In this document: positions 1-64,000 of the stretch, piece after piece
Layout of the letters: each line of letters starts with the position of its first letter
How positions within the stretch are numbered: the stretch's first letter is position 1
From: Obrimoposthia wandeli
Lineage: Eukaryota
Direction of reading: 5' to 3'
Length of the DNA: 64,000 nt
NCBI GenBank assembly: GCA_977020255.1
Contig: CDROCS010000877.1
Span: 1 to 64,000, forward strand
Position numbers and translations under genes: made by a program
Notes under the pieces: generated by a model
What the model saw: the letters and a program-made list of their open reading frames with translations, nothing else
Databases searched by the model: none
What the model was told of the DNA's origin: nothing

Positions 1-169
1 TCACACTAAGCATAAAATTGTCTTTTAGAATTTCAGTGTTAATAATTTCAGTTAAACATCATACATAAAAAGGAATATCAATTACAGTTCACAAGATTAT
101 ACACTATAATTACAAATTATAAAGGAATTATCGGTGGTATGCGATACACAGGGTAGTTCATGATGCCGT

Positions 170-860
170 TCAAGTCAGAAAGTTTCCTTCGATTATTGCT
201 GGGAGTTGGGCTGGCCTGTGCTTCTGCTCCTCCACGCAGAACGAGCACCAGCAATCGCAATAGTTTTCCAGCAGTGTACTATGGGTGCCCACTCTCTGCT
301 TGAGGTTGTCCTGGTTGTTAATGTAGTGTACGGAGAAGGTCGCTCTGCACATCGGGCAGGTTAAAGTCGAGGGGATTGTTGCTGTTGGTAATAATCCACG
401 TCTCGAGGCATTCGACGTGGAAGAGGTGGTCGCAGTTGTTGGGCTTGGGTAGAAGTCCACGATGCCCTGCAGCAGATGGAACATTCTCCAGACATTACTG
501 TGAGAGGATTGATGCTGAATTTGGGCTCGATTGAGTGACTGGTGGTTGTGTGATGTTTACACAAAAGTGGTCGGATTTGTCGTTCTGACAAACAGTAGTA
601 ACACCAACACTCTCCGAAATTCTTCCAACAGAATACCACCTGTACATATACATCCTCTTGGTTGGGTTCTAACATGATGAATCTTGCGAATTGTCTTCTG
701 CATACAGGGCAACAAGGGTATGTTGGATGTCCGAACTGTCCATAAGTTCTGATCCATGTCGATAAACATTCCTCAAATGGTTGCAGGTTTCGGGTCTTGT
801 TCTTCGTTCAAGCGGTTAGATCTTCCAAACATATTGGGCATTCTTCGGACATTCTAAATA
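170..860 (-). pseudogene. Two tandem RING-finger (E3 ligase-like) modules at the polyprotein C-terminus, frameshifted
   Basis: Rejoined frames give CPICLEDL..(TCNH)..ECLSTWI..CCPVCR (840-700) and CSIC..NCDHLFHVECLETWI..TCPMCR (483-347). Each is followed by a CxCxxC motif (ECWCYYC; DCWCSFC). Confidence 0.75.
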
Positions 861-1783
861 CATGATGATGATTACTTCACATGAGTTTTATATATTTCCC
901 TACTATTTGTACAATCGCTTCTAGATATTTCTACATATTTCACACTAATTTATCTACAACCTCCTCTTTCTGACTTATCATATTTCTTGATTGGAGGCGG
1001 AGGTAAGTGGTCGCAATTCACTTCCTCCATGGTGGTGTGTTACAGCATTGCAATCCTTCGCATTTTCGTCGTATTCTTGGGCATACTTGACTGCCTTTCA
1101 CGCACACGATTGTCAATAGAACCACTGTTGTGTCGACACTACGGCCATTCCAATTAGTGCATTGACCGCTATTATTCCGTTGTCCGATGGATTTCATAAT
1201 CATACTTCATTTTGTTGTTTGTCGGTTCGAATGACATTTCCATGGGTTTTGATCGGTTTCCATGTATTATGTCCGATTTTCTAAAAAATTCGTGGATTTG
1301 GGTGTTTTGTTTCCGATGGAACAGGTACTATTATTTTGATTGGAAATGATGTTTGGGATCTAGTGATCGTTCCTCCACTTTTGTCCTCTTAATAATTGTA
1401 CTTTGGTTTCTACCAATTGAGCTCTTTTTTTCTTTCGCTTCTGTCTTTGTTCTGATCACTGTCGGTTTTTTGGAATGGGGTTTACTTTCTCGTTTACCTT
1501 TGTCTTCTTTTTCACTAGGATTGGTTTTTTGGGAATGATTTTCCTGGGTTTGATACTTCTCTCTATACCGGATTTACGAAATCGATTTGTTCTGGTATCT
1601 TAGAGTTATGTAGAATATTTCGCCCACCTGTTATTATCATGATTATGGTCGAGGTCTCTGTAGTATTACTGGAAATTCGATTACACAGACATTCTGTAAA
1701 AATGTGGTACTAACATTTGGCTTTGGATTTCGAATCTGATTCCGCCATCTGGGTTGGGACATTACTGTTACTCTTGTCGGTTT

Positions 1784-2359
1784 CTAGCAATCTGAAAATA
1801 TCCTAACGGAATTCCATACGGATTTACGTCGTCTACCTGTGATCATAATCCTGTCGACAATTTTCCAGATGCGTTCATCTCTAGGCAATATTAATGACTT
1901 TGTTCGGATACTTTGGATAATCCGCTTCCTCTTTGATATTGTTATCCGTAGGTATAACACTCTTTCATGATAGAATAAAATTAGATTGTAATCGGGTGTA
2001 CTTTGGTCGATCTTTATTCTGACCTGTCGGATGACATACAATTTCTGATCAATATTGTCGGTTGCTGACGTCTGTAGATGAATGTCTACTACGTGATTTG
2101 TTTTTAGTAGGGGGATTTCTATGTATACTGCCCGTATTACGTCTTGTCTCCATTTACTGATCATGATCTCATAACTAGCCTTGGTAGTGGTGATTTGTAT
2201 GATCAGCATGATTCCTATGATCGTTCGATTCCTAAACTCAGGAACTTCAATGAAACAAGTCAAATTACTCATATAGTACGGTCTTTCCTCGATATGTTCA
2301 TATATCGTTGGCTGGTACTCTGGTGCTGGTTCATCTAGAAATGGTGGTCTTGGGCACAT
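1784..2359 (-). CDS. Polyprotein segment of unknown function (beta-rich, basic)
   Basis: 191-aa ORF; joined to the upstream TM segment by restoring one A in an A5 run near 2375. Confidence 0.5.
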   Translation of the reverse strand: MCPRPPFLDEPAPEYQPTIYEHIEERPYYMSNLTCFIEVPEFRNRTIIGIMLIIQITTTKASYEIMISKWRQDVIRAVYIEIPLLKTNHVVDIHLQTSATDNIDQKLYVIRQVRIKIDQSTPDYNLILFYHERVLYLRITISKRKRIIQSIRTKSLILPRDERIWKIVDRIMITGRRRKSVWNSVRIFSDC

Positions 2360-2716
2360 ATACTTGTGTTGAATTTTTGTAAATTCACTTGACCTGTTCG
2401 GCTTGCGAGATCATGACGTTTCTTTTTTGATTTCAACTCTATCTTTGTACAACAAAACAAGATGAGTAATATTAATATTATAAATCCAATGATCAGTGCC
2501 AGTATTGGATTAACCACCCTCTAGAATACCATAACGTATTGCTGGTATCCCTTTACTCTTGATGGTTAATATTTTAAATTTGTGTGCACTTTGGTTGGAC
2601 ATGTCACTGAGAAGTACTATTTTAGTTTGTCCAAATGTGTAGCCTTCGCATGTGACAACATCAATTCCATAATGTCCATTTAGTGTTTCCATTTCGGTCG
2701 CTGGGACTATACACAT
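2335..2716 (-). pseudogene. Small type-I membrane module: lumenal Cys-containing part, TM helix, CC and basic stop-transfer
   Basis: ORF 2510-2716 is in frame with 2729-3529 across one TGA; removing one G near 2517 joins VNPILALIIGFIILILLILFCC-TKIELKSKKKR. Confidence 0.55.
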
Positions 2717-2728
2717 TAATCCTGGACA

Positions 2729-3529
2729 TCAATTTACACACATGATCATCACGGCTTTACTGTGGGATGTCTTGATTATTTCTAGGGTGTTATCTAGATT
2801 TCTCAAATGTAAATTATATTCGGATAGTGTCATCAATTCGGCTTTACTGGTTGGCATGGCTTGCAGTACCAATCCAATTACTACTCCATAAATCAATCCT
2901 TGTGCAACGGTGCACAGGGCCTTGACTGACCTTTTGCAAAGGGTTTTAATTATCAATCGTTTGAGATATATCTGTTTCTGATTAGATCGTTTTGTTATCT
3001 GTCGTTGTTTTGACATCTCCTCGATTCCATTTTTTCCGATAATCAACTGTACCTGTTTACCTTGTATCATCAACTTTCCGAATCCATTTTTGGCGGACAA
3101 GCATGTTTTATGTCCTTCCATCGTTTCAATTATCACTCTCTTACTTCCATACTCACGTGTTTTGATGACATCGCCGTCGAATATATACGTTGGTCCTTTC
3201 GTATCAGCATCTTTTTGTATTTCCTTTACAATTCGTTTTCTTCGCTTGCATCCGGCGAATGTTGTTGATATTCGGTCAAGTGTGCGCTGTCGGTCAGCTT
3301 CGTAATCTATTCGGAATTGATTCAGTATTCTGTTTTGTGGGTAAAATATCGCTTCATTTACTATGTTGTCTTCGATCCTTTCGTCTAGATACACAAGCAC
3401 TTTGTTCATCGGTCCATTTGGTCTTTTCATCTTTACAAACTGAAATCTTTTACTGTCGGTTCTCATAGATCGAAGACATTTTCGGATGATCCATACATCA
3501 ATTAATCCTAACAACACTAATAGCATCAT
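2729..3529 (-). CDS. Polyprotein segment: TM helix, basic cytosolic domain, internal signal peptide-like stretch
   Basis: 266-aa ORF in frame with 3545-6562 across a single TAG; hydrophobic MMLLVLLGLIDVWII and GLIYGVVIGLVLQAMPTSKA. Confidence 0.55.
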   Translation of the reverse strand: MMLLVLLGLIDVWIIRKCLRSMRTDSKRFQFVKMKRPNGPMNKVLVYLDERIEDNIVNEAIFYPQNRILNQFRIDYEADRQRTLDRISTTFAGCKRRKRIVKEIQKDADTKGPTYIFDGDVIKTREYGSKRVIIETMEGHKTCLSAKNGFGKLMIQGKQVQLIIGKNGIEEMSKQRQITKRSNQKQIYLKRLIIKTLCKRSVKALCTVAQGLIYGVVIGLVLQAMPTSKAELMTLSEYNLHLRNLDNTLEIIKTSHSKAVMIMCVN

Positions 3530-3544
3530 CAGTGCCGGCGTATG

Positions 3545-6500
3545 CTACTGTATGGTGTAGCTACGAAATTCGTTGAACCAGGAACTATTTCCGTGGTTGG
3601 AGCCTATCTCTTGTGCTCCCGTTATCGGCATTAAACAACTTAACAAGCCTATCGCTAGCAATCTTTGGTATTGAAAGCTGGGCACTGTTGTTGTAGCTTC
3701 ATTTGTTTCTCGTTGTTGCTTCCTCTTCTCGGTGTATTTTTCTATTTCTCGGACGAGTAACGGTTTGAATTCCGTATCTGGTCTATTCTGTTTGATGTAG
3801 ACCATCGCTTCTTCTGGCGTGTGACCATGGTACTCTACCAACAAGGATACACCTATGGTAGGCGCTAACATTGTACCTTTTTTCTGATATATCAGAACGC
3901 CGTTTCCTTCTGTGACTTCGGCTTGGATGGTTTGAGTCAATTTCGTCAGATGTTGTTGTGCATCGTTTATTTCTCGATTGGAAGCATGTATGTATCGAGT
4001 GGTGTCGTCTTCAGTATTTTGACACAGACTAATTATCTCGTTTCCGACTTCAACAATGTTGATTACTCGGTTGATACTGTGGAACTTTAATCCAGCAGTG
4101 TCTATATCTCCTGGATGACATAAAAATACTTTTGGCATTATCTGTGTAATTTTGTCGACTCCGGCTAAGAATAACCCGGTCAATGATAATGCTTGGAGGA
4201 AATTCTTTTCCTTTGGATCCTCAGGAATGTCGTCCATCCGTCTTTGTTCTTGCAACATAAGTTGGTAATTTGCCAACTGTCCCAAAAAATTAAGATTTGG
4301 GTTTGCAATACTTCTTCTCTCCTGTAGGTATTTTAGCGCTTCTAGTACCTGCATTCGTCTAGTCTTTATTAGATATGCTAATACTAGGGTTGCTGATCGA
4401 GAGATTCCTTTCTGGCAATGTACCAACTCTTTTCCTTGGTTTCGAAGTTCTCTGTGAAGTATTTCGTTTGTTTCTACGAACCATTCGAGAAGATTAGCGT
4501 CCATTGAGTCTTTTACTCGTAATGTAATAGCTCTGATTGTCTGATATTGTGATTTGTGATTCATTGTAACGTTGATCACATATGTTATCCCTTGTTCCAA
4601 CAGTTTCTTTTCATCTGTTGCATCTTCCACATTTCCGAGGTATAACTTATCTGGAATGATCTCGCTCATTGGTGGCATTAATTCTGACTCTTCAAGTTTT
4701 AGTCTTTCTAATCTCTTCTCTATTTGTTCGTCGATGTTGGATAGTTTCGCCAGTTTCTTCCCTCTCAGCATTCGTATTGCTGGAGAGATATTCATCTTTA
4801 TCTCTGATGTCTGTTCCTTTGTTGAGTCTTCTTCCGACTCGGTCTCTTCTGCAGATTTAATTCGTCTTTCTTGTATATTCTGTTTCACGAATTCTATGTT
4901 TTGTCTTTTTCTGCTCTCTTTAGCGAATTCAACCTCCATGGTTCTTCCGAATCGCTCTATTATGTCATCTTCGGATTCTGTTGATTCTGTATCGTTACTT
5001 TCCGGTTCGCTGTCTTCACTAGACTCGCTTGAAGGGTATTCTGGTATGTCTGTCTGGACTGAAATTAATGAAGGGGTAAGAATAATTGGATTGATTTCCC
5101 CTTCGTATTTGTGAATCGGATACGGTATTACACTATCTTTAAGTATCTCAACTTGGAACTGTGCTCCATAGCACATGACAATTGTTTCTAATTTACCCAT
5201 GATGGACAATCCATCGAAATAGGTAACATTCAGCTTAGATATCGGTGTTTTCGCATAATTAATTAAATTTACTCGTATCTCGGTTGATGACGGCCATCGA
5301 TTTTTTAGTAAAATTATAATTTCGTCGTTTATCGATGTGATCACACTTGGCGCGGATGATACTATTTCAGCATGATATTTTGGCTGGATTGAGTTGGTCA
5401 CTTGTTCTCGGATCATATTGATTCTTTGTGGTTTTTTATTTTTAGCTTCCCACTTCCGGTATCCGCTGTCAATGCGTAATTCTGCCGTTGCTTTGATAAT
5501 TTTATTGTTGGTCACTTCCGGTTGGTTTAGCGAATGAAATCCTTCTATTACGCTCAACCTTACAGATACTTCCGTTTGATCTGTGTCTAACCGGTGAGAT
5601 TCTGGTATACAACATACAATTGTCTTTCCATCAAAGTATTTGGTGTCCATCTGACAAATTATCTTTTCAGTGTCAGCGTCGATTAAATGGACTCTCATGA
5701 TAACTCTTTTCCCATGTGAATTACGTAATACCATTATTACATCGTGGTATTCTTGTTTGAGTCTTTTTGGTGTACCATGCAGTATGTGACCACCGGCCGG
5801 TTCCTTCTCTTCCTGACTGGCTAGTCCTGCTTCAGTACTGTCATAGTTCTGCCATGCAACTATGTTTGGTGTCAATGTGATTTCGATTATCACTTTCTCA
5901 GTCGTAAACACATTGGAGTTTTGATATAGTGCTGCGACTAATGTATTTCCGTCGTAGTATGACACTCTAAGTTCGCACAGAAATTCGTTTGTCAGTGCAT
6001 CTTTCACAATGACTTCTTTAGCCACATCTGTGGGTTGTGTTTTTTCGAAAACGACTATTATCTCTTCGTCTTCTTCTAATATCTCTTGTGGTGCGATGTG
6101 TCGGATTACTTCCTTTTCCTCTTGGTACTTCATTCTGAGCATATCAATTCTCGCTGGTTTTTCCTCGCTACCACTCGTCATCATGTTTATGTAGTTCCGA
6201 TCACTTACCATTCGTGTAAGTTTAATGGTATTGGTATTTGGCTTCAATTTCTGTGATCTTAACTCATATCGTGATGCATTATCTTTATTTGGTACTAATT
6301 TACATCGATTTGCATGTACAATCATCGGTTCCTTGTTCCGATTCTCCTCGTTGATTACTTTCAAATTTGTTGAGGTTGTCTGGATCACCTTGTATGGTCC
6401 TTTGTATGGTCTATGAAGTTTAAACGATAGACCTGGTTCGATGACTGGATAAAATATCATCACTTGATCTCCGACTCTAAATTCATGTGGTTTTGCTTTT

Positions 6501-6562
6501 TGTCGTATTGTTCCTTGTAACCTTCTTGATTGAATTTCAACTTCAATCCGGCTTTGGTCCAA
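3545..6562 (-). CDS. Integrase C-terminus (GPY/F) fused to three Ig/IPT-like repeats, an active DUSP and a pseudo-DUSP
   Basis: KLHRPYKGPYKVI; three repeats sharing Y[YF]DGx[TS]; IPDKLYLG..VINVT..VHCQKGISRSATLVLAYL..NPNLNFLGQL; second DSP-like fold lacking CX5R. Confidence 0.88.
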   Translation of the reverse strand: MDQSRIEVEIQSRRLQGTIRQKAKPHEFRVGDQVMIFYPVIEPGLSFKLHRPYKGPYKVIQTTSTNLKVINEENRNKEPMIVHANRCKLVPNKDNASRYELRSQKLKPNTNTIKLTRMVSDRNYINMMTSGSEEKPARIDMLRMKYQEEKEVIRHIAPQEILEEDEEIIVVFEKTQPTDVAKEVIVKDALTNEFLCELRVSYYDGNTLVAALYQNSNVFTTEKVIIEITLTPNIVAWQNYDSTEAGLASQEEKEPAGGHILHGTPKRLKQEYHDVIMVLRNSHGKRVIMRVHLIDADTEKIICQMDTKYFDGKTIVCCIPESHRLDTDQTEVSVRLSVIEGFHSLNQPEVTNNKIIKATAELRIDSGYRKWEAKNKKPQRINMIREQVTNSIQPKYHAEIVSSAPSVITSINDEIIILLKNRWPSSTEIRVNLINYAKTPISKLNVTYFDGLSIMGKLETIVMCYGAQFQVEILKDSVIPYPIHKYEGEINPIILTPSLISVQTDIPEYPSSESSEDSEPESNDTESTESEDDIIERFGRTMEVEFAKESRKRQNIEFVKQNIQERRIKSAEETESEEDSTKEQTSEIKMNISPAIRMLRGKKLAKLSNIDEQIEKRLERLKLEESELMPPMSEIIPDKLYLGNVEDATDEKKLLEQGITYVINVTMNHKSQYQTIRAITLRVKDSMDANLLEWFVETNEILHRELRNQGKELVHCQKGISRSATLVLAYLIKTRRMQVLEALKYLQERRSIANPNLNFLGQLANYQLMLQEQRRMDDIPEDPKEKNFLQALSLTGLFLAGVDKITQIMPKVFLCHPGDIDTAGLKFHSINRVINIVEVGNEIISLCQNTEDDTTRYIHASNREINDAQQHLTKLTQTIQAEVTEGNGVLIYQKKGTMLAPTIGVSLLVEYHGHTPEEAMVYIKQNRPDTEFKPLLVREIEKYTEKRKQQRETNEATTTVPSFQYQRLLAIGLLSCLMPITGAQEIGSNHGNSSWFNEFRSYTIQ
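4262..4669 (-). other. Dual-specificity phosphatase domain with intact HCX5R
   Basis: VHCQKGISRS active-site loop; upstream Asp loop (VKDSMDANL); AYL motif; R..ANPNLNFLGQL motif typical of MKP/VH1-type DUSPs. Confidence 0.92.
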
Positions 6563-7330
6563 GCATCTTGTAATCTTTCCTTCATGACGACAATGTATTG
6601 TTCAGTTTCTAGATACTGAGATGCTGGCTCGGTCCACTCCAGATCCATTGGCATATTGTTCTGTCTGAGATACATCAGATAGAATGGTGTGTGACCCGTC
6701 GCCTCTCGAACTGAATTCCTGTAAGCATATAAACATGAAGGTAAATATTTATCCCAATCCTCTTGCTTGTCTGAGCAATAGGATTGTACCATCATACATA
6801 AAGTTTTATTAAACCTTTCTACCAGACCATCTGTCTGTGGGTGATATGGTGAAGTTTGTAACTTCATAATTCCGAATATCTTCGATACTGCTTTTATGAC
6901 TTCTCCAGTGAAGTTCTTTCCTTGATCCGTTAACAACTTTCTAGGCACTCCGTATCGAAATATTATCTCTTCCACTAAGATTTGCGCTATTGTTTCAGCT
7001 TTCTGGTTCTGCATGGGATATGCTTCTACCCATCTCGTCATGTAATCCGTAAATACTATGACGTACTTGTTTCCTTTACTTGATTCTCTCAATGGTCCCA
7101 ATATATCCATCGCTGTGAATTCCATTGGTGCCAAAGGAACTGGCATTGGTTTTAGTGGAACTTTAGTACGAGTTCCGGTGTCTTTTCTGGTTAAACATAC
7201 TTTACATTGTTTACACCATTGTTTTATGTCGTCTTCCATACCATCCCAATGGTACTGGCTATTGTCTTTCGCCCTGACAGATGTCCTCCTAGTGTTCCAT
7301 CGTGATACTGGATCATCACTGCTGTTTTCA
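6460..7330 (-). CDS. pol: Retroviral-type integrase (HHCC + DDE core)
   Basis: HDGTLGGH..WCKQCKVC; MDILGP..TDYMTRW..TDQGKNF..YHPQTDGLVERFNKTL. Confidence 0.95.
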
Positions 7331-8500
7331 ATGACTTCGGAATTACTACTACTATTTTTCCGACATTATTGACAATATACAAGATTCCTTCTTTTATCGA
7401 GTATTTTTTCGTCATTTCATCGTTTAGATCTCCTTTCACCAACAATTCTTTGATTAGACTCAGTTCTTCATCTTCTTTCTGTTCTTTGATGATCTCTTTG
7501 TCTATTTTACCCGTTTTTAGCAAAATCGTCAGTAGATTTGCTTCTCCATTTTGGTCATTGGTTTCATCTTGTTCTTCCTCTGGAATTATGTTTCCTTTCT
7601 CATCTACATTTGTCAATCTCGATAAACAATCTGCGTTGCCATTCGACTTTCCGGTTCTATAACGGATTTCTAGATCGAATTCGGCCAATTTTAGAAACCA
7701 TCTGTTCAACCTACTCATCTCATCTCTATGTTTATATAAGAACTGTAATGGTTTGTGATCTGTATACAGGAATACCTTTTGTCCTAGCAAATAGTGTCTG
7801 TACTGTCTACATGAATACACTATGGCTAGACATTCCTTTTCGATAACAGAGTATCCTCTTTCGGCTCTGTTTAATCCTCTACTCGCATACGCGATGACGT
7901 GTTCTCTTCCTTCGTCATCCTCTTGTCCCAATACTGCTCCTACAGCATAGTTACTTGCATCTGTCATGAGTATGAATTGTCGGTTTATATCTGGAAACGC
8001 TAATATTGGTGCTTTTATCAGTCTTTCTTTTAAATGCTCGAACGCTTGTTGTGCTTCTTCTCCCCATATGAACTTCTTATCTTTTCTCGTCAACTTCCTC
8101 AATGGTGTTGCTATATCTGAAAAATGTTCAACAAATCGTCTATAATAATTCGCAAGGCCTAAAAAACTCTGTATCTCCTTAACAGTCTTTGGCGCTAAAT
8201 GTGCTTTTACTTTCTCGATCTTTGCCGGATCAGGTCGAATGCCTTCTTTCGATACTATATGTCCTAAAAATGTTACTCGCTCTTTAGCCCATTCGCATTT
8301 TGTAGGTTTAACTTTAATTTAGCGTTTTCCAGTCTTTTAAATACAACTTCAAGATTTTTTAAATGTTCTTCGAACGTTTTTGAAAATATTATTATGTCAT
8401 CGATATAAACCATCGTGTTTGCACACGATGCGAGTACAAAATTCATGCAACGCTGAAATGTTGCTGGAGCTCCTGTCAGTCGAATGGCATCTTTTCGCAT
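7224..8500 (-). pseudogene. pol: RT C-terminal half and RNase H, two single-base frameshifts
   Basis: GAPATFQR..VYIDDIIIFS; FLGHIVS..FLGLANYYRRFV; TDASNYAVGAVL..EKECLAIV..YTDHKPL..NADCLSR. Confidence 0.95.
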
Positions 8501-11500
8501 TCGTATAGTCCATCTCCGCAGGAAAAGGCTGTTTTGTGTTTATCCTCTTCCTCTATCTCGATTTGCCAGTATCCACTCTGCAAATCTAATGTTGTAAAAT
8601 AATCTGAATTACCCAATTTATCGAGCATCTCTTCGATTCTAGGTAATGGATACACATCTTTTCTTGTGATCTTGTTCAGTTCTCTGAAATCTATACAGAA
8701 TCTCATTTTCCCATCCTTCTTTTTTACCAACACCACAGGTGCTGAGAATGGCGAAAAACTCGGTCTAATTACTCCTGTTTTAGACATATCTTCTATCTGA
8801 CTTTTTACTTCATCTTGTAACTGTAATGGTACTCGATATGGTCTTCTTCTGACTACTTTGTCTTCTGTCAGTGGTATTGTATGTTTTATGACAGGTGTTT
8901 CTCCTATGTCATATGGATTTTTTGCAATTACTTTCGGAAATTTATGTATTAGATCAAGTAATTGTTTCTTTTCTCTAGTTGTCAGTCTTTCTGATTGGAT
9001 TACTATTTCTTCATAATCATTCGTATCTTTATCGAGTTTCATAGCACACACGGTGGGATTCTCCATCTGTGCTATCTTTCCCAACCTCATTCCTCTGTAT
9101 AATAGAATGTCATTGTTGGTTGTATTCATCAGTCTAACTGGTATTTTGTGGTTTTCGATCAGGCATACTGTACTCACAACTGGTAATTCGTATTTCTCTA
9201 TGAAATCTCGTGATGGTTCGAACACAACTGGTCCTTTATCTTCTGATAATGTGTGACCTTGAATGAGAAATTGTGATCTTTTACCGATTTTTATAGGATT
9301 TTCTATAATTACATCAATTTGGTTTATTTGTCTGTTTGATGTGCTATCCTTCAATCTTGGATCTTGTAAATCAATACTTATCCCTTTGAGTTGTGATAAT
9401 ACATCCATTCCTAAAATTGTAGGTTCAGGACATTCTTTCATGATTCTAACTGGTATAGTGATCGTATTACGTCCAATTATAAATGTACATGGTAATATTC
9501 CCGTCACTTTAACAGGGTCTCCATTGACCGATACCAAGAATTCATCTGGTTCTGCCATTGTTCGTTTCTGTTCCTCTGTCAAACAGTCTTCACTTACTAT
9601 CGAAGCTACAGCACCTGTATCAATTAAGGCTTTTACTCTTAAATTATTTACTCTAATGATAGCTGCTGGTCGCTGTGCTCCATTTATATTTCCCATATGG
9701 TATATTGTATTTATCGAATTATTACACTCTGTCAGTCCACTTCCTTTGTTTGGATAGTGAAATCTAATGTTTCTCACTTGTCGATCTATTATTCTTCGAC
9801 AAATCGGACATGATACCATTTCATTCGCACATCTTATTTTGTTGACCATGCAAACTGCGCATTCCGGATCTTCTAGTACGTATTCTAGTTCATTTATGTA
9901 CTCTTTCTCTTTTGTTTCAATTGTACTGTCATCTTTATCTCGCAGTAATTCAAAAATCGATCCGTATCCGTTTTGCGTAGTTTTTATTTTTAATTCTACC
10001 AAATCTCTGATTCTTTCTGCTTCTTTCGGATATAGTCTTCTCACGAATGACACTACCGGTGTGTCTTGTTGAGCCAAAATCTCTTTCCGTGTGATTTGGT
10101 ATTCGATTATACATTCGGTTTTCTGTTCTTTTTGCTTTATTTTGTTTTTAAAAGTACAAAATTCGCAAAATTCATGATGTAAAATTTTCTTAGGTAGCTC
10201 AAGAGTATATCTGTCGATAATTCGTTCTTTTTTACACTTGTGGCATTTAATTACGTCTTTACCATCCTTTTTTATAGCAAAAAGTCCCTTTTTTGCCAAT
10301 TTTTTAAGTCTTGGATCTTCGAAAGTTATTTCTCGATACTGTTCATCACATTCGTTCACTTCTCGCATAACTTCGAATATATCTTCAATTCGACTATTTG
10401 TTATTACTCTTCCTGTTATTAGAGCTGATTCTCCTTTTGGAATCTTGTCACTGTAATCGAAATCGGGTGCTTTTCCCGTTTGGATTTCTGGTACGTTTGA
10501 AGTTTTCAGTTTCAAAAGAAATGGACAATTTGGTGCATCTCTTTTATGACGTCTCATTGGGTTTTCATTCTTTTCCCATTCTCTAAACTTTACTCTACAC
10601 CATACGCATCGTACGACTTCCTCATGACCATAACTGCTTGTCACGTTTAACATTTCTAAACCTGATCTTGCCATTTTACGTGCCATTCCTTTTGAATAGT
10701 ACTGTTCTAATATATTTCGTCTCTTTCTCTCGAATCTCATGGGATCCCTTTCTGACAGATTCACATATGTTATTTTTCTCCTCGTCATCTCTTGTGGTCC
10801 GAGGTTTACGTTTTTGTAGTGAAGTATCGACTTTACTAGCGCTTCCTGTTTTTTGTCTGGGTACGAACTTCCCATACGGAACGTAGTGTATTTTTCCTTT
10901 TCGACTATGGGTCCTCTCAACATTTTTATCTCTCTCACTGAACTGTCATTCTTATAACTCTTGTTGTTTGGTAGTATAATTATTCCTTCAAACATTCTTA
11001 TTACGTCCATCCCAATCATGACTGGACTACCGCAATCTGTGAATATTCTAGCATTTAACTGTAATGCTCTTCCATCGATATTCAATGAACATTTCAGTGT
11101 TCCTTCCGACACTACATCTGTACCATTCACGTTAACAAATGTCTGTTTTCTAGGACATACTTCTCTTAATTCTTTTGATGACAAGATTTCTTTACTCAGT
11201 ACTGATACTGCAGATCCGGTATCAACTTCGGCAAGATATTCTCTTCCGTTCAATGTTACTGCTACTTGTGGTGGAGCATTTGGATTCTCATTTGATATCC
11301 TAGACTTCAGAATTCTTCTGGAATTATCTTTTTTGTCTTTTTCCTCTGCTTGTGGAATTTCACTGTAGCTCACTTTAGGCCATCTTATCATTAGGATGCC
11401 TCTCTTGAACTTTTCTTTCTCTTCCTTTAAATCCTTCATTGGATATAGGTTTAACGCTACTTCTTCCTTGTCTGGTAATGGAATCTTTGGTTTTCCTGGT

Positions 11501-14007
11501 ATCTTTGCATATACTCCTGGACTATCATTATCGTCGTCGTTGTTGTCTCGATAGTTTCTTGGTTCTCGCATCATGGTTCTCGTTTGGTGTTGTTCCTTCT
11601 TGAGGGCTCGCAACTCGTTCTCGTGATGATGGTGCATTAGATATTTTGCTAAAAATGGAAAACATCCAATTATAAGTTGCCAGGTGATTCCGGTTATCCT
11701 GTATAAACTATACGTAGACAACACCTGGGCTATAATTACCTGCACAAATTTAATTATAACATAAATACCTATGATACCCGAAAATAGTTGTCCTAAAACA
11801 AGGAATTTCCCCCACATCTTTCTAAGTGTCTGATGTGCTGCTTCCTTGAAATGACTTGGCGATAACAACATATCGAAATTCGCATATCTAGCTCCTGGTG
11901 GTAATGCTCGATGTACCATCTTCGTAAGTACTCTGGCTCTTTTTACTGGAAACATTATTTCGTTCCATGCCGCTTTTAAGTCTTTTTCATTGTACAATCC
12001 TGCGTTCTCCATATTTTCCACCGCTTCGAATTTCATTTTACCTTTAAGATTCGTCATTTTTATCATCGCTGGGGTTTTCGTTGGCTTTCGATCAGGTAAC
12101 GTTATCCATAGATCATTCGTCATCTGATATTCAGGTGCCATTATATTAGAGCAGCTGATTTCTTTAGTTGGAGTGTCTTTTGGAAGTATCATTCTCGTGA
12201 TTGGTTCAACAAAAAGATCTTTTAAATTATACGTTACTGCCAATTCACTCGTACATCGATCTGTTTTTCTCAACTGTACCTCTACTTTATTACACTTGTA
12301 AGTATACAATACTTCTCCCATGGTTTTAGCAAATACTCCTTCATCCAAGGGTAATAATGGTGCTACCATGTCTGGATTCGTAATAGCTAATGCTAACTTT
12401 GTTCTTACGATCTCTTTGTTTAGCTGGCAATCTCTTTCGATCATCATCCGATATAACTGTTCCATTTGCATCAATCCTTTATGATAATAGAAATCAATTT
12501 TATTATTAAAATACGTGTGTAGCTGCATATCTCTAGGTTTTAGCTCGGTTTCTGCCAATGCTATTGCTTCTTTGGACAAAACTATTCCTGGATAGTTTGT
12601 AGTACTAACAGTCATTCCGCATCGCGCTTTGTTTCTCTTTTTAATAAATATCAATCCTTCTTCTATTGATGTTGCCATTAACAGTGTAGGTGTCTTTGTC
12701 ATTGGAATTGGTCTTGTTTCATTTAGCAATCCTTTTCCAACTTTATTATACAGGAACCCTTCTCCATCTTTATTATACAGGAATCCTTTTATTTTATTAA
12801 AGCTAATCTCTTTCAAAAATACTAAAGAGCATTGTTTCGGATTCACGTGATACACAATTGTGGATTCGCCTGTAAAACAAGATGTATCTGTCATTTTACA
12901 TTCTGGATACTTCATCATTAGTTGTGTCTTTTTATCAAAATTGGCGGTCCATGTTTTTAATTCGATTTTGTAAGTTACGTCCATTACTAACTCGGTTACT
13001 TTGGTTCCACGCACGTTTTTTGTTCCTCCGTCACAAGATCCATCGGCCCATCGTTGTCCGACTCTCGTGACTGTTTCGTATCGTCTCACTCCAATTTTTA
13101 CATCAGGTTTGTAATTCTTGTCTACCTCTATTGTTCCCGTTCGAAATGCGTCTTCGCAATCTCTCGGCAAAACCTTATGTGCCTTGTACGGTGTGGTAGG
13201 TGTGATTTCCGACATAAAACTTCTATGGCCACAATAGAATTCGTGATAACTTGAATGGATTGAACATTCTTTCACTTCTACTTGTACTTTATCAACATCC
13301 TGATACACAAAGTAGTTTTCAACACCTTTAACTTCTAATTTTGACGGTTGTGATTCTGGACAGTCTTCGCTGTCAAGCAGTGAATACTTTTGTCCCATCT
13401 TTGGTATGCTACAGTCATATGCTATCAATCCTGATGCCTGTTGCATTCCCATGAACATTACTAACATCATCATCATCATTGTTGTGGACATATTTGGTTG
13501 ATTGTTTCTCTCTTTCGGACGGTATTGTTTATTCTCTCTTTGACGATTCTCATGACATTGTTCGTCATCGTCTTCATTCATTTCCACAATGGTTTTAGCG
13601 TAGTCACTTAATTTTGCCCAACCTCCATTTTCGTCAATTCGTCTCTGTAATACATTCTCGATCAAATACATTGCTTCATTTATTCCTTGTTTGACTTCGT
13701 GAGGTTGGCTCGTTCGTTCCGTCAATTGGAAACATAGATATGTGATCGCTGTAATTAACTTTTTATTTGTAGTTTGGTTTCCACATAATCTCGCTAAAAC
13801 TTCACCGTCATAAAATCTATCTATCGATGCATGGTATACATGATTCGCGGTCATTCTCTTTACTGCAGACATCTGTGATCTAACTGCTTTAGTCAAATTG
13901 TCTGTTATATCGGTTGTTTCATCTCTGTACATTTTGAACAACTTCGGCTTCACTTGCCTAAGAATTCCCGTAAGTATATCTTTACTACTTGGAACTTCTG
14001 AATTCAT
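8476..14007 (-). CDS. pol: 1843-aa polyprotein: Bcl-2-like, signal peptide, chuvirus-like glycoprotein, protease 1, BIR-BIR-RING, protease 2, RT N-terminal half
   Basis: ENGGW; LIAYDC..FYCGH..YKCNKVE..WGKFLVLG; VDTGSA; CVWC..WEKNENPMRRHKRDAPNCPF; CPICR; IDTGAV; SPFSAPVVLVKKKDGKMRFCIDFRELN..LDLQSGYWQI. Confidence 0.93.
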   Translation of the reverse strand: MNSEVPSSKDILTGILRQVKPKLFKMYRDETTDITDNLTKAVRSQMSAVKRMTANHVYHASIDRFYDGEVLARLCGNQTTNKKLITAITYLCFQLTERTSQPHEVKQGINEAMYLIENVLQRRIDENGGWAKLSDYAKTIVEMNEDDDEQCHENRQRENKQYRPKERNNQPNMSTTMMMMMLVMFMGMQQASGLIAYDCSIPKMGQKYSLLDSEDCPESQPSKLEVKGVENYFVYQDVDKVQVEVKECSIHSSYHEFYCGHRSFMSEITPTTPYKAHKVLPRDCEDAFRTGTIEVDKNYKPDVKIGVRRYETVTRVGQRWADGSCDGGTKNVRGTKVTELVMDVTYKIELKTWTANFDKKTQLMMKYPECKMTDTSCFTGESTIVYHVNPKQCSLVFLKEISFNKIKGFLYNKDGEGFLYNKVGKGLLNETRPIPMTKTPTLLMATSIEEGLIFIKKRNKARCGMTVSTTNYPGIVLSKEAIALAETELKPRDMQLHTYFNNKIDFYYHKGLMQMEQLYRMMIERDCQLNKEIVRTKLALAITNPDMVAPLLPLDEGVFAKTMGEVLYTYKCNKVEVQLRKTDRCTSELAVTYNLKDLFVEPITRMILPKDTPTKEISCSNIMAPEYQMTNDLWITLPDRKPTKTPAMIKMTNLKGKMKFEAVENMENAGLYNEKDLKAAWNEIMFPVKRARVLTKMVHRALPPGARYANFDMLLSPSHFKEAAHQTLRKMWGKFLVLGQLFSGIIGIYVIIKFVQVIIAQVLSTYSLYRITGITWQLIIGCFPFLAKYLMHHHHENELRALKKEQHQTRTMMREPRNYRDNNDDDNDSPGVYAKIPGKPKIPLPDKEEVALNLYPMKDLKEEKEKFKRGILMIRWPKVSYSEIPQAEEKDKKDNSRRILKSRISNENPNAPPQVAVTLNGREYLAEVDTGSAVSVLSKEILSSKELREVCPRKQTFVNVNGTDVVSEGTLKCSLNIDGRALQLNARIFTDCGSPVMIGMDVIRMFEGIIILPNNKSYKNDSSVREIKMLRGPIVEKEKYTTFRMGSSYPDKKQEALVKSILHYKNVNLGPQEMTRRKITYVNLSERDPMRFERKRRNILEQYYSKGMARKMARSGLEMLNVTSSYGHEEVVRCVWCRVKFREWEKNENPMRRHKRDAPNCPFLLKLKTSNVPEIQTGKAPDFDYSDKIPKGESALITGRVITNSRIEDIFEVMREVNECDEQYREITFEDPRLKKLAKKGLFAIKKDGKDVIKCHKCKKERIIDRYTLELPKKILHHEFCEFCTFKNKIKQKEQKTECIIEYQITRKEILAQQDTPVVSFVRRLYPKEAERIRDLVELKIKTTQNGYGSIFELLRDKDDSTIETKEKEYINELEYVLEDPECAVCMVNKIRCANEMVSCPICRRIIDRQVRNIRFHYPNKGSGLTECNNSINTIYHMGNINGAQRPAAIIRVNNLRVKALIDTGAVASIVSEDCLTEEQKRTMAEPDEFLVSVNGDPVKVTGILPCTFIIGRNTITIPVRIMKECPEPTILGMDVLSQLKGISIDLQDPRLKDSTSNRQINQIDVIIENPIKIGKRSQFLIQGHTLSEDKGPVVFEPSRDFIEKYELPVVSTVCLIENHKIPVRLMNTTNNDILLYRGMRLGKIAQMENPTVCAMKLDKDTNDYEEIVIQSERLTTREKKQLLDLIHKFPKVIAKNPYDIGETPVIKHTIPLTEDKVVRRRPYRVPLQLQDEVKSQIEDMSKTGVIRPSFSPFSAPVVLVKKKDGKMRFCIDFRELNKITRKDVYPLPRIEEMLDKLGNSDYFTTLDLQSGYWQIEIEEEDKHKTAFSCGDGLYECEKMPFD
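9350..9680 (-). other. Retropepsin aspartic protease 2 (canonical position before RT)
   Basis: VKALIDTGAVASIVS..ILGMDVL; DTG at 9613-9621. Confidence 0.92.
9780..10760 (-). other. IAP-like module: BIR, degenerate BIR, internally deleted RING
   Basis: MARSG..VRCVWC..WEKNENPMRRH..PNCPF; LAKKGLFA..IKCHKC..HHEFCEFC; CAVCM..CANEMVSCPICRRII. Confidence 0.85.
10960..11290 (-). other. Retropepsin aspartic protease 1 (extra copy after the glycoprotein)
   Basis: VTLNGREYLAEVDTGSAVSVLS..VMIGMDVI; DTG at 11215-11223. Confidence 0.9.
11630..13491 (-). other. env: Signal peptide plus chuvirus-like (class III, gB-related) envelope glycoprotein with C-terminal TM region
   Basis: MMMMMLVMFMGMQQASG|LIAYDC; ECSI..FYCGHRS; DCQL..LALAITNPD..GEVLYTYKC.KVEV..CTSELAV..FVEPITR; WGKFLVLGQLFSGIIGIYVII. 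This Cys and motif spacing matches chuvirus G as I recall it. Confidence 0.82.
13588..13986 (-). other. Bcl-2-like domain (divergent BH1, clear BH2)
   Basis: EVKQGINEAMYLIENVLQRRIDENGGWAKLSDY aligns by eye with the Bcl-xL BH2 region (..LEPWIQENGGWDTF); helical domain of about 135 aa. Confidence 0.62.
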
Positions 14008-14060
14008 ATCACCTCTGATATCTTCATTCCTCTCTGCACTATACTGCTCTAATGACGCTG

Positions 14061-17000
14061 CTAACTGTCAATGCTTAGATGTCTCTCTTCATCAGTTTGT
14101 GGTGCAGTTAGAACGTTTCGTAATATACTTTCGCCTTTTCTAGGTCTTCCAGGTCCTCTTCGAAAATACTGATACTCAGTTTGATTCTCTCCTGGATCAT
14201 ACGGTTCATCATTAAACTGTATCTCTTGACTTGGTCCTTCTTCATGGCCAATCTCTTCATTTTGTCGCATCATCTGCTCTGCTTGTCTATCTTTGTATGC
14301 AGCATGCCAAATTGGTGAATCCAAATCTACAATCTCGGATACTTCGTCTTCTCCTACTAGTTGGGTTACGGTTTCGTTTTGTCTCACTTGGTTAGCTGTA
14401 TCCGTGACTTCATCTTGTCTGATTTGAATTATATCTGGTTCTGGTGGCACCTCGACCACTGGAGTTGTCAACTCATTTTCTAAATTCATGTCTTGTAATT
14501 CAGCTACATACGGTTCTGGTGTGGATGTCTTGTTCCAAGCTTCAGCTACATCATTATCTCCGCTTTCGCTTGAACTGGCTAAAATTTCTATAGGCGTTTT
14601 TATCATTTCTAACGCAGAATTCAATATCTCCGTTAATCCTTCATTATCTATTAACTCTTGACGTCCTACAGTGATGACATCAATTTTTTCCTCTAATTCA
14701 TTTCCTATCGGATATCCACACTCGACTGGTACGTCTTCATCATCTAGTGATCTCCCTTTATAATGGAACAACATATTCATTCCATCAATTTCGAGTTTCT
14801 CGGCCAACTTTTTCCGAATCGTTTTCATTGTTTGATACACGTTAAGTTTTTCATGTATTATCTGTCCGGAAATTAATCGAAGTGAAATTTTCATCGTTCC
14901 TTTTTGGTTTGATCTCTGTACATAACGACCATAACCTTTCAATAATCCTCGGGGTACTTCTTTGTAACCCAAGTTATCATGACTATGTTTAACCAATTCT
15001 GCACGCACTTCTTCCAATCGGTGCACTTTAATTGTTTGCAATTTGGCCAAAACTTCTGGAGCTTCACTCGTTTCATCTAACGGTTGATTTAACGTCTCCT
15101 TAGCTTCACTAATTATCTTTTTTACATTTTCCATACTCATAGCATTTCTCGCTGCCTCTACATGTTCAGTCATAGGTTGTGCATTACACGTTTTCTCTAT
15201 TGGTGTCTCATATGCTTCTAATATTCTATTCATTAAATCATTCATCTCTTCTCTCGAGTGTAGACTTTTCTCTTGTTTCGACAACGTAGATGAATTCGCC
15301 ATCTTTGTATGTGGTGAATCTTTAATTATTCCCAACATTCGTTCAAATTTACTATCACTATCTTCAAAATCTATTTCGCGTCGAAGCTCGGTTTCGCGAT
15401 TCCTATCACTGTCATCGCTTACATAACTAAAATTTCCCTTTGGTTTCGGCGAACTCTCACGACTATTTGTCTTGTCGACATTATTATTATTATATCTACC
15501 GGAATTATTATATCTCTCAGCTCCTTGCTGTCCTACGTAATTATTGTATCTCTCAGCTCCTTGCTGTCTGTCTGCATAGTTATTGTACCTACCTGGTGAC
15601 TGTTGTCTATCTGTATACTGATTATTCAGTCTCCATGGCTGTGGAGTATATCCACCACCTCTATTCCATGGCGGAGGTGAATTATATCCTCTATAATTAT
15701 TTCCAAAATTATTATTACCGAAATTATTATTTCCAAATCTGTTAGCTCCGAACTCTTTACTTCTCGTACAATCTCTCGAATAGTGACCCATTTGTTTACA
15801 CGTGTAACACATTATTCTCCCTCGAATATCTATCTTATTTTGTTCATCTTCGAACTGTACTCTACGACTATTCTGTCTATTATCATAGCGTCCTCTAAAA
15901 TCATTTCTTCGGAAATTCGATTCAAAACCGCTTCCTCGTATATTGAATCTTCCGTCACTACTTCCTGTATTATTTCCAAATCGAGAGTCACTTCGCTCTC
16001 CTCTGTTTGCGTTATAATTCCTATCGTCTCCTCTCCAAGGTTGGCGATTTCCTGAATTATCTCTATTAAATCTATTCCTGGAATCATCTCTATTTCTATT
16101 CCACGAATCATTACTATTTCTACCTCTTGAATCATCTCGATTCCTGTTCCAAGACTCATTATTATTTCTACCTCTGGAATCATCTCGATTCCTACTTCGG
16201 AAATTATCTCTGTTTCCGTTACTGGATTCATCTACTTTTTCAAACTTATTTTGTCCATAATTTCGATTCTGAAAATTACTCGGTTCTGTTTTGTTCACAA
16301 ATACCTTTGTCTTATCGTCGTCACCTGCAGTCATTGCGTAAATTGCCAATGCTGCGTTATTTTTTATATTTTTCTCAATCTCTCTCGCCTTTCGCACGGC
16401 GTTATCAAAATCATTTGTATCCGATACAGCTAATAACACTTTAATATCCTTTTTCAATCCTCCTCTAAATATATCTAACAAAACCTCTGCCATTTCATTT
16501 TGGTTCCGGTCATTTTCCGCTACTTGTGCTTCTGGAGCTACAGGATTACCGTCCTGATTTCTCATTATTCTTCTTGGGTACGCTCTTGCGGCCAAGGTTC
16601 TCAAAACATACGCGTATTCATTCACGCCTTCATCATGTTTCTGTTTCCGTTCTCTCATGAGTCGCTTATTTACTTTGGCTAAGTCTCCTAATACCAATTT
16701 TCCAATAAAAGCATTTTCCAACGTTGGCCAATCTATGCGTTCTGCTTCTGTCAAATGTTTATACACTTCAAGTGCTAATTCGGTTAAATGTGCCTGTACT
16801 CTGACACATTTTTCTTTATCGTTCCATCCTTAAACATCTGCACAACTCGAATATTCTGCGAGGAAGTCACAAATACTTTCCTCATCTCCTTTAAACTTTG
16901 TAATCTGCAATGATCCTGAAAAATTGGGTCTCAACGTCGCATTTAAAGCTTGTGCCAACTGTTCGGCATTCATGTCACCTACATTATTTCCTGCATTAAT

Positions 17001-17400
17001 ATCTGCTTGAACTCCTGGGTGAGCCATATCTTCAATTATATCGTCTTCAACTATTTCTTCAATATTATTTACTTGAACTTCTTCAATCACTACTGGATTG
17101 GCAATTTCAATTTCTTCTGGGTTTTGAACTTCAAGATTATCAATTTCTTCTGGGTTTATGTCACCAAATAACTCAGTCAGCTCAAAACTGTCGGTTGAAA
17201 CTGCTGATTGATCAACGTCTCTTTCTGATACGTTTTCTTCGACTCTAGTCTTTTCTGTTACTTTGTTATCTGTTTGGGGAACCTGTTCAATTCGGTTAAC
17301 TTTATTATTATTTGTCTCTTCCTTGGGAATCTGACTTTGTCTTCTAGTATTATACGCGGGTCCTTTTCTATTATCCGTTGTCTTATCAATTATGTATTCG
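14061..17400 (-). CDS. gag: Gag with CCHC knuckle, R/N/D-rich tract, ubiquitin-like domain and AT-hook; one premature stop at 16830
   Basis: GWNDKEKC..LTELALEVY; RKQKHDEGVNEY..L; CYTCKQMGHYSRDC (15768-15809); frame open upstream to ~17400; Ubl at ~14680-14895; RRGPGRPRK at ~14140-14163. Confidence 0.88.
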
Positions 17401-17564
17401 TTTACGATATCAATTTACTTATTATTTTTATCTTATTTCACAATTCTTATTTTACGATTTTTTATCTCTTTAATTAGTTCGAGGACAGAGTCTCCCGACT
17501 TAACCTATTCAATTAATTACTTCGAGTATCAATCCACTCGATTCTCACTTTATCAAATTTACTG

Positions 17565-18078
17565 ACTCGAGGAACAAATCCACTCGATTTCTCAAAACTT
17601 ATCGAATTCTTACTTCGAGGAACAAATCTACCCGATTTCTCAAAAACTTATCAAATTCTTAACTTCGAGGAACAAATCTACCCGATTTCTCAAAAACTTA
17701 TCAAATTCTTAACTTCGAGGAACAAATCTACTCGATTTCTCAAAAACTTATCAATTCTTAACTTCGAGGAACAAATCTACCCGATTTCTCAACACTTATC
17801 AAATTCTTAACTTCGAGGAACAAATCTACTCGATTTCTCAACACTTATCAAATTCTTATCTCAATTTACTTATATCTTCTTCTGAAACTTATTCTAAATT
17901 TGCTTATATCTTCTTCTGAAACTTATTCTCAATTATCTGAAACTTATTCTCAATATCTGAAACTTATTCTTAATATCTGCACTTATTCTGTTTACCTGAA
18001 ACTTATTCTCAATTATCTGAAACTTATCTGAACTTATTATATTTACCTGAAACTTATTCTCAATATCTGAACTTATTC
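17565..18078. repeat. 5' leader tandem arrays: ~6 x 49-50 bp, then a ~20-bp unit array
   Basis: CTTCGAGGAACAAATCTA recurs at 17613, 17663, 17713, 17762, 17811; CTGAAACTTATTCT recurs through 17880-18078. Confidence 0.9.
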
Positions 18079-18106
18079 CACGTGAATTCGCTGTGTCCGA
18101 CGAGCT

Positions 18107-18125
18107 ATCCTCACTCGGGGCACCA
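18107..18125 (-). promoter_or_regulatory. Primer-binding site complementary to the 3' end of elongator tRNA-Met
   Basis: Plus strand ATCCTCACTCGGGGCACCA matches metazoan tRNA-Met(e) 3' end (..GATCCTCACNCGGGGCACCA); 8 nt from the LTR end. Confidence 0.85.
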
Positions 18126-18654
18126 CTTTAATATGTTGGGGTTTCTATACGAAACTTGGTACAGATCCTCTGAAATGCGGAGGGCCCCAACGTGAGTTCG
18201 AATAGAAGCAGGTCTTAAAGTTGGTCGTGGCCTACTTAGTGTTATGGTTGCCTATCTCTTGTACTATCTGAAGGTGTTTGATTTGACGTCTCTTAATCTG
18301 AAGGGTGCAAAAACAACTTGTTCTAATGTAGGAAATCGTTTATTGGTAATTCACGAAACTAAACACAACAATACGTTTATGTACGTATTTTCTAAAAAGT
18401 ATAGTAAAAATTCCTAAGACTTCTGTAAGTCTCTACAACAAGTGGGGATGAACCACGTATCGATTTTAAGGTTATGTTTTTTCTTCACCAGAGTCTTTAC
18501 TCTAAAACTACGAGCAGTTTACAGAGCCGTTGCTCTAAAAATATGAGTAATTTAGAGGGCTGATGTTTATAATAGGGAATAGTTTACAGAGCTGTTGCTC
18601 TAAAATAGGGAATGATTTGAATCGTAACTTTCCGGTTGGTTAAATGCCAACACT

Positions 18655-19615
18655 TCACCTTTTGATGATCAAAAACAATTTATCAATTTATGATCGATTT
18701 CTTACTCAATTAATTTCACCTTTAATGATGATCAAAACAATTTATCAAATCAAATTATTCTTCCAGATAATTTACTCGTTTACTTCTAATTCAATAATTT
18801 CACCTTTAACGATGATCAAAGCAATTAATCAAATCAAATTATTATTCCAGATAATTTACTCGTTTTACTGCTAATTCAATAATTTCACCTTTAATGATGA
18901 TCAAAACTTTATCAAATTAAATTATTATTCCAGATAATTTACTCGTTTACTTCTAATTCAATAATTTCACCTTTAATGATGATCAAGACTTTATCAATCA
19001 AATTATTATTCAAGATAAATTACTCGTTTACTTCTAATTCAATAATTTCACCTTTAATGATGATCAAAACAATTTATCAAATCAAATTATTATTCAAGAT
19101 AAATTACTCGTTTACTTCTAATTCAATAATTTCACCTTTAATGATGATCAAGACTTTATCAATCAAATTATTATTCAAGATAAATTACTCGTTTACTTCT
19201 AATTCAATAATTTCACCTTTAATGATGATCAAAACAATTTATCAAATCAAATTATTATTCAAGATAAATTACTCGTTTACTTCTAATTCAATAATTTCAC
19301 CTTTAATGATGATCAAATTATTATTCAAGATAAATTACTCGTTTACTTCTAATTCAATAATTTCACCTTTAATGATGATCAAATTATTATTCAAGATAAA
19401 TTACTCGTTTACTTCTAATTCAATAATTTCACCTTTAATGATGATCAAATTATTATTCAAGATAAATTACTCGTTTACTTCTAATTCAATAATTTCACCT
19501 TTAATGATGATCAAATTATTATTCAAGATAAATTACTCGTTTACTTCTAATTCAATAATTTCACCTTTAATGATGATCAAATTATTATGCCAGATAATTT
19601 ACGCGTTTACCTCTA
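18655..19615. repeat. Tandem array, 66-bp core with 81/84-bp variants
   Basis: AAGATAAATTACTCGTTTACTTCTAATTCAATAATTTCACCTTTAATGATGATCAAA repeats (19261, 19327, ...). Confidence 0.95.
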
Positions 19616-19974
19616 ATTTGCTGCACGGAACTTGATCCTCCGTTGGGTCCGTTCTAATCGACTTCGCTCAGAGTCGCTTGTCCACACCTCTTTCCGGGTA
19701 TCCTTCAGTTCGCCGAGACGATCCCGGAGTGCTGTAGAGTTGAGATCTAGTACGTCCGGTTACACGGGGAAATTGTTCTCTTTCGGCTTCTTTCTCGTAT
19801 GAACTCGAATTGCCTCAAATCTGTTTTCTCTCTCGTCTGCGAATTCGAATTGTCTTAGATCTGCTTTCTCGTCTGGAAATCAGAATAATTGCTTTATTCT
19901 CTAAAATCGATTACCTTGTGATTTGATGGCTCCTTTATATATTTATCTGATTTATTTTTGCAGCTGAGTTACTT

Positions 19975-20295
19975 TCTCATCTTTATGTGCGATCCGATTA
20001 TTTGCACTGATTTATTTTGCAGCGCTTTCTCGTCTTTATGTGCGATCCGATTATTTGCACTGATTTATTTTGCAGCGTTTTCTCGTCTTTACGTGCGATC
20101 CGATTATTTGCACTGATTTATTTTGCAGCGCTTTCTCGTCTTTATGTGCGATCCGATTATTTGCACTGATTTATTTTGCAGCGTTTTCTCGTCTTTACGT
20201 GCGATCCGATTATTTGCACTGATTTATTTTGCAGCGCTTTCTCGTCTTTATGTGCGATCCGATTATTGGTACCGATTTATTTTGCAGCTAAGTTA
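19975..20295. repeat. Tandem array of 6 x 53 bp with alternating A/B variants
   Basis: GTGCGATCCGATTA at 19987, 20040, 20093, 20146, 20199, 20252. Confidence 0.95.
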
Positions 20296-22306
20296 CTTTC
20301 TGTCTATCTTGTCAACTGATGACTCCTTTATATAGTCGTTTTCTCTAGAAATAAATATAATTAATTTGCACTTAGCTTAAGTGCACCTACCTCTCTGATT
20401 TGTATCCGACTAATGGATTATTCCTGCTGCGGCTAATGGGTAGAGTAATCTTGCTGCAGCTAAATTGATGGAGTAATCTTGCTACACTCTAATTCCACTT
20501 ACTTTGTCGAGATTGTGATGTCGGCTGGCTTAATTCGCAGTGTTCTGTTCCTGCTCTAATGGACTGGTTGTCTGGTTCGTTTTTCTCGACTTTCTTATAT
20601 CTTCTTAATTACACTTAGTTTTTCTTTCTTTATTCTTAATCACTCTCAGTTTTCTGGAGTCTAATTCTTTTTTGGGGCCCTTTTAATAGATTTAAACTCC
20701 TATATATATTTACGCACTATACACGACCTTCGTGGTCCTAATATTTAATTTCCTTTACTTTTAATATTTTTAATTCTAATTTTTAATTTTTTATTTAATT
20801 TACAACCTTGCTTTCACGGATTCTTATTCTACTATAAATTCGATTAATTATTTTATTTTTATTAATTCCTAAACCTAACACATAGATTAATAATTTTACA
20901 AATTGATTTTTTTCGTAAATTTCCAACCGGGTATTTGAATAGTTTCCAATATGACGATGAAAAATCTTCATTAAAAAAAGGAAAAACTGAATCAATTTTA
21001 ACAATGAATTCTACGGTAAAAATTTGCAAATTTGTAAAAAAATATGTAAATTTATAAATTCAATAAAACTAGAAATCAGATAAAAAATGTCTATTTAAAT
21101 TCTAAAAAATTAACCAAAACTTTCAATACAGAAAAAAGTGAAAGTAAAAATAAAAATTCAACATGTCGGACAAAATAAATAAAATATCCGGATATATTAC
21201 AATGTCCAACAACAAAGGTACCCAATTTTTCATGTTTGGATATCTGAGAAAAAAAAACCTATATGTAATTTTACGATAACCTTTTTAACTTAAAAACACT
21301 TTTAGTACTGCCATGAAAATGAATTAATGTATAATTTGATTTTGAGCATGTGTTAATTAAAAGAGAAAAATTCAGTAAGAAAAATATAGATATGATAGTA
21401 ATAATAATTCCAAAGATTCTTTCTGAATTATTTTAAAAAAATAAAAATTAAAACGATTACAGTATTATCAAAATGTTAGGACAAGGGATGTTTCTCTTCT
21501 TAAGGAAGTTTCTAATGTGGTGAGTTCTTAAAGATAAAGGACTTGTGTAGGAGGCTTACCATGTGTATTCTTAATCTGAAGCTATTGTATGTTTTAATGT
21601 AAATATTTTAACTAGTTTACTGTATTTTTGGATCTGATGAAATTATGCTGAGCCGCCAGGATTGGTGTCTTACAAATTACTATTAAAAATAGTAAAATAT
21701 ATATTAAAAACATTCAATTAAATTGACACAAAACAGGTTAATTTAATAAAAGGTAACGCTTAATATAAAAATAGTTTAAAAATATATTGGTAATACGATT
21801 AATAATTGTTAATCAAGTTTAAACAGTAAAATGGTGTCGAAATCCTAATCATATATGCAGTTTTATATTTTCCAGAAAGCTACAACGGTTTATCTTTATC
21901 AGGTACAAGTTGTTGATATAAAAGTTTTCCCGCTTTTATTAAAAACACATATTTGAATATTGAAATACAGGTTTAGTCGTATGTTAGATTTATTTTAAAA
22001 TTTTGTTTGTCTTATAATTATTATACCAACTTACAACAAATTTTACATGAATAATATACGATAAAATTATTTTTTATCAATTATATCATACACAATAAAA
22101 TATATTATATTGTGTAAAAGTTTAAATAAAAAAAGAAATTTGTATAATTTATTAAAACATTATTAAACTATTATGTTCAAAAATAAAATGTATATTATAA
22201 AAATAAATTTTTATAAATAGAAACAAACTATATTTATATATATATATATCTACAAGTCAATACTGATATAAATTATATAGCATTATATAAATTTAAATTA
22301 TATTCT

Positions 22307-23209
22307 TTGTTTGAATATTCTTTATTAAAAACAAAAATGGTGGCAATTCTAATGATCGTGTTTATGTCGTTTATGGAAAATAAAGTTCAATCTTTTGCGG
22401 ATGTAATTGAATGTTACAGTCTGAATAAATCTCAGTCAATGGATAATTTTAAGGGGAGGAGTTATTTTCAACACCAAACCTGTGTTAAATGTTTCGATGC
22501 AGGACTTTTGAAAATCTCCAACAAACTCTTGAAAATATCGGATAACAATATCAAGTTATTGGAGAAGTCTTTGACCAAGTTAATGACACATTATAAGTAC
22601 AAAAACTCGACTAAATGTGATCTTTTATGCAGTGATCCGAAAAGTATGAGGGGCCCGGTACTCAACCAACAACAAATCTGTGAAAAATCTTTAGATGCAG
22701 AACATTTGAAAATCTCCAACAAACTCTTGAAAACATCGGATAACAATATCAAGTTATTGGAGAAGTCTTTGACCAAGTTAATGACACATTATAAGTACAA
22801 AAACTCTACTAAATGTGATCTTTTATGCAATTATTCAAAAAATATTAACACCCCTTGTAAAATTTGCTCTCAAAATGTCGGTATTAAATATTTCATTATA
22901 TGTATGATAATTGTATTGTCTTTAATATTAGGCATATATATTTTTTTTATACTCAAGGAATACTATACCGACTATTTGGAATTAATCATGCTTGTATTTG
23001 AAAAACTACTTGTTATTGTATTCAAAATATTATATAAATATTGTTGCCCAGTCCATATTTTTCTGTATTCACTGTATTTGATACACTGCATAATAATAAT
23101 CCTTTGTAGGTATTTAGAAGCCAAAAGGAGCAAAGATAAAAATAAACGCCGTATTTGGATTAAGTTCTCAATTAGTTGTTTATTATCAATTGTGTTTATT
23201 TGTATGTGA
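22307..23209 (+). CDS. Orphan intronless membrane protein with signal peptide, 66-aa internal duplication and C-terminal TM helices
   Basis: 300-aa ORF in very AT-rich DNA; 198-bp direct repeat (~22496 and ~22694) that keeps the frame; hydrophobic segments at both ends. Confidence 0.5.
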   Translation: MFEYSLLKTKMVAILMIVFMSFMENKVQSFADVIECYSLNKSQSMDNFKGRSYFQHQTCVKCFDAGLLKISNKLLKISDNNIKLLEKSLTKLMTHYKYKNSTKCDLLCSDPKSMRGPVLNQQQICEKSLDAEHLKISNKLLKTSDNNIKLLEKSLTKLMTHYKYKNSTKCDLLCNYSKNINTPCKICSQNVGIKYFIICMIIVLSLILGIYIFFILKEYYTDYLELIMLVFEKLLVIVFKILYKYCCPVHIFLYSLYLIHCIIIILCRYLEAKRSKDKNKRRIWIKFSISCLLSIVFICM

Positions 23210-25562
23210 CTAATTAGTTGTAATTAGTTTTCTCAATTAGTTGTATATTATCAATTGTGTTTATTTTTATGTGACTAATGTTATTTTGTTACAACATTTA
23301 GTTTTCATTTTGTGTATGGCTTTCATAGATTTTCAATAAATGCTACTACTTTTAGTTGTTTGCCATCAAATAAATTGTTTTGACTTTTGATATCATTCTG
23401 TTATCAATTCTTTGTCCTATTTTATCACTACATTGTCGCTTTGGAACCTTGCGTATTCCATCTTTTACTTAAACTTGGTACACCTCTAGTAAAGCTTTGA
23501 TTTATCTGTATTCTGAATTTGAGGGTTCATTGTTGTGTATTATTATTTTATATATACAATTTGCAGAATAAGTGTTTATTACTGCGATCTAGCTCGGGTT
23601 GAGTGACAAATGTAGAGTGTAGTACATTTTTGATTGGGTCTGTTCTTGTCTGTTTTTACAGGACAAAAGTAATAATTCATAGTTTGCCAGTGTCATAGAT
23701 CAGTATATATTCTTATTCATGTTCACTCCATTATTATTCCATTCATAATTATAGATTTTAATTAAATACGGAATTTATACAATTGAGATGCAAATAAAAA
23801 TATAATTAGAATTTTTACAGAAAAATTTATGCTACCAGATGATGGACACGACATTAAGGTTCGCGTTCAGTTTCGATGGAAATGTATTATATAAAGCTGT
23901 AGGTAAAAGAGGGCTTCAGAGTTATGCTGGGGCTTCAAGGTATAAGATTGTAAATTCGAAAAATCTTCTTATTTATTTTTGACGGATGCTATGAAATTAT
24001 ATCTATTAAATTTTGTAAAAGGGATTTCAAATTTGATGACAATGTTTTAATTGACTGCAGGAACTATATCCGATAAGTATGGAACACATTCATTTGACAA
24101 TCGCCGAATTATGTAAAAATATAACCGTAAAAGTTAAAAGATTGCACTTTCATAATAAAAATTAAGTTTTTGAGGGTGAGAATAAAGAATAAGAACCTCA
24201 GTATTTTCCCATGTACGATCACAGTTGGGTTTTGCTACCTGGTAGCAGTTGTATTATAAATGGATTTTGGTGCTTCACATGAGCAAGCAGTTTCACATCG
24301 CACCAGTGTCAATTAGATCATAGTCAAAGTTGAAGGAATTGCTAGTTCAGGAATCAGTTAATAGTCTTTTTGATGCCAGTTTTGAAATGATCAAAGTTTC
24401 GCTGACGCTCAAACTCGACCATCAATTGCGGACGAAAATTGACCACGAACCCCCTCCGTTGTGTGTCAGTTGTATTCCCGCGACTGAAATGGAGAGCAAG
24501 TTTCAATAACAAAGAAACCTGTCAAATACAGAAATCACAAAATTGTAAACTTAAAATTTGTCTTTGAAAATTTTCAGAAGATTGACGGATGATTGGGGGT
24601 CAGAAATCCCTTTTATTGAAATCAGGCAACGGACATGAAAACATTAAATATGCTTACAGTAGAATTATGCGACATGCTTGTAAATAGTACGGCAATGTAA
24701 TGTTACTAAAAGATCTGTAAACGTTCTAAAGAATTCCTATTGAACATTTAATGAAATTTAAACAAAAACATTCTTTATAAATATGATTTTCTTGTGAAAT
24801 GTTTTTCTCTATATTTTATCACAGATACAGTGATCAAGAAGGAAAGATAAACAAACTAATCTGACTATGTTAATTAATTTCAGATATTTTTTGCATAGTT
24901 ATACATTGATAGAGAAAATTGTGACATAAAAACAATGTTACATAATAATTTTAATATAAACTATAATCACTCAGTGTTGGATAAATACATGATGATCGCA
25001 AAAATGTAACACAGTTTGGTGTTGCACATAGACAGATAACACTCTTCTTAAAAGGCGTTACAGATATAGTTATCGTACTTTTTTAATGTAATGCCTTATT
25101 TTATTTCTAAAACCCTTCCATCAACGCTCACTTCTATTTCGACACGGCAAAAATACTACACATCAAACTACGCGTGTATTTTAGCAGAAGGGAAATTTCC
25201 CGTATGACATTGTCGGTTCACTTTCGGAAAAATGATCACATGATAACTTAAAATGTGAGTAATTATGCATAAAAATATTTTGAGCTAAATCTAAAGTTTA
25301 AATAGTTACACAATTTATCAAAATGTTTACATGAAAAGTTATAAATAGTTGGATAACTGGTAAAATTGTTAAAATTTTGTGAATAATATTTTTAAAGTGT
25401 TTCTATTTAAATATAGTTACAATATTAAAATTTATCCAATTTTTAATTTTTTCCAATTACTTATAAATGTAATCTGTTGGTTATATTTGTCCTAGTAATT
25501 GAGTAATTGAAGTAAAACAAATATTTTAAAATTTCAGCTAATTTAAGGGCTACGATATTATA

Positions 25563-26518
25563 TATGATGTGTTTAAAAAGTTCCCGGACTGACCTAATAT
25601 CTTTAATCACAAGACACTTAAACTTAAATTTTCTTTTGTGAATAAAGGTTCATATTATTAGTAAATATATATATATAAAAATAAGTATTTTAAATAATAT
25701 ATTTAATCAATATTTAAGTTTATCTAGAAACATTATCTTCAATTGTCGCGAAATGCAATTATGTAAACTGGATTACCGATCTTATATATTTTTGGAATTT
25801 AAAAGAGGCGTATCTGCAACAGAAATTTATAATAATCTACAAGAAATTGATTCGAATTAAGACGAACAACTGTATTTGAATGGTATCGAAGATTTAAAAA
25901 TGGAAATGAAAATTTATTTGACAATCCAAGAAATGGAAGACCAGTTACAAGTCTCACTTAAGTTAACATTGATGCAGTGAAAAATGCATTGGATGAAGAT
26001 CCAAGAATTAGTCAACGAATGACAAGTTATGCAATTGGTGAAAGCAAAGATTCAGCAAGATCAATTTTAATCAAAAAATTGGGATTTCGTAAATTATGCT
26101 CTAGGTTCCGTTGTAAAATAAACCAAACCAAGCTCTCACAATTGTGGTGGCAGCATGGTAATGCAAGGTCACACACGTCTTTAGAGACTCCACACTTTTT
26201 ACAAAGACGAAAGGTTTTCTAATAAAACAGGCTCTATATAGTTCAGATACAAATTTATTTAATTTAAAATTTTAAAATCTAAATTTAGAAAAAAATGCAT
26301 TTAAAAGCAATCGTGAAATGATAGATTTTTCGCGCCAAGTCATGAAGTATCTTGAAGAAAATGAATACGAGAATCAATTAAAGAAATTTATTGCGGATTG
26401 TAAGAAAAAAATAGAGTTAAGTGGTTGATATATTTCTTAAATATATGTATTATTCTTATTTTATATTTTCAATTAGATTATATTAGGTCAGTCCGGAAAC
26501 GTTATAGACACACCATAT
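25563..26518 (+). mobile_element. Internally deleted mariner (Tc1/mariner) element
   Basis: ~38-bp TIRs (ATGATGTGTTTAAAAAGTTCCCGGACTGACCTAATA and its inverse) flanked by TA; transposase remnants EWYRRFKNG..DNPRNGRP..LGFRKLCSR and QHGNARSHTS. Confidence 0.85.
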
Positions 26519-27793
26519 AATTTGGTTACTTCTGAGTTGATAAAGTTTTCATATTATGGTTTGTTTTTGTTTCTGTTTTTAAAATTATTTCAGTAACCTT
26601 CAAACATCTGGTTTTTCAGAGTTAATCAAAGTTAAAATTTCGTATTGATTTAAGACATCAATACACATTTTAATAATATCACATATAATCTCAGTATACA
26701 AAGTTCTGATTCAGTTGAATGAAAGCATCTGTAAGTCGATTGAAAAACAAGAATAATTTGATAAGAATTAAAAATCCATTAATTATTGTAGCAGTATTTC
26801 AATACTTTTGACAGAAATATAATACTTTTTCCGCCTTCCTCTTTCTCCAACTTCTTATCACCTGTCTTCCAGTTATTCTTCATTTGTTATTGCTGACATC
26901 GAAGCAAACCCTATTCAAATCCATATTTCTAGTTAATTGGAACAATAACATCCAATCTCTCTTTCAAAGTCGAATTTTATAACTCAACAGATTTGATGCA
27001 TCACTGAAACTAAATTAGATACAACGATTTTTTCAGATTAAGTCAAATATTCTAAAAAGTAATATCAGGAATCTTTTGACAGATAAAACGAAAGGTTTTT
27101 TCGAATTAATGTTTTGTGAAATTAATTGTAATAGAAAAATAGTTACTTTACTCGGCTTAAGATAAAGGTGTCGTTTATATTTGAAACATCAGAATTGTAG
27201 CTAATCATTTTCTTAGTTTCCCCTCTTATGGCCTACATCTTAATTAAGACAAGTACCAATAAATCTACAGTACTTTCAAATTCATTTAATATACACATGG
27301 GTGTATTTTATGAGTAGTTACAACGTTCACATGTTTGATTCGGAGATTGCACATACTTTGCCAGATAATATATATCTAGTAGCGATGTAGGGTGTAAATG
27401 TATATTGGAATCAACGGTAAGTGGTTATCATTAAATATTATACAGCCAAGATCGTTTAAATACTGACTAATTATAAAACTTATCAACATTATAAAATCTA
27501 AATTTTAAACGATGTTATTTAATTCAATTTTAAAAAAATTTTCTCAAACCAACATATTACATTATAACTTTGACTATTTTCCCATGTCGCGAAAGCCAAT
27601 ACGTCACATGGCGACTAGGCCGGTGTCTATTCCGGAAATGGGCCTTGACATGTAACATCGAATATACATTATGGTTCTACCGCTACGCCTATTAAGCCGT
27701 TCCCTTGGTTTGCTAAATGTAACACTTTTTCACAGTGTTGTCATTGATTGTGTAGACTCAGAAACAACGAAAGAGTTAATTAGGGATTATTGC

Positions 27794-28114
27794 CTAATAC
27801 TCAAAGACGCAATCCAGATTCCCCGACCTGTAGTGCAGCGTGCGTCCCGAGTGTCCGGTGAGTTCTCCCGGCTGCAGAGTCACTGGTGTGCCCTCGGACT
27901 CATCTCCATCATAGCATTGCAGATGCTTGCCCAGCTGGAAGAGGCGATGGGGCCTCAGCGGCTGCAGGTGCGAGCCGGGCACGAACCACATACATCCATT
28001 GGACACTGTGGTGCGGTCCAGGGCCACCCAGAAGGAGACCGCCCGCTTGTCAGGCATATCTAGCCAGTATGACTCGTCAGAGTGCCATGCCGTCTTGGTG
28101 TCAGAACCCGGTTC
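27794..28114 (-). pseudogene. GC-rich fragment of a PhyH-family (phytanoyl-CoA dioxygenase-like) 2OG-Fe(II) oxygenase
   Basis: EPGSDTKTAWHSDESYWLDMPDKRAVSFWVALD..NGCMWFVPGSH..LQPG..HSGRTLHY: HxD and distal His retained; ~60% GC counted over three 60-nt lines. Confidence 0.8.
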
Positions 28115-28766
28115 CTGACATTGCAGCCGTTATTCCATGGCCGCTTTGCAGTGACAAATGCATTTCTACAACTACTAGAGAATATGCAGTGAATACTCGA
28201 TTTACGGTTTTGTGCTTCGTTGATCTGACAAATAAAAGAAAATCCAACGAAATGTCGGAAGTGTAATGAATTTGTCGTCAGAAAAACTTCCAGGGCGTGT
28301 GGAAAAAGAGAGCAGGGTCTGCTAGATAAAGACAGTTTGTCCAAACACTAAAAGCTTTCAAAATACCGACATCTTGTCGTTTGAAAATGTTCAAGGAAAG
28401 CCAAACTAACAGTATATTTCATATGATTTCTCCTATTAATCTTAGTTCGAAGTTTCAAGAAATAACCGGTAAACATTTTGACTAGAGGTGGAAATTATTT
28501 TCATAATTTAACCGATTTTGGGTTTTAGTCTGAGCCATATATGCACCATCAATTAATTTTGTGTGTGGAAATAGTGGATGAGACTACTGTTGAAAGACTT
28601 GTGCGATATGTGGTCGAGCAAACCGGTTTGGCATTTTCTGTTGACCAATGCCAGACCCATGTGCTGTAATTTATGGCACATTGCACGATCTCTGACCAAT
28701 GGACCAGGCCAACTGCAGACGACCAAACAGTCGCCATAACCTTCATCGTGTCTGGAAGATTCATTA

Positions 28767-28945
28767 CAGTAATTATTCACCTGTAAGGGTATTCATTAAA
28801 ACATGTTTTTGAGAGAGACCGACACCGAATCACTTATAGATGCATTATTTAAAAGCTTGGAAAGGTACTATTATAGGTGAAGCGTGAAATTTTCGGTGAC
28901 CGGACACCCTTATAGGTGGGACCCCTTATAGGTGAATAATTACTG
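28767..28945. mobile_element. 179-bp Tc1/pogo-type MITE, present only in the left arm
   Basis: TIR CAGTAATTATTCACCT(G/A)TAAGGG, TA duplication; the right arm shows the empty site GATTCATTACAGTTCAATC. Confidence 0.88.
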
Positions 28946-28959
28946 TACAGTTCAATCAT

Positions 28960-29330
28960 CGAACTGATCACTGCCAGATGTCTTATAGGGTCTACCTTTC
29001 ATCACAAATCCCAATACGATCCGAATTGGATCATTTGTTGCCCAAAAGAAACCCGTACCATTTGTTTTCTTGTGGCATACACCTGTCAAATTCAATTTAC
29101 TTTCCAATTACTTGTAATGAAACGGCCTTCAAATCAGTTGATCAGCTTCAACTGAAGTCTTCAAGTATTGGTACGTTTACTGTTATTACCCTCTTCACCT
29201 TCAAAGTCCTTTTCTTCACCCCTAGACATCTGAACCAACGTCCAAACATGCTTTTAACAATGCTGATGCACGTTGGTATCGTGGGTTGTTCACGATGATT
29301 CGCGTCCCATCTTGAACTAACTACTTCGAT
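28960..29330 (-). pseudogene. Possible piggyBac transposase core fragment
   Basis: Broken frames give FEGRF and CMPQENKWYGFLL, resembling FKGR..YMPxKPxKWGFK; mirror copy at ~57960-58320. Confidence 0.4.
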
Positions 29331-29989
29331 ATTTTTCCAGATCTTTCTTACCTGCCTGTCATATTGTCAAAAATTAATTTGAATTACAAATAAACTTATA
29401 GATTAGTAGATAAATGTAGATAAAAATTTTATAATAAATTCACCAACTTTTAATAAAATCCGCCTTTTATTGACAATGTAATTTCTAATCGTATTAAATA
29501 TACTTCGGATGTTACCCTAAGGACACCGAGCTTTAATCAATTAAAAAATATAATTTAAAACCAACTTGAAAGCTGCAGAAAATGAGATTTTATTGCAGTA
29601 AAGATTGTTTCCGTGTCGAAAATCGACCAATCTTAGACGCTATCAAAATGCGAAGATGTCAAGAAAATTGAGCTTAAAGATTCAGGCGTGTAAAACTCTA
29701 TTATCATGGAGTAGAAATGAGAAACGTAAACATGTATGAGTTCGATAAATACAAATGCAGCACAAACGCAGCGCAAACGCAGTAACAATGAATTGACAAC
29801 CAAAGACCAAAAGTAGAAACACAAACGGTTGCCGTTATGTCACACAGCACACATTTGGACTGGTTTTGAGTTACGTAATAAGGCAATACCCATAAATTGG
29901 TGCTTCAGCTAATTCTAATTTGAATTTCAACTTGAAACTTTCGGCAACTGTTGATAACTTAATTGATAATTAATCATAAGTAATTTTTA

Positions 29990-30599
29990 TGTATATCAAT
30001 AAAAATTCACAGTCGAATATCAAACTGTCACTATCAAGTTTTAGTCGTTTCCTCGATTCCACTCACTTTGCAAATAAGAAAGTTGAAATCCTCAACAGCG
30101 TCGTCGCCCAGCAGGAATTTAGCTAGCAATTCGCATTTCTTGTGAATTGGGCCCTGCAAAAGAAAATAAGTAACCAAAGTTTAAGGGAAAACTCCCAAAT
30201 TGACACCTCCGAACATTAAAATAATATATTTTTAGAAAAGGTAGATATTTATAAGACACCATTCATAACTGCTAAATACCGGTAAAGTTGAGGAATTTTC
30301 AACTAATTGATCAAATTGGTCATTTTCCGTCCATGAATGAACATAAATACCGTACGAGATGCAAACAATGTCAAATCCTAACCCAAACAAATTGTCTTAA
30401 ATGTGACGTTCATTTGTGTATTCGTCCTGAACGAAATTGTTTTTGGAGTATCATGTATAAATTAATTCACGTATACCCATTGGTTATCAGTGTATCCAAT
30501 AGGATACATGCTAGATAAGGGTGTTCATAATATATTCTTGAAATCTTTTTATTCTTTTGTTATTTATTTTTTTTAAAAACTGGTAACTGAAAGGGTTAA
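29990..30599 (+). mobile_element. piggyBac remnant: transposase fragments, C-terminal Cys-rich domain and right end
   Basis: SRFLDSTHFAN; DQIGHFP..RCKQC..CLKCDVHLC..NCF; terminal ..AAAGGG followed by TTAA (30596-30599). Confidence 0.75.
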
Positions 30600-32280
30600 A
30601 TGCTCTGAAATAGTTAAAGTTTCATCAGAAACTTGATTTAAAGAATTATTTTTGTATTAACAAAAAAGCTAGACTAACTTTTCATATTAATAAAACTTAA
30701 ATTAATTTTTTTTTCAATTTCAAAATATACTCAAACTATTTAAAATTACATGCTCAAAATGTTTCATTAATTATTTTCTTTTATAAAAGACAAAAGAATA
30801 TTATGCATAAATTCGTCAATTTAAAATTATGAACACATAAATGTAAAATGATTAAGATTGAAGGAAATAAATTGAGATTATTTCCTTGTTAATGTTGTTT
30901 TAATAAAATTCTTCTGGTAATATTTATTGTCTGAGCTGAGTTTAAGAAAAACGGTTTTTGGCGTCAATTTCAATGGGCATGCCCACATTAATAACTGATT
31001 CAAAGTGATTTATAACCATTTGTTTGAATTTAGTTTTCGAATTCTTCTATCTTTGATTTCTTCGTCTCTCTTTCTTTAAAATGTTGTAACGAATTAAGGT
31101 TGGAGAAGAAATTATGAAGTGCGTGTCAAGAATATGGTCTTTCTCGTCTATGGATCGTGATTTCAATATTATGATCGGTTGGAGTCTAACTGAAAAATAC
31201 CAAAATACCAAAATTACGACATCACCAGATTTGTTCACTTCTCACTCCAATCATCTAAACAGGGAGAATTGTCGATAGCATTGCCGATACCTTAAATCCT
31301 ACCTGAGAACAGTTAGACCACCAAAAATACCTAAATCCAACAAAATATATTTATTCAGAAATGTTAAGGGGAAAAAAGTCTAATTAAACTAAATAAACGG
31401 ATCAAAGCGAATAAATCGTTTTTTTCTTTCCAATATTAGACAATTTTCAAGCATTGATATAGATTAAACAGCTATTTTCTTTTGTCAATTTAGAAAATAC
31501 AGATATTCAATCGACTTATATTCGTCACTGCTGCCACTGGGCTGGGTCAGGTTCAATCATGTTAACTTTCAACACCAACTCAGCTTGTCGGCAATGAGAC
31601 TGAATCTCAACCGCTGTTGGGTCTCAGTGGGTCCCCAAAGAGGTCAATTCATTAACTCGTAACTAATGGAAATGCAGTCTAAAGTGCTTAATTTAACTGT
31701 CCTGTATGGGCAAAAAATCCGCCTCCCTCCAACTGTAGTCATTGTTCATTGTTTAGTCTCTAAGCACCTTCTAAATCCATGCTGTTGGTTCAATTGCAAA
31801 CAAATCAGATTTAGAGCTCCGGATAATGTTCCATTTTACACGCGACACAGTGACCAACAAGCACATATGCCTAAATAACGTCATTCCACCATATGATGGT
31901 GAAATTGAAGTTGTAAACATTGTCAAGTATCTCGATACTTCAGTATCTATGCGTGCACTAATCGATAAAACTGTATGCACCAGCTCAGCAAAATCGTACT
32001 CGCAGTACTCAAAGGTTTCGACAATCTTATAAGGGTTATTTTAGTTAAAAAGGATTTTTTCTAACTTCTGGAAAAATTGTTTAGAAATTCGTTTTTCCCC
32101 CGTATTTGAAAGGTTTGCTTAAGTACATGTTACACCTAGTGAATGCTTTGTGAAGGTTCAAATACAATTTGAAAACAAATTCAAACGAAAGGTATCAACT
32201 GTCCCTAACGTGAACACTACTTTGCAGCAGTACATTTTCTTACCTTCAATACAAACTTGCTAAAATACGTCATCTTATTC

Positions 32281-32402
32281 AGTCGGGATTCAGCCGGGGT
32301 GCAGTCGGGATTCAGCCACGATTCAACCGGGATTCAACTAGGATTTAGCCGGGATTCAGCCGGGATTCAACCGGGATTCAGCCGGGATTCAGTCGAGATT
32401 CG
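32281..32402. repeat. 11-bp GC-rich minisatellite (AGCCGGGATTC)n, ~11 units
   Basis: Direct reading of the units. Confidence 0.9.
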
Positions 32403-34959
32403 AAAAAGAAATCACTGAGTAATATGACTCTGATGGAACTGATATTTGGCAAGCAAGTTGTGATCGATGTCTGGGCAACATTTACAAAGTTTCATTCACA
32501 GATATTAATTACTTCCGGAGATTCTAAATCAGTTAAGTAGGGAAAAAGTGAATAAATGATTCCCGAGGACAGAATATTTTTAGGATGTTATTAAAATAAA
32601 AAATAAAAGCTTTAAAATCAACAAATGAAATTCACTTTGATGCTCACCTATGATGAACTGATGATACAAAATATTTACCAAAGAAATGCAAATAAGAGAA
32701 AATTTGCTGAGATTTATAAAGTCACCTTATAGAATTTTGTTTCCCCAATATTCTGGGAATAAGGGTTTATGAAATCCCACTTTCGGTCTCTGATGCTCAT
32801 TTTCACTTTTCGTTATTGCGATATTTAGTTGTGGAACTGCCGGTCGTTCCAGCTTTACCCGGAAATATCTCCGGGAATAATTAAAATTGGAATGAAATTT
32901 GGAAAATGGTGGCCAGACATGGAACACTCCTTAAAATATCGAATTAATACATATGTCACTAGTCTAAATAATGTATTAATCAAAAGTTCTTTTAAAAATA
33001 TTGAGTTTCTTAATTAAATCATCTGATAAAAATAAACAAAACAATAAATTGACGCTCTAAAATTATCGAGTCGATGAAGACCGCTTTTGTAAGTATAACA
33101 CATTTGAGGACAAATTGCATATATTATAGGATGCTATTAAAGTGAGAAATGGTATGTCGAAATCAAACAAATCTGTTTGACGTTTGTGCATGCAATTAAC
33201 AATTTCTTTTCTAGAGTTTCACAAGAAACATGGTCTTCAAAAAAACCGTTTTTGATATTTTCTCGTTTTTACAATTTTTTTTCTAAAAACTCATTTTCTC
33301 TGACAGCTCTTTATCTCATTATCAGTATACCAATTAATCTTAGAAAATGTATTGTTATGAACCACTTGTAACGAACAACAATATAATAATTTACTATCTG
33401 TGACAGGTCTTCTGATTTGCATGAAGCGGAAATGTGAAATGTCTAATGTTAGATTGGATTTCCAGTATCTCTAATTGAAGGGTCTGGATTCCAGTAGCAA
33501 TAAAGTAAATATATAAGCAGAGTCATTTGTGCATTAAACATACCAAAAACAACAAACAAATACCTTTAAAAATTATTTGCAAATCTTCTGGAAGAAATAT
33601 AAACGGTAATCGTAAGTTTGATTTTTTAAAATATACTTTAAATAGTTTATAAAACTCTAATTTAGTTATTTTTATCATTTGATAAACTTTTTTTAAATCG
33701 AACTCTCGTCCCATCTGTTGAGTTGTACTACAACATTTTAATATTTGATTTTGATTCTTTGTATTATTCTACTTATCATAATTTACTAGTTTGTATTTGA
33801 ATACATTATTAATAAGTAAAACATACAGCGTTTTGATTTATACTCAGAAATATATTATTACTTTGGTAAAACCCAACACATACAATCAATATGAAAATAT
33901 TAAAGTGTCCTGTCAAAGAATTTTTCTTCTTCTAAATTTGAACAAACTCACCTACACGCTTGTATTAAAGCTCTTATGCGTAAAGGCATTTTGGTCATGG
34001 CTTTAAAAAGTCCATTCTATTTTCAAGTACAGGTGGTTTCAAAGGAAAAAAAGTAATGTGTATTATAGTATGTTTTAAACACTTTATACCACATCTCCTG
34101 AAATTTTTTATGAAGATTCCTAATTTTGCAAAATTACCAACGCAATGTATGATTATCAGAATAAACCTCAGAGCTTTTAATATAATACTACAGACTGAAA
34201 AAGCGCAACACCTAAACACCTTCTTCCACAAGAGCGCTGTGTTTTGAATACAATATAATCATAAACTACTGAAACGTTCACATAAAAACCAGTTTAAAAA
34301 ATCAAATTACTTTATTTGATTTGCTTTATATATATATGTTATACTTCAATGGACAATTATAGTTGAGATTTTATATTATCTTATTATTGATCAAATTCCA
34401 AAGTTTATAAAAATATCTGAGAATCCAATTATATGTAAAAATCCAATCCAATCTAAATCCAATTATATCTATTGTGAAATAGAGAATATATTGTCGAGCA
34501 TAAAAGTATAAGAGCTTTTAATATAGTAGACACGAAAACTCAATAAGACCATAACTTTATTGATTAGAATTTAAATTTAAAAATCATATCATAGTAACCT
34601 CACCAACGATGGATTATCATAATTCCATAATAATAATAACAAATTAATTATTATTATTACCACAACACATTATGATCCCCACCATCACCAATCATCACCA
34701 CTATCATCATTACAATTACCACATATTTTGACCTCATTATAAAACCAATGCTTACTTTCATTATTCAGCATTGGCCATGTTAACAACTTTTAACAATTAA
34801 ACAACTGTATTCATCCTACGAATAAACCACTGATTTACAACAACTGATTTATTCCTATCATCTAATTTTATTAGACATGAATATTGATGAATAAGTTTTA
34901 TTATTATCCCGTATTTAAAAGTGTGTTTATCCTTAAACTTAATCCTCACTCTCTCGCCC

Positions 34960-36754
34960 TTTTTAAAAACTCCGAGTTCCTTGGCTTGGAAGTAATTTGG
35001 GTTTGTGGTTTAAATTAAATTCTTGGCTTCTAAACGCTCTGCCATTATCAGTTACAATCCGTTTCGGTATACTACATAGGGAGAATAAGGAATTTAAATT
35101 AACAATACTATTAGTGGCATCAGCTTTTCTGATTTTCGTCGCAAATGGGTATCTAGAATGCCAATCTATGACCGTAAGGAATGTATATACATTTAATATA
35201 TTAGAAAGTCCTATAAAATCCGAAGCTATCGTGTCCAACACCATATTTATCAATGGTTCTACAGTTTTCATTGGAGCCAGTTTTTCTGCAGTAAAATGCG
35301 CACAGGTGTTGCATTTATTAACAAACTCCTTTATATCTTTGCTCATATATGGCCACAAACAGTAACTTTTGATTAACTCCGTTAGCTTAACCATTCCAAT
35401 ATGCCATTCATGTCCGATGTTAAAAATATTCTTACGTAATTTCAATGGTATGTAGATTCTATCATCGAATCTTAGTACATCTTCTATGAACGATATATTA
35501 TCCTTAATACCTATGTACTTTGCAGCTGGTTTATTATCAAAAACTTATTTTAACTCTGCAAACATGCTATCAGTTTCATTAGATTTCTTCACATCCTCAA
35601 ATGATACGAATCCATGATTATTAATCAAGCATACCATTCATGTTTCACCTTCTTGCTTTGAAGCTTTATTTAATGAAATAGGTAACCTCGATAAGTTATC
35701 TGCTATCTCGTTTTTCTTTCCTTTTATATGTTTTACATCGAAGGTATAATTCTGTTGTCTTGTTAACTATCTTTGTATTCTTGAATTTGACTTATCAATG
35801 GATTTTCTGAAAAAGGATATAAGTGGCATGTTATCTGTAGATAACCTAAATTTCCTGCCAATAAGAAAGTTTTTCAGTTGTTCAATTCCAAACAACACCA
35901 TTAAACATTCTTTTTCAATTTGTGAGTACCTTATTTCCGCGTCATTTAATTTTAGTGAGACATAAATAATAGGATGATTATCTTTAATAAAACAGCACTG
36001 AGCCCATAGCCACTGGCATATGTTCTAAGTTCCACTTTTTACTCATTATTAAATAATTTCAAAGGGTTTATAATTGATTATTCATGTTTCATTTTTATAA
36101 ACTGAGATTCATGGCTGTCTTTCCATACAAAAACATCTTTCTTCATAATATCCCATAAATCTCAAACTAACTCCGAATAGCCTTTACAGAACTTCTGACT
36201 CACATATCCTGCTAAGCCTAAAAAACTTCACAATTCATTGTGATTCTTCGGCGTTAGATATGCCTTCAATTTATCACATTTATCTTTCGTTGGTTTCAAT
36301 CCGTCAGCACATAACAAATGTCCTAAAAATTTAACAGTTCTTTTACAGTATTCACATTTTTCTTCGTTAATACACACATTGTATTCTTTGAATCTCTTTA
36401 ATAACTTCTTTAAATTATATCATGTTCTTATACAGTTTTTGAAAATACTAATATGTCGTCAACATAACATAGTACTCATTCTAATTCAGCAATAACGTGC
36501 TCCATGCACTTTTGAAAATTTTCAGGTGTGGAACTAAGTCCAAACGGCAGTCGTTTATACCGTTAACGGCCAAATGGTGAGCAAAACACAGCATATTTCC
36601 TTCTCTTGTTATTAAATAAAATCTGGTGATAGCCCTTTTTAGCATCCAGTAAAGAAAATATCTTTGCTCCGCCAAGCCTTGCCATTACTTATCGAAACGC
36701 TGGCATTTGAAATGGTACCCATTTAATGGCTTTATTTATATGTCTACAGTCGAT
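34960..36754 (-). pseudogene. pol: Decayed ordinary Ty3/gypsy pol (RT-RNase H-integrase), truncated at the CIDYR motif by the Polinton end
   Basis: IDCRHINKAI; YVDDILVFS; LRSFLGLAGY; TDASGYGL; EKECL..; HEWHIG..CNTC; VIDWHSRYP..TDNGRAF; many stops. Confidence 0.85.
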
Positions 36755-37289
36755 AGTAGGTGGATGTGTCCGGTCTAATCCACACCCCCTACTGTCCTTT
36801 AAAATCGTGCATGTGTGTGGAGTGAAATTTCGTGCATGTGTGTGGAGTGAAAATTTGTGTATGTGTGTAAGGAATTTTTTTTTGAAAAATTAAAAGAAGC
36901 AACGAATAGGAGGGAGGGTACTCCTGTTCTTTAAAACCGTGCATGTGTGTGGAGTGAAATTTCGTGTATGTGTGTGGAGTGAAATTTCATGTATGTGTGT
37001 CTCCATTCCACCCAAAGGGGGAAGGAGGGGCCCCCCTTCATTTAAAAAAAATTACTTTGAAATTTACCTCGAATCTCAAAAGTGGTTAGAGAAGACCACG
37101 GGAATCCATATTGAACCCGGCGGCTTATCGCAGATGAGATTTCAAATAATATATTACTACTATTTTTAAGAAAGATTTTAGATTACTACATGTTAAATAT
37201 TTAGATCAGATTTATAAGAGAAATTAGAACTATATAATTAAGAGGAGAAAAAACAAAATACGAGTCAAAATTATTTTTCAAAACATTTA

Positions 37290-37694
37290 TTAAACATAAA
37301 ACAACATTTTGGCTTCACTCAAAGTCCAAAGAGGCGGCATTTTCTCGTCATCAGCAAAATATCCATTGAGACGTATTGAGATATTCCATAGTTCTTCATC
37401 TAGAATTGGAGCAATCAAATATCCTAGATAATCTTTAAAATCCAGACTGGGATCAGTTTCAAGCTCGAAACAATTTCCTTCATATACATAATCAGGAATG
37501 TAAAATCCCAAAATATTTTTCAATTGATCAATATCCGATGTTGTTAAAATTTCGATGAGATATTTATTCTCCACTTTTGATATTTTCACAGGATTCATAA
37601 CTCGTATAATTTGATGCCTCTTTAATATATTACATAGTTTTCCTTTTGAAATTCTTTCTGGATAATAAAAATTTACTACACATCTCTTATCCAT
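37290..37694 (-). CDS. Polinton hypothetical protein (mirror 47211-47585 +)
   Basis: ORF MDKRCV..; near-identical copy in the other arm. Confidence 0.55.
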   Translation of the reverse strand: MDKRCVVNFYYPERISKGKLCNILKRHQIIRVMNPVKISKVENKYLIEILTTSDIDQLKNILGFYIPDYVYEGNCFELETDPSLDFKDYLGYLIAPILDEELWNISIRLNGYFADDEKMPPLWTLSEAKMLFYV

Positions 37695-37828
37695 TCTAAA
37701 ATAAGGAAACTGATTAAAAACAATGTTTATAAAAAAATACATATAAGATACAAATATTTAAAAAATAAAACTGATTATTAAATGAAAGAAACGTAGTAAA
37801 ACCGATTACAATTTATTACACGCAAAAG

Positions 37829-38131
37829 TTAAAACATAGAAATATGAGCACGTTCAATTTTCCACATAGTCAACATTGTCCCCATTTCATTTTTCTTGTA
37901 ACCATAAAGTCGAATTGTTACAGTCCATTGCTTCTTTTTCGGAAATGCATCAATATCAACATATCTTCTATAGTCATCTAGAAATGCTTCATCGGGTCCT
38001 CGGATATAAAATTCGTTCTTATTGAAAGTAAAATTCGGAATTGCCTTTTCAACTTTCTGTTTAAGATATTGAAAAACTGGTTTTTGAATATTTGATAGAT
38101 AGTAGTTGAACTTGCTTCTTTCAATTGTCAC
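37829..38131 (-). CDS. Polinton hypothetical protein (mirror 46769-47089 +); shares W..TIRLxGY with the neighbouring ORF
   Basis: ORF open in both arms; QWTVTIRLYGY vs LWNISIRLNGY suggests a tandem paralog. Confidence 0.55.
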   Translation of the reverse strand: MTIERSKFNYYLSNIQKPVFQYLKQKVEKAIPNFTFNKNEFYIRGPDEAFLDDYRRYVDIDAFPKKKQWTVTIRLYGYKKNEMGTMLTMWKIERAHISMF

Positions 38132-38560
38132 AGGATTTACTAAAGCAATGAGTTAAGCCTTCTTCAAAAATCTGACTTTGTAATTGAAATATTGTTTCAC
38201 TTCTTCATATATATCCTTATCCGATTCTTCAAACATTTCTATATCTTTGCAATCGCTTAATACCCGTTGGCTATCGTCCATCGTTGATAATTGTCTTTGA
38301 TATGAATGCATTTACTGTGATTTGTCCTCCAAAAGCGCATTATTTTGTACTTATTTCTAACAAAGACATGAATCTCATTGGTTAATATAACTAAAGCATT
38401 GAATTTGATTGGACTAAATCCATATTAAAAATCAAATTTGATTGGAAGAAATATATCATCCAATTATAATAGGTTTGCAAGATAATTGCAAGAAACGTGC
38501 AATAAAAAAGCAGGTTCAGACATATATAAAGAAGATTTTACAGAATACAATTTTAGTCTA

Positions 38561-39060
38561 ATGAAACTCGTAAATATAAATTATAAAGGTAGAACAGATA
38601 ATGATGTTTCGTACTTAACATTCAATGAATGGAAGCCGAGACAAAATGTGTAAAAGTTTGACAAATTCACAGTTGTCATTTTTCTAACAAGTTATATATA
38701 TATATTTTTTCATATTGAATTCTTTTAGGAAATTGTCGTGATATGGGATGCAAAATAACAATGCTTGGGTTCAATTTACCATTTGGAATTCGAATCACTG
38801 CAATACAATCAATCACGATTTCGGCTAATCTTGGGAAACAGATAAATCTTTTTAAAACTGCAGAGAAAATGAAAGAAGAATGCATGTTTGAACCAGAAAT
38901 TTTTCCTGCTCTCAGTTATTTGAAGTTTAAACCGTTATGTGTAAATATATTTTCGAGTGGTAAAGTTATGAAATTGGGATTGAAAATTTTTGATTATCCA
39001 GACATTGTTGATTTGATTTTAGAAAATATATCTTATTACATCTTGTTATCTTTTCTTTAA
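38561..39060 (+). pseudogene. TBP-like (TATA-binding protein fold) gene with a 38-nt GT-AG intron (38691-38728)
   Basis: Repeat 1: LVNINYKG..FTVVIFLT[G]xCRxMGCK; repeat 2: IQSITISANLG..INL..FEPEIFPALSY..KPLCVNIFSSGKVMxLG. Exon 1 contains a stop. Confidence 0.75.
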
Positions 39061-39398
39061 ACAAACCCGTTTAAACTTATTGTTTCAAATGAATAATACT
39101 ATAAATAGAGACAATGAAGTGGATCGTCTTGCCGACGAAATATTTTCTTGAAAAATTAGGGGTAAAGAAATTTTATCAGAATTAAAAAATAATGATATAA
39201 CAAGAGATAACATTGAAATATTGGTTAGATCACACATTATTCGAGAATTTAGAAATCATACACAAATAAATAAAATTATAGCCAAATATTCATTAATTAA
39301 TTTTTGTATTTCATCTACAATAGCTCTAACATTGTACATTTCAATAAGGAAACTTTTATGATAATATAAACAATATTAAAAATGAAAGAGTATATGCA

Positions 39399-39999
39399 AT
39401 GGAGCTAAATAATAATGCTGTATTTCAAATAGTTGGTCCCAGTGGAAGTGGAAAGACACATTTCGTATGTAAATTGTTGCAAAATGAATCTCTTTTCAAA
39501 TCTAGTTTCAAAATTATTTATTGCCATCATGGTGGAGAAGGGGAAAGCGTGTTAACCAAAACAGAAGTTTGCAAGTTGAAGGGAATAAAATTTATTGAAG
39601 GATTTGATGCAAATTGGTGTGAAAGATTGAAAAAAGAAGATGTAATAATAATTGATGATTTGTATTGCAAGACATCGTGAAGTAACAGTTATATTTATCA
39701 CTCAAAATCTTTTACACCAAGGATGTCACCATAGAACTAAAAATCTTAATGTAAATTACTTAGTTTTATTTAAAAATCCTGGAGATCAAACAGTTGTAGA
39801 TTTCGTGGCCAGACAGGCGTTTTCACAAAATAAGAACTTTCTAGTTGATTCATTCCACGATGCTGCTAAACAAGCACATGGGTATATATTTATTGACTTT
39901 ACACAAGCTTGCCCAGATGATTTACGTGTTTTAACATACATATTTAATTCTAAAGGAGTAATTGTTTATAAACAAATAGAGAACAATTATAAAAAATAA
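39399..39999 (+). pseudogene. Polinton packaging ATPase (A32/FtsK-HerA type), frameshifted
   Basis: GPSGSGKT; IIIDDL; ARHREVTVIFITQNL; YLVLFKNP; GYIFIDF. Confidence 0.9.
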
Positions 40000-40536
40000 A
40001 TTTGCAATGCCTTTTACGAATTTGATAGTAAAACGTAAAGTAAAATCTAAGAAATCAAAAAAAAGAATCATTAAGAAAAAAGAAGTGAATAAATTAATCA
40101 AATCTGTAGTTAGAAATAAAAGAAAACTTAAATGGCTTCGAATATAAACAATATTCAAATTGAACCTTTTTATTAAAATAAAGAAAATACAAAGAAGCAT
40201 ACCCTATTTTAAAGCTTTGGTCAAAGCCTCTTCTCATAAGATAATGATTATTCTTAAAGCATTTCCATCTTTTGTTGTAGATGATTTATTGGAAGTTTTG
40301 TATAATATAGTTTTAGGTTGAGTAAAAGTTGGAAAACGGAAAATTGTATTAAAGAAATATAGAAAATCTCTTCAGGATATTGATAATGTAAAAAGTAAAA
40401 AAAAGAAAACGAAATATTATTCTTAAACATAATGATGGTTTCATAGGGGTTGTTATTCCAGTTGTTGCTTCAATTATCAGTAGTATTATAGCTGCGACAC
40501 GTTCATAAACAGTTATTTCTAAAATCAGCTAAGGAT

Positions 40537-41600
40537 ATGGGTGCTTTTTTTTATTCTATCTATTCAAATTGTTGTAAAGTAGAAGATAAGGTTCAATCCA
40601 AAAGATCCAATTGGCTACACAGGAGTTTCAAAATGAGCAAAAAGAACAAAACAGAATTACAAGAAAACGCAGAAATGGCTGAGCGATCAGTTAGCCTACA
40701 GTCTAAACAAACCGATGAGAAGGTTTCCAACTAGAGCTTACAAAACCAGCGGTCCTAATAATTGATGGCAAATGGATTTGATGGAGATGATTCCATATTC
40801 TTCCATTAATAAGGGATACCGATATATTTTAACATGTATTGATGTATTTAGCAGGTTTTCTCGTGTAATTCTAGTTAAAGCAAAGTCTTCAATAGCTATG
40901 CTTGAAGCCATTAAAGAAATATTAATAGAGGACATTCCACAAAATGTGCAAACTGATTTATGAAAAGAATTTTATAATAAGCAAGTTCAATCATTATTTA
41001 AACAAAATAATATAAATCATTACTCTGTGTTTTCACAGTACAAAGCAGCAATAGTAGAAAGATTTAATCGTACTTTAAGAGATCGAATAAAAAAGTATTT
41101 CACAAAAGAAGGAAATAAAAAATGGATCCAAGTTTTACCTAAAATAATACATGCATATAATCACTCTGAACATAGAGGTCTCAAGGGAATGAGACCTGTT
41201 GATGTTACTAATAAAAACTCTATGGATATTTGGATGGACAGGAATAAAAAGGAAAATATTGAAAAAGCTAAATATAAGAAAAGCCAATATGTTCGAATTT
41301 CAAAAATTAGCTCTACTTAATTTATTAGAAACTTTGATCAGAATTGGAGCGATGAAATATTTTGTATAAGTAAAATTGATCAAAAGAGTAATCCAATAAT
41401 GTATACCGTTAAAGATGCTGACAATAATATCGTTCACGGTAAATTTTACGAGCAAGAACTACAAGTTATATCAAATAAACCTAGCGTTTTCCGTATTCAA
41501 AAAAATATTAAAATCTAAGGGTGCCGGTAAACATAAACAATAATATGCTAAATGGCATGGTTATTCAGATTCAACTTTAATATCAGCATCTAATATAATA
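40537..41600 (+). pseudogene. Polinton retroviral-like integrase with C-terminal chromodomain-like tail
   Basis: WQMDL..YRYILTCIDVFSRF..VQTD..EFYNK..KAAIVERFNRTL..YNHSEH; VRISK..NWSDEIF..GKFYEQELQ; AKWHGY; several stops. Confidence 0.9.
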
Positions 41601-42650
41601 TGAAGTCTATGTATATGGTTTTACCTAGTAACGGATGCCCGAAGACTCAACCAGATAATGACGCTAGTAGCTTTATTATCGATTGGGAAAATCCTATAAA
41701 TCTCCAAGGAGAATGGGAAGCGGCTTTAACAGAATTTTTCTTTTATTATTCTCCAATTACTATCAGAAGAAACTCGCATATTTCGTTTACAAAAAAATTA
41801 TATCATGAAAAAACAACTGAAGTTGTGATCGGGTTTGAAAGTAAAGGAAAATTCTATTACATATAGATAAAGAAGTGAAAGTAATATATGAAAAAAACAA
41901 AGTCAGATTTAAAAATCGACTAAAACATTTTACTAAACCTATTCAAATTATATTTGGATCTGATAGAGAAGCTCTTCAATTCGGTTTTGACAGTGAACAT
42001 GTAGTAGGTTTGAAGAAATCTGATATAGCCTCATCTAAATCGTTTTAAAATGTTCTTGATAGAGTAACAAAAGTGTTTTTAGTTGAAACGAGATCAAAGT
42101 ATGTAGTGGAACTGAAAAGGTTTTCAAAAGATTATAAAATAGATATTGAAGTGAACTTATGTATATTAATACAGAAGGAGTGTAGTGAATATTTGGATAA
42201 ATGTGTAACATTAAAAAAATGATAAATTAACGTTTACAATAAAGAGCAATATAAAACGGGTTTCATTTGATGATAAACTCGCTAAAAACCTCGGTTTAAG
42301 CAGAAATACCTTTGAAACCCATACAATAAAAACCATAAAAGTTAAAAAATTAAGCAAAACCTTTAAATGCTGTTAATAATTTATATATTTATACTAATTT
42401 AAAAGAACCAACGCTTGTAGGAGGACAACGAGTTCCACTTTTGAGAACAATATGGATATCTCAAAATGAAACTAAAGATGGGGACGTTGTCGATAGGCGT
42501 ATAGATCAACCAATGTATCTTCCAGTTGCTCTCTTTTCTACAAACAATATTGAAGTAAATATAAGAGATGATTCCGGACAACTTATAGATTTCACGTACA
42601 AGATTAACAAGTTCAAGACAAGTTTAACAATACATTTAAGAAAACAAAAT
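41600..42650 (+). pseudogene. Polinton minor capsid (penton) protein
   Basis: MVLPSN..PDNDASSF..INLQGEWEAALTE; C-terminal EPTLVGGQRVPLLR..MYLPV..IEVNIRDDSGQLIDF..TIHLRK. Confidence 0.8.
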
Positions 42651-42950
42651 GGTGAATCCGGCAATAATTGAAGCTTATAGTCAAAACTAACAAGGTGGAG
42701 AATTACCATATTTTGTTGGTAAACAATATGGATCTGGCTGGCTTAGAACATTAGGTAGATTTGTCTTTCCTCTTTTAAAGAGACTCGGGCAATTTGTATC
42801 AAAATTAGGAAAGAATTATCTTTCATCTAAGGACAATAAACTAATACCAACTTTTAAGAAGCATGTACTTAATGAACTTGATAATGTTTTACCTGACGTT
42901 GCTAATTTAATTAGAAAAGGTAAATCAAATAAAAGCCAAGAAGGTAGTGA
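42650..42950 (+). pseudogene. Conserved small Polinton virion-associated protein
   Basis: QGGELPYFVGKQYGSGWLRTLGRFVFPLLK resembles the QxGG..F.G..Q.GxG..L.R..PL protein found between penton and major capsid. Confidence 0.6.
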
Positions 42951-43770
42951 ATTTAAACGTAAAAACTCGCAAAGAATGGATTGCAGAATCTAAAGCTTAT
43001 GAAATGTGTGGGTCTATGAGATTGAATTTCTTTGAACAACCGAAATATTTAGTTCTCGGTATTAATGTACATCTTCGTTTGAAACATAATAAATTAGATT
43101 TTTCTTTGATAAGCACAGACGTTCTAAAACCTAGACTTGATATTTAGGATGCAAAATTATATGTCCTAAGAGTTAAAACCGAGCAATCAGTTTTAATGAC
43201 ACATAATATAGGAATGGAAAAAAAGAATGCTTGTTATCCTATTAGAGAAACAAAACTTATAACCTACTCTTTAGGTACGGGTACACCAGCTTTTAATAAG
43301 GATCAAATTTTTGGTGATGTAAGATTACCGAAATTAGTTTTAAATTCTTTTCAGAAAACTGCAAAGTTTCTAGGAAATTATACGACAGATGTAACTCAAT
43401 TTGACAATCTTAATATATGTTCAGTGACTCTTTTAAGAAATACTGATTATCGTGAAACATATAAAACAGATTTCGAAGGTAACGCTTATGCTTTGGTTTG
43501 TACGCAATCTATTATTAGCAATTTAGGTCAACTAGATAAAAATAAAACAATAGTATTTCTTTTACTGAGTTTAAAAACAATTGTCCGTTCTTCACATTTG
43601 TTTTGGCACCAGACTTTGATATAAAACAATGCCAACTACCAAAGGATGGAAATTTACGACTAGAAATTAAGTTCAATGTAGCTTTAACACATCCTACAAC
43701 GGTGCTTTTTTACAGAGTATTTGATTCGGAAATACAAATCAATAAAAACCGAACTGTCATATTATAGAAT
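42950..43770 (+). pseudogene. Polinton major capsid protein (double jelly-roll), C-terminal part
   Basis: FFEQPKYLVLGINV..DAKLYV..ACYPI..LPK; in a shifted frame VLAPDFD..GNLRLEIKF..VFDSEIQINKNRTV. Confidence 0.8.
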
Positions 43771-43829
43771 GAAGTAAGAAATTTTTTAAATTAATATTTA
43801 TTAATTTTTATTTAGTTCAGTACAAGTAC

Positions 43830-44140
43830 AAGAATCAGCAGAGAAGGTCCTGGGTGATAAATTCAATGGAGTTTATCCTATTGATATGATTCCATTTTTT
43901 CAATCCGGAGGTTACATTATCAATACTCATACTTCGAATTAACCACGAGAACATTGGATAGCTATTTATGTTAGAGAGTGGACAATACATGTATTTGATC
44001 CACTTGCAATGCATTATCCACACAAACTTGTTTCGACTGTACAAAAAGAACGAAGAAGAGTATTTTACAACAAGATACAATATCAGGATCCGGTGACGAG
44101 AAACTGTGGACATTTAAGTATTTGCAAAACGATAAATATG
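43830..44140 (+). pseudogene. Adenain-like cysteine protease
   Basis: GVYPIDMIP..IINTHTS..PREHWIAIY..VFDPL..YQDPVTRNCGH (His, Asp, Gln, Cys positions). Confidence 0.82.
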
Positions 44141-44906
44141 TTATAATAATAAATATTTTTTAAAAACTTGTTTTATTTTGAATTTTTTTAAAAACCTACT
44201 TAAATAAAATATAAAAGTAAAATAATAAAAGACATACGACGAATTTTTTTGATTACATTTATTAAACACAATATCACAACAAGATCTGTCAGCAAAGATA
44301 AGGCCCAACCTAAAAAGTATTGAAATAACAAAAAGTTAGAGTCTAGGTGCCATAGGGATCTAAAATTTTAATAAACTAAACTAAAAAATTGAAAATTGAA
44401 AACTGTTTAAATTCGGAAGTGTCCATAAGCCAGGCTAGCGTTCTTTTAACAACTGGAATAACAGCCCCTATGAAACCACCATTATGTTTAAGAATCATAT
44501 TTCGTTTCCTTTTTTTACTTTTTACATTAGCAATATCCTGAAGAGTTTTTCTATATTTCTTTAATACAATTTTCCGTTTTCCAACTTTTACTCAACCCAA
44601 AACTATATTATACAAAACTTCCAATAAATCATCTACAACAAAAGATGAAAATGCTTTAAGAATAATCATTATCTTATGAGAAGATGCTTTGACCAAAGTT
44701 TTAAAATAAGGTATGCTTCTTTGTATTTTCTTTATTTTAATAAAAAGGTTCAATTTGAATATATTCGAAGCCATTTAAGTTTTCTTTTATTTCTAACTAC
44801 AGATTTGATTAATTTATTCTCTTCTTTTTTCTTAATGATTCTTTTTTTTGATTTCTTATATTTTACTTTACGTTTTACTATCAAATTCGTAAAAGGCATT
44901 GCAAAT

Positions 44907-45509
44907 TTATTTTTTATAATTGTTCTCTATTTGTTTATAAACAATTACTCCTTTAGAATTAAATATGTATGTTAAAACACGTAAATCATCTGGGCAAGCT
45001 TGTGTAAAGTCAATAAATATATACCCATGTGCTTGTTTAGCAGCATCGTGGAATGAATCAACTAGAAAGTTCTTATTTTGTGAAAACGCCTGTCTTGCCA
45101 CGAAATCTACAACTGTTCGATCTCTAGGATTTTTAAATAAAACTAAGTAATGCACATTAAGATTGTTAGTTCTATGGTGACCTCCTTGGTAAAAAAGATT
45201 TTGAATGATAAATATAACTGTTACTTCACGATGTCTTGCAATACAAATCATCAATTATTACTACATCTTATTTTTTCAATCTTTCACACCAATTTGCATC
45301 AAATCCTTCAATAAATTTTATTCCCTTCAACTTGCAAACTTCTTATTTTGGTTAACCGGCTTTCCCCTTCTCCACCATTATGCCAATAAATATTTTTTGA
45401 AACTAGATTTGAAAAGAGATTCATTTTGCAACAATTTACATACGAAATGTGTCTTTCCACTTCCACTGGGACCAACTATTTGAAATACAGCATTATTATT
45501 TAGCTCCAT
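44907..45509 (-). pseudogene. Mirror copy of the packaging ATPase
   Basis: ORF 44907-45254 plus the upstream Walker A region; FKNPRD retained. Confidence 0.88.
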
Positions 45510-45847
45510 TGTATATACTCTTTCATTTTTTAATATTTTTATATTATCATAGAAGTTTCTTTATTGAAATGTACAATGTTAGAGCTATTGTAGATGAAAT
45601 ACAAAAATTAATTAATGAATATTTAGCTATAATTTTATTTATTTGTGTACTATTTCTAAATTTTCGAATAACGTGTGATCTAACCAATATTTCAATGTTA
45701 TCTCTTGTTATATCATTATTTTTTAATTCTGATAAAATTTCTTTACCCCTTATTTTTCCAGAAAATATTTCGTCGACAAGACGATCCACTTCATTGTCTC
45801 TATTTATAGTATTATTCATTTGAAACAATAAGTTTAAACGGGTTTGT

Positions 45848-46345
45848 TTATAGAAAAGATAACAAGATGTAATAAGATATATTTTCTAAAATCAAATCAA
45901 CAATGTCTGGATAATCGAAATTTTTCAATCCCAATATCATAACTTTACCACTCGAAAATATATTTACACACAGCGGTTTAAACTTCGAATAACTGAGAGC
46001 AGGAAAATTTTCTGATTCAAACATGCATTCTTCTTTCATTTTCTCTGCAATTTTAAAAAGATTTATCTGTTTCCCAAGATTAGCCGAAATCGTGATTGAT
46101 TGTATTGCAGTGATTCGAATTCCAAATGGTAAATTGAACCCAAGCATTGTTATTTTGCATCCCATATCACGACAATGTCCTAAAAGAATTCAATATGAAA
46201 ATAAAATAAAAAACTAACCTGTAAGAAAAATGACAATTGTGAATATTTAAAACTTTTACACATATTGTCTCGGCTTCCATTCATTGGAAACATTCTTAAC
46301 ATCATTATCTATTCTACCTTTATAATTTATATTTACGAGTTTTAT
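45848..46345 (-). pseudogene. Mirror TBP-like gene; intron 46180-46217 with GTTAGT donor
   Basis: Splicing joins ACA G|GA to give VIFLTGHCRDMGCK. Confidence 0.75.
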
Positions 46346-47993
46346 TAGACTAAAATTGTATTCTGTAACATCTTCTTTATATATGTCTGAACCTGCTTTT
46401 TTATTGTACGTTTCTTGTAATTATCTTGCAAAGCTATTATAATTAGATGATATATTTCTTCCAATCAATTTTGATTTTTAATATAGATTTAGTCCAATCA
46501 AATTCAATGCTTTAGTTATATTAACCAATGATATTCATGTCTTTGTTAGAAATTAGTATAAAAGAATGCGCCATTGAAGGACAAATCACAGTAAATGCAT
46601 TCATATCAAAGACAATTATCAACGATGGACGATAGCCAACGGGTATTAAGCGATGACGAAGAAATGAATGAAGAATCGGATAAGGATATGTATGAAGAAG
46701 TGAAACAATATTTCAATTACAAAGTCAGATTCTTGAAGAAGGCTTAACTGATTGCTTTAGTAAATCCTGTGACAATTGAAAGAAGAAAGTTCAGCTACTA
46801 TCTATCAAATATTCAAAAACCAGATTTTCAATATCTTAAACAGAAAGTTGAAAAGGCAGTTCCGAATTTTACTTTCAATAAGAACGAATTTTATATCCGA
46901 GGAGACGAAGAAGCATTTCTAGATGACTATGGAAGATATGTTGATATTGATGCGTTTCCGAAAAAGAAGCAATGGACTCTAACAATTCGATTTTATGGTT
47001 ACATGAAAGATGAAATGGGAACAGAGTTGCCTATGTGGAAAATTGAACGTGCTCATATTTTTATTTTAACTTTTTTCTATTGCGTGTAATAAATTGTAAT
47101 CGGTTTTACTATGTTTCTTTCATTTAATAATCAATTTTATTTTTTTAAATATTTGTATCTTATGTGTATTTTTTATAAACATTGTTTTTAATCAGTTTCC
47201 TTATTTTAGAATGGATAAGAGATGTGTAGCAAATTTTTATTATCCAGAAAGAATTTCAAAAGGAAAACTATGTAATATATTAAAGAGGCATCAAATTATA
47301 CGAGTTATGAATCCTGTGAAAATATCTAAAGTGGAGAATAAATATCTCATCGAAATTTTAACAACATCTGATATTGATCAATTGAAAAATATTTTGGGAT
47401 TTTACATTCCTGATTATGTATATGAAGGAAATTGTTTCCAGCTTGAAACTGATCCCAGTCTGGATTTTAAAGATTATCTAGGATATTTGATTGCTCCAAT
47501 TCTAGATGAAGAACTATGGAATATCTCAATACGTCTCAATGGATATTTTGCTGATGACGAGAAAATGCAGCTCTTTGGACTTTGAGTGAAGCCAATATGT
47601 TGTTTTATGTTTAATAAATGTTTTGAAAAATAATTTTGACTCGTATTTTGTTTTTTCTCCTCTTAATTATATATTTCTAATTTTCTCTTATAAATCTAAC
47701 CTAAATATTTAACATGTAGTAATCTAAAATCTTTCTTAAAAATAGTAGTAATATATTATTTGAAATCTCGTCTGCGATAAGCCAATATGGATTCCCGTGG
47801 TCTTCTCTAACCACTTTTAAGATTCGAGGTAAATTTCAAAGTAAATTTTTTTTTAATGTAGGGGGGCTCCCTCCTTCCCTCTTTGGGTGGAATGGAGACA
47901 CACATACACGAAATTCCACTCCACACACATGCACGATTTTAAAGGACAGTAGGGGGAGGGGGGTGTGGATTAGACCGGACACATCCACCTACT

Positions 47994-50780
47994 ATCGACT
48001 GTAGACATATAAATAAAGCCATTAAATGGGTACCATTTCAAATGCCAGCGTTTCGATAAGTAATTGCATGGTTTGGCGGAGCATATATATTTTCAGTACT
48101 AGATGCTAAAAAGGGCTATCACCAGATTTTATTTAATAAAAAGAGAAGGAAATATGCTGTCTTTTGCTCACCATTTGGCCGTTAACGGTATAATCGACTG
48201 CCGTTTGGACTTAGTTCCACACCTGAAAATTTTCAAAAGTGCATGGAGCACGTTATTGCTGTATTAGAATGAGTACTATGTTATGTTGACGACATATTAG
48301 TATTTTCAAAATCTGTAGAAGAACATGATACAATTTAAAGAAGTTATTGAAGAGATTCAAAGAATACAATGTGTGTATTAACGAAGAAAAATGTGAATAC
48401 TGTAAAAGAACTGTTAAATTTTTAGTACATTTGTTATGTGCTGATGGATTGAAACCTACGAAAGTAAAATGTGATAAATTGAAGGCATATCTAACGCCGA
48501 AGAATCACAATGAATTGAGAAGTTTTTTAGGCTTAGCAGGATATGTGAGTCAGAAGTTCTGTAAAGGCTATTCGGAAATAGTTTGATATTTATGGGATAT
48601 TATGAATGAAGATGTTTTTGTATGGAAAGATAGCCATGAATCTCAGTTTATAAAAATGAAACATGAATTATCAATTATAAACCCTTTGAAATTATTTAAT
48701 AAGGAGTTTAAAGTGGAACTTAGAACAGATGCCAGTGGCTATGGGCTCAGTGCTGTTTTATTAAAGATAATCATCCTATTATTTATGTCTCACTAAAATT
48801 AAATGACGCGGAAATAAGGTACTCACAAATTGAAAAAGAATGTTTAATGGTGTTGTTTGGAATTGAACAACTGAAAAACTTTCTTATTGGCAGGAAATTT
48901 AGGTTATCTACAGATAACATGCCACTTATATCCTTTTTCAGAAAATCCCTTGATAAGTCAAATTCAAGAATACAAAGATAATTAACAAGACAGCAGAATT
49001 ATACCTTCGATGTAGAACATATAAAGGAAAGAAAAACAAGATAGCAGATAACTTATCGAGGTTACCTATTTCATTAAATAAAGCTTCAGAGCAAGAAGGT
49101 GAAACATAAATGGTATGCTTGATTAATAATCATGGATTCGTATCAGTTGAGGATGTGAAGAAATCTAATGAAACTGATAGCATGTTTGCAGAGTTAAAAG
49201 AAGTTTTTGATAATAAACCAGCTGCAAAGTACATAGGTATTAAGGATAATATATCGTTCATAGAAGATGTACTAAGATTCGATGATAGAATTTACATACC
49301 ATTGAAATTACGTAAGAATATTCTTAACATCGGACATGAAGGGCATATTGGAATGGTTAAGCTAACAGAGTTAATCAAAAGTTACTGTTTGTGGCAATAT
49401 ATGAGCAAAGATGTTGGGTTAAATAATTAATTGCATACATTAATTAATTAAAAAATTAATAAAAATTAATAAATATTTTTTGTCAATTAAAATTGACATT
49501 AACTGAAGTCCCCACAGTCAAGGAGGTTTTACTTGTCAGCATCCGACGGGGTGGACGTCTCGTTTCGCCTTGCCAGGCTCGTCAGGAAGGCGGCAAAAAA
49601 TGAGACGATTTTTTAAAAGCAAAGTTTTTTTCTGCCCAGCACTTTTGTCGGCGGTTCCTTTTGACTCGAGTGGATTCCAAGCCGATAACGTCAATCCGTG
49701 GATGCAGTATCTGCCGGTCACCAGATTCTTCGCCTCCTCGACATCCTCTCTCACCTTCCTCCCATTCCGGTTTTCTCCTCTGGCTGAGACTGCGGCCCTT
49801 ACAACAAAACTACCAACACTTATCTCTACCGCGTATCACACAAGGACTGTCTCCCTAACAGATATCAGCCTTCTGCAGGGCTGCAGCAACGATATTTACA
49901 TAACTACCGTGCCTGCAGTTTGTGTTGAAGCGCTCCCTCTATATCTCTCCCAGCTGTGCCTATGCATGAGTGTGTGTTTGTGCCGAGTCACTCTCCCCTT
50001 ACTGGATCTGTGACTCCCGTACATTCCCTCCTTTTCTCTGGCTGACCAGACGGCACAAGCTGTGTGTGTGCACGCTTTGCACCAATTCACTTCTACTGTG
50101 TTTGTGTGCGTGAATTCTCTATAAAAACAGCAGTGCTACAGCTGATTGACAGGATTGCTAAATCTCTAACAAAAATCAAATATATACAATTATTTAGAAA
50201 CATTGCGAATTTATCAAAATTATATTAGAATTTATTTGGATCATATTTGGATAAAGTCGCCATCACAGATAATCGACGACACAATTATTTAGAAATTACT
50301 GATTATCATTGCGAATTTATTAGAATTATAAATTGGAACAAATAAATCAAATTCTTGCCTTTTGAATTTTATTAACAAAGATATAAAGGAGTTTGTTAAT
50401 AAATGCAACACCTGTGCGCATTTTACTGCGGAAAAACTGGCTCCAATGAAAACTGTAGAACCATTGATAAATATGGTGTTGGACATGATAGCTTCGGATT
50501 TTATAGGACTTTCTAATAGATTAAATGTATATACATTCCTTACGGTCATAGATTGGCATTCTAGATACCCATTTGCGACGAAAATCAGAAAAGCTGATGC
50601 CACTAATAGTATTGTTAATTTAAATTCCTTATTCTCCTTATGTAGTATACCGAAACGGATTGTAACTGATAATGGCAGAGCGTTTAGAAACCAAGAATTT
50701 AATTTAAACCACAAACCCAAATTACTACCAAGCCAAGGAACTCGGAGTTTTTATAAAGGGCGAGAGAGTGAGGATTAAGT
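47994..50780 (+). pseudogene. pol: Mirror copy of the decayed gypsy pol, interrupted by a solo LTR
   Basis: ORFs 48347, 48602, 49110 and 50362 carry RT, RNase H and integrase motifs. Confidence 0.85.
49412..50377 (+). mobile_element. 966-bp solo LTR, present only in the right arm
   Basis: Starts TGTT, ends AACA; 4-bp TSD AAGA (49408-11 and 50378-81); TATAAAA at 50120; AATAAA at 50341; empty site in the left arm near 35340. Confidence 0.88.
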
Positions 50781-52788
50781 TTAAGGATAAACACACTTTT
50801 AAATACGGGATAATAATAAAACTTATTCATCAATATTCATGTCTAATAAAATTAGATGATAGGAATAAATCAGTTGTTGTAAATCAGTGGTTTATTCGTA
50901 GGATGAATACAGTTGTTTAATTTGTTAAAAGTTGTTAACATGGCCAATGCTGAATAATGAAAGTAAGCATTGGTTTTATAATGAGGTCAAAATGTGTGGT
51001 AATTGTAATGATGATAGTGGTGATGATTGGTGATGGTGGGGATCATAATGTGTTGTGGTAATAATAATAATTAATTTGTTATTATTATTGTTATGGAATT
51101 ATGATAATCCATCGTTGGTGAGGTTACTATGATATGATTTTTAAATTTTAATTTTAATCAAGAAAGTTATGGTCATATTGAGTGTTCGTGTCTACTATAT
51201 TAAAAGCTCTTATACTTTTATGCTAGACAATATATTCTCTATTTCACAATAGATATAATTGGATTTGGATTGGATTGGATTTTTACATATAATTGGATTC
51301 TCAGATATTTTTATAAACTTTGGAATTTGATCAATAATAAGATATTATAAAATCTCAACTATAATTGTCCATTGAAGTATAACATATATATATAAAGCAA
51401 ATCAAATAAAGTAATTTGATTTTTTAAACTGGTTTTTATGTGAACGTTTCAGTAGTTTATGATTATATTGTATTCAAAACACAATGTTCTTGTGAAAGAA
51501 GGTGTTCAGGTGTTGCGCTTTTTCAGTCTGTGGTATTATGTAAAAAGCTCCAACGAGGTTTATTCTGATAATCATACATTGCGTTGGTAATTTTGCAAAA
51601 TTAGGAATCTTCATAAAAATTTTCAGGAAATGTGGTATAAAGTGTTTAAAACATACTATAATACACATTACTTTTTTCTTTGAAACCATCTGTACTTGAA
51701 AATAGAATGGACTTTTTAAAGCCATGACCAAAATGCCTTTACGCATAAGAGCTTTAATACAAGCGTGTAGATGAGTTTGTTCGAATTTAGAAGAAAAAAA
51801 AATTCTTTGACAGGACACTTTAATATTTTCATAATGGTTGTATGTGTTGGGTTTTACCAAAGTAATAATATATTTCTGAGTATAAATCAAAACACTGTAT
51901 GTTTTACTTATTAATAATGTATTCAAATACAAACTAGTAAATTATGATAAGTAGGATAATACAAAGAATCAAAATCAAATATTAAAATGTTGTAGTACAA
52001 CTCAACAGATGGGACGAGAGTTCGATTTAAAAAAGTTTATAAAATGATAAAAATAACTAAATTAGAGTTTTAAAAACTATTTAAGGTATATTTTAAAAAT
52101 CAAACTTACGATTACCGTTTATATTTCTTCCAGAAGATTTGCAAATAATTTTTAAATGTATTTGTTTGTTGTTTTGGTATGTTTAATGCACAAATGACTC
52201 TGCTTATATATTTACTTTATTGCTACTGGAATCCAGACCCTTCAATTAGAGATACTGGAAATCCAATCTAACATTAGACATTTCACATTTTTGCTTCATG
52301 CAAATCAGAAGACTTGTTACAGATAGCAAATTATTATATTGTTGTTCGTTACAAGTGGTTCATAACAATACATTTTCTAAGATTAATTGGTATACTGATA
52401 ATGAGATAAAGAGCTGTCAGAGAAAATGAGTTTTTAGAAAAAAAATTGTAAAACCGAGAAAATTATCAAAAACGGTTTTTTTGAAGACCATGTTTCTTGT
52501 GAAACTCTAGAAAAGAAATTGTTAATTGCATGCACAAACGTCAAACAGATTTGTTTGATTTCGACATGCCATTTCTCACTTTAATAGCATCCTATAATAT
52601 ATGCAATTTGTCCTCAAATGTGTTATACTTACAAAAGCGGTCTTCATCGACTCGATAATTTTAGAGCGTCAATTTATTGTTTTGTTTATTTTTATCAGAT
52701 GATTTAATTAAGAAACTCAATATTTTTAAAATAACTTTTGATTAATACATTATTTTGACTAGTGACATATGTATTAATTCGATATTTT

Positions 52789-54306
52789 ATTTAACATTAT
52801 TAAGCAGGATCAAATTATATATCTGCATTTTGTAAAGTTATTTACACAATTGTAAATTTAGATAAAATTTAATTAATATTAATTAGTAATTTTTCAAGAC
52901 TTAAAATTTTACGAATATTAAATATTTTAGATATAATGAATTATATAATTTTTTAAATTATTTCATTCAGCTTTTTGATTTTGAATTCAAGACATTTTAA
53001 TTTCAAGTATTAGTTATCCACTATTTTGTATGAACCTTGTTATTCAACAAAGATTTAACTTTGGTTTATTGTTTTGAAACCCAGCATATCCTTTTTGGTT
53101 ACTTCAAGTAAGCGTTTGTCAACGGCTATGTTGATCAAAAACGTGAACCGTTTCATTTGATAAATTTTATGTATAAACTTCTATGAGTAAATCATTATTA
53201 GCAATCTCCCTGAGCGTTGCTTCAGTATCTTCTGTGGTTACAGGTCAAATTATATTTATTGCGTACTTGGAGGAAAATATATCTGTAGATTTACAATATT
53301 ATAATGTGCAATGAATTTTATTGGAATCCACTGTTTTGTTGAAAAATGTATTTGAGCCTTTCATATTTATTTAAGCTTTTATTTAATAAAATATTTGTAC
53401 ATATATAAAAAAATGGACAAATAAATTTGTTATAGGTAAATTATGCGTATACCGTACTAGGAAGAGAATATATCTTTAGATTTACAATCTTATTAAGTAC
53501 AATAAATTTTATTATAATTGGCTGTTGAGTTGCAAAATATTTCTTGGATTTTATCATTTAGTATTTGTTATTTACAGTGATATATGTAGATCTATATTGA
53601 ATTTACTTATTTAGTTGTCTATAGTATAGACTAAGGATTTTTCCTGTAATAATCGACCCTTTAATTGACTAAAACGTCTAAAAATTCCGTGTTTTTTAAC
53701 AATACAATGAGTGAACTGATATGGCGAGATATGAGAGAAGATATGGATGAATTTAAGAAAACTCATTTGACTAAAGAATTAAAAGAATTTTGGGAAGAAA
53801 GTGGATACGTAAAAGTGGCAAATATTCTTAATAATGACGATATTTTAAAATATTCAGGTTAGTTGATCATGTATGATTAACAAATCGATAAATATTGTAG
53901 ATATATATGATAAATTTCTAAGCGGGGAAATTGATGCGACTCATAATCGTCATGACCTCGGAAATATTAGTAATGTCTAATATACTTTAGTTAAAATAAT
54001 CATAGAGGAAGGTGCGAAATTCAACAAGGAAAATATTTGTCAAATAATGTGGCCCACAGATTTCGTTGAGAATTTGAATCAAGTCAGTAGTTGCATAGTA
54101 ATTGTTGCATAAATAATTATATTTTTCATATTCAAGGATGAAACCACGGTAATATAAGAGACAACAGTTACGGTTTTTGACATTTGTATTCACATTTAAG
54201 TGTGTAAATTTTATGTAAATGTGAATTTTAGTACGTCAACCTTTCCAGCCAGGATTCAGCCATAATTATAAAAATATAGGACACTGATCGAACTGAAGTT
54301 CTGCAA
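52789..54306. other. ~1.5-kb segment present only in the right arm, with two short ORFs
   Basis: Arm identity breaks after GTATTAATTCGATATTTT (~52788) and resumes at CCATTTTCCAAATTTC (~54308); the left arm has only ~20 bp here. Confidence 0.75.
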
Positions 54307-54814
54307 GCCATTTTCCAAATTTCATTCTAATTTTAATTATTTCCGGAGATATTTCCGGGTAAAGCTGGAACGACCGGCAGTTCTACAACTAAATATCGCA
54401 ATAACGGAAAGTGAAAATGAACATCAGAGACCGAAAGAGGGTTATCATAAACCATTATTCCCAGAATATTGGGGAAACAAAATTCTATAAGGTGACTTCA
54501 TAAATCTCAGCAAATTTTCTCTTATTTGCATTTCTTTGGTAAATATTTTGTATCTTCAGTTCATAATAGGTGAGCATCAAAGTTAATTTCATTTGTTGAT
54601 TTTAAAGCTTTTATTTTTTATTTTAATAAGATCCTAAAAATATTCTGTCCTCGGGAATCATTTATTCACTTTTTCCCTACTTAACTGATTTAGGATCTCC
54701 GGAAGTAATTAATATCTGTGAATGAAACTTTGTAAATGTTGCCCAGACATCGATCACAACTTGCTTGCCAAATTTCAGTCCCATCAGAGTCATATTACTC
54801 AGTGATTTCTTTTT

Positions 54815-55016
54815 CGAATCCCGGCTGAATCCCGGCTGAATCCCGGTTGAATCCCGGCTGAATCTCGTCTGAATCCCGACTGAATCCCGGCTAAATCCCG
54901 GCTGAATCCCGGTTGAATCCCAGCTGAATCCCAGCTGAATCCCGGCTAAATCCTAGTTGAATCCCGGTTGAATCGTGGCTGAATCCCGACTGCACCCCGG
55001 CTGAATCCCGACTGAA
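54815..55016. repeat. Mirror minisatellite (GAATCCCGGCT)n, ~18 units
   Basis: Direct reading; longer than the left-arm copy. Confidence 0.9.
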
Positions 55017-56693
55017 TAAGATGACGTATTTTAGCAAGTTTGTATTGAAGGTAAGAAAATGTACTGCTGCAAAGTAGTGTTCACGTTAGGGACAGTTGTT
55101 ATCTTTCGTTTGAATTTGTTTTCAAATTGTATTTGAACCTTCACAAAGCATTCACTAGGTGTAACATGTACTTAAGCAAACCTTTCAAATACGGGGGGAA
55201 AACGAATTTCTAAACCATTTTTACAGAAGTTAGCAAAAATCCTTTTTAACTTAAATAACCCTTATAAGATTGTGAAACTTTTGAGTACTGCGAGTACGAT
55301 TTTGCTGAGCTGGTGCATACAGTTTTATCGATTAGTGCACGCATAGATACTGAAGTATCGAGGTACTTGACAATGTTTACAATTTCAATTTCACCGTCAT
55401 ATGGTGGAATGACGTTATTTAGGCATATGTGCTTGTTGGTCACTGTGTCGCGTGTAAAATGGAACATTATCCGGAGCTCTAAATCTGATTTGTTTGCAAT
55501 TGAACCAACAGCATGGATTTAGAAGGTGCTTAGAGACTAAACAACGAACAATGACTACAGTTGGAGGAAGGCGGATTTTTTGCCCATACAGGACAGTTAA
55601 ATTAAGCACTTTAGACTGCATTTCCATTAGTTACGAGTTAATGAATTGACCTCTTTGGGGACCCACTGAGACCCAACAGCGGTTGAGATTCAGTCTCATT
55701 GCCGACAAGCTGAGTTGGTGTTGAAAGTTAACATGATTGAACCTGACCCAGCCCAGTGGCAGCAGTGACGAATATAAGTCGATTGAATATCTGTATTTTC
55801 TAAATTGACAAAAGAAAATAGCTGTTTAATCTATATCAATGCTTGAAAATTGTCTAATATTGGAAAGAAAAAAACGATTTATTCGCTTTGATCCGTTTAT
55901 TTAGTTTAATTAGACTTTTTTCCCCTTAACATTTCTGAATAAATATATTTTGTTGGATTTAGGTATTTTTGGTGGTCTAACTGTTCTCAGGTAGGATTTA
56001 AGGTATCGGCAATGCTATCGACAATTCTCCCTGTTTAGATGATTGGAGTGAGAAGTGAACAAATCTGGTGATGTCGTAATTTTGGTATTTTGGTATTTTT
56101 CAGTTAGACTCCAACCGATCATAATATTGAAATCACGATCCATAGACGAGAAAGACCATATTCTTGACACGCACTTCATAATTTCTTCTCCAACCTTAAT
56201 TCGTTACAACATTTTAAAGAAAGAGAGACGAAGAAATCAAAGATAGAAGAATTCGAAAACTAAATTCAAACAAATGGTTATAAATCACTTTGAATCAGTT
56301 ATTAATGTGGGCATGCCCATTGAAATTGACGCCAAAAACCGTTTTTCTTAAACTCAGCTCAGACAATAAATATTACCAGAAGAATTTTATTAAAACAACA
56401 TTAACAAGGAAATAATCTCAATTTATTTCCTTCAATCTTAATCATTTTACATTTATGTGTTCATAATTTTAAATTGACGAATTTATGCATAATATTCTTT
56501 TGTCTTTTATAAAAGAAAATAATTAATGAAACATTTTGAACATGTAATTTTAAATAGTTTGAGTATATTTTGAAATTGAAAAAAAAATTAATTTAAGTTT
56601 TATTAATATGAAAAGTTAGTCTAGCTTATTTGTTAATACAAAAATAATTCTTTAAATCAAGTTTCTGATGAAACTTTAACTATTTCAGAGCAT

Positions 56694-57300
56694 TTAACCC
56701 TTTCAGTTACCAGTTTTTAAAAAAAATAAATAACAAAAGAATAAAAAGATTTCAAGAATATATTATGAACACCCTTATCTAGCATGTATCCTATTGGATA
56801 CACTGATAACCAATGGGTATACGTGAATTAATTTATACATGATACTCCAAAAACAATTTCGTTCAGGACGAATACACAAATGAACGTCACATTTAAGACA
56901 ATTTGTTTGGGTTAGGATTTGACATTGTTTGCATCTCGTACGGTATTTATGTTCATTCATGGACGGAAAATGACCAATTTGATCAATTAGTTGAAAATTC
57001 CTCAACTTTACCGGTATTTAGCAGTTATGAATGGTGTCTTATAAATATCTACCTTTTCTAAAAATATATTATTTTAATGTTCAGAGGTGTCAATTTGGGA
57101 GTTTTCCCTTAAACTTTGGTGACTTATTTTCTTTTGCAGGGCCCAATTCACAAGAAATGCGAATTGCTAGCTAAATTCCTGCTGGGCGACGACGCTGTTG
57201 AGGATTTCAACTTTCTTATTTGCAAAGTGAGTGGAATCGAGGAAACGACTAAAACTTGATAGTGACAGTTTGATATTCGACTGAATTTTTATTGATATAC
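56694..57300 (-). mobile_element. Mirror copy of the piggyBac remnant
   Basis: TTAA-CCCTTTCAG at 56694; ORF 56775-57005 identical to 30288-30518. Confidence 0.75.
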
Positions 57301-58991
57301 ATAAAAATTACTTATGATTAATTATCAATTAAGTTATCAACAGTTGCCGAAAGTTTCAAGTTGAAATTCAAATTTAGAATTAGCTGAAGCACCAATTTAT
57401 GGGTATTGCCTTATTACGTAACTCAAAACCAGTCCAAATGTGTGCTGAGTGACATAACGGTAACCGTTTGTGTTTCTACTTTTGGTCTTTGGTTGTCAAT
57501 TCATTGTTACTGCGTTTGCGCTGCGTTTGTGCTGCATTTGTATTTATCGAACTCATACATGTTTACGTTTCTCATTTCTACTCCATGATAATAGAGTTTT
57601 ACACGCCTGAATCTTTAAGCTCAATTTTCTTGACATCTTCGCATTTTGATAGCGTCTAAGATTGGTCGATTTTCGACACGGAAACAATCTTTACTGCAAT
57701 AAAATATCATTTTCTGCAGCTTTCAAGTTGGTTTTAAATTATATTTTTTAATTGATTAAAGCTCGGTGTCCTTAGGGTAACATCCGATGTATATTTAATA
57801 CGATTAGAAATTACATTGTCAATAAACGGCGGATTTTATTAAAAGTTGGTGAATTTATTATAAAATTTTTATCTACATTTATCTACTAATCTATAAGTTT
57901 ATTTGTAATTCAAATTAATTTTTGACAATATGACAGGCAGGTAAGAAAGATCTGGAAAAATATCGAAGTAGTTAGTTCAAGATGGGACGCGAATCATCGA
58001 GAACAACCCACGATACCAACGTGCATCAGCATTGTTAAAAGCATGTTTGGACGTTGGTTCAGATGTCTAGGGGTGAAGAAAAGGACTTTGAAGGTGAAGA
58101 GGGTAATAACAGTAAACGTACCAATACTTGAAGACTTCAGTTGAAGCTGATCAACTGATTTGAAGGCCGTTACGAGTAATTGGAAAGTAAATTGAATTTG
58201 ACATGTGTATGCCACAAGAAAACAAATGGTATGGGTTTCTTTTGGGCAACAAATGATCCAATTCGGATCGTATTGGGATTTGTGATGAAAGGTAGACCCT
58301 ATAAGACATCTGGTAGTGATCAGTTCAATGATTGAACTGTAATGAATCTTCCAGACACGATGAAGGTTATGGCGACTGTTTGGTCGTCTGCAGTTGGCCT
58401 GGTCCATTGGTCAGAGATCGTGCAATGTGCCATAAATTACAGCACATGGGTCTGGCATTGGTCAACAGAAAATGCCAAACCAGTTTGCTCGACCACATAT
58501 CGCACAAGTCTTTCAACAGTAGTCTCATTCACTATTTCCATACACAAAATTAATTTAATGGTGCATATATGGCTCAGACTAAAACCCAAATCGGTTAAAT
58601 TATGAAAATAATTTCCACCTCTAGTCAAAATGTTTACCGGTTATTTCTTGAAACTTCGAACTAAGATTAATAGGAGAAATCATATGAAATATACTGTTAG
58701 TTTGGCTTTCCTTGAACATTTTCAAACGACAAGATGTCGGTATTTTGAAAGCTTTTAGTGTTTGGACAAACTGTCTATATCTAGCAGACCCTGCTCTCTT
58801 TTCCCACACGCCCTGGAAGTTTTTCTGATGACAAATTCATTACACTTCCGACATTTCGTTGGATTTTCTTTTATTTGTCAGATCAACGAAGCACAAAACC
58901 GTAAATCGATTATTCACTGCATATTCTCTAGTAGTTGTATAAATGCATTTGTCACTGCAAAGCGGCCATGGAATAACGGCTGCAATGTCAG

Positions 58992-59312
58992 GAACCGGGT
59001 TCTGACACCAAGACGGCATGGCACTCTGACGAGTCATACTGGCTAGATATGCCTGACAAGCGGGCGGTCTCCTTCTGGGTGGCCCTGGACCGCACCACAG
59101 TGTCCAATGGATGTATGTGGTTCGTGCCCGGCTCGCACCTGCAGCCGCTGAGGCCCCATCGCCTCTTCCAGCTGGGCAAGCATCTGCAATGCTGCGATGG
59201 AGATGAGTCCGAGGGCACACCAGTGACTCTGCAGCCGGGAGAACTCACCGGACACTCGGGACGCACGCTGCACTACAGGTCGGGGAATCTGGATTGCGTC
59301 TTTGAGTATTAG
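58992..59312 (+). pseudogene. Mirror copy of the PhyH fragment
   Basis: ORF 59049-59312 differs from 27794-28057 at one residue. Confidence 0.8.
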
Positions 59313-60564
59313 GCAATAATCCCTAATTAACTCTTTCGTTGTTTCTGAGTCTACACAATCAATGACAACACTGAAAAAGTGTTACATTTAGCAAACCAAG
59401 GGAACGGCTTAATAGGCGTAGCGGTAGAACCATAATGTATATTCGATGTTACATGTCAAGGCCCATTTCCGGAATAGACACCGGCCTAGTCGTCATGTGA
59501 CGTATTGGCTTTCGCGACATGGGAAAATAGTCAAAGTTATAATGTAATATGTTGGTTTGAGAAATTTTTTTTTAAATTTAATTAAATAACATCGTTTAAA
59601 ATTTAGATTTTATAATGTTGATAAATTTTATAATTAGTCAGTATTTAAACGATCTTGGCTGTATAATATTTAATGATAACCACTTACCGTTGATTCCAAT
59701 ATACATTTACACCCTACATCGCTACTAGATATATATTATCTGGCAAAGTATGTGCAATCTCCGAATCAAACATGTGAACGTTGTAACTACTCATAAAATA
59801 CACCCATGTGTATATTAAATGAATTTGAAAGTACTGTAGATTTATTGGTACTTGTCTTAATTAAGATGTAGGCCATAAGAGGGGAAACTAAGAAAATGAT
59901 TAGCTACAATTCTGATGTTTCAAATATAAACGACACCTTTATCTTAAGCCGAGTAAAGTAACTATTTTTCTATTACAATTAATTTTACAAAACATTAATT
60001 CGAAAAAACCTTTCGTTTTATCTGTCAAAAGATATTTGACTTAATCTGAAAAAATCGTTGTATCTAATTTAGTTTCAGTGATGCATCAAATCTGTTGAGT
60101 TATAAAATTCGACTTTGAAAGAGAGATTGGATGTTATTGTTCCAATTAACTAGAAATATGGATTTGAATAGGGTTTGCTTCGATGTCAGCAATAACAAAT
60201 GAAGAATAACTGGAAGACAGGTGATAAGAAGTTGGAGAAAGAGGAAGGCGGAAAAAGTATTATATTTCTGTCAAAAGTATTGAAATACTGCTACAATAAT
60301 TAATGGATTTTTAATTCTTATCAAATTATTCTTGTTTTTCAATCGACTTACAGATGCTTTCATTCAACTGAATCAGTACTTTGTATACTGAGATTATATG
60401 TGATATTATTAAAATGTGTATTGATGTCTTAAATCAATACGAAATTTTAACTTTGATTAACTCTGAAAAACCAGATGTTTGAAGGTTACTGAAAATAATT
60501 TTAAAAACAGAAACAAAAACAAACCATAATATGAAAACTTTATCAACTCAGAAGTAACCAAATT

Positions 60565-61522
60565 ATATGGTGTGTCTATAACGTTCCCGGACTGACCTAA
60601 TATAATCTAATTGAAAATATAAAATAAGAATAATACATATATTTAAGAAATATATCAACCACTTAACTCTATTTTTTTTCTTACAATCCGCTATAAATTT
60701 CTTTAATTGATTATCGTATTCATTTTCTTCAAGATACTTCATGACTTGGCGCGAATAATCTATCATTTCACGATTGCTTTTAAATGCATTTTTTTCTAAA
60801 TTTAGATTTTAAAATTTTAAATTAAATAAATTTGTATCTGAACTATATAGAGCCTGTTTTATTAGAAAACTTTTCTACTTTGTAAAAAGTGTGGAGTCTC
60901 TAAAGACGTGTGTGACCTTGCATTACCATGCTGCCACCACAATTGTGAGAGCTTGGTTTGGTTTATTTTACAACGGAACCTAGAGCATAATTTACGAAAT
61001 CTCAATTTTTTGATTAAAATTGATCTTGCTGAATCTTTGCTTTCACCAATTGCATAACTTGTCATTCGTTGACTAATTCTTGGATCTTCATCCAATGCAT
61101 TTTTCACTGCATCAATGTTAACTTAAGTGAGACTTGTAACTGGTCTTCCATTTCTTGAATTGTCAAATAAATTTTCATTTCCATTTTTAAATCTTCGATA
61201 CCATTCAAATACAGTTGTTCGTCTTAATTCGAATCAATTTCTTGTAGATTATTATGAATTTCTGTTGCAGATACGCCTCTTTTAAATTCCAAAAATATAT
61301 AAGATCGGTAATCCAGTTTACATAATTGCATTTCGCGACAATTGAAGATAATGTTTCTAGATAAACTTAAATATTGATTAAATATATTATTTAAAATACT
61401 TATTTTTATATATATATATTTACTAATAATATGAACCTTTATTCACAAAAGAAAATTTAAGTTTAAGTGTCTTGTGATTAAAGATATTAGATCAGTCCTG
61501 GAACTTTTTAGACACATCATAT
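60565..61522 (-). mobile_element. Mirror copy of the mariner element
   Basis: ORF 60862-61107 differs from 25977-26222 at 2 of 81 aa; same TIRs. Confidence 0.85.
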
Positions 61523-64000
61523 ATAATATCGTAGCCATTAAATTAGCTGAAATTTTAAAATATTTGTTTTACTTCAATTACTCAATTACTAGGACAAATA
61601 TAACCAACAGATTACATTTATAAGTAATTGGAAAAAATTAAAAATTGGATAAATTTTAATATTGTAACTATATTTAAATAGAAACACTTTAAAAATATTA
61701 TTCACAAAATTTTAACAATTTTACCAGTTATCCAACTATTTATAACTTTTCATGTAAACATTTTGATAAATTGTGTAACTATTTAAACTTTAGATTTAGC
61801 TCAAAATATTTTTATGCATAATTACTCACATTTTAAGTTATCATGTGATCATTTTTCCGAAAGTGAACCGACAATGTCATACGGGAAATTTCCCTTCTGC
61901 TAAAATACACGCGTAGTTTGATGTGTAGTATTTTTGCCGTGTCGAAATAGAAGTGAGCGTTGATGGAAGGGTTTTAGAAATAAAATAAGGCATTACATTA
62001 AAAAAGTACGATAACTATATCTGTAACGCCTTTTAAGAAGAGTGTTATCTGTCTATGTGCAACACCAAACTGTGTTACATTTTTGCGATCATCATGTATT
62101 TATCCAACACTGAGTGATTATAGTTTATATTAAAATTATTATGTAACATTGTTTTTATGTCACAATTTTCTCTATCAATGTATAACTATGCAAAAAATAT
62201 CTGAAATTAATTAACATAGTCAGATTAGTTTGTTTATCTTTCCTTCTTGATCACTGTATCTGTGATAAAATATAGAGAAAAACATTTCACAAGAAAATCA
62301 TATTTATAAAGAATGTTTTTGTTTAAATTTCATTAAATGTTCAATAGGAATTCTTTAGAACGTTTACAGATCTTTTAGTAACATTACATTGCCGTACTAT
62401 TTACAAGCATGTCGCATAATTCTACTGTAAGCATATTTAATGTTTTCATGTCCGTTGCCTGATTTCAATAAAAGGGATTTCTGACCCCCAATCATCCGTC
62501 AATCTTCTGAAAATTTTCAAAGACAAATTTTAAGTTTACAATTTTGTGATTTCTGTATTTGACAGGTTTCTTTGTTATTGAAACTTGCTCTCCATTTCAG
62601 TCGCGGGAATACAACTGACACACAACGGAGGGGGTTCGTGGTCAATTTTCGTCCGCAATTGATGGTCGAGTTTGAGCGTCAGCGAAACTTTGATCATTTC
62701 AAAACTGGCATCAAAAAGACTATTAACTGATTCCTGAACTAGCAATTCCTTCAACTTTGACTATGATCTAATTGACACTGGTGCGATGTGAAACTGCTTG
62801 CTCATGTGAAGCACCAAAATCCATTTATAATACAACTGCTACCAGGTAGCAAAACCCAACTGTGATCGTACATGGGAAAATACTGAGGTTCTTATTCTTT
62901 ATTCTCACCCTCAAAAACTTAATTTTTATTATGAAAGTGCAATCTTTTAACTTTTACGGTTATATTTTTACATAATTCGGCGATTGTCAAATGAATGTGT
63001 TCCATACTTATCGGATATAGTTCCTGCAGTCAATTAAAACATTGTCATCAAATTTGAAATCCCTTTTACAAAATTTAATAGATATAATTTCATAGCATCC
63101 GTCAAAAATAAATAAGAAGATTTTTCGAATTTACAATCTTATACCTTGAAGCCCCAGCATAACTCTGAAGCCCTCTTTTACCTACAGCTTTATATAATAC
63201 ATTTCCATCGAAACTGAACGCGAACCTTAATGTCGTGTCCATCATCTGGTAGCATAAATTTTTCTGTAAAAATTCTAATTATATTTTTATTTGCATCTCA
63301 ATTGTATAAATTCCGTATTTAATTAAAATCTATAATTATGAATGGAATAATAATGGAGTGAACATGAATAAGAATATATACTGATCTATGACACTGGCAA
63401 ACTATGAATTATTACTTTTGTCCTGTAAAAACAGACAAGAACAGACCCAATCAAAAATGTACTACACTCTACATTTGTCACTCAACCCGAGCTAGATCGC
63501 AGTAATAAACACTTATTCTGCAAATTGTATATATAAAATAATAATACACAACAATGAACCCTCAAATTCAGAATACAGATAAATCAAAGCTTTACTAGAG
63601 GTGTACCAAGTTTAAGTAAAAGATGGAATACGCAAGGTTCCAAAGCGACAATGTAGTGATAAAATAGGACAAAGAATTGATAACAGAATGATATCAAAAG
63701 TCAAAACAATTTATTTGATGGCAAACAACTAAAAGTAGTAGCATTTATTGAAAATCTATGAAAGCCATACACAAAATGAAAACTAAATGTTGTAACAAAA
63801 TAACATTAGTCACATAAAAATAAACACAATTGATAATATACAACTAATTGAGAAAACTAATTACAACTAATTAGTCACATACAAATAAACACAATTGATA
63901 ATAAACAACTAATTGAGAACTTAATCCAAATACGGCGTTTATTTTTATCTTTGCTCCTTTCGGCTTCTAAATACCTACAAAGGATTATTATTATGCAGTG

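Follow-up and report, generated by a model that had tools for sequence, protein, structure and literature searches.

Whether the minus-strand coding run of about 17 kb at the start of this Obrimoposthia wandeli contig is a single giant, enveloped gypsy element that carries a virus-like toolkit for host control in one polyprotein, and whether that combination is new, is the question raised by this locus. Positions 20880-1 (minus strand) of the window, the 64,000-nucleotide stretch analysed, are one copy of a Ty3/gypsy LTR family of 23-26 kb, with protease (PR), reverse transcriptase (RT), RNase H (RH) and integrase (IN) in the order found in Ty3/gypsy elements (Metaviridae), as detected by Pfam on the window frames (Table 1). 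The family is recently active, its structure, copy number and recent insertion being established. The polyprotein plan, which combines an envelope with cell-death blockers, was already described for flatworms; to it this family adds a phosphatase, its dead twin and membrane proteins.

Table 1. Features of the element, in window coordinates, from 5' LTR to 3' end.
Feature	Position	Strand	Basis and details
5' LTR	18134..20880	-	TG...CA; about 2.75 kb; tandem arrays of 53, 66 and 84 bp
Primer-binding site	18108..18125	-	8 nt past the LTR
Leader	17028..18107	-	Tandem arrays of 20, 34 and 49 bp
ORF1 polyprotein	986..17027	-	About 5,350 aa counted from the first ATG
Gag	15768..17027	-	Capsid region and one CCHC knuckle (15768-15809)
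Ubiquitin-like domain (Ubl)	14664..14894	-	Pfam ubiquitin, E 9e-4 scanned alone, below Pfam cut-off
AT-hook-like motif	14136..14162	-	Motif only
Bcl-2-like helical domain (tentative)	13561..14046	-	Top Pfam match Bcl-2, E 0.07
Env	11671..13491	-	Signal-peptide-like stretch 13429-13491; ectodomain; transmembrane (TM) stretch 11719-11775
Aspartic protease 1 (DTG)	10978..11295	-	Pfam; relatives' alignment
IAP cassette	9778..10740	-	BIR1 10498-10740; divergent BIR2 10138-10350; C3HC4 RING 9778-9870
Aspartic protease 2 (DTG)	9373..9684	-	Pfam; relatives' alignment
Conserved domain, PR2-RT interval	9058..9330	-	Sits where Burro has a dUTPase-like motif
RT, RNase H, integrase	6125..8970	-	Pfam on window frames; YIDD at 8396-8407
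Three beta-sandwich repeats of ~90 aa, candidate IPT/TIG-like	5126..6121	-	Mutual alignment
Dual-specificity phosphatase (DUSP)	4247..4675	-	Pfam DSPc; HCxxGxxR intact (4397-4420)
Pseudo-DUSP	3716..4159	-	DSPc E 1e-6 scanned alone, below Pfam cut-off; catalytic Cys and Arg missing in alignment
Membrane region	986..3715	-	Hydropathy of another copy's open frame, mapped onto the window; signal-like stretches 3614-3667, 2840-2893 and 2177-2227 alternate with TM stretches 3485-3541, 2449-2505 and about 1099-1150
RING-H2 ORF A, separate	556..852	-	About 99 aa; frame-broken in window copy
RING-H2 ORF B, separate	190..495	-	About 101 aa; frame-broken in window copy

Copies with two LTRs have identical ends at both, and their LTR pairs are 97.8-100% identical. 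Target duplication could be assessed in four of five such copies: it is an exact 4-bp duplication in two, matches in 3 of 4 bases in one and is absent from one. The primer-binding site, a TGG-starting 18-mer, lies at the same 8-nt gap from the LTR in 7/7 copies, and the assembly contains 5,403 exact occurrences of it, against 0 for a control; we take its primer to be tRNA-Met. No long purine run that could serve as a polypurine tract was seen in the 50 nt preceding the 3' LTR in five copies, and searches for Rfam families and tRNAs each returned 0 matches. The 3' LTR of the window copy lies beyond the contig start. Both the 5' LTR and the primer-binding site fall upstream of 17400, outside the span (170..17400) of the preliminary description. 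The phosphatase motif was counted 1,515 times in the assembly, which is AT-rich and 1.35 Gb in size; about 1,500 near-identical copies would make up at most about 3% of it, supposing all to be full length. Among marker genes looked for in the assembly, HORMA is present, MAD1 was not detected and heme-oxygenase matches are weak; losses of these genes are not uniform across planarians (PMC13238120), so that the markers say little on whether the host is a triclad flatworm.

The claim of one polyprotein of ~17 kb fails for the window copy and stands for the family. In the window the coding run consists of eight minus-strand frames of at least 150 aa plus fragments, with ORF1 broken up by stop codons in frame and by 27 clusters of indels private to this copy. 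Of 150 scored copies, two have one uninterrupted frame, of 5,461 and 5,478 aa, the expected span being 5,476 codons, and the stretch from Ubl to RT is open in 7/9 copies. Frame breakage as a trait of the family was ruled out, since the breaks are private to the window copy, where they are concentrated toward the contig end.

Pfam was run on the window's own frames, and weaker domains were also scanned alone. Of the modules named in the preliminary description, the Ubl, Env, both proteases, the Pol enzymes, the repeats, the phosphatase and its inactive twin, and the membrane modules were all recovered. Gag is upheld by its zinc knuckle (zf-CCHC, E 9e-6), the capsid part having no Pfam or PDB match, and the AT-hook stands as a motif, identical in 13/16 other copies. 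The Bcl-2-like domain is tentative: the E of its top Pfam match falls short of the Pfam cut-off, comparison with PDB sequences gave two matches, both unrelated, and the Atlas yielded unrelated fungal clusters only. It had 0 homologues among 1.84 billion protein representatives, its poor single-sequence model (pLDDT 40) gave no meaningful fold match, and of the 15 places where a genome-wide run of the Bcl-2 profile reached E<=0.1, none lies within the window.

DTG is kept at both proteases in 15/15 copies. In the BIR-BIR-RING claimed between them, BIR1 was detected by Pfam on the window frames and BIR2 reached E 0.0075 scanned alone, below the Pfam cut-off, with the BIR ligands intact in 15/15 copies. 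The RING is complete in 9/9 other copies examined (Pfam E 3e-12); in the window copy an in-frame gap interrupts it near 9834. The best PDB match of the cassette, taken from another copy's sequence, is the cellular protein cIAP1 (E 8e-15). The conserved domain between protease 2 and RT, absent from the earlier domain list, matches 4/6 relatives of the RT-RH clade described below (E 4e-13 to 7e-11) and had no Pfam, PHROG or PDB match.

Env is a Monjiviricetes fusion glycoprotein (PF24664, E 1.6e-95) with no match among PDB sequences; class III, the class proposed earlier, is the one predicted for a chuvirus glycoprotein in the available text of bioRxiv 10.64898/2026.08.30.748148. Beyond integrase, the three repeats align with one another and match TIG clusters in the Atlas (0.89-0.90), and the best fold match of a repeat model (pLDDT 57) is plexin A2 (Z 5.6, rmsd 3.1, 77 aligned). 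DSPc was found in two stretches of the window frames (E 5e-38). The best PDB match of the DUSP is DUSP10/MKP5 (E 5e-24), alignment to which places both the HCx5R loop and the general-acid Asp; the loop is identical in 5/6 other copies. The MAPK-docking rhodanese domain was not detected by Pfam in the window frames, and the substrate may therefore not be a MAP kinase. A word-index search, which is weak evidence, found no fused DUSP-retroelement relatives, only 1 and 4 cellular phosphatases. The two 3' RINGs had been placed inside the polyprotein, which is ruled out: ORF1 stops near 986 and is followed by separate RING-H2 ORFs of about 100 aa, three in all, the third lying beyond the contig start. 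ORF A matches zf-RING_2 in two other copies (E 2e-8 and 5e-9). ORF B also matches zf-RING_2 (E 8e-9), and across five copies it has zero amino-acid changes and up to 6 synonymous ones.

Strong purifying selection acted on every accessory module during element replication. Variants shared among copies, which are not independent events, number 62 synonymous (S) and 13 non-synonymous (N) over the accessory domains, where 31% S would be expected once transition bias is allowed for (p=1.7e-20), and both shifted frames gave p=1; the test drew on six other copies in the 3' half and on as many as 16 in the 5' half. Every accessory module is significant individually (p 1e-4 to 2.5e-3). The counts (S/N) are 7/0 for the Ubl, 11/2 for the Bcl-2-like domain, 11/2 for the DUSP, 7/1 for the pseudo-DUSP and 24/9 for the membrane region at 2525-3715; protease 1 has 7/0. 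Cargo missing from other copies or evolving neutrally, which would have refuted the preliminary description, is thus not what the copies show: the cargo is real and selected.

We consider it likely that this is a Burro-like, recently active Ty3/gypsy family that joins Gag, Env, Pol and host-directed accessory domains in one ORF, with three small RING-H2 ORFs besides, and whose IAP, Bcl-2-like and phosphatase domains would together keep the expressing cell alive. The polyprotein chain would enter the ER at the Env signal, return to the cytosol past the Env TM and re-enter the ER at three more signal/TM pairs, with the parts freed by signal peptidase and the element's own proteases. The IAP between the two proteases, probably acquired with a protease duplication, would be excised as a free BIR-BIR-RING acting as caspase inhibitor and E3, while the Bcl-2-like domain, possibly tethered via the Env signal, would work upstream at membranes. 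The MKP-like DUSP may remove phosphate from the stress-activated MAP kinases p38 and JNK; its inactive twin may bind phospho-substrates or regulate the neighbouring DUSP. Against this explanation count the Bcl-2 match below the cut-off, with 0 homologues and no fold match for a poor model, the failure of Pfam to detect a rhodanese domain and a selection test on 6 to 16 other copies. Virus-like host control is plausible, though already published for Burro; infectivity, a block of apoptosis at two points and damping of kinase signalling are what we infer from these modules. A bolder form seems rather unlikely: that of a still-replicating metavirus infectious from cell to cell, with the first retroelement MAPK-type phosphatase and regulatory pseudophosphatase, an IAP excised by a second protease dedicated to it and three surface proteins, belonging to a clade with in-frame Env and membrane cargo after integrase that extends well beyond the planarian Burro elements described and swaps accessory modules as large DNA viruses do.

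That the element is instead a purely intracellular retrotransposon, with Env serving membrane assembly or a local role and no extracellular infectious stage, is quite possible. The Env ectodomain has no furin-type R-X-K/R-R site, a low-sensitivity search found 0 relatives in viral contigs, and production of Gag, Env and Pol at 1:1 from one ORF is unlike retroviruses. Yet the full ectodomain, signal and TM are kept, Env is 33-34% identical to the in-frame Env of the metagenome Pol sequences P0033 and P0013, and cysteines are common with such distant relatives (10/10 and 8/8). Shared variants in Env are 31 S and 12 N (38 S and 12 N with protease 1), and this selection suggests cell-to-cell transfer.

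Somewhat doubtful, and compatible with the explanation we favour, is a host-element mutualism in which the host tolerates the survival cargo or makes use of it, as in stem-cell protection, rather than the cargo serving viral counter-defence; this reading changes the beneficiary. About 1,500 copies are tolerated, and Burro1 offers a precedent (Lee et al. 2026, as cited in the available text of PMC13465017). However, the variants that reveal selection are common to copies that are dispersed and were inserted recently, so that the selection reflects element replication, and no domesticated single-copy locus was seen.

We think it unlikely that an existing record (Repbase/Dfam, Burro-2 to -4, Lee 2026) already covers the family or its exact architecture, phosphatase included, even though the family's N-terminal domain order equals that of Burro point for point (PMC6431247) and Burro expansions are described across land and freshwater planarians in the available text of PMC13465017. 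The word 'phosphatase' is absent from the Burro review, and our literature search found no such element. Identity with Burro1/GYPSM1 was rejected: the window frames gave no Pfam match for a MATH domain or ankyrin repeats, the family has one knuckle, not three, and the published primers for BURRO1 differ from its sequence at 5-7 of 20 bases. Although the window copy is fragmented and sits next to an inverted duplication of 41 kb at the end of a contig, the highly improbable idea that nested insertions, assembly chimerism or the neutral hitch-hiking of cargo put these domains together by accident is refuted by six other copies collinear with it across the entire internal region, by the full-span open frames, and by purifying selection with its shifted-frame controls at p=1.

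What is new is narrower than first proposed. Burro has a single ORF of 4,873-5,140 aa encoding Gag, a Ubi2/SUMO-like domain, BCL-2, an Env that lies in the same frame and is akin to mononegavirus fusion proteins, PR, a dUTPase-like motif, BIR and a RING-type motif, and was proposed to be an integrated provirus meddling with apoptosis and ubiquitination (PMC6431247, which also cites Grohme 2018 and Jurka 2007 on Burro/GYPSM1). The preliminary description was correct in crediting Burro with BIR/RING cargo, but Ubl, BCL2 and Env were published as well, so that the host-control element as such is not novel. As for the domain combination called undescribed, the N-terminal plan is Burro's, whereas of the two phosphatase domains and the half that follows integrase the literature searched seems to contain no account: we found there no MKP-like DUSP with pseudo-DUSP on such an element (Grohme 2018 and Lee 2026 may list a phosphatase), no twin proteases flanking an IAP, no three IPT-like repeats, no post-integrase membrane modules and no three RING-H2 ORFs.

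Judged by published description rather than by sequence, the family resembles Burro/GYPSM1 in its long LTRs that contain tandem repeats, a single reading frame of about 5,000 aa, copies in the thousands, BIR and RING cargo, and the order Gag-knuckle, Ubl, BCL2-like (tentative here), Env, PR, a conserved slot where Burro has its dUTPase-like motif, RT, RH, IN. It differs in having two proteases that flank BIR-BIR-RING, in its additional post-integrase IPT-like repeats, DUSP, pseudo-DUSP, three signal/TM modules and three RING-H2 ORFs, and in having one knuckle against 2-3 and 23-26 kb against over 30 kb. In Burro1 a BIR and RING cassette likewise sits within a giant gypsy element, and there its function was tested: it is reported to shield stem cells from caspase-mediated apoptosis, a cargo gene supporting host stem cells (Lee et al. 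2026, Dev Cell, via the available text of PMC13465017); here function is predicted, and the element carries a further BIR-like unit as well as phosphatases. Anakin, a BEL/Pao element with a chuvirus glycoprotein, is likewise an LTR element with a Monjiviricetes-type glycoprotein, but belongs to another superfamily, and the available text mentions no such accessory cargo (PMC7642597, PMC10084718 for the likeness; PMC10084718 for the cargo).

In an RT-RH tree (FastTree) of 108 of 120 homologues, 12 with <75% RT-RH coverage being left out and none of the rows being a named Burro, Ogre, Tat or Mag element, the family falls in a 7-row clade (SH-like support 100%) that includes both homologues with an in-frame PF24664 Env. 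Its six relatives there, the metagenome Pol sequences P0013, P0033, P0017, P0006, P0010 and P0018 (56-61% identity), are all partial, and none has DSPc. In P0013 and P0033 the same Env lies in frame ahead of PR, but there is just one protease, and the interval from Env to RT has no IAP; P0010, P0017, P0018 and P0006 share post-integrase extensions, three with a hydrophobic, TM-like end by eye. Three divergent metagenome loci are short (33-46%).

In baculoviruses and poxviruses, which are large DNA viruses, IAP, v-Bcl-2, v-ubiquitin and VH1/PTP are each encoded by a gene of their own. The present cargo covers the same functional classes, but its DUSP is closest to cellular DUSP10/MKP5, and no viral phosphatase occurs among the best 60 of 72 PDB matches. 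The near-identical copies allow direct tests of phosphatase substrate, IAP release and element versus host benefit, and a dead phosphatase and a second protease are among the modules kept by selection during replication. Among retroelements, those of the Burro type best exemplify the carriage of pox- or baculovirus-style host-control genes, and to these the present family brings a new class of cargo, phospho-signalling.

The Burro-like element at the start of contig C877 is a member of a genuine, high-copy family that has been active recently and is subject to selection. Elsewhere in the assembly (1.35 Gb, 6,912 contigs), at least 36 other copies align to window 9500-13500 at 96–98% identity and at least 24 to window 1-6500 at 96–97%, and the 24-base pattern of the DUSP active site occurs 1,515 times (at most one mismatch; control, 0). 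All six fetched copies are collinear across the entire internal region. Because LTR ends are 97.8–100% identical within each of five two-LTR copies, and exact 4-bp target duplications were found in two of four assessable copies, the insertions must be recent. Three complete copies measure ~23–26 kb each; in the C877 copy the contig lacks the 3' LTR and ~0.95 kb of the internal region. Its leader, primer-binding site (PBS) and 2.75-kb LTR lie upstream of the interval covered by the preliminary description.

Features of the window and of related loci
Feature	Location	Strand	Remark
Element	window 20880-1	minus	3' end beyond contig start
LTR	window 20880-18134	minus
66-bp array	window 18699-19618		within LTR
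Coding run	window 1-17414	minus	purine-skewed
ORF1	window 986-17027	minus	polyprotein
Inverted duplication	window 23084-64000		41 kb, extends to window end
Duplication centre	window 40466-44448		identity down to 95%
Integrase fragment	window 34966-35544	minus	different LTR element, inside palindrome arm
G-run and C-run flanking T-run	L013:5860-5916		also in L014, L017, L026, L029
Variable 3' LTR	L029:2731-9551
~335-bp insertion	L018:1795-2131		inside DUSP region, single copy
Weak heme-oxygenase match	C2070:66100-66381		E 1e-4, intronless frame of 746 aa
Weak heme-oxygenase match	C5499:88036-88317		E 0.006, intronless frame of 798 aa

Between LTR and PBS there are 8 nt, which is a long spacing. 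In five loci the 3' LTR is preceded by homopolymer runs instead of a canonical polypurine tract (Table). The array within the LTR is highly variable, the 3' LTR reaching 6.8 kb in one copy and 1.7 kb in another. The LTR occurs in at least two types: in two copies just its last ~335 nt match the window. The third RING ORF likewise comes in two types (3' regions of L017, L022, L025 and L026); in one copy the second type is joined to window-type LTR ends, which suggests recombination between subfamilies.

In the window copy the coding run is broken into eight frames of at least 150 aa, in which Pfam identified a zinc knuckle, two aspartic proteases, BIR, RT, RNase H, integrase, two DSPc stretches and an Env region matching the Monjiviricetes fusion glycoprotein (E 1.6e-95). 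To this extent the previously proposed domain list stands; scanned alone, the Ubl (E 9e-4), BIR2 (E 0.0075) and second DSPc (E 1e-6) fell under the Pfam cut-off but were clear, while the Bcl-2-like region had Bcl-2 as its top match at only E 0.07. The closest match of the IAP cassette is cIAP1, and that of the first DUSP, whose HCxxGxxR loop is intact, is DUSP10/MKP5 (E 5e-24); in the aligned second DUSP (pseudo-DUSP) both Cys and Arg are absent. The three repeats after the integrase can be aligned to one another, and there is a weak lead from two sources that they may be IPT/TIG-like: the Atlas gives TIG at 0.89–0.90, with low recognition, and a predicted fold, from a model of only pLDDT 57, matches plexin A2 (Z 5.6).

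That these domains form one polyprotein holds for the family: stop-to-stop frames of 5,461 and 5,478 aa were found in two of 150 scored copies (expected span, 5,476 codons), and seven of nine further copies are open from Ubl to RT. It does not hold for the window copy as assembled: at each of its three in-frame stops the other copies have a sense codon (7/7, 6/6 and 6/6), and its 27 indel clusters are missing from most or all others. Of these clusters, 21 lie in the 2.6 kb nearest the contig end, and private differences number 86 over the first 2 kb and at most four per 2 kb past 4 kb; private indels of other copies lie beside homopolymers in 36 of 69 cases (background, 13%). Because the private breaks cluster at the contig end and indels often lie beside homopolymers, we infer that much of this decay is probably assembly error. 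ORF1 stops near 986 and is followed by three short RING-H2 ORFs, each with its own ATG, so that the two 3' RINGs earlier placed within the polyprotein lie outside it.

Selection was assessed in a codon-wise comparison with naturally occurring copies (at most 16 besides the window copy in the 5' half, six in the 3' half), counting variants present in at least two copies. Core enzymes have 45 synonymous (S) and 3 non-synonymous (N) shared variants and accessory domains 62 S and 13 N, against 31% S expected under transition bias (p=1.7e-20, with p=1 in each of two shifted-frame controls, p-values being too optimistic because shared variants are non-independent events). Significant alone were the Ubl (7 S/0 N), Bcl-2-like region (11/2), BIRs (11/5), repeats (11/2), DUSP (11/2), pseudo-DUSP (7/1) and membrane region (24/9); Env and PR1 together have 38/12, and between two versions of the third RING ORF dN is 0.17 and dS 0.61. 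These counts point unambiguously to purifying selection, and the synonymous excess in every accessory module excludes neutral cargo, the alternative raised in the preliminary description.

By RT-RNase H, the element groups with six metagenome proteins in a seven-row clade (SH-like 100; 56–61% identity). Two of the six have the same Env in frame, then one protease, then RT; in the window element PR1 has the same place after Env, and PR2 stands ahead of the conserved domain before RT. Identity to the relatives' proteases is 30–37% for PR2 versus 20–29% for PR1, and PR1 and PR2 share 30%. This placement and these identities fit a gain of the IAP along with a protease duplication. Beyond the integrase, several relatives have extra sequence with stretches that look like signals and TMs, which makes membrane cargo in this position look like a feature of the whole clade; DSPc was seen in none of the six. 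The extensions of P0006, P0010, P0017 and P0018 differ, with proline-rich tails as well as signal-like and TM-like stretches, and in P0018 the signal-like stretch resembles the Env signal of the window element.

Hydropathy identifies the Env TM and, 3' of the pseudo-DUSP, a region in which three signal-like and three TM stretches alternate. The polyprotein may thus insert alternately into the ER, placing Gag-Ubl-Bcl-2-like and PR1-IAP-PR2-Pol-repeats-DUSPs on the cytosolic side and Env with three small type I proteins within the membrane, the parts being freed by signal peptidase and the element's own proteases. An expressing cell would survive caspase and stress-kinase signalling through the IAP, the Bcl-2-like domain and the phosphatase, and the RING ORFs, putative E3 ligases, would come from separate messages or reinitiation. 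Putative infectivity is suggested solely by the complete Env under selection.

Beyond the element, the arms of the inverted duplication are 99% identical outside, less so near the centre; the structure may be either a true palindrome or an artefact of a fold-back read. Genome-wide, exact matches to the PBS 18-mer number 5,403, versus 1,515 for the DUSP motif; with the Pol of a distant relative as query, 31 other places were found whose open frames span 1,202–2,911 aa. Further large-ORF families probably use the same primer. The weak heme-oxygenase matches may be due to chance or may belong to the cargo of a different element.

The overall plan and the interpretation given in the preliminary description are already in print for planarian Burro, which has thousands of copies and a single ORF of 4,873–5,140 aa with Gag, Ubi2/SUMO-like, BCL-2, PR, dUTPase-like and BIR parts and an Env, in frame, akin to the fusion proteins of mononegaviruses, and for which both a provirus hypothesis and the idea of a role in apoptosis and ubiquitination have been stated (PMC6431247). 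Other papers report Burro expression in planarians (PMC8532177; PMC6884822) and, citing Lee 2026, that the BIR and RING of Burro1 shield stem cells from caspase-mediated death (PMC13465017). Identity with Burro1 was rejected, Pfam giving no MATH or ankyrin match and published primers mismatching. A literature search from 2018 onwards gave no paper that links LTR retrotransposons with inhibitor of apoptosis, Bcl-2, envelope and BIR together. The word "phosphatase" does not occur in the Burro review (PMC6431247), nor was a dual-specificity phosphatase in a gypsy polyprotein found in the literature searched, a provisional result, as the search extended neither to Repbase and Dfam nor to Grohme 2018 and Lee 2026. 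Kinship with Burro is proposed from domain order rather than from a tree. The window holds a Burro-like element whose C-terminal cargo set is apparently new.

What the first reader, a model, noticed from the sequence alone, without database searches (positions are those of the whole stretch)
3720..4669. Active DUSP paired with a catalytically dead DUSP downstream of integrase
DSP1 has an intact VHCQKGISRS loop; DSP2 keeps the fold pattern (ITQIMPKVFL..RVINIV..EEAMVYIKQNRP) but reads YQKKGTMLA at the active site. Active/dead tandem pairs are known in Cdc14 and in MK-STYX-type pseudophosphatases. A retrotransposon-borne phosphatase could dephosphorylate MAPK/JNK/STAT or Gag itself.
Basis: partly seen in the sequence, partly recalled or inferred. 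Interest (0 to 1): 0.78.

Follow-up and report, generated by a model that had tools for sequence, protein, structure and literature searches.

The report
Retrotransposon-borne active and dead phosphatase pair
A giant, now broken, envelope-carrying retrotransposon carries a host-type stress-kinase phosphatase next to a folded but dead copy, which suggests the element can switch off a cell-death signal in the cells it occupies.

Summary
Confirmed. Both domains lie on the minus strand, in one 1018-codon frame that begins with the integrase C-terminus of a giant GAG-ENV-POL Ty3/gypsy element. The element's cargo order (ubiquitin-like, Bcl-2-like, env, two proteases, BIR) resembles planarian Burro. 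DSP1 keeps its catalytic Asp, Cys and Arg and the MKP-type JNK-docking motif LNFL. It is closest to MAP-kinase phosphatases (DUSP10/MKP5 type, 38-48%), not viral phosphatases (at most 32%), but has no kinase-binding domain. DSP2 has the DSP fold and keeps 28 of 36 core positions, yet lacks Asp, His, Cys, Arg and the docking motif. That is at least 10 base differences in a copy about 0.6% decayed, so the loss is old. The Cdc14 (reverse order) and STYX (phospho-trap) analogies fit poorly. Best reading: a captured MKP catalytic domain that dampens JNK stress/apoptosis signalling beside the element's other anti-death cargo, with DSP2 as a non-catalytic structural partner. Against: a conserved aromatic docking residue is Leu, trees are uninformative, no sibling copy was found, and this copy is broken upstream. 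I found no report of such cargo, but the two key Burro papers were unavailable.

The parts
4250..4669 (-). DSP1: intact dual-specificity phosphatase catalytic domain of MAP-kinase-phosphatase (DUSP10/MKP5-like) type, without a rhodanese/kinase-binding domain
   Evidence: Pfam DSPc 115 bits; best PDB hits DUSP10, E 1e-24; general-acid Asp 4496-4513, HCX5R loop 4394-4420, AYLI 4367-4378, LNFL 4283-4294; model to MKP-2 Z 25.7, rmsd 1.3, 143 aligned
4151..4252 (-). Helical linker of about 34 aa between the two domains
   Evidence: Helices 138-159 and 164-179 in the model; coordinates
3722..4150 (-). DSP2: DSP-fold pseudophosphatase; Asp, His, Cys, Ser, Arg and the F-site motif all replaced, hydrophobic core kept
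   Evidence: model pLDDT 74-92 except a loop region at about 50-57 (built with a DUSP alignment)
3614..3664 (-). Signal-peptide-like hydrophobic segment right after DSP2 (possible membrane tether; start of a further membrane-bound part)
   Evidence: Read by eye from the sequence; below the 1.6 hydropathy threshold, which flagged segments at 3556, 2926 and 2755
4715..5032 (-). Acidic low-complexity linker and coiled-coil-like stretch before DSP1
   Evidence: Sequence
5102..6124 (-). Three tandem Ig-like (IPT/TIG-like) repeats of about 95 aa
   Evidence: Pairwise repeat scores reached by 0, 1 and 0 of 2000 shuffles; ESM Atlas TIG 0.88, a lead only; low-confidence beta-sandwich model, pLDDT 53.6, generic Ig-like matches Z<=7.2
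6299..7257 (-). Integrase core and C-terminal domain; frame change near 6500-6535
   Evidence: Pfam rve, Integrase_H2C2, Integrase_p58_C; 61% identity to intact relatives P0053 and P0048
7258..9000 (-). Reverse transcriptase and RNase H, broken by frame changes near 8480, 8318 and 7257
9391..11265 (-). Aspartic protease - BIR (two stretches) - RING-like remnant - second aspartic protease
   Evidence: Pfam Asp_protease (two stretches) and BIR E 9e-13; RING-like remnant at 9799-9861 by eye only
11536..13491 (-). Class III (mononegavirus/gB-type) fusion glycoprotein with an internal signal, in frame between gag and pol
   Evidence: Pfam PF24664 E 1.6e-95; 40% identity to P0053
13618..13806 (-). 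Weak Bcl-2-like segment
   Evidence: Pfam Bcl-2 E 0.098, below cut-off; no Bcl-2 hit in the PDB
14679..14903 (-). Ubiquitin-like domain
   Evidence: Pfam ubiquitin E 0.0013; ubiquitin/ISG15/SUMO/NEDD8 hits in the PDB
14061..17414 (-). Gag region with one CCHC knuckle (15765-15809); in-frame stop at 16830-16832
1787..3544 (-). Continuation of the DSP frame past stops at 3547, 2731, 2512 and 2413: about 590 codons with hydrophobic segments, no family match
170..888 (-). Two broken RING-finger-like reading frames
   Evidence: Pfam zf-rbx1 E 4.5e-6 and zf-RING_2 E 0.034
18108..18125 (-). Primer-binding-site-like sequence; the 5' LTR lies to its right (boundary not set), the 3' LTR is off the left edge of the window
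   Evidence: Sequence; its 12-mer is not in the eLife PBS table; no second LTR copy in the window

Best explanation
A Burro-like GAG-ENV-POL gypsy retroelement captured the catalytic domain of a host MAP-kinase phosphatase into the variable slot after integrase. In intact family members it is made as part of the one giant polyprotein and cut out by the element's proteases. It stays in the cytosol, possibly tethered by the hydrophobic segment after DSP2. It docks on JNK (perhaps p38) through the LNFL F-site motif, which needs no kinase-binding domain, and removes the activating phosphates. That would dampen stress- or wound-induced death signalling in cells that express the element, alongside its BIR and Bcl-2-like cargo. 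DSP2 is an old, folded, non-catalytic domain that neither binds phosphate nor docks on MAPKs; it most likely stabilises, positions or recruits partners for DSP1, like the dead second domain of receptor PTPs. Shown: anatomy, intact catalytic motifs in DSP1, MKP-type features, and the fold and age of the dead domain. Inferred: processing, activity, the JNK target and the role of DSP2. This particular copy is broken upstream and is probably a fossil.
For: DSP1 keeps 21 of 23 near-invariant DUSP positions and 34 of 36 core positions. Its best PDB hits are DUSP10, then DUSP4/1/2/16. Of the 27 hits, every one whose name gives a subfamily is DUSP10-like, and the top hit P0015 is a rhodanese-type MKP at 48%. 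The motif PN[FL][NSG]F[LM]GQL that DSP1 carries is in 40 of 52 rhodanese-type against 9 of 90 other held domains (44 of 68 and 15 of 120 before 37 vertebrate-like proteins were dropped). PMC4802042 (abstract, passages, section 9): the FNFL / L449-M452 motif docks JNK1, the kinase-binding domain is dispensable for JNK, and the MKP7 catalytic domain alone lowers UV-induced apoptosis. The same element carries BIR and a weak Bcl-2-like segment. Burro1's BIR-RING is reported, second-hand in PMC13465017 passages, to protect stem cells from apoptosis; JNK triggers apoptosis in planarians (PMC4055413 abstract). Intact relatives carry env-to-IN and an extension in one ORF. Both DSPs share the element's A-rich composition (A 0.38-0.40). 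DSP2 keeps 28 of 36 core positions against 21 of 95 elsewhere (p 0.003-0.015 against rough drift expectations), and its six active-site codons differ by at least 10 bases from any canonical codons in a copy about 0.6% decayed.
Against: The MKP5-Y435/MKP7-Y271 site, needed for JNK binding in MKP7 (PMC9676401 passages), is Leu in DSP1. It is aromatic in 47 of 49 MKP-motif domains; only P0015 and P0147 share Leu. The second residue after the catalytic Cys is Lys where 49 of 49 have Ala. One core column before the P-loop holds Glu. There is no kinase-binding domain in the ORF. Trees do not place DSP1 in the DUSP10 group, and AU tests rejected none of five placements, including an atypical-DUSP control (p 0.43-0.66). 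A rare-residue count did not single out P0015. No sibling element with a DUSP was among the 150 best of 17,742 hits, so selection could not be measured. The tandem model has pTM 0.56, so domain packing is not fixed. The host species is unknown.
Confidence: 0.5

Rival explanations
1. DSP1 is active but serves the element itself: it is packaged in particles and dephosphorylates Gag, Env or integrase during assembly or uncoating, as poxvirus VH1 does for virion proteins (recalled).
For: It is fused in frame to integrase, so it would be packaged with Pol. It has lost the kinase-binding domain and has non-canonical residues at two MKP sites.
Against: Intact relatives P0053, P0048, P0066 and P0043 have no DUSP and different extensions, so it is not a core replication function. 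The MAPK F-site motif is kept exactly. Its ancestry is not viral.
Confidence: 0.15
2. DSP1 is active against another host target (STAT, another kinase, or a phosphoinositide or RNA 5' phosphate), with the Ig/TIG-like repeats and DSP2 giving new specificity.
For: Lys in the P-loop where 49 of 49 MKP-motif domains have Ala, and Leu at the aromatic docking site; three Ig/TIG-like repeats in the same product.
Against: The Leu is shared with a rhodanese-bearing cellular MKP (P0015). Structural matches to PTEN (Z 16.9), baculovirus RNA phosphatase (Z 15.3) and PIR1 (Z 14.0) are far below MKP-2 (Z 25.7).
Confidence: 0.15
3. The pair is passive cargo or a remnant: captured once, carried because the frame must stay open for downstream domains, and of no benefit to element or host.
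For: The frame continues about 590 codons past DSP2, so an open frame alone proves nothing. DSP2 keeps only 6 of 23 near-invariant positions. This copy is broken.
Against: DSP1 has diverged to 46-48% from its nearest cellular match yet keeps 21 of 23 invariant positions. DSP2 keeps full length (2-129 of 133 model positions) and its hydrophobic core, which drift would erode.
Confidence: 0.12
4. DSP2 is a STYX/MK-STYX-type trap that binds phosphorylated MAPK or another phosphoprotein and shields it or hands it to DSP1.
For: The fold is kept. Active-then-Cys-less tandem DUSPs exist among cellular proteins (3 of 16 multi-domain proteins).
Against: Those three keep the P-loop Arg. DSP2 has lost Arg, His, Ser, the general acid and the F-site motif, so there is no phosphate cradle or MAPK dock to trap with.
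Confidence: 0.08

Closest known systems
Burro/GYPSM1 giant gypsy elements of planarians (PMC6431247 section 7, read in full; Grohme 2018 and Lee 2026 not held)
   Same: Gag - ubiquitin-like - Bcl-2-like - mononegavirus-type env - protease, with BIR, env in frame between gag and pol, a very long internal region and host-control cargo.
   Different: No MATH or ankyrin domain detected, and one CCHC knuckle found rather than two or three. A post-integrase block of three Ig-like repeats plus two DSP domains that the review's text does not mention ('phosphatase' 0 occurrences; its figure was not seen). No direct sequence comparison was possible.
GAG-ENV-POL errantiviruses with HSV/gB-type env in Platyhelminthes, Nematoda and Bryozoa (PMC13524379 passages and supplement rows)
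   Same: Gene order and env class.
   Different: No phosphatase is mentioned in the main text or in 7 supplements. Four short motifs of this element were not found in those files (cells are cut at 400 characters).
MKP5/DUSP10 and MKP7/DUSP16 catalytic domains
   Same: Fold, catalytic triad and F-site motif.
   Different: No rhodanese/kinase-binding domain; Leu at the Y435/Y271 site; Lys in the P-loop; fused to a dead DSP inside a retroelement polyprotein.
Receptor PTP D1/D2 pairs (recalled) and cellular active-then-dead tandem DUSPs (P0054, P0057, P0140)
   Same: Active domain first, dead domain second.
   Different: Receptor PTPs have the classical PTP fold and are membrane receptors. The cellular dead DUSP domains keep the Arg that DSP2 has lost.
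Poxvirus VH1-type and baculovirus PTP/BVP phosphatases
   Same: A virus-like element carrying a DSP-fold phosphatase.
   Different: 17-24% identity and lower structural scores (Orf virus OH1 Z 18.9, CpGV PTP-2 Z 19.5, BVP Z 15.3). The best viral match of any kind among the 50 rows shown is 32%. These are mostly single-domain proteins of DNA viruses.

Membership tests
Dual-specificity phosphatases (DSP1) | HCX5R loop, general-acid Asp, AYLM-type motif | tested here: met
   HCQKGISRS, Asp column and AYLI; Pfam 115 bits > 33.5
Dual-specificity phosphatases (DSP1) | DSP fold | tested here: met
   Z 25.7, rmsd 1.3, 143 aligned to MKP-2; model made with a DUSP alignment
Dual-specificity phosphatases (DSP1) | Phosphatase activity | not testable with these tools
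   Needs an assay
DSP-fold pseudophosphatase (DSP2) | DSP fold | tested here: met
   Pfam E 1e-6 over 2-129 of 133 but below the cut-off; 26 of 26 PDB hits are DSP/PTP; ESM Atlas 0.95. The fold searches aligned DSP1, not DSP2.
DSP-fold pseudophosphatase (DSP2) | Loss of catalytic residues | tested here: met
   Asp, His, Cys, Ser, Arg and Ser columns all differ
MAP-kinase phosphatases (typical DUSPs) | N-terminal rhodanese/kinase-binding domain | tested here: not met
   No Pfam Rhodanese; no hit with a profile built from 12 MKP N-termini
MAP-kinase phosphatases (typical DUSPs) | F-site (FXF-type) docking motif at helix 5 | tested here: met
   PNLNFLGQL; motif in 40 of 52 rhodanese-type against 9 of 90 other domains; PMC4802042
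MAP-kinase phosphatases (typical DUSPs) | Aromatic residue at MKP5 Y435 / MKP7 Y271 | tested here: not met
   Leu; aromatic in 47 of 49; PMC9676401
MAP-kinase phosphatases (typical DUSPs) | Phylogenetic placement within an MKP clade | tested here: inconclusive
   Unresolved in three trees; no placement rejected
STYX / MK-STYX pseudophosphatases (DSP2) | P-loop kept apart from the Cys, including the phosphate-binding Arg (feature recalled) | tested here: not met
   The loop reads YQKKGTMLA; Arg absent
Cdc14 | Dead DSP (DSPn) N-terminal to the active domain (order recalled) | tested here: not met
   Order is reversed; no DSPn (PF14671) match for the ORF or either domain
Poxvirus VH1 / baculovirus PTP lineage | Closer to these than to cellular DUSPs | tested here: not met
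   17-24% against 38-48% identity; not tested in a tree
Ty3/gypsy GAG-ENV-POL errantivirus | PR-RT-RH-IN order with a gB/mononegavirus-type env between gag and pol | tested here: met
Burro | Ubiquitin-like, Bcl-2-like, env and BIR cargo within the polyprotein | tested here: met
   the Bcl-2 match is weak (E 0.098)
Burro | MATH, ankyrin and dUTPase-like domains | tested here: inconclusive
Burro | Length over 30 kb with paired long LTRs; planarian host; RT clade | not testable with these tools
   At least 18 kb of internal region is seen; the 3' LTR is off the window; no Burro sequence is held. Flanks of 24-39% GC fit an AT-rich host.

The most novel reading that the evidence does not exclude
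A lineage of giant envelope-carrying retroelements encodes its own JNK phosphatase, with a dedicated pseudophosphatase partner and Ig-like repeats. Together with BIR, Bcl-2-like, ubiquitin-like and RING cargo, this forms a multi-layer anti-death and anti-stress kit comparable to that of large DNA viruses. It could actively tune wound signalling and stem-cell survival in its host.
Probability: 0.35. Interest if true: 0.8.

Novelty: new variant of a known kind. Interest (0 to 1): 0.58.

Why it matters
Retrotransposons rarely carry signalling enzymes. Burro-type elements are known to carry apoptosis regulators, and one is reported (second-hand, PMC13465017) to protect stem cells. A captured MAP-kinase phosphatase would act one step earlier, on the kinase that triggers wound- and stress-induced death (PMC4055413 abstract, if the host is a planarian). 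It gives a simple biochemical test of whether such elements rewire host signalling, and an example of a pseudophosphatase that arose or was kept inside a mobile element. Its weight is limited because the copy is broken, the host is unknown, and cargo capture by this kind of element is already established.

Tried and rejected
Sibling elements: none with a DUSP was among the 150 best of 17,742 hits of the whole ORF (28 of them were domain-scanned). The top multi-stretch hits are cellular tandem DUSPs, and five scanned hits are integrase-end matches without DSPc. The word-based searches gave host DUSPs only (4 hits; 27 hits) and nothing for the Ig-like region (0 of 2041 candidates). No phage match and no Rfam match.

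Phylogeny: three trees and five AU tests did not discriminate, so no donor clade is claimed. DSP2 as a duplicate of DSP1 is not supported: 21% local identity, 15% in the profile alignment, and DSP1 ranks 126th of 189 in rare residues shared with DSP2. The ESM Atlas neighbours of DSP2 are viral DSP clusters, which the tool says is no sign of transfer.

Cdc14 was not among the 50 fold matches shown, which is inconclusive. PDB sequence and profile searches of the Ig-like repeats gave only chance hits. A nested host gene is rejected: no introns, same frame and same base composition as the element.

Literature: searches listed no paper describing a retrotransposon-borne DUSP (listings and abstract starts only). 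'Phosphatase' occurs 0 times in PMC6431247, PMC13465017, PMC8532177, PMC13524379 (plus 7 supplements), PMC11410931 and PMC5408684. Grohme 2018 and Lee 2026 were not held, and their figures and supplements, or Repbase, may already list this domain.
Full report
Observation. The finding lies on the minus strand in ORF 3545..6601 (1018 codons). DSP1 runs from Met 4669 to about 4250 and DSP2 from 4150 to about 3722, joined by a helical linker of about 34 residues. DSP1 matches Pfam DSPc at E 2.7e-33 (115 bits, cut-off 33.5) and has the general-acid Asp, HCQKGISRS and AYLI. DSP2 matches the same model over positions 2-129 of 133 at E 1e-6 but only 29 bits, below the cut-off. All 26 of its PDB sequence hits at E<=10 are DSP/PTP-type phosphatases, and a language-model search, which uses no alignment of mine, returns DSPc at 0.95. 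An AlphaFold model of the pair has pLDDT 81.8 and pTM 0.56; it was built with 19 tandem-DUSP homologs, so it is not independent evidence for DSP2's fold, and the fold searches aligned only DSP1.

Context. The ORF starts with the integrase C-terminal domain of a Ty3/gypsy element whose internal region fills at least 1-18,125. From its 5' end it reads: primer-binding-site-like sequence, gag with a CCHC knuckle, ubiquitin-like domain, weak Bcl-2-like segment, class III fusion glycoprotein, protease, BIR, second protease, RT, RNase H, integrase. After integrase come three Ig/TIG-like repeats (low confidence), an acidic linker, DSP1, DSP2, a signal-like segment, about 590 further codons in the same frame, and two RING remnants. 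This order matches the description of planarian Burro elements (PMC6431247 section 7) and of GAG-ENV-POL errantiviruses (PMC13524379 passages). Intact relatives (P0053, P0048) are 61% identical in integrase, run through in one ORF and carry other cargo after integrase. The slot is therefore variable, and the DSPs would be part of the polyprotein. Both DSPs have the element's A-rich composition and no introns, so they are long-resident cargo. This copy is damaged: five in-frame stops and five frame changes over about 5070 codons (the one at the gag/env junction might be programmed). The stops imply about 0.6% decay. The 3' LTR lies off the window. The host is not identified; AT-rich flanks fit a planarian but do not show it.

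What DSP1 is. Its best solved relatives are DUSP10/MKP5, then DUSP4, 1, 2 and 16. Of the 27 hits, all whose names give a subfamily are DUSP10-like, and the best is an unnamed rhodanese-bearing MKP, P0015 (48%). Viral phosphatases are further off: at most 32% among the 50 BFVD rows shown, and 17-24% for pox- and baculovirus enzymes. DSP1 carries PNLNFLGQL; this motif class occurs in 40 of 52 rhodanese-type and 9 of 90 other held domains (after dropping 37 vertebrate-like proteins; 44 of 68 and 15 of 120 with all). In MKP7 and MKP5 this segment docks on JNK1, the kinase-binding domain is dispensable for JNK, and the catalytic domain alone lowers UV-induced apoptosis (PMC4802042: abstract, passages and section 9). 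That explains how a domain captured without its N-terminus could still work, and points to JNK over p38.

Results against this reading. The aromatic residue that MKP7 needs for JNK binding (PMC9676401 passages) is Leu in DSP1; 47 of 49 MKP-motif domains have Tyr or Phe and only P0015 and P0147 share Leu. The P-loop has Lys where 49 of 49 have Ala, and one core column holds Glu, possibly damage in this copy. Three trees leave DSP1 unplaced, five AU tests reject nothing, not even an atypical-DUSP control, and a rare-residue count does not favour P0015. MKP ancestry therefore rests on best hits and motifs; DSP1 works like an MKP catalytic domain but fails two family features and is not filed as a member.

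What DSP2 is. It keeps 6 of 23 near-invariant positions but 28 of 36 hydrophobic core positions, against 21 of 95 elsewhere (p 0.003-0.015 under rough drift expectations). The general acid, His, Cys, Ser, Arg and the F-site motif are all gone. Six active-site codons differ by at least 10 bases from any canonical codons, far beyond 0.6% decay, so the loss predates this copy, although no sibling was found to show it directly. Without the Arg it is unlikely to be a STYX-type phospho-trap, and the order is the reverse of Cdc14 (both features recalled). Active-then-dead order is like receptor PTP D1/D2 (recalled) and occurs in 3 of 16 held cellular multi-DUSP proteins, whose dead domains keep the Arg. 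There is no sign that DSP2 is a duplicate of DSP1.

Mechanism. Most likely (0.5): in intact copies the polyprotein is cut to release a cytosolic, perhaps membrane-tethered, Ig-DSP1-DSP2 product that dephosphorylates JNK and lowers stress- or wound-induced death of cells expressing the element. It would act upstream of the element's BIR and Bcl-2-like cargo. Burro1's BIR-RING is reported to protect stem cells (second-hand in PMC13465017 passages), and JNK triggers apoptosis in planarians (PMC4055413 abstract). Rivals: action on the element's own proteins (0.15), another host substrate (0.15), passive cargo (0.12), DSP2 as a phospho-trap (0.08).

Novelty. Cargo capture by Burro-like elements is known. 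A DUSP cargo was not found in six literature searches (listings only) or by word search in six relevant papers, nor among the 150 best hits in a library of 1.84 billion proteins. The two primary Burro papers were not held, figures were not seen, and Repbase was not available, so a prior note cannot be excluded. Verdict: a real feature and a new variant of a known kind; interest 0.58.

Noticed in passing
window 23084-40466 and 44448-64000: A giant inverted duplication with arms 95-99% identical and indels, less alike toward the centre. If it extends, a mirror copy of the element lies beyond the right edge. Real palindrome or assembly artefact not decided.
   Followed up: partly
window 40466-44448: The spacer of the palindrome looks by eye like decayed Polinton/adintovirus-type genes; an integrase-like match lies at 40712-41173. 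Not tested against any library.
   Followed up: no
window 35014-36754 (-) and 47994-50685 (+): A second, older gypsy RT-RNase H-integrase remnant present in both arms.
   Followed up: no
window 5102-6124 (-): Three Ig/IPT-TIG-like repeats sharing a Y[YF]DG motif, with no homolog found. A decoy for Rel/NFAT-type dimerisation is a guess from recall.
   Followed up: partly
window 1787-3664 (-): About 620 codons after DSP2 with several signal- or TM-like segments and an RRKR site, no Pfam match; possibly a second membrane-protein cargo.
   Followed up: partly
window 170-888 (-): Two broken RING-finger frames at the left edge, within the element's strand-biased region.
   Followed up: partly
window 13429-13806 (-): The Bcl-2-like segment is followed by the env signal, just as DSP2 is followed by a signal-like segment; both cargo domains could end up tail-anchored.
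   Followed up: no
window 17545-18078, 18664-19684, 19919-20341: Arrays of 49-, 66-84- and 53-base tandem repeats in the leader and probable 5' LTR.
   Followed up: no
window 22217-23209 (+): A 330-codon AT-rich frame with an internal 198-base duplication and no convincing family match.
   Followed up: no
P0053, P0048, P0066, P0043: Related elements carry other post-integrase cargo: extra aspartic proteases, or signal plus TM-bearing domains.
   Followed up: partly

Follow-up and report, generated by a model that had tools for sequence, protein, structure and literature searches.

The Locus and Its Setting

The locus described here lies in a stretch of 64,000 nt (the window) at positions 1 to 64,000 of contig CDROCS010000877.1 from Obrimoposthia wandeli (assembly GCA_977020255.1). 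It is a decayed copy of a conserved gene of Polintons (adintoviruses), encoding a reduced TATA-binding protein of about 150 aa, here called mini-TBP. On the plus strand of arm A, exon 1 (38561-38690, 130 nt, ending in phase 1) starts with the ATG at 38561 and encodes a reduced N-terminal lobe. It is followed by a 38-nt GT-AG intron (38691-38728; 35-41 nt in other copies) and by exon 2 (38729-39060), which encodes the last strand of lobe 1 and a complete C-terminal lobe with an acidic stirrup, and which ends with the stop codon at 39060. This copy is broken by an in-frame TAA at 38651. The arm B copy (45848-46345, minus strand) has ATA at its start position 46345, two stops in exon 1 (46258 and 46249) and a 39-nt intron (46218-46180). 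A sequence-only reading of the DNA had described a protein-coding TBP gene at this place; both copies are pseudogenes, and the window thus holds a dead representative of the mini-TBP family only. Many other copies in the genome keep the open two-exon structure.

The two arms form a giant inverted repeat (23084-40466 and 44448-64000), whose identity falls from 98.9% on the outside to 94.9% near the centre, and whose second arm reaches the end of the window. It could be a true palindrome with uneven conversion or an assembly fold-back. Since the arms are halves of one inverted repeat they are not independent evidence for the gene; such evidence comes from thousands of further genomic copies. The assembly has a size of 1.35 Gb and is evidently that of an animal, as it contains intron-bearing myosin genes and several TBP paralogues. 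An 18-nt probe for exon 1 and the splice donor has 7,315 matches in it, as against 5 for a control, and the assembly holds at least 7,315 mini-TBP copies. All of the 150 scored matches to exon 2 are 94-100% identical. About 31,000 candidates each for mini-TBP and for the packaging ATPase were seen at a first look.

The Polinton Element

The element begins with a terminal inverted repeat starting with AGTAG (36755-36843, plus strand), which matches both ends of other copies. AGTAG termini and a 6-bp target-site duplication were found in both of the genomic copies whose ends were compared, and other copies of the element span about 12 and 15 kb. At 36800-37000 there are subterminal 25-bp tandem repeats with a GTGTGTGGAGTGAAATT core, which are common to other copies and are a possible replication or packaging signal.

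Downstream of the mini-TBP gene, all on the plus strand, follow a TATAAACA box (39365-39372) 33 nt before the start codon of the ATPase, the A32/FtsK-like packaging ATPase itself (39399-39999, located by tblastn to a genomic homologue; frame broken near 39660-39680), a broken rve integrase with a C-terminal chromodomain (40523-41600, from Pfam and homology), and remnants of a putative minor capsid gene, a small ORF, a putative major capsid gene and a putative protease gene (41594-44122, from homology to other copies). Within the putative major capsid gene about 480 nt are deleted near 42964. After the putative protease the element is cut off at about 44447, and the window has no pPolB; another copy of the same family matches PF03175 with 106 bits. 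The genomic homologue of the ATPase matches PF04665 with 27.8 bits (cut-off 22.8) and the integrase matches PF00665 with 46.7 bits, while its chromodomain scores 24.1 bits with PF00385, just below the cut-off of 25.1. The capsid and protease ORFs have no Pfam match; they are conserved and stand in the expected order, and their labels are our assumption from the usual gene order of Polintons. The termini, the 6-bp duplications and the ATPase, integrase and pPolB genes, found in the element or its copies, bear out the Polinton context that had been proposed.

At least three Polinton families, with mini-TBPs about 52-57% identical, are found in this genome. In the second family a gene for an IAP (BIR and RING) lies directly 3' of mini-TBP, and a DEDDh exonuclease is also encoded. 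Such accessory genes were seen at the loci L052 (848-3943), L087 (225-719), L123, L125 and L143; a ubiquitin E2 is found in L087, and phospholipase A2, KilA-N, RING and C2H2 genes in the distant group. The window also contains a very large gypsy-type LTR retroelement (1784-16658, minus strand), which encodes a Monjiviricetes-type fusion glycoprotein, a BIR domain, two aspartyl proteases, a reverse transcriptase and a dual-specificity phosphatase. It resembles the giant Burro elements of planarians, which, taken with the short host introns, is a hint that the host may be a flatworm.

The Divergent Neighbours

Two ORFs on the minus strand lie between the terminus and the mini-TBP gene. The first (37290-37694, 134 aa) is an open frame with a predicted OB fold of the T7 gp2.5/Enc34 type, and has an ATAAAC motif 36 nt upstream (37725-37730, minus strand). 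The second (37829-38311, 160 codons), which is divergent from mini-TBP, has an in-frame stop at codon 53. An AlphaFold model of a genomic homologue of this second paralogue (pLDDT 94.4) is best matched by T7 gp2.5 (Z 7.9, rmsd 3.3, 110 aligned residues), Enc34 SSB (Z 7.5) and ASFV CP312R (Z 6.3), with many giant-virus homologues; Z values below 8 are moderate, but the top four matches belong to one family. The two ORFs had been suggested to be further transcription accessories. Their modelled fold instead indicates paralogous ssDNA-binding proteins (SSB), that is, replication proteins. A word search for database relatives of this SSB family gave none, and the SSB query matched in 18/80 metagenomic mini-TBP loci. 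Some metagenomic Polinton SSB genes (L070, L077, L078, L105, L110 and others) appear by eye to have short GT..AG introns just before a conserved MxFLK exon, and the mini-TBPs at these loci are intronless.

The region between the second SSB gene and mini-TBP (38312-38560) looks like a divergent promoter region of host type. It contains CCAAT/ATTGG boxes at 38377, 38408, 38441 and 38460 and TATATAAA at 38523, and no ATAAAC.

The Intron in the Mini-TBP Gene

In the stretch scanned, the GT..TTTTAG segment at 38691-38728 is the sole GT..AG of 25-90 nt that joins the two frames. It had been read as 38 nt in both arms, which holds for arm A, the segment in arm B being 39 nt. The intronless 146-aa homologue P0001, 52% identical, crosses the junction without a gap. 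In the best 30 genomic loci, which were picked by exon-2 similarity so that intactness and indel counts are biased, the intron is 35-41 nt long and falls in all three mod-3 classes, with GT kept in 30/30 and AG in 29/30. Exon 1 is 130 nt in 24 of these copies and stop-free in 23 of the 24, and 20/30 copies have the ATG, both exons open and intact splice ends. When 24 copies were compared with one natural copy (omitting the reference, the window copy and four with a truncated exon 1), there were 21 indels per kb in the intron and 1.0 and 0.13 per kb in the exons, a contrast inflated by the homopolymer-rich intron and by the picking of copies on similarity.

A second Polinton family in the same genome has a different intron of 35-43 nt at the same Gly codon and in the same phase (6 loci), while the mini-TBP of a third family is intronless (5 loci). 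Among 81 loci fetched from outside this genome 72 have single full-length ORFs, 8 are cut or broken, and one, the metagenomic contig L117, has a 40-nt intron at the same codon. The collinear intronless homologues, the free change in length and the same-codon introns in two other lineages are all comparative evidence, and they make it very probable that the intron is real, as first proposed. In a tree of the ATPases the two intron-bearing families of the genome are sisters (UFBoot 100, short branch), and L117 is placed elsewhere with weak support. A single clade for all three intron-bearing lineages is not rejected (AU p 0.26), and one intron gain can therefore not be told from several.

Nine host introns were measured, one of 47 nt in a TBP gene and eight of 46-85 nt in myosin genes, and the Polinton intron of 35-41 nt is shorter than all of them. 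A probe for the exon junction gave no exact and 35 one-mismatch matches in the genome; of four that were inspected, two are copies of the family matched at the acceptor end and two are unrelated, and the probe found no genuine intronless copy of the window's family. Four contig sets from one sample, of a kind not on record, have flat depth and are silent on expression; no joint at the intron is among the 15 joints listed, there being 1,161 more. The intron itself is a minor point, but families that share one genome differ in whether they have it at that codon, which illustrates how a virus-like element gains or loses introns.

The Mini-TBP Family

Exon 2 matches PF00352 in both arms (40.7 bits in arm A and 48.5 bits in arm B; cut-off 22.9), and 35 TBP sequences in the PDB are matched by it (best E 1.1e-11). 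Exon 1 alone, read with X at the stop, has no Pfam match, the C-lobe being the only part that scores. A search with P0001 gave 614 cluster representatives at E ≤ 0.001 and 102 at ≤ 1e-10, with canonical TBPs at the tail, and a profile search gave 408 proteins at ≤ 1e-12 among 1,712 candidates. PF00352 is matched by 68/68 family members. In metagenomes 167/417 pattern matches are relatives, and the best 80 of these 167 make up the metagenomic set, whose loci are related and come from few surveys. A core Polinton gene is present in 13/15 loci of at least 5 kb, in 27/36 of at least 3 kb and in 37/80 overall, in agreement with the expectation that related Polintons carry the gene. These Polintons fall into two deep groups, between which ATPase identity is only about 35%. 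Viral contigs in IMG/VR gave no mini-TBP with one alignment (A1), one weak match with another (A2) and no ATPase, and in the ESM Atlas only TBP-named clusters were found (recognition 1942, weak).

The structure was modelled for the intronless homologue P0001 rather than for the window copy. The model has a pLDDT of 96.9, and the top 44 Foldseek matches are all TBP entries. It aligns to human TBP over 146/146 residues (Z 13.7, rmsd 2.7), with model residues 1-146 corresponding to yeast 66-238. Together with the PF00352 match of exon 2 this upholds the proposed TBP fold, and the model shows that the family adopts the complete saddle of TBP, with both lobes. No helix separates strands 45-51 and 63-77 of the model, and H2 is deleted relative to TBP in hhalign; the N-lobe lacks the long helix and most of the short one. 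The protein had been called a two-repeat TBP, which is right for the β-sheet saddle and needs amending for the N-terminal repeat, where most of both helices are missing and exon 1 has no Pfam match.

Over 48 pairs of intronless mini-TBP genes the median dN/dS is 0.15, a codon comparison which shows purifying selection on the family. A pN/pS of 0.23 for the window's family was set aside, as its copies had been picked by protein similarity. In a FastTree tree of TBPs (102 columns, 49 sequences; six distant metagenomic loci missed by the search pattern are omitted) the mini-TBPs stand on a long branch of their own, separate from the cellular TBPs and from the one host paralogue included. On the ground of this rough tree a recent capture from the host was rejected. 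Host TBP paralogues were seen on C238, C60, C1092 and C968 (L041-L046, L060-L064): two divergent head-to-head genes on C238, one of them with a 47-nt intron, two near-identical intronless TRF-like genes and one multi-exon gene.

Residues Facing DNA and TFIIB

Residue statistics were taken from 201 full-length members of 267 proteins (median 157 aa, all TBP core). The register rests on hhalign and structure alignment, not on coordinates, and the list of DNA contacts in yeast TBP is that of Table 1 in PMC12529657. Three of the four phenylalanines that intercalate into DNA, F116, F190 and F207, are kept in about 100% of the proteins, as are P191 (90%) and N69 (96%). F99 is replaced by Pro in 98%. 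Further replacements are V122 to R (99%), T124 to M (100%), V71 to N (88%), N159 to S (90%), V161 to T (82%) and L205 to N (100%); T215 is mostly Leu (66%). The symmetric minor-groove contacts Asn69/Asn159 and Thr124/Thr215 are accordingly not found in mini-TBP, where N69 is the only one kept.

The N-lobe of cellular TBP contacts the 3' half of the TATA box. On sequence comparison the N-lobe is also the most changed lobe of mini-TBP, and the C at position 7 lies in the half of the box described below that departs from the consensus. As a candidate reader of this variant box the invariant Arg at V122 suggests itself. Cellular TBP fits C-G pairs by Hoogsteen pairing only, which avoids a clash (PMC4402545), and on TATAAACG host TBP retains 27% activity in plant protoplasts (PMC10005294, Table 4).

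The two glutamates of the C-lobe that bind TFIIB (C.L3.2 and C.L3.4) are Glu in 94% and 99% of the mini-TBPs. Passages of PMC7221094 describe this role in TFIIB binding, and report that viral TBPs have diverged at these positions and often bring their own TFIIB. No TFIIB Pfam match was found in the 41 and 16 element ORFs scanned.

A Sense-Strand Box Upstream of Polinton Genes

ATAAAC motifs were counted within 100 nt upstream of the first ATG, after near-identical upstream regions had been removed, and compared with dinucleotide shuffles. The motif precedes the ATPase in 23/23 cases (shuffle mean 1.9) and the putative major capsid in 10/10 (1.0), and also the minor capsid (6/7), the protease (3/4), the integrase (12/16), the small pre-capsid ORF (5/6) and the ORF after the protease (5/8). 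None of 100 shuffles equals the counts for the ATPase, capsid, protease, integrase and nearby-ORF classes. In reverse orientation the motif is found 0 times in each of these classes (0/23 for the ATPase and 0/10 for the major capsid). For mini-TBP, the 80 loci were reduced to 53 with 100 nt upstream and a match from the N-terminus, and to 40 after de-duplication; ATAAAC precedes the gene in 5/40 (chance 2.4; equalled in 7/100 shuffles). The count before SSB genes is 2/17. pPolB was kept outside the count, as its start codons could not be fixed.

The longer motif (T/C)ATAAAC is found in 31/33 against 1/40. The base before ATAAAC is T in 26, C in 8, A in 1 and G in 1 of 36 boxes, and the base after it is A in 31 and G in 5. 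GTAAAC occurs in 4/33 (1.2 expected; reached in 2/200 shuffles), and AATAAAC, in 2/33, is not enriched. Boxes are found anywhere from 6 to 98 nt before the first ATG, and 12/23 ATPase boxes lie 31-37 nt before the ATG. These counts show that a sense-strand (T/C)ATAAAC(A/G) sequence precedes most downstream genes and mostly not the mini-TBP gene. It is not limited to structural genes, as it is also found before the integrase, the first SSB paralogue and several unknown ORFs.

In the window's family the box precedes the ATPase in 25/26 copies scored. A further box, ahead of the ORF that follows mini-TBP, lies at the mini-TBP stop codon in 28/30 copies and is lost in arm A. Upstream of mini-TBP in the same family ATAAAC is found in 0/30, a TATA-like site no more than 60 nt from the start in 24/30, and CCAAT boxes are present. 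In the outside loci CCAAT (11/40, 5.8 expected) and canonical TATA (12/40, 6.4 expected) are modestly enriched before mini-TBP. At L067, L071, L095 and L117 the box that precedes the putative capsid gene often falls within the coding sequence of the gene before it, at its end, in Ser-Ile-Asn-Lys codons, so that the sequence there constrains two functions at once.

Searches in the genome itself (PF04665; a distant ATPase) showed no Polinton family lacking mini-TBP, and of three PF04665 loci two are relatives at 63% ATPase identity. Because no Polinton without mini-TBP was found for comparison, the box may be general to Polintons, with or without the protein.

A Possible Promoter Switch

The reading we favour, with a rough probability of 0.6, is that mini-TBP is an early, host-transcribed factor which turns host Pol II and TFIIB to viral YATAAAC promoters, much as TATT-binding proteins do in beta- and gamma-herpesviruses, though as a minimal protein acting on its own. 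The mini-TBP gene would be transcribed early from its host-type CCAAT/TATA promoter, and its transcript would be spliced by the host. The protein may then bind YATAAACR through its remodelled DNA face while the two kept glutamates recruit host TFIIB, and host Pol II would thereby be directed onto the packaging, capsid and integrase genes. The surface of the N-lobe that serves TFIIA, TAF1, Mot1 and Brf1 is predicted to be absent, which could let mini-TBP escape regulators acting on that lobe. Since the box also stands before the integrase and one SSB gene, 'late' may here mean 'everything after the switch'. The strand-specific YATAAAC box lends support to the earlier suggestion that the element supplies its own promoter-recognition factor. 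The loss of one of the four intercalating phenylalanines counts against a promoter switch, as do the occurrence of the box outside structural genes and its variable distance to the ATG.

A different account of the same observations is that YATAAACR is read by a host factor, either TBP or a paralogue working at low efficiency or a forkhead protein, and that mini-TBP is a decoy which soaks up TFIIB or dampens host transcription. ATAAACA fits the forkhead core consensus, and GTAAAC is slightly enriched (4/33 against 1.2); forkhead sites should however act in both orientations and favour GTAAACA, which is seen in only 4/33, while the box is strictly strand-specific (reverse 0/23 and 0/10) and in 12/23 cases is concentrated 31-37 nt ahead of the ATPase ATG. 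The host has several TBP paralogues, and host TBP tolerates TATAAACG at 27%, through C-G Hoogsteen pairs (PMC10005294; PMC4402545), but C is the first base of 8/36 boxes, and host TBP copes poorly with it. That the glutamates for TFIIB persist, whereas one Phe and Asn159 do not, speaks for a decoy, which would however have no need for the invariant new polar residues on the DNA face, and on balance we consider this account unlikely. Less probable still is that mini-TBP binds and bends DNA for replication, integration or packaging and that ATAAAC is an RNA-level signal for 3' end formation or translation, not a promoter. The mini-TBP gene does often adjoin an SSB gene (SSB query matched in 18/80 loci), and the box, which looks like AATAAA, is often found close to where the upstream gene ends. 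ATAAAC is nevertheless preceded by T or C in 34/36 and by A in only 1, AATAAAC is not enriched (2/33), and the keeping of both TFIIB-binding glutamates points to transcription.

Another possibility concerns the intron alone, namely that the 38-nt segment is unspliced, that an old insertion killed the gene, and that the lineage has spread on the protein of the intronless family. No spliced read was seen, the segment is shorter than the measured host introns, an intronless family resides in the same genome, and the junction probe found no real intronless copy of the window's family. We regard it as very improbable, as GT (30/30) and AG (29/30) are kept despite the free change in length, a different GT-AG intron is found at the same codon in two other lineages, both exons are open in 20/30 copies, and the lineage keeps the invariant residues of the family at about 52% identity to its intronless relatives.

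The promoter-switch reading can be widened to a large group of animal Polintons that would carry a one-protein switch, a stripped TBP of about 150 aa which is re-coded for YATAAACR, relies on TFIIB and Pol II of the host and has lost the surface on which hosts regulate TBP. This wider claim is tentative, the odds being slightly against it. If true, the switch would be a minimal orthogonal core-promoter system and evidence for a virus-like ordered expression programme in Polintons, and in the intron-bearing lineages host splicing would control it, in over 7,000 copies across the genome. Mini-TBP bears on how Polintons time their expression and on whether they have a viral life cycle in animals at all; with a promoter factor of their own and a box to match it, these questions become testable with one small protein and an 8-bp sequence. 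The box can also be used to locate gene starts in Polintons. The mini-TBPs are moreover a natural experiment on TBP specificity, with hundreds of sequences in which a quarter of the N-lobe and one Phe have been dropped and new invariant DNA-facing residues are kept.

Comparison with Known Systems

TBP genes in adintoviruses, including the mini-TBP family, are already labelled in the supplement of a public preprint from 2024. Supplementary file 2 of Buck et al. (PMC11071296) gives at least 27 'TBP' labels to adintovirus genes. Adinto18043_TBP, which lies beside the packaging ATPase, carries the motifs LF.SG.CRIMG, FEPELFPA and VNIFSTGK of the mini-TBP family, and Adinto13673 and uAdinto10926 resemble the family as judged by eye, without alignment. 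Other TBP entries there have a greater length, and in some cases a TFIIB-like 'Tiib' gene accompanies them; no such gene was found in the present elements. In the passages of the supplement these TBPs are labels only, without residue analysis, intron or promoter box, and TBP, TATA and promoter have zero occurrences in the main text. In Starrett et al. (2021; PMC8502044) TBP is met only in a legend on non-animal MELD viruses, and was not found in the supplement. Passages of PMC11071308, PMC12220804, 10.1101/2023.08.22.554363 and 10.1101/2025.02.07.637071 contain no description of a TBP or TATA box, while PMC10675990 mentions sporadic TATA-binding proteins in mirusvirus-like elements. A literature search leaving aside subscription papers and Repbase/GenBank annotations gave no description of the mini-TBP family, its intron or the Polinton ATAAAC box. 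The present analysis adds the intron with its distribution over the families, an estimate of copy number, counts of the box across both deep groups, a map of the residues, and the recognition of the neighbouring ORFs as SSB genes.

With cellular TBP, TRF and archaeal TBP the mini-TBPs share the two-lobed saddle (Z about 13), the stirrup YEPELFP and three intercalating phenylalanines. They differ in a core that is about 27 residues shorter, in the large loss of H1 and H2 from the N-lobe and in the remodelled DNA face. The TBP-like factors of NCLDVs and mirusviruses (HaV01 TBP, ASFV B263R) have a viral TBP fold in common with mini-TBP (BFVD), with at most 22% identity. NCLDVs often encode their own RNA polymerase, whereas a Polinton of about 12-15 kb does not. 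NCLDVs and mirusviruses also usually pair TBP with a TFIIB of their own (PMC7221094), and the 12-15 kb Polinton has no TFIIB.

A functional parallel would be the viral TBP folds KSHV ORF24, HCMV UL87 and EBV BcRF1, which read TATT together with host Pol II (PMC12529657). These mimics share with mini-TBP polar replacements at V122, V161 and L205 (PMC12529657), while herpesvirus proteins rank low in the structure search with mini-TBP (E about 8e-3). KSHV ORF24 has 752 aa, additional domains for binding Pol II and DNA, and all four phenylalanines, as against about 150 aa and no F99 in mini-TBP; it operates within a viral complex of several proteins and is predicted not to bind TFIIB (PMC12529657), whereas mini-TBP keeps the TFIIB glutamates, with no viral partner detected. 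Lacking the large multi-domain build, mini-TBP is not a member of the herpesvirus vTBPs, and at most works alike.
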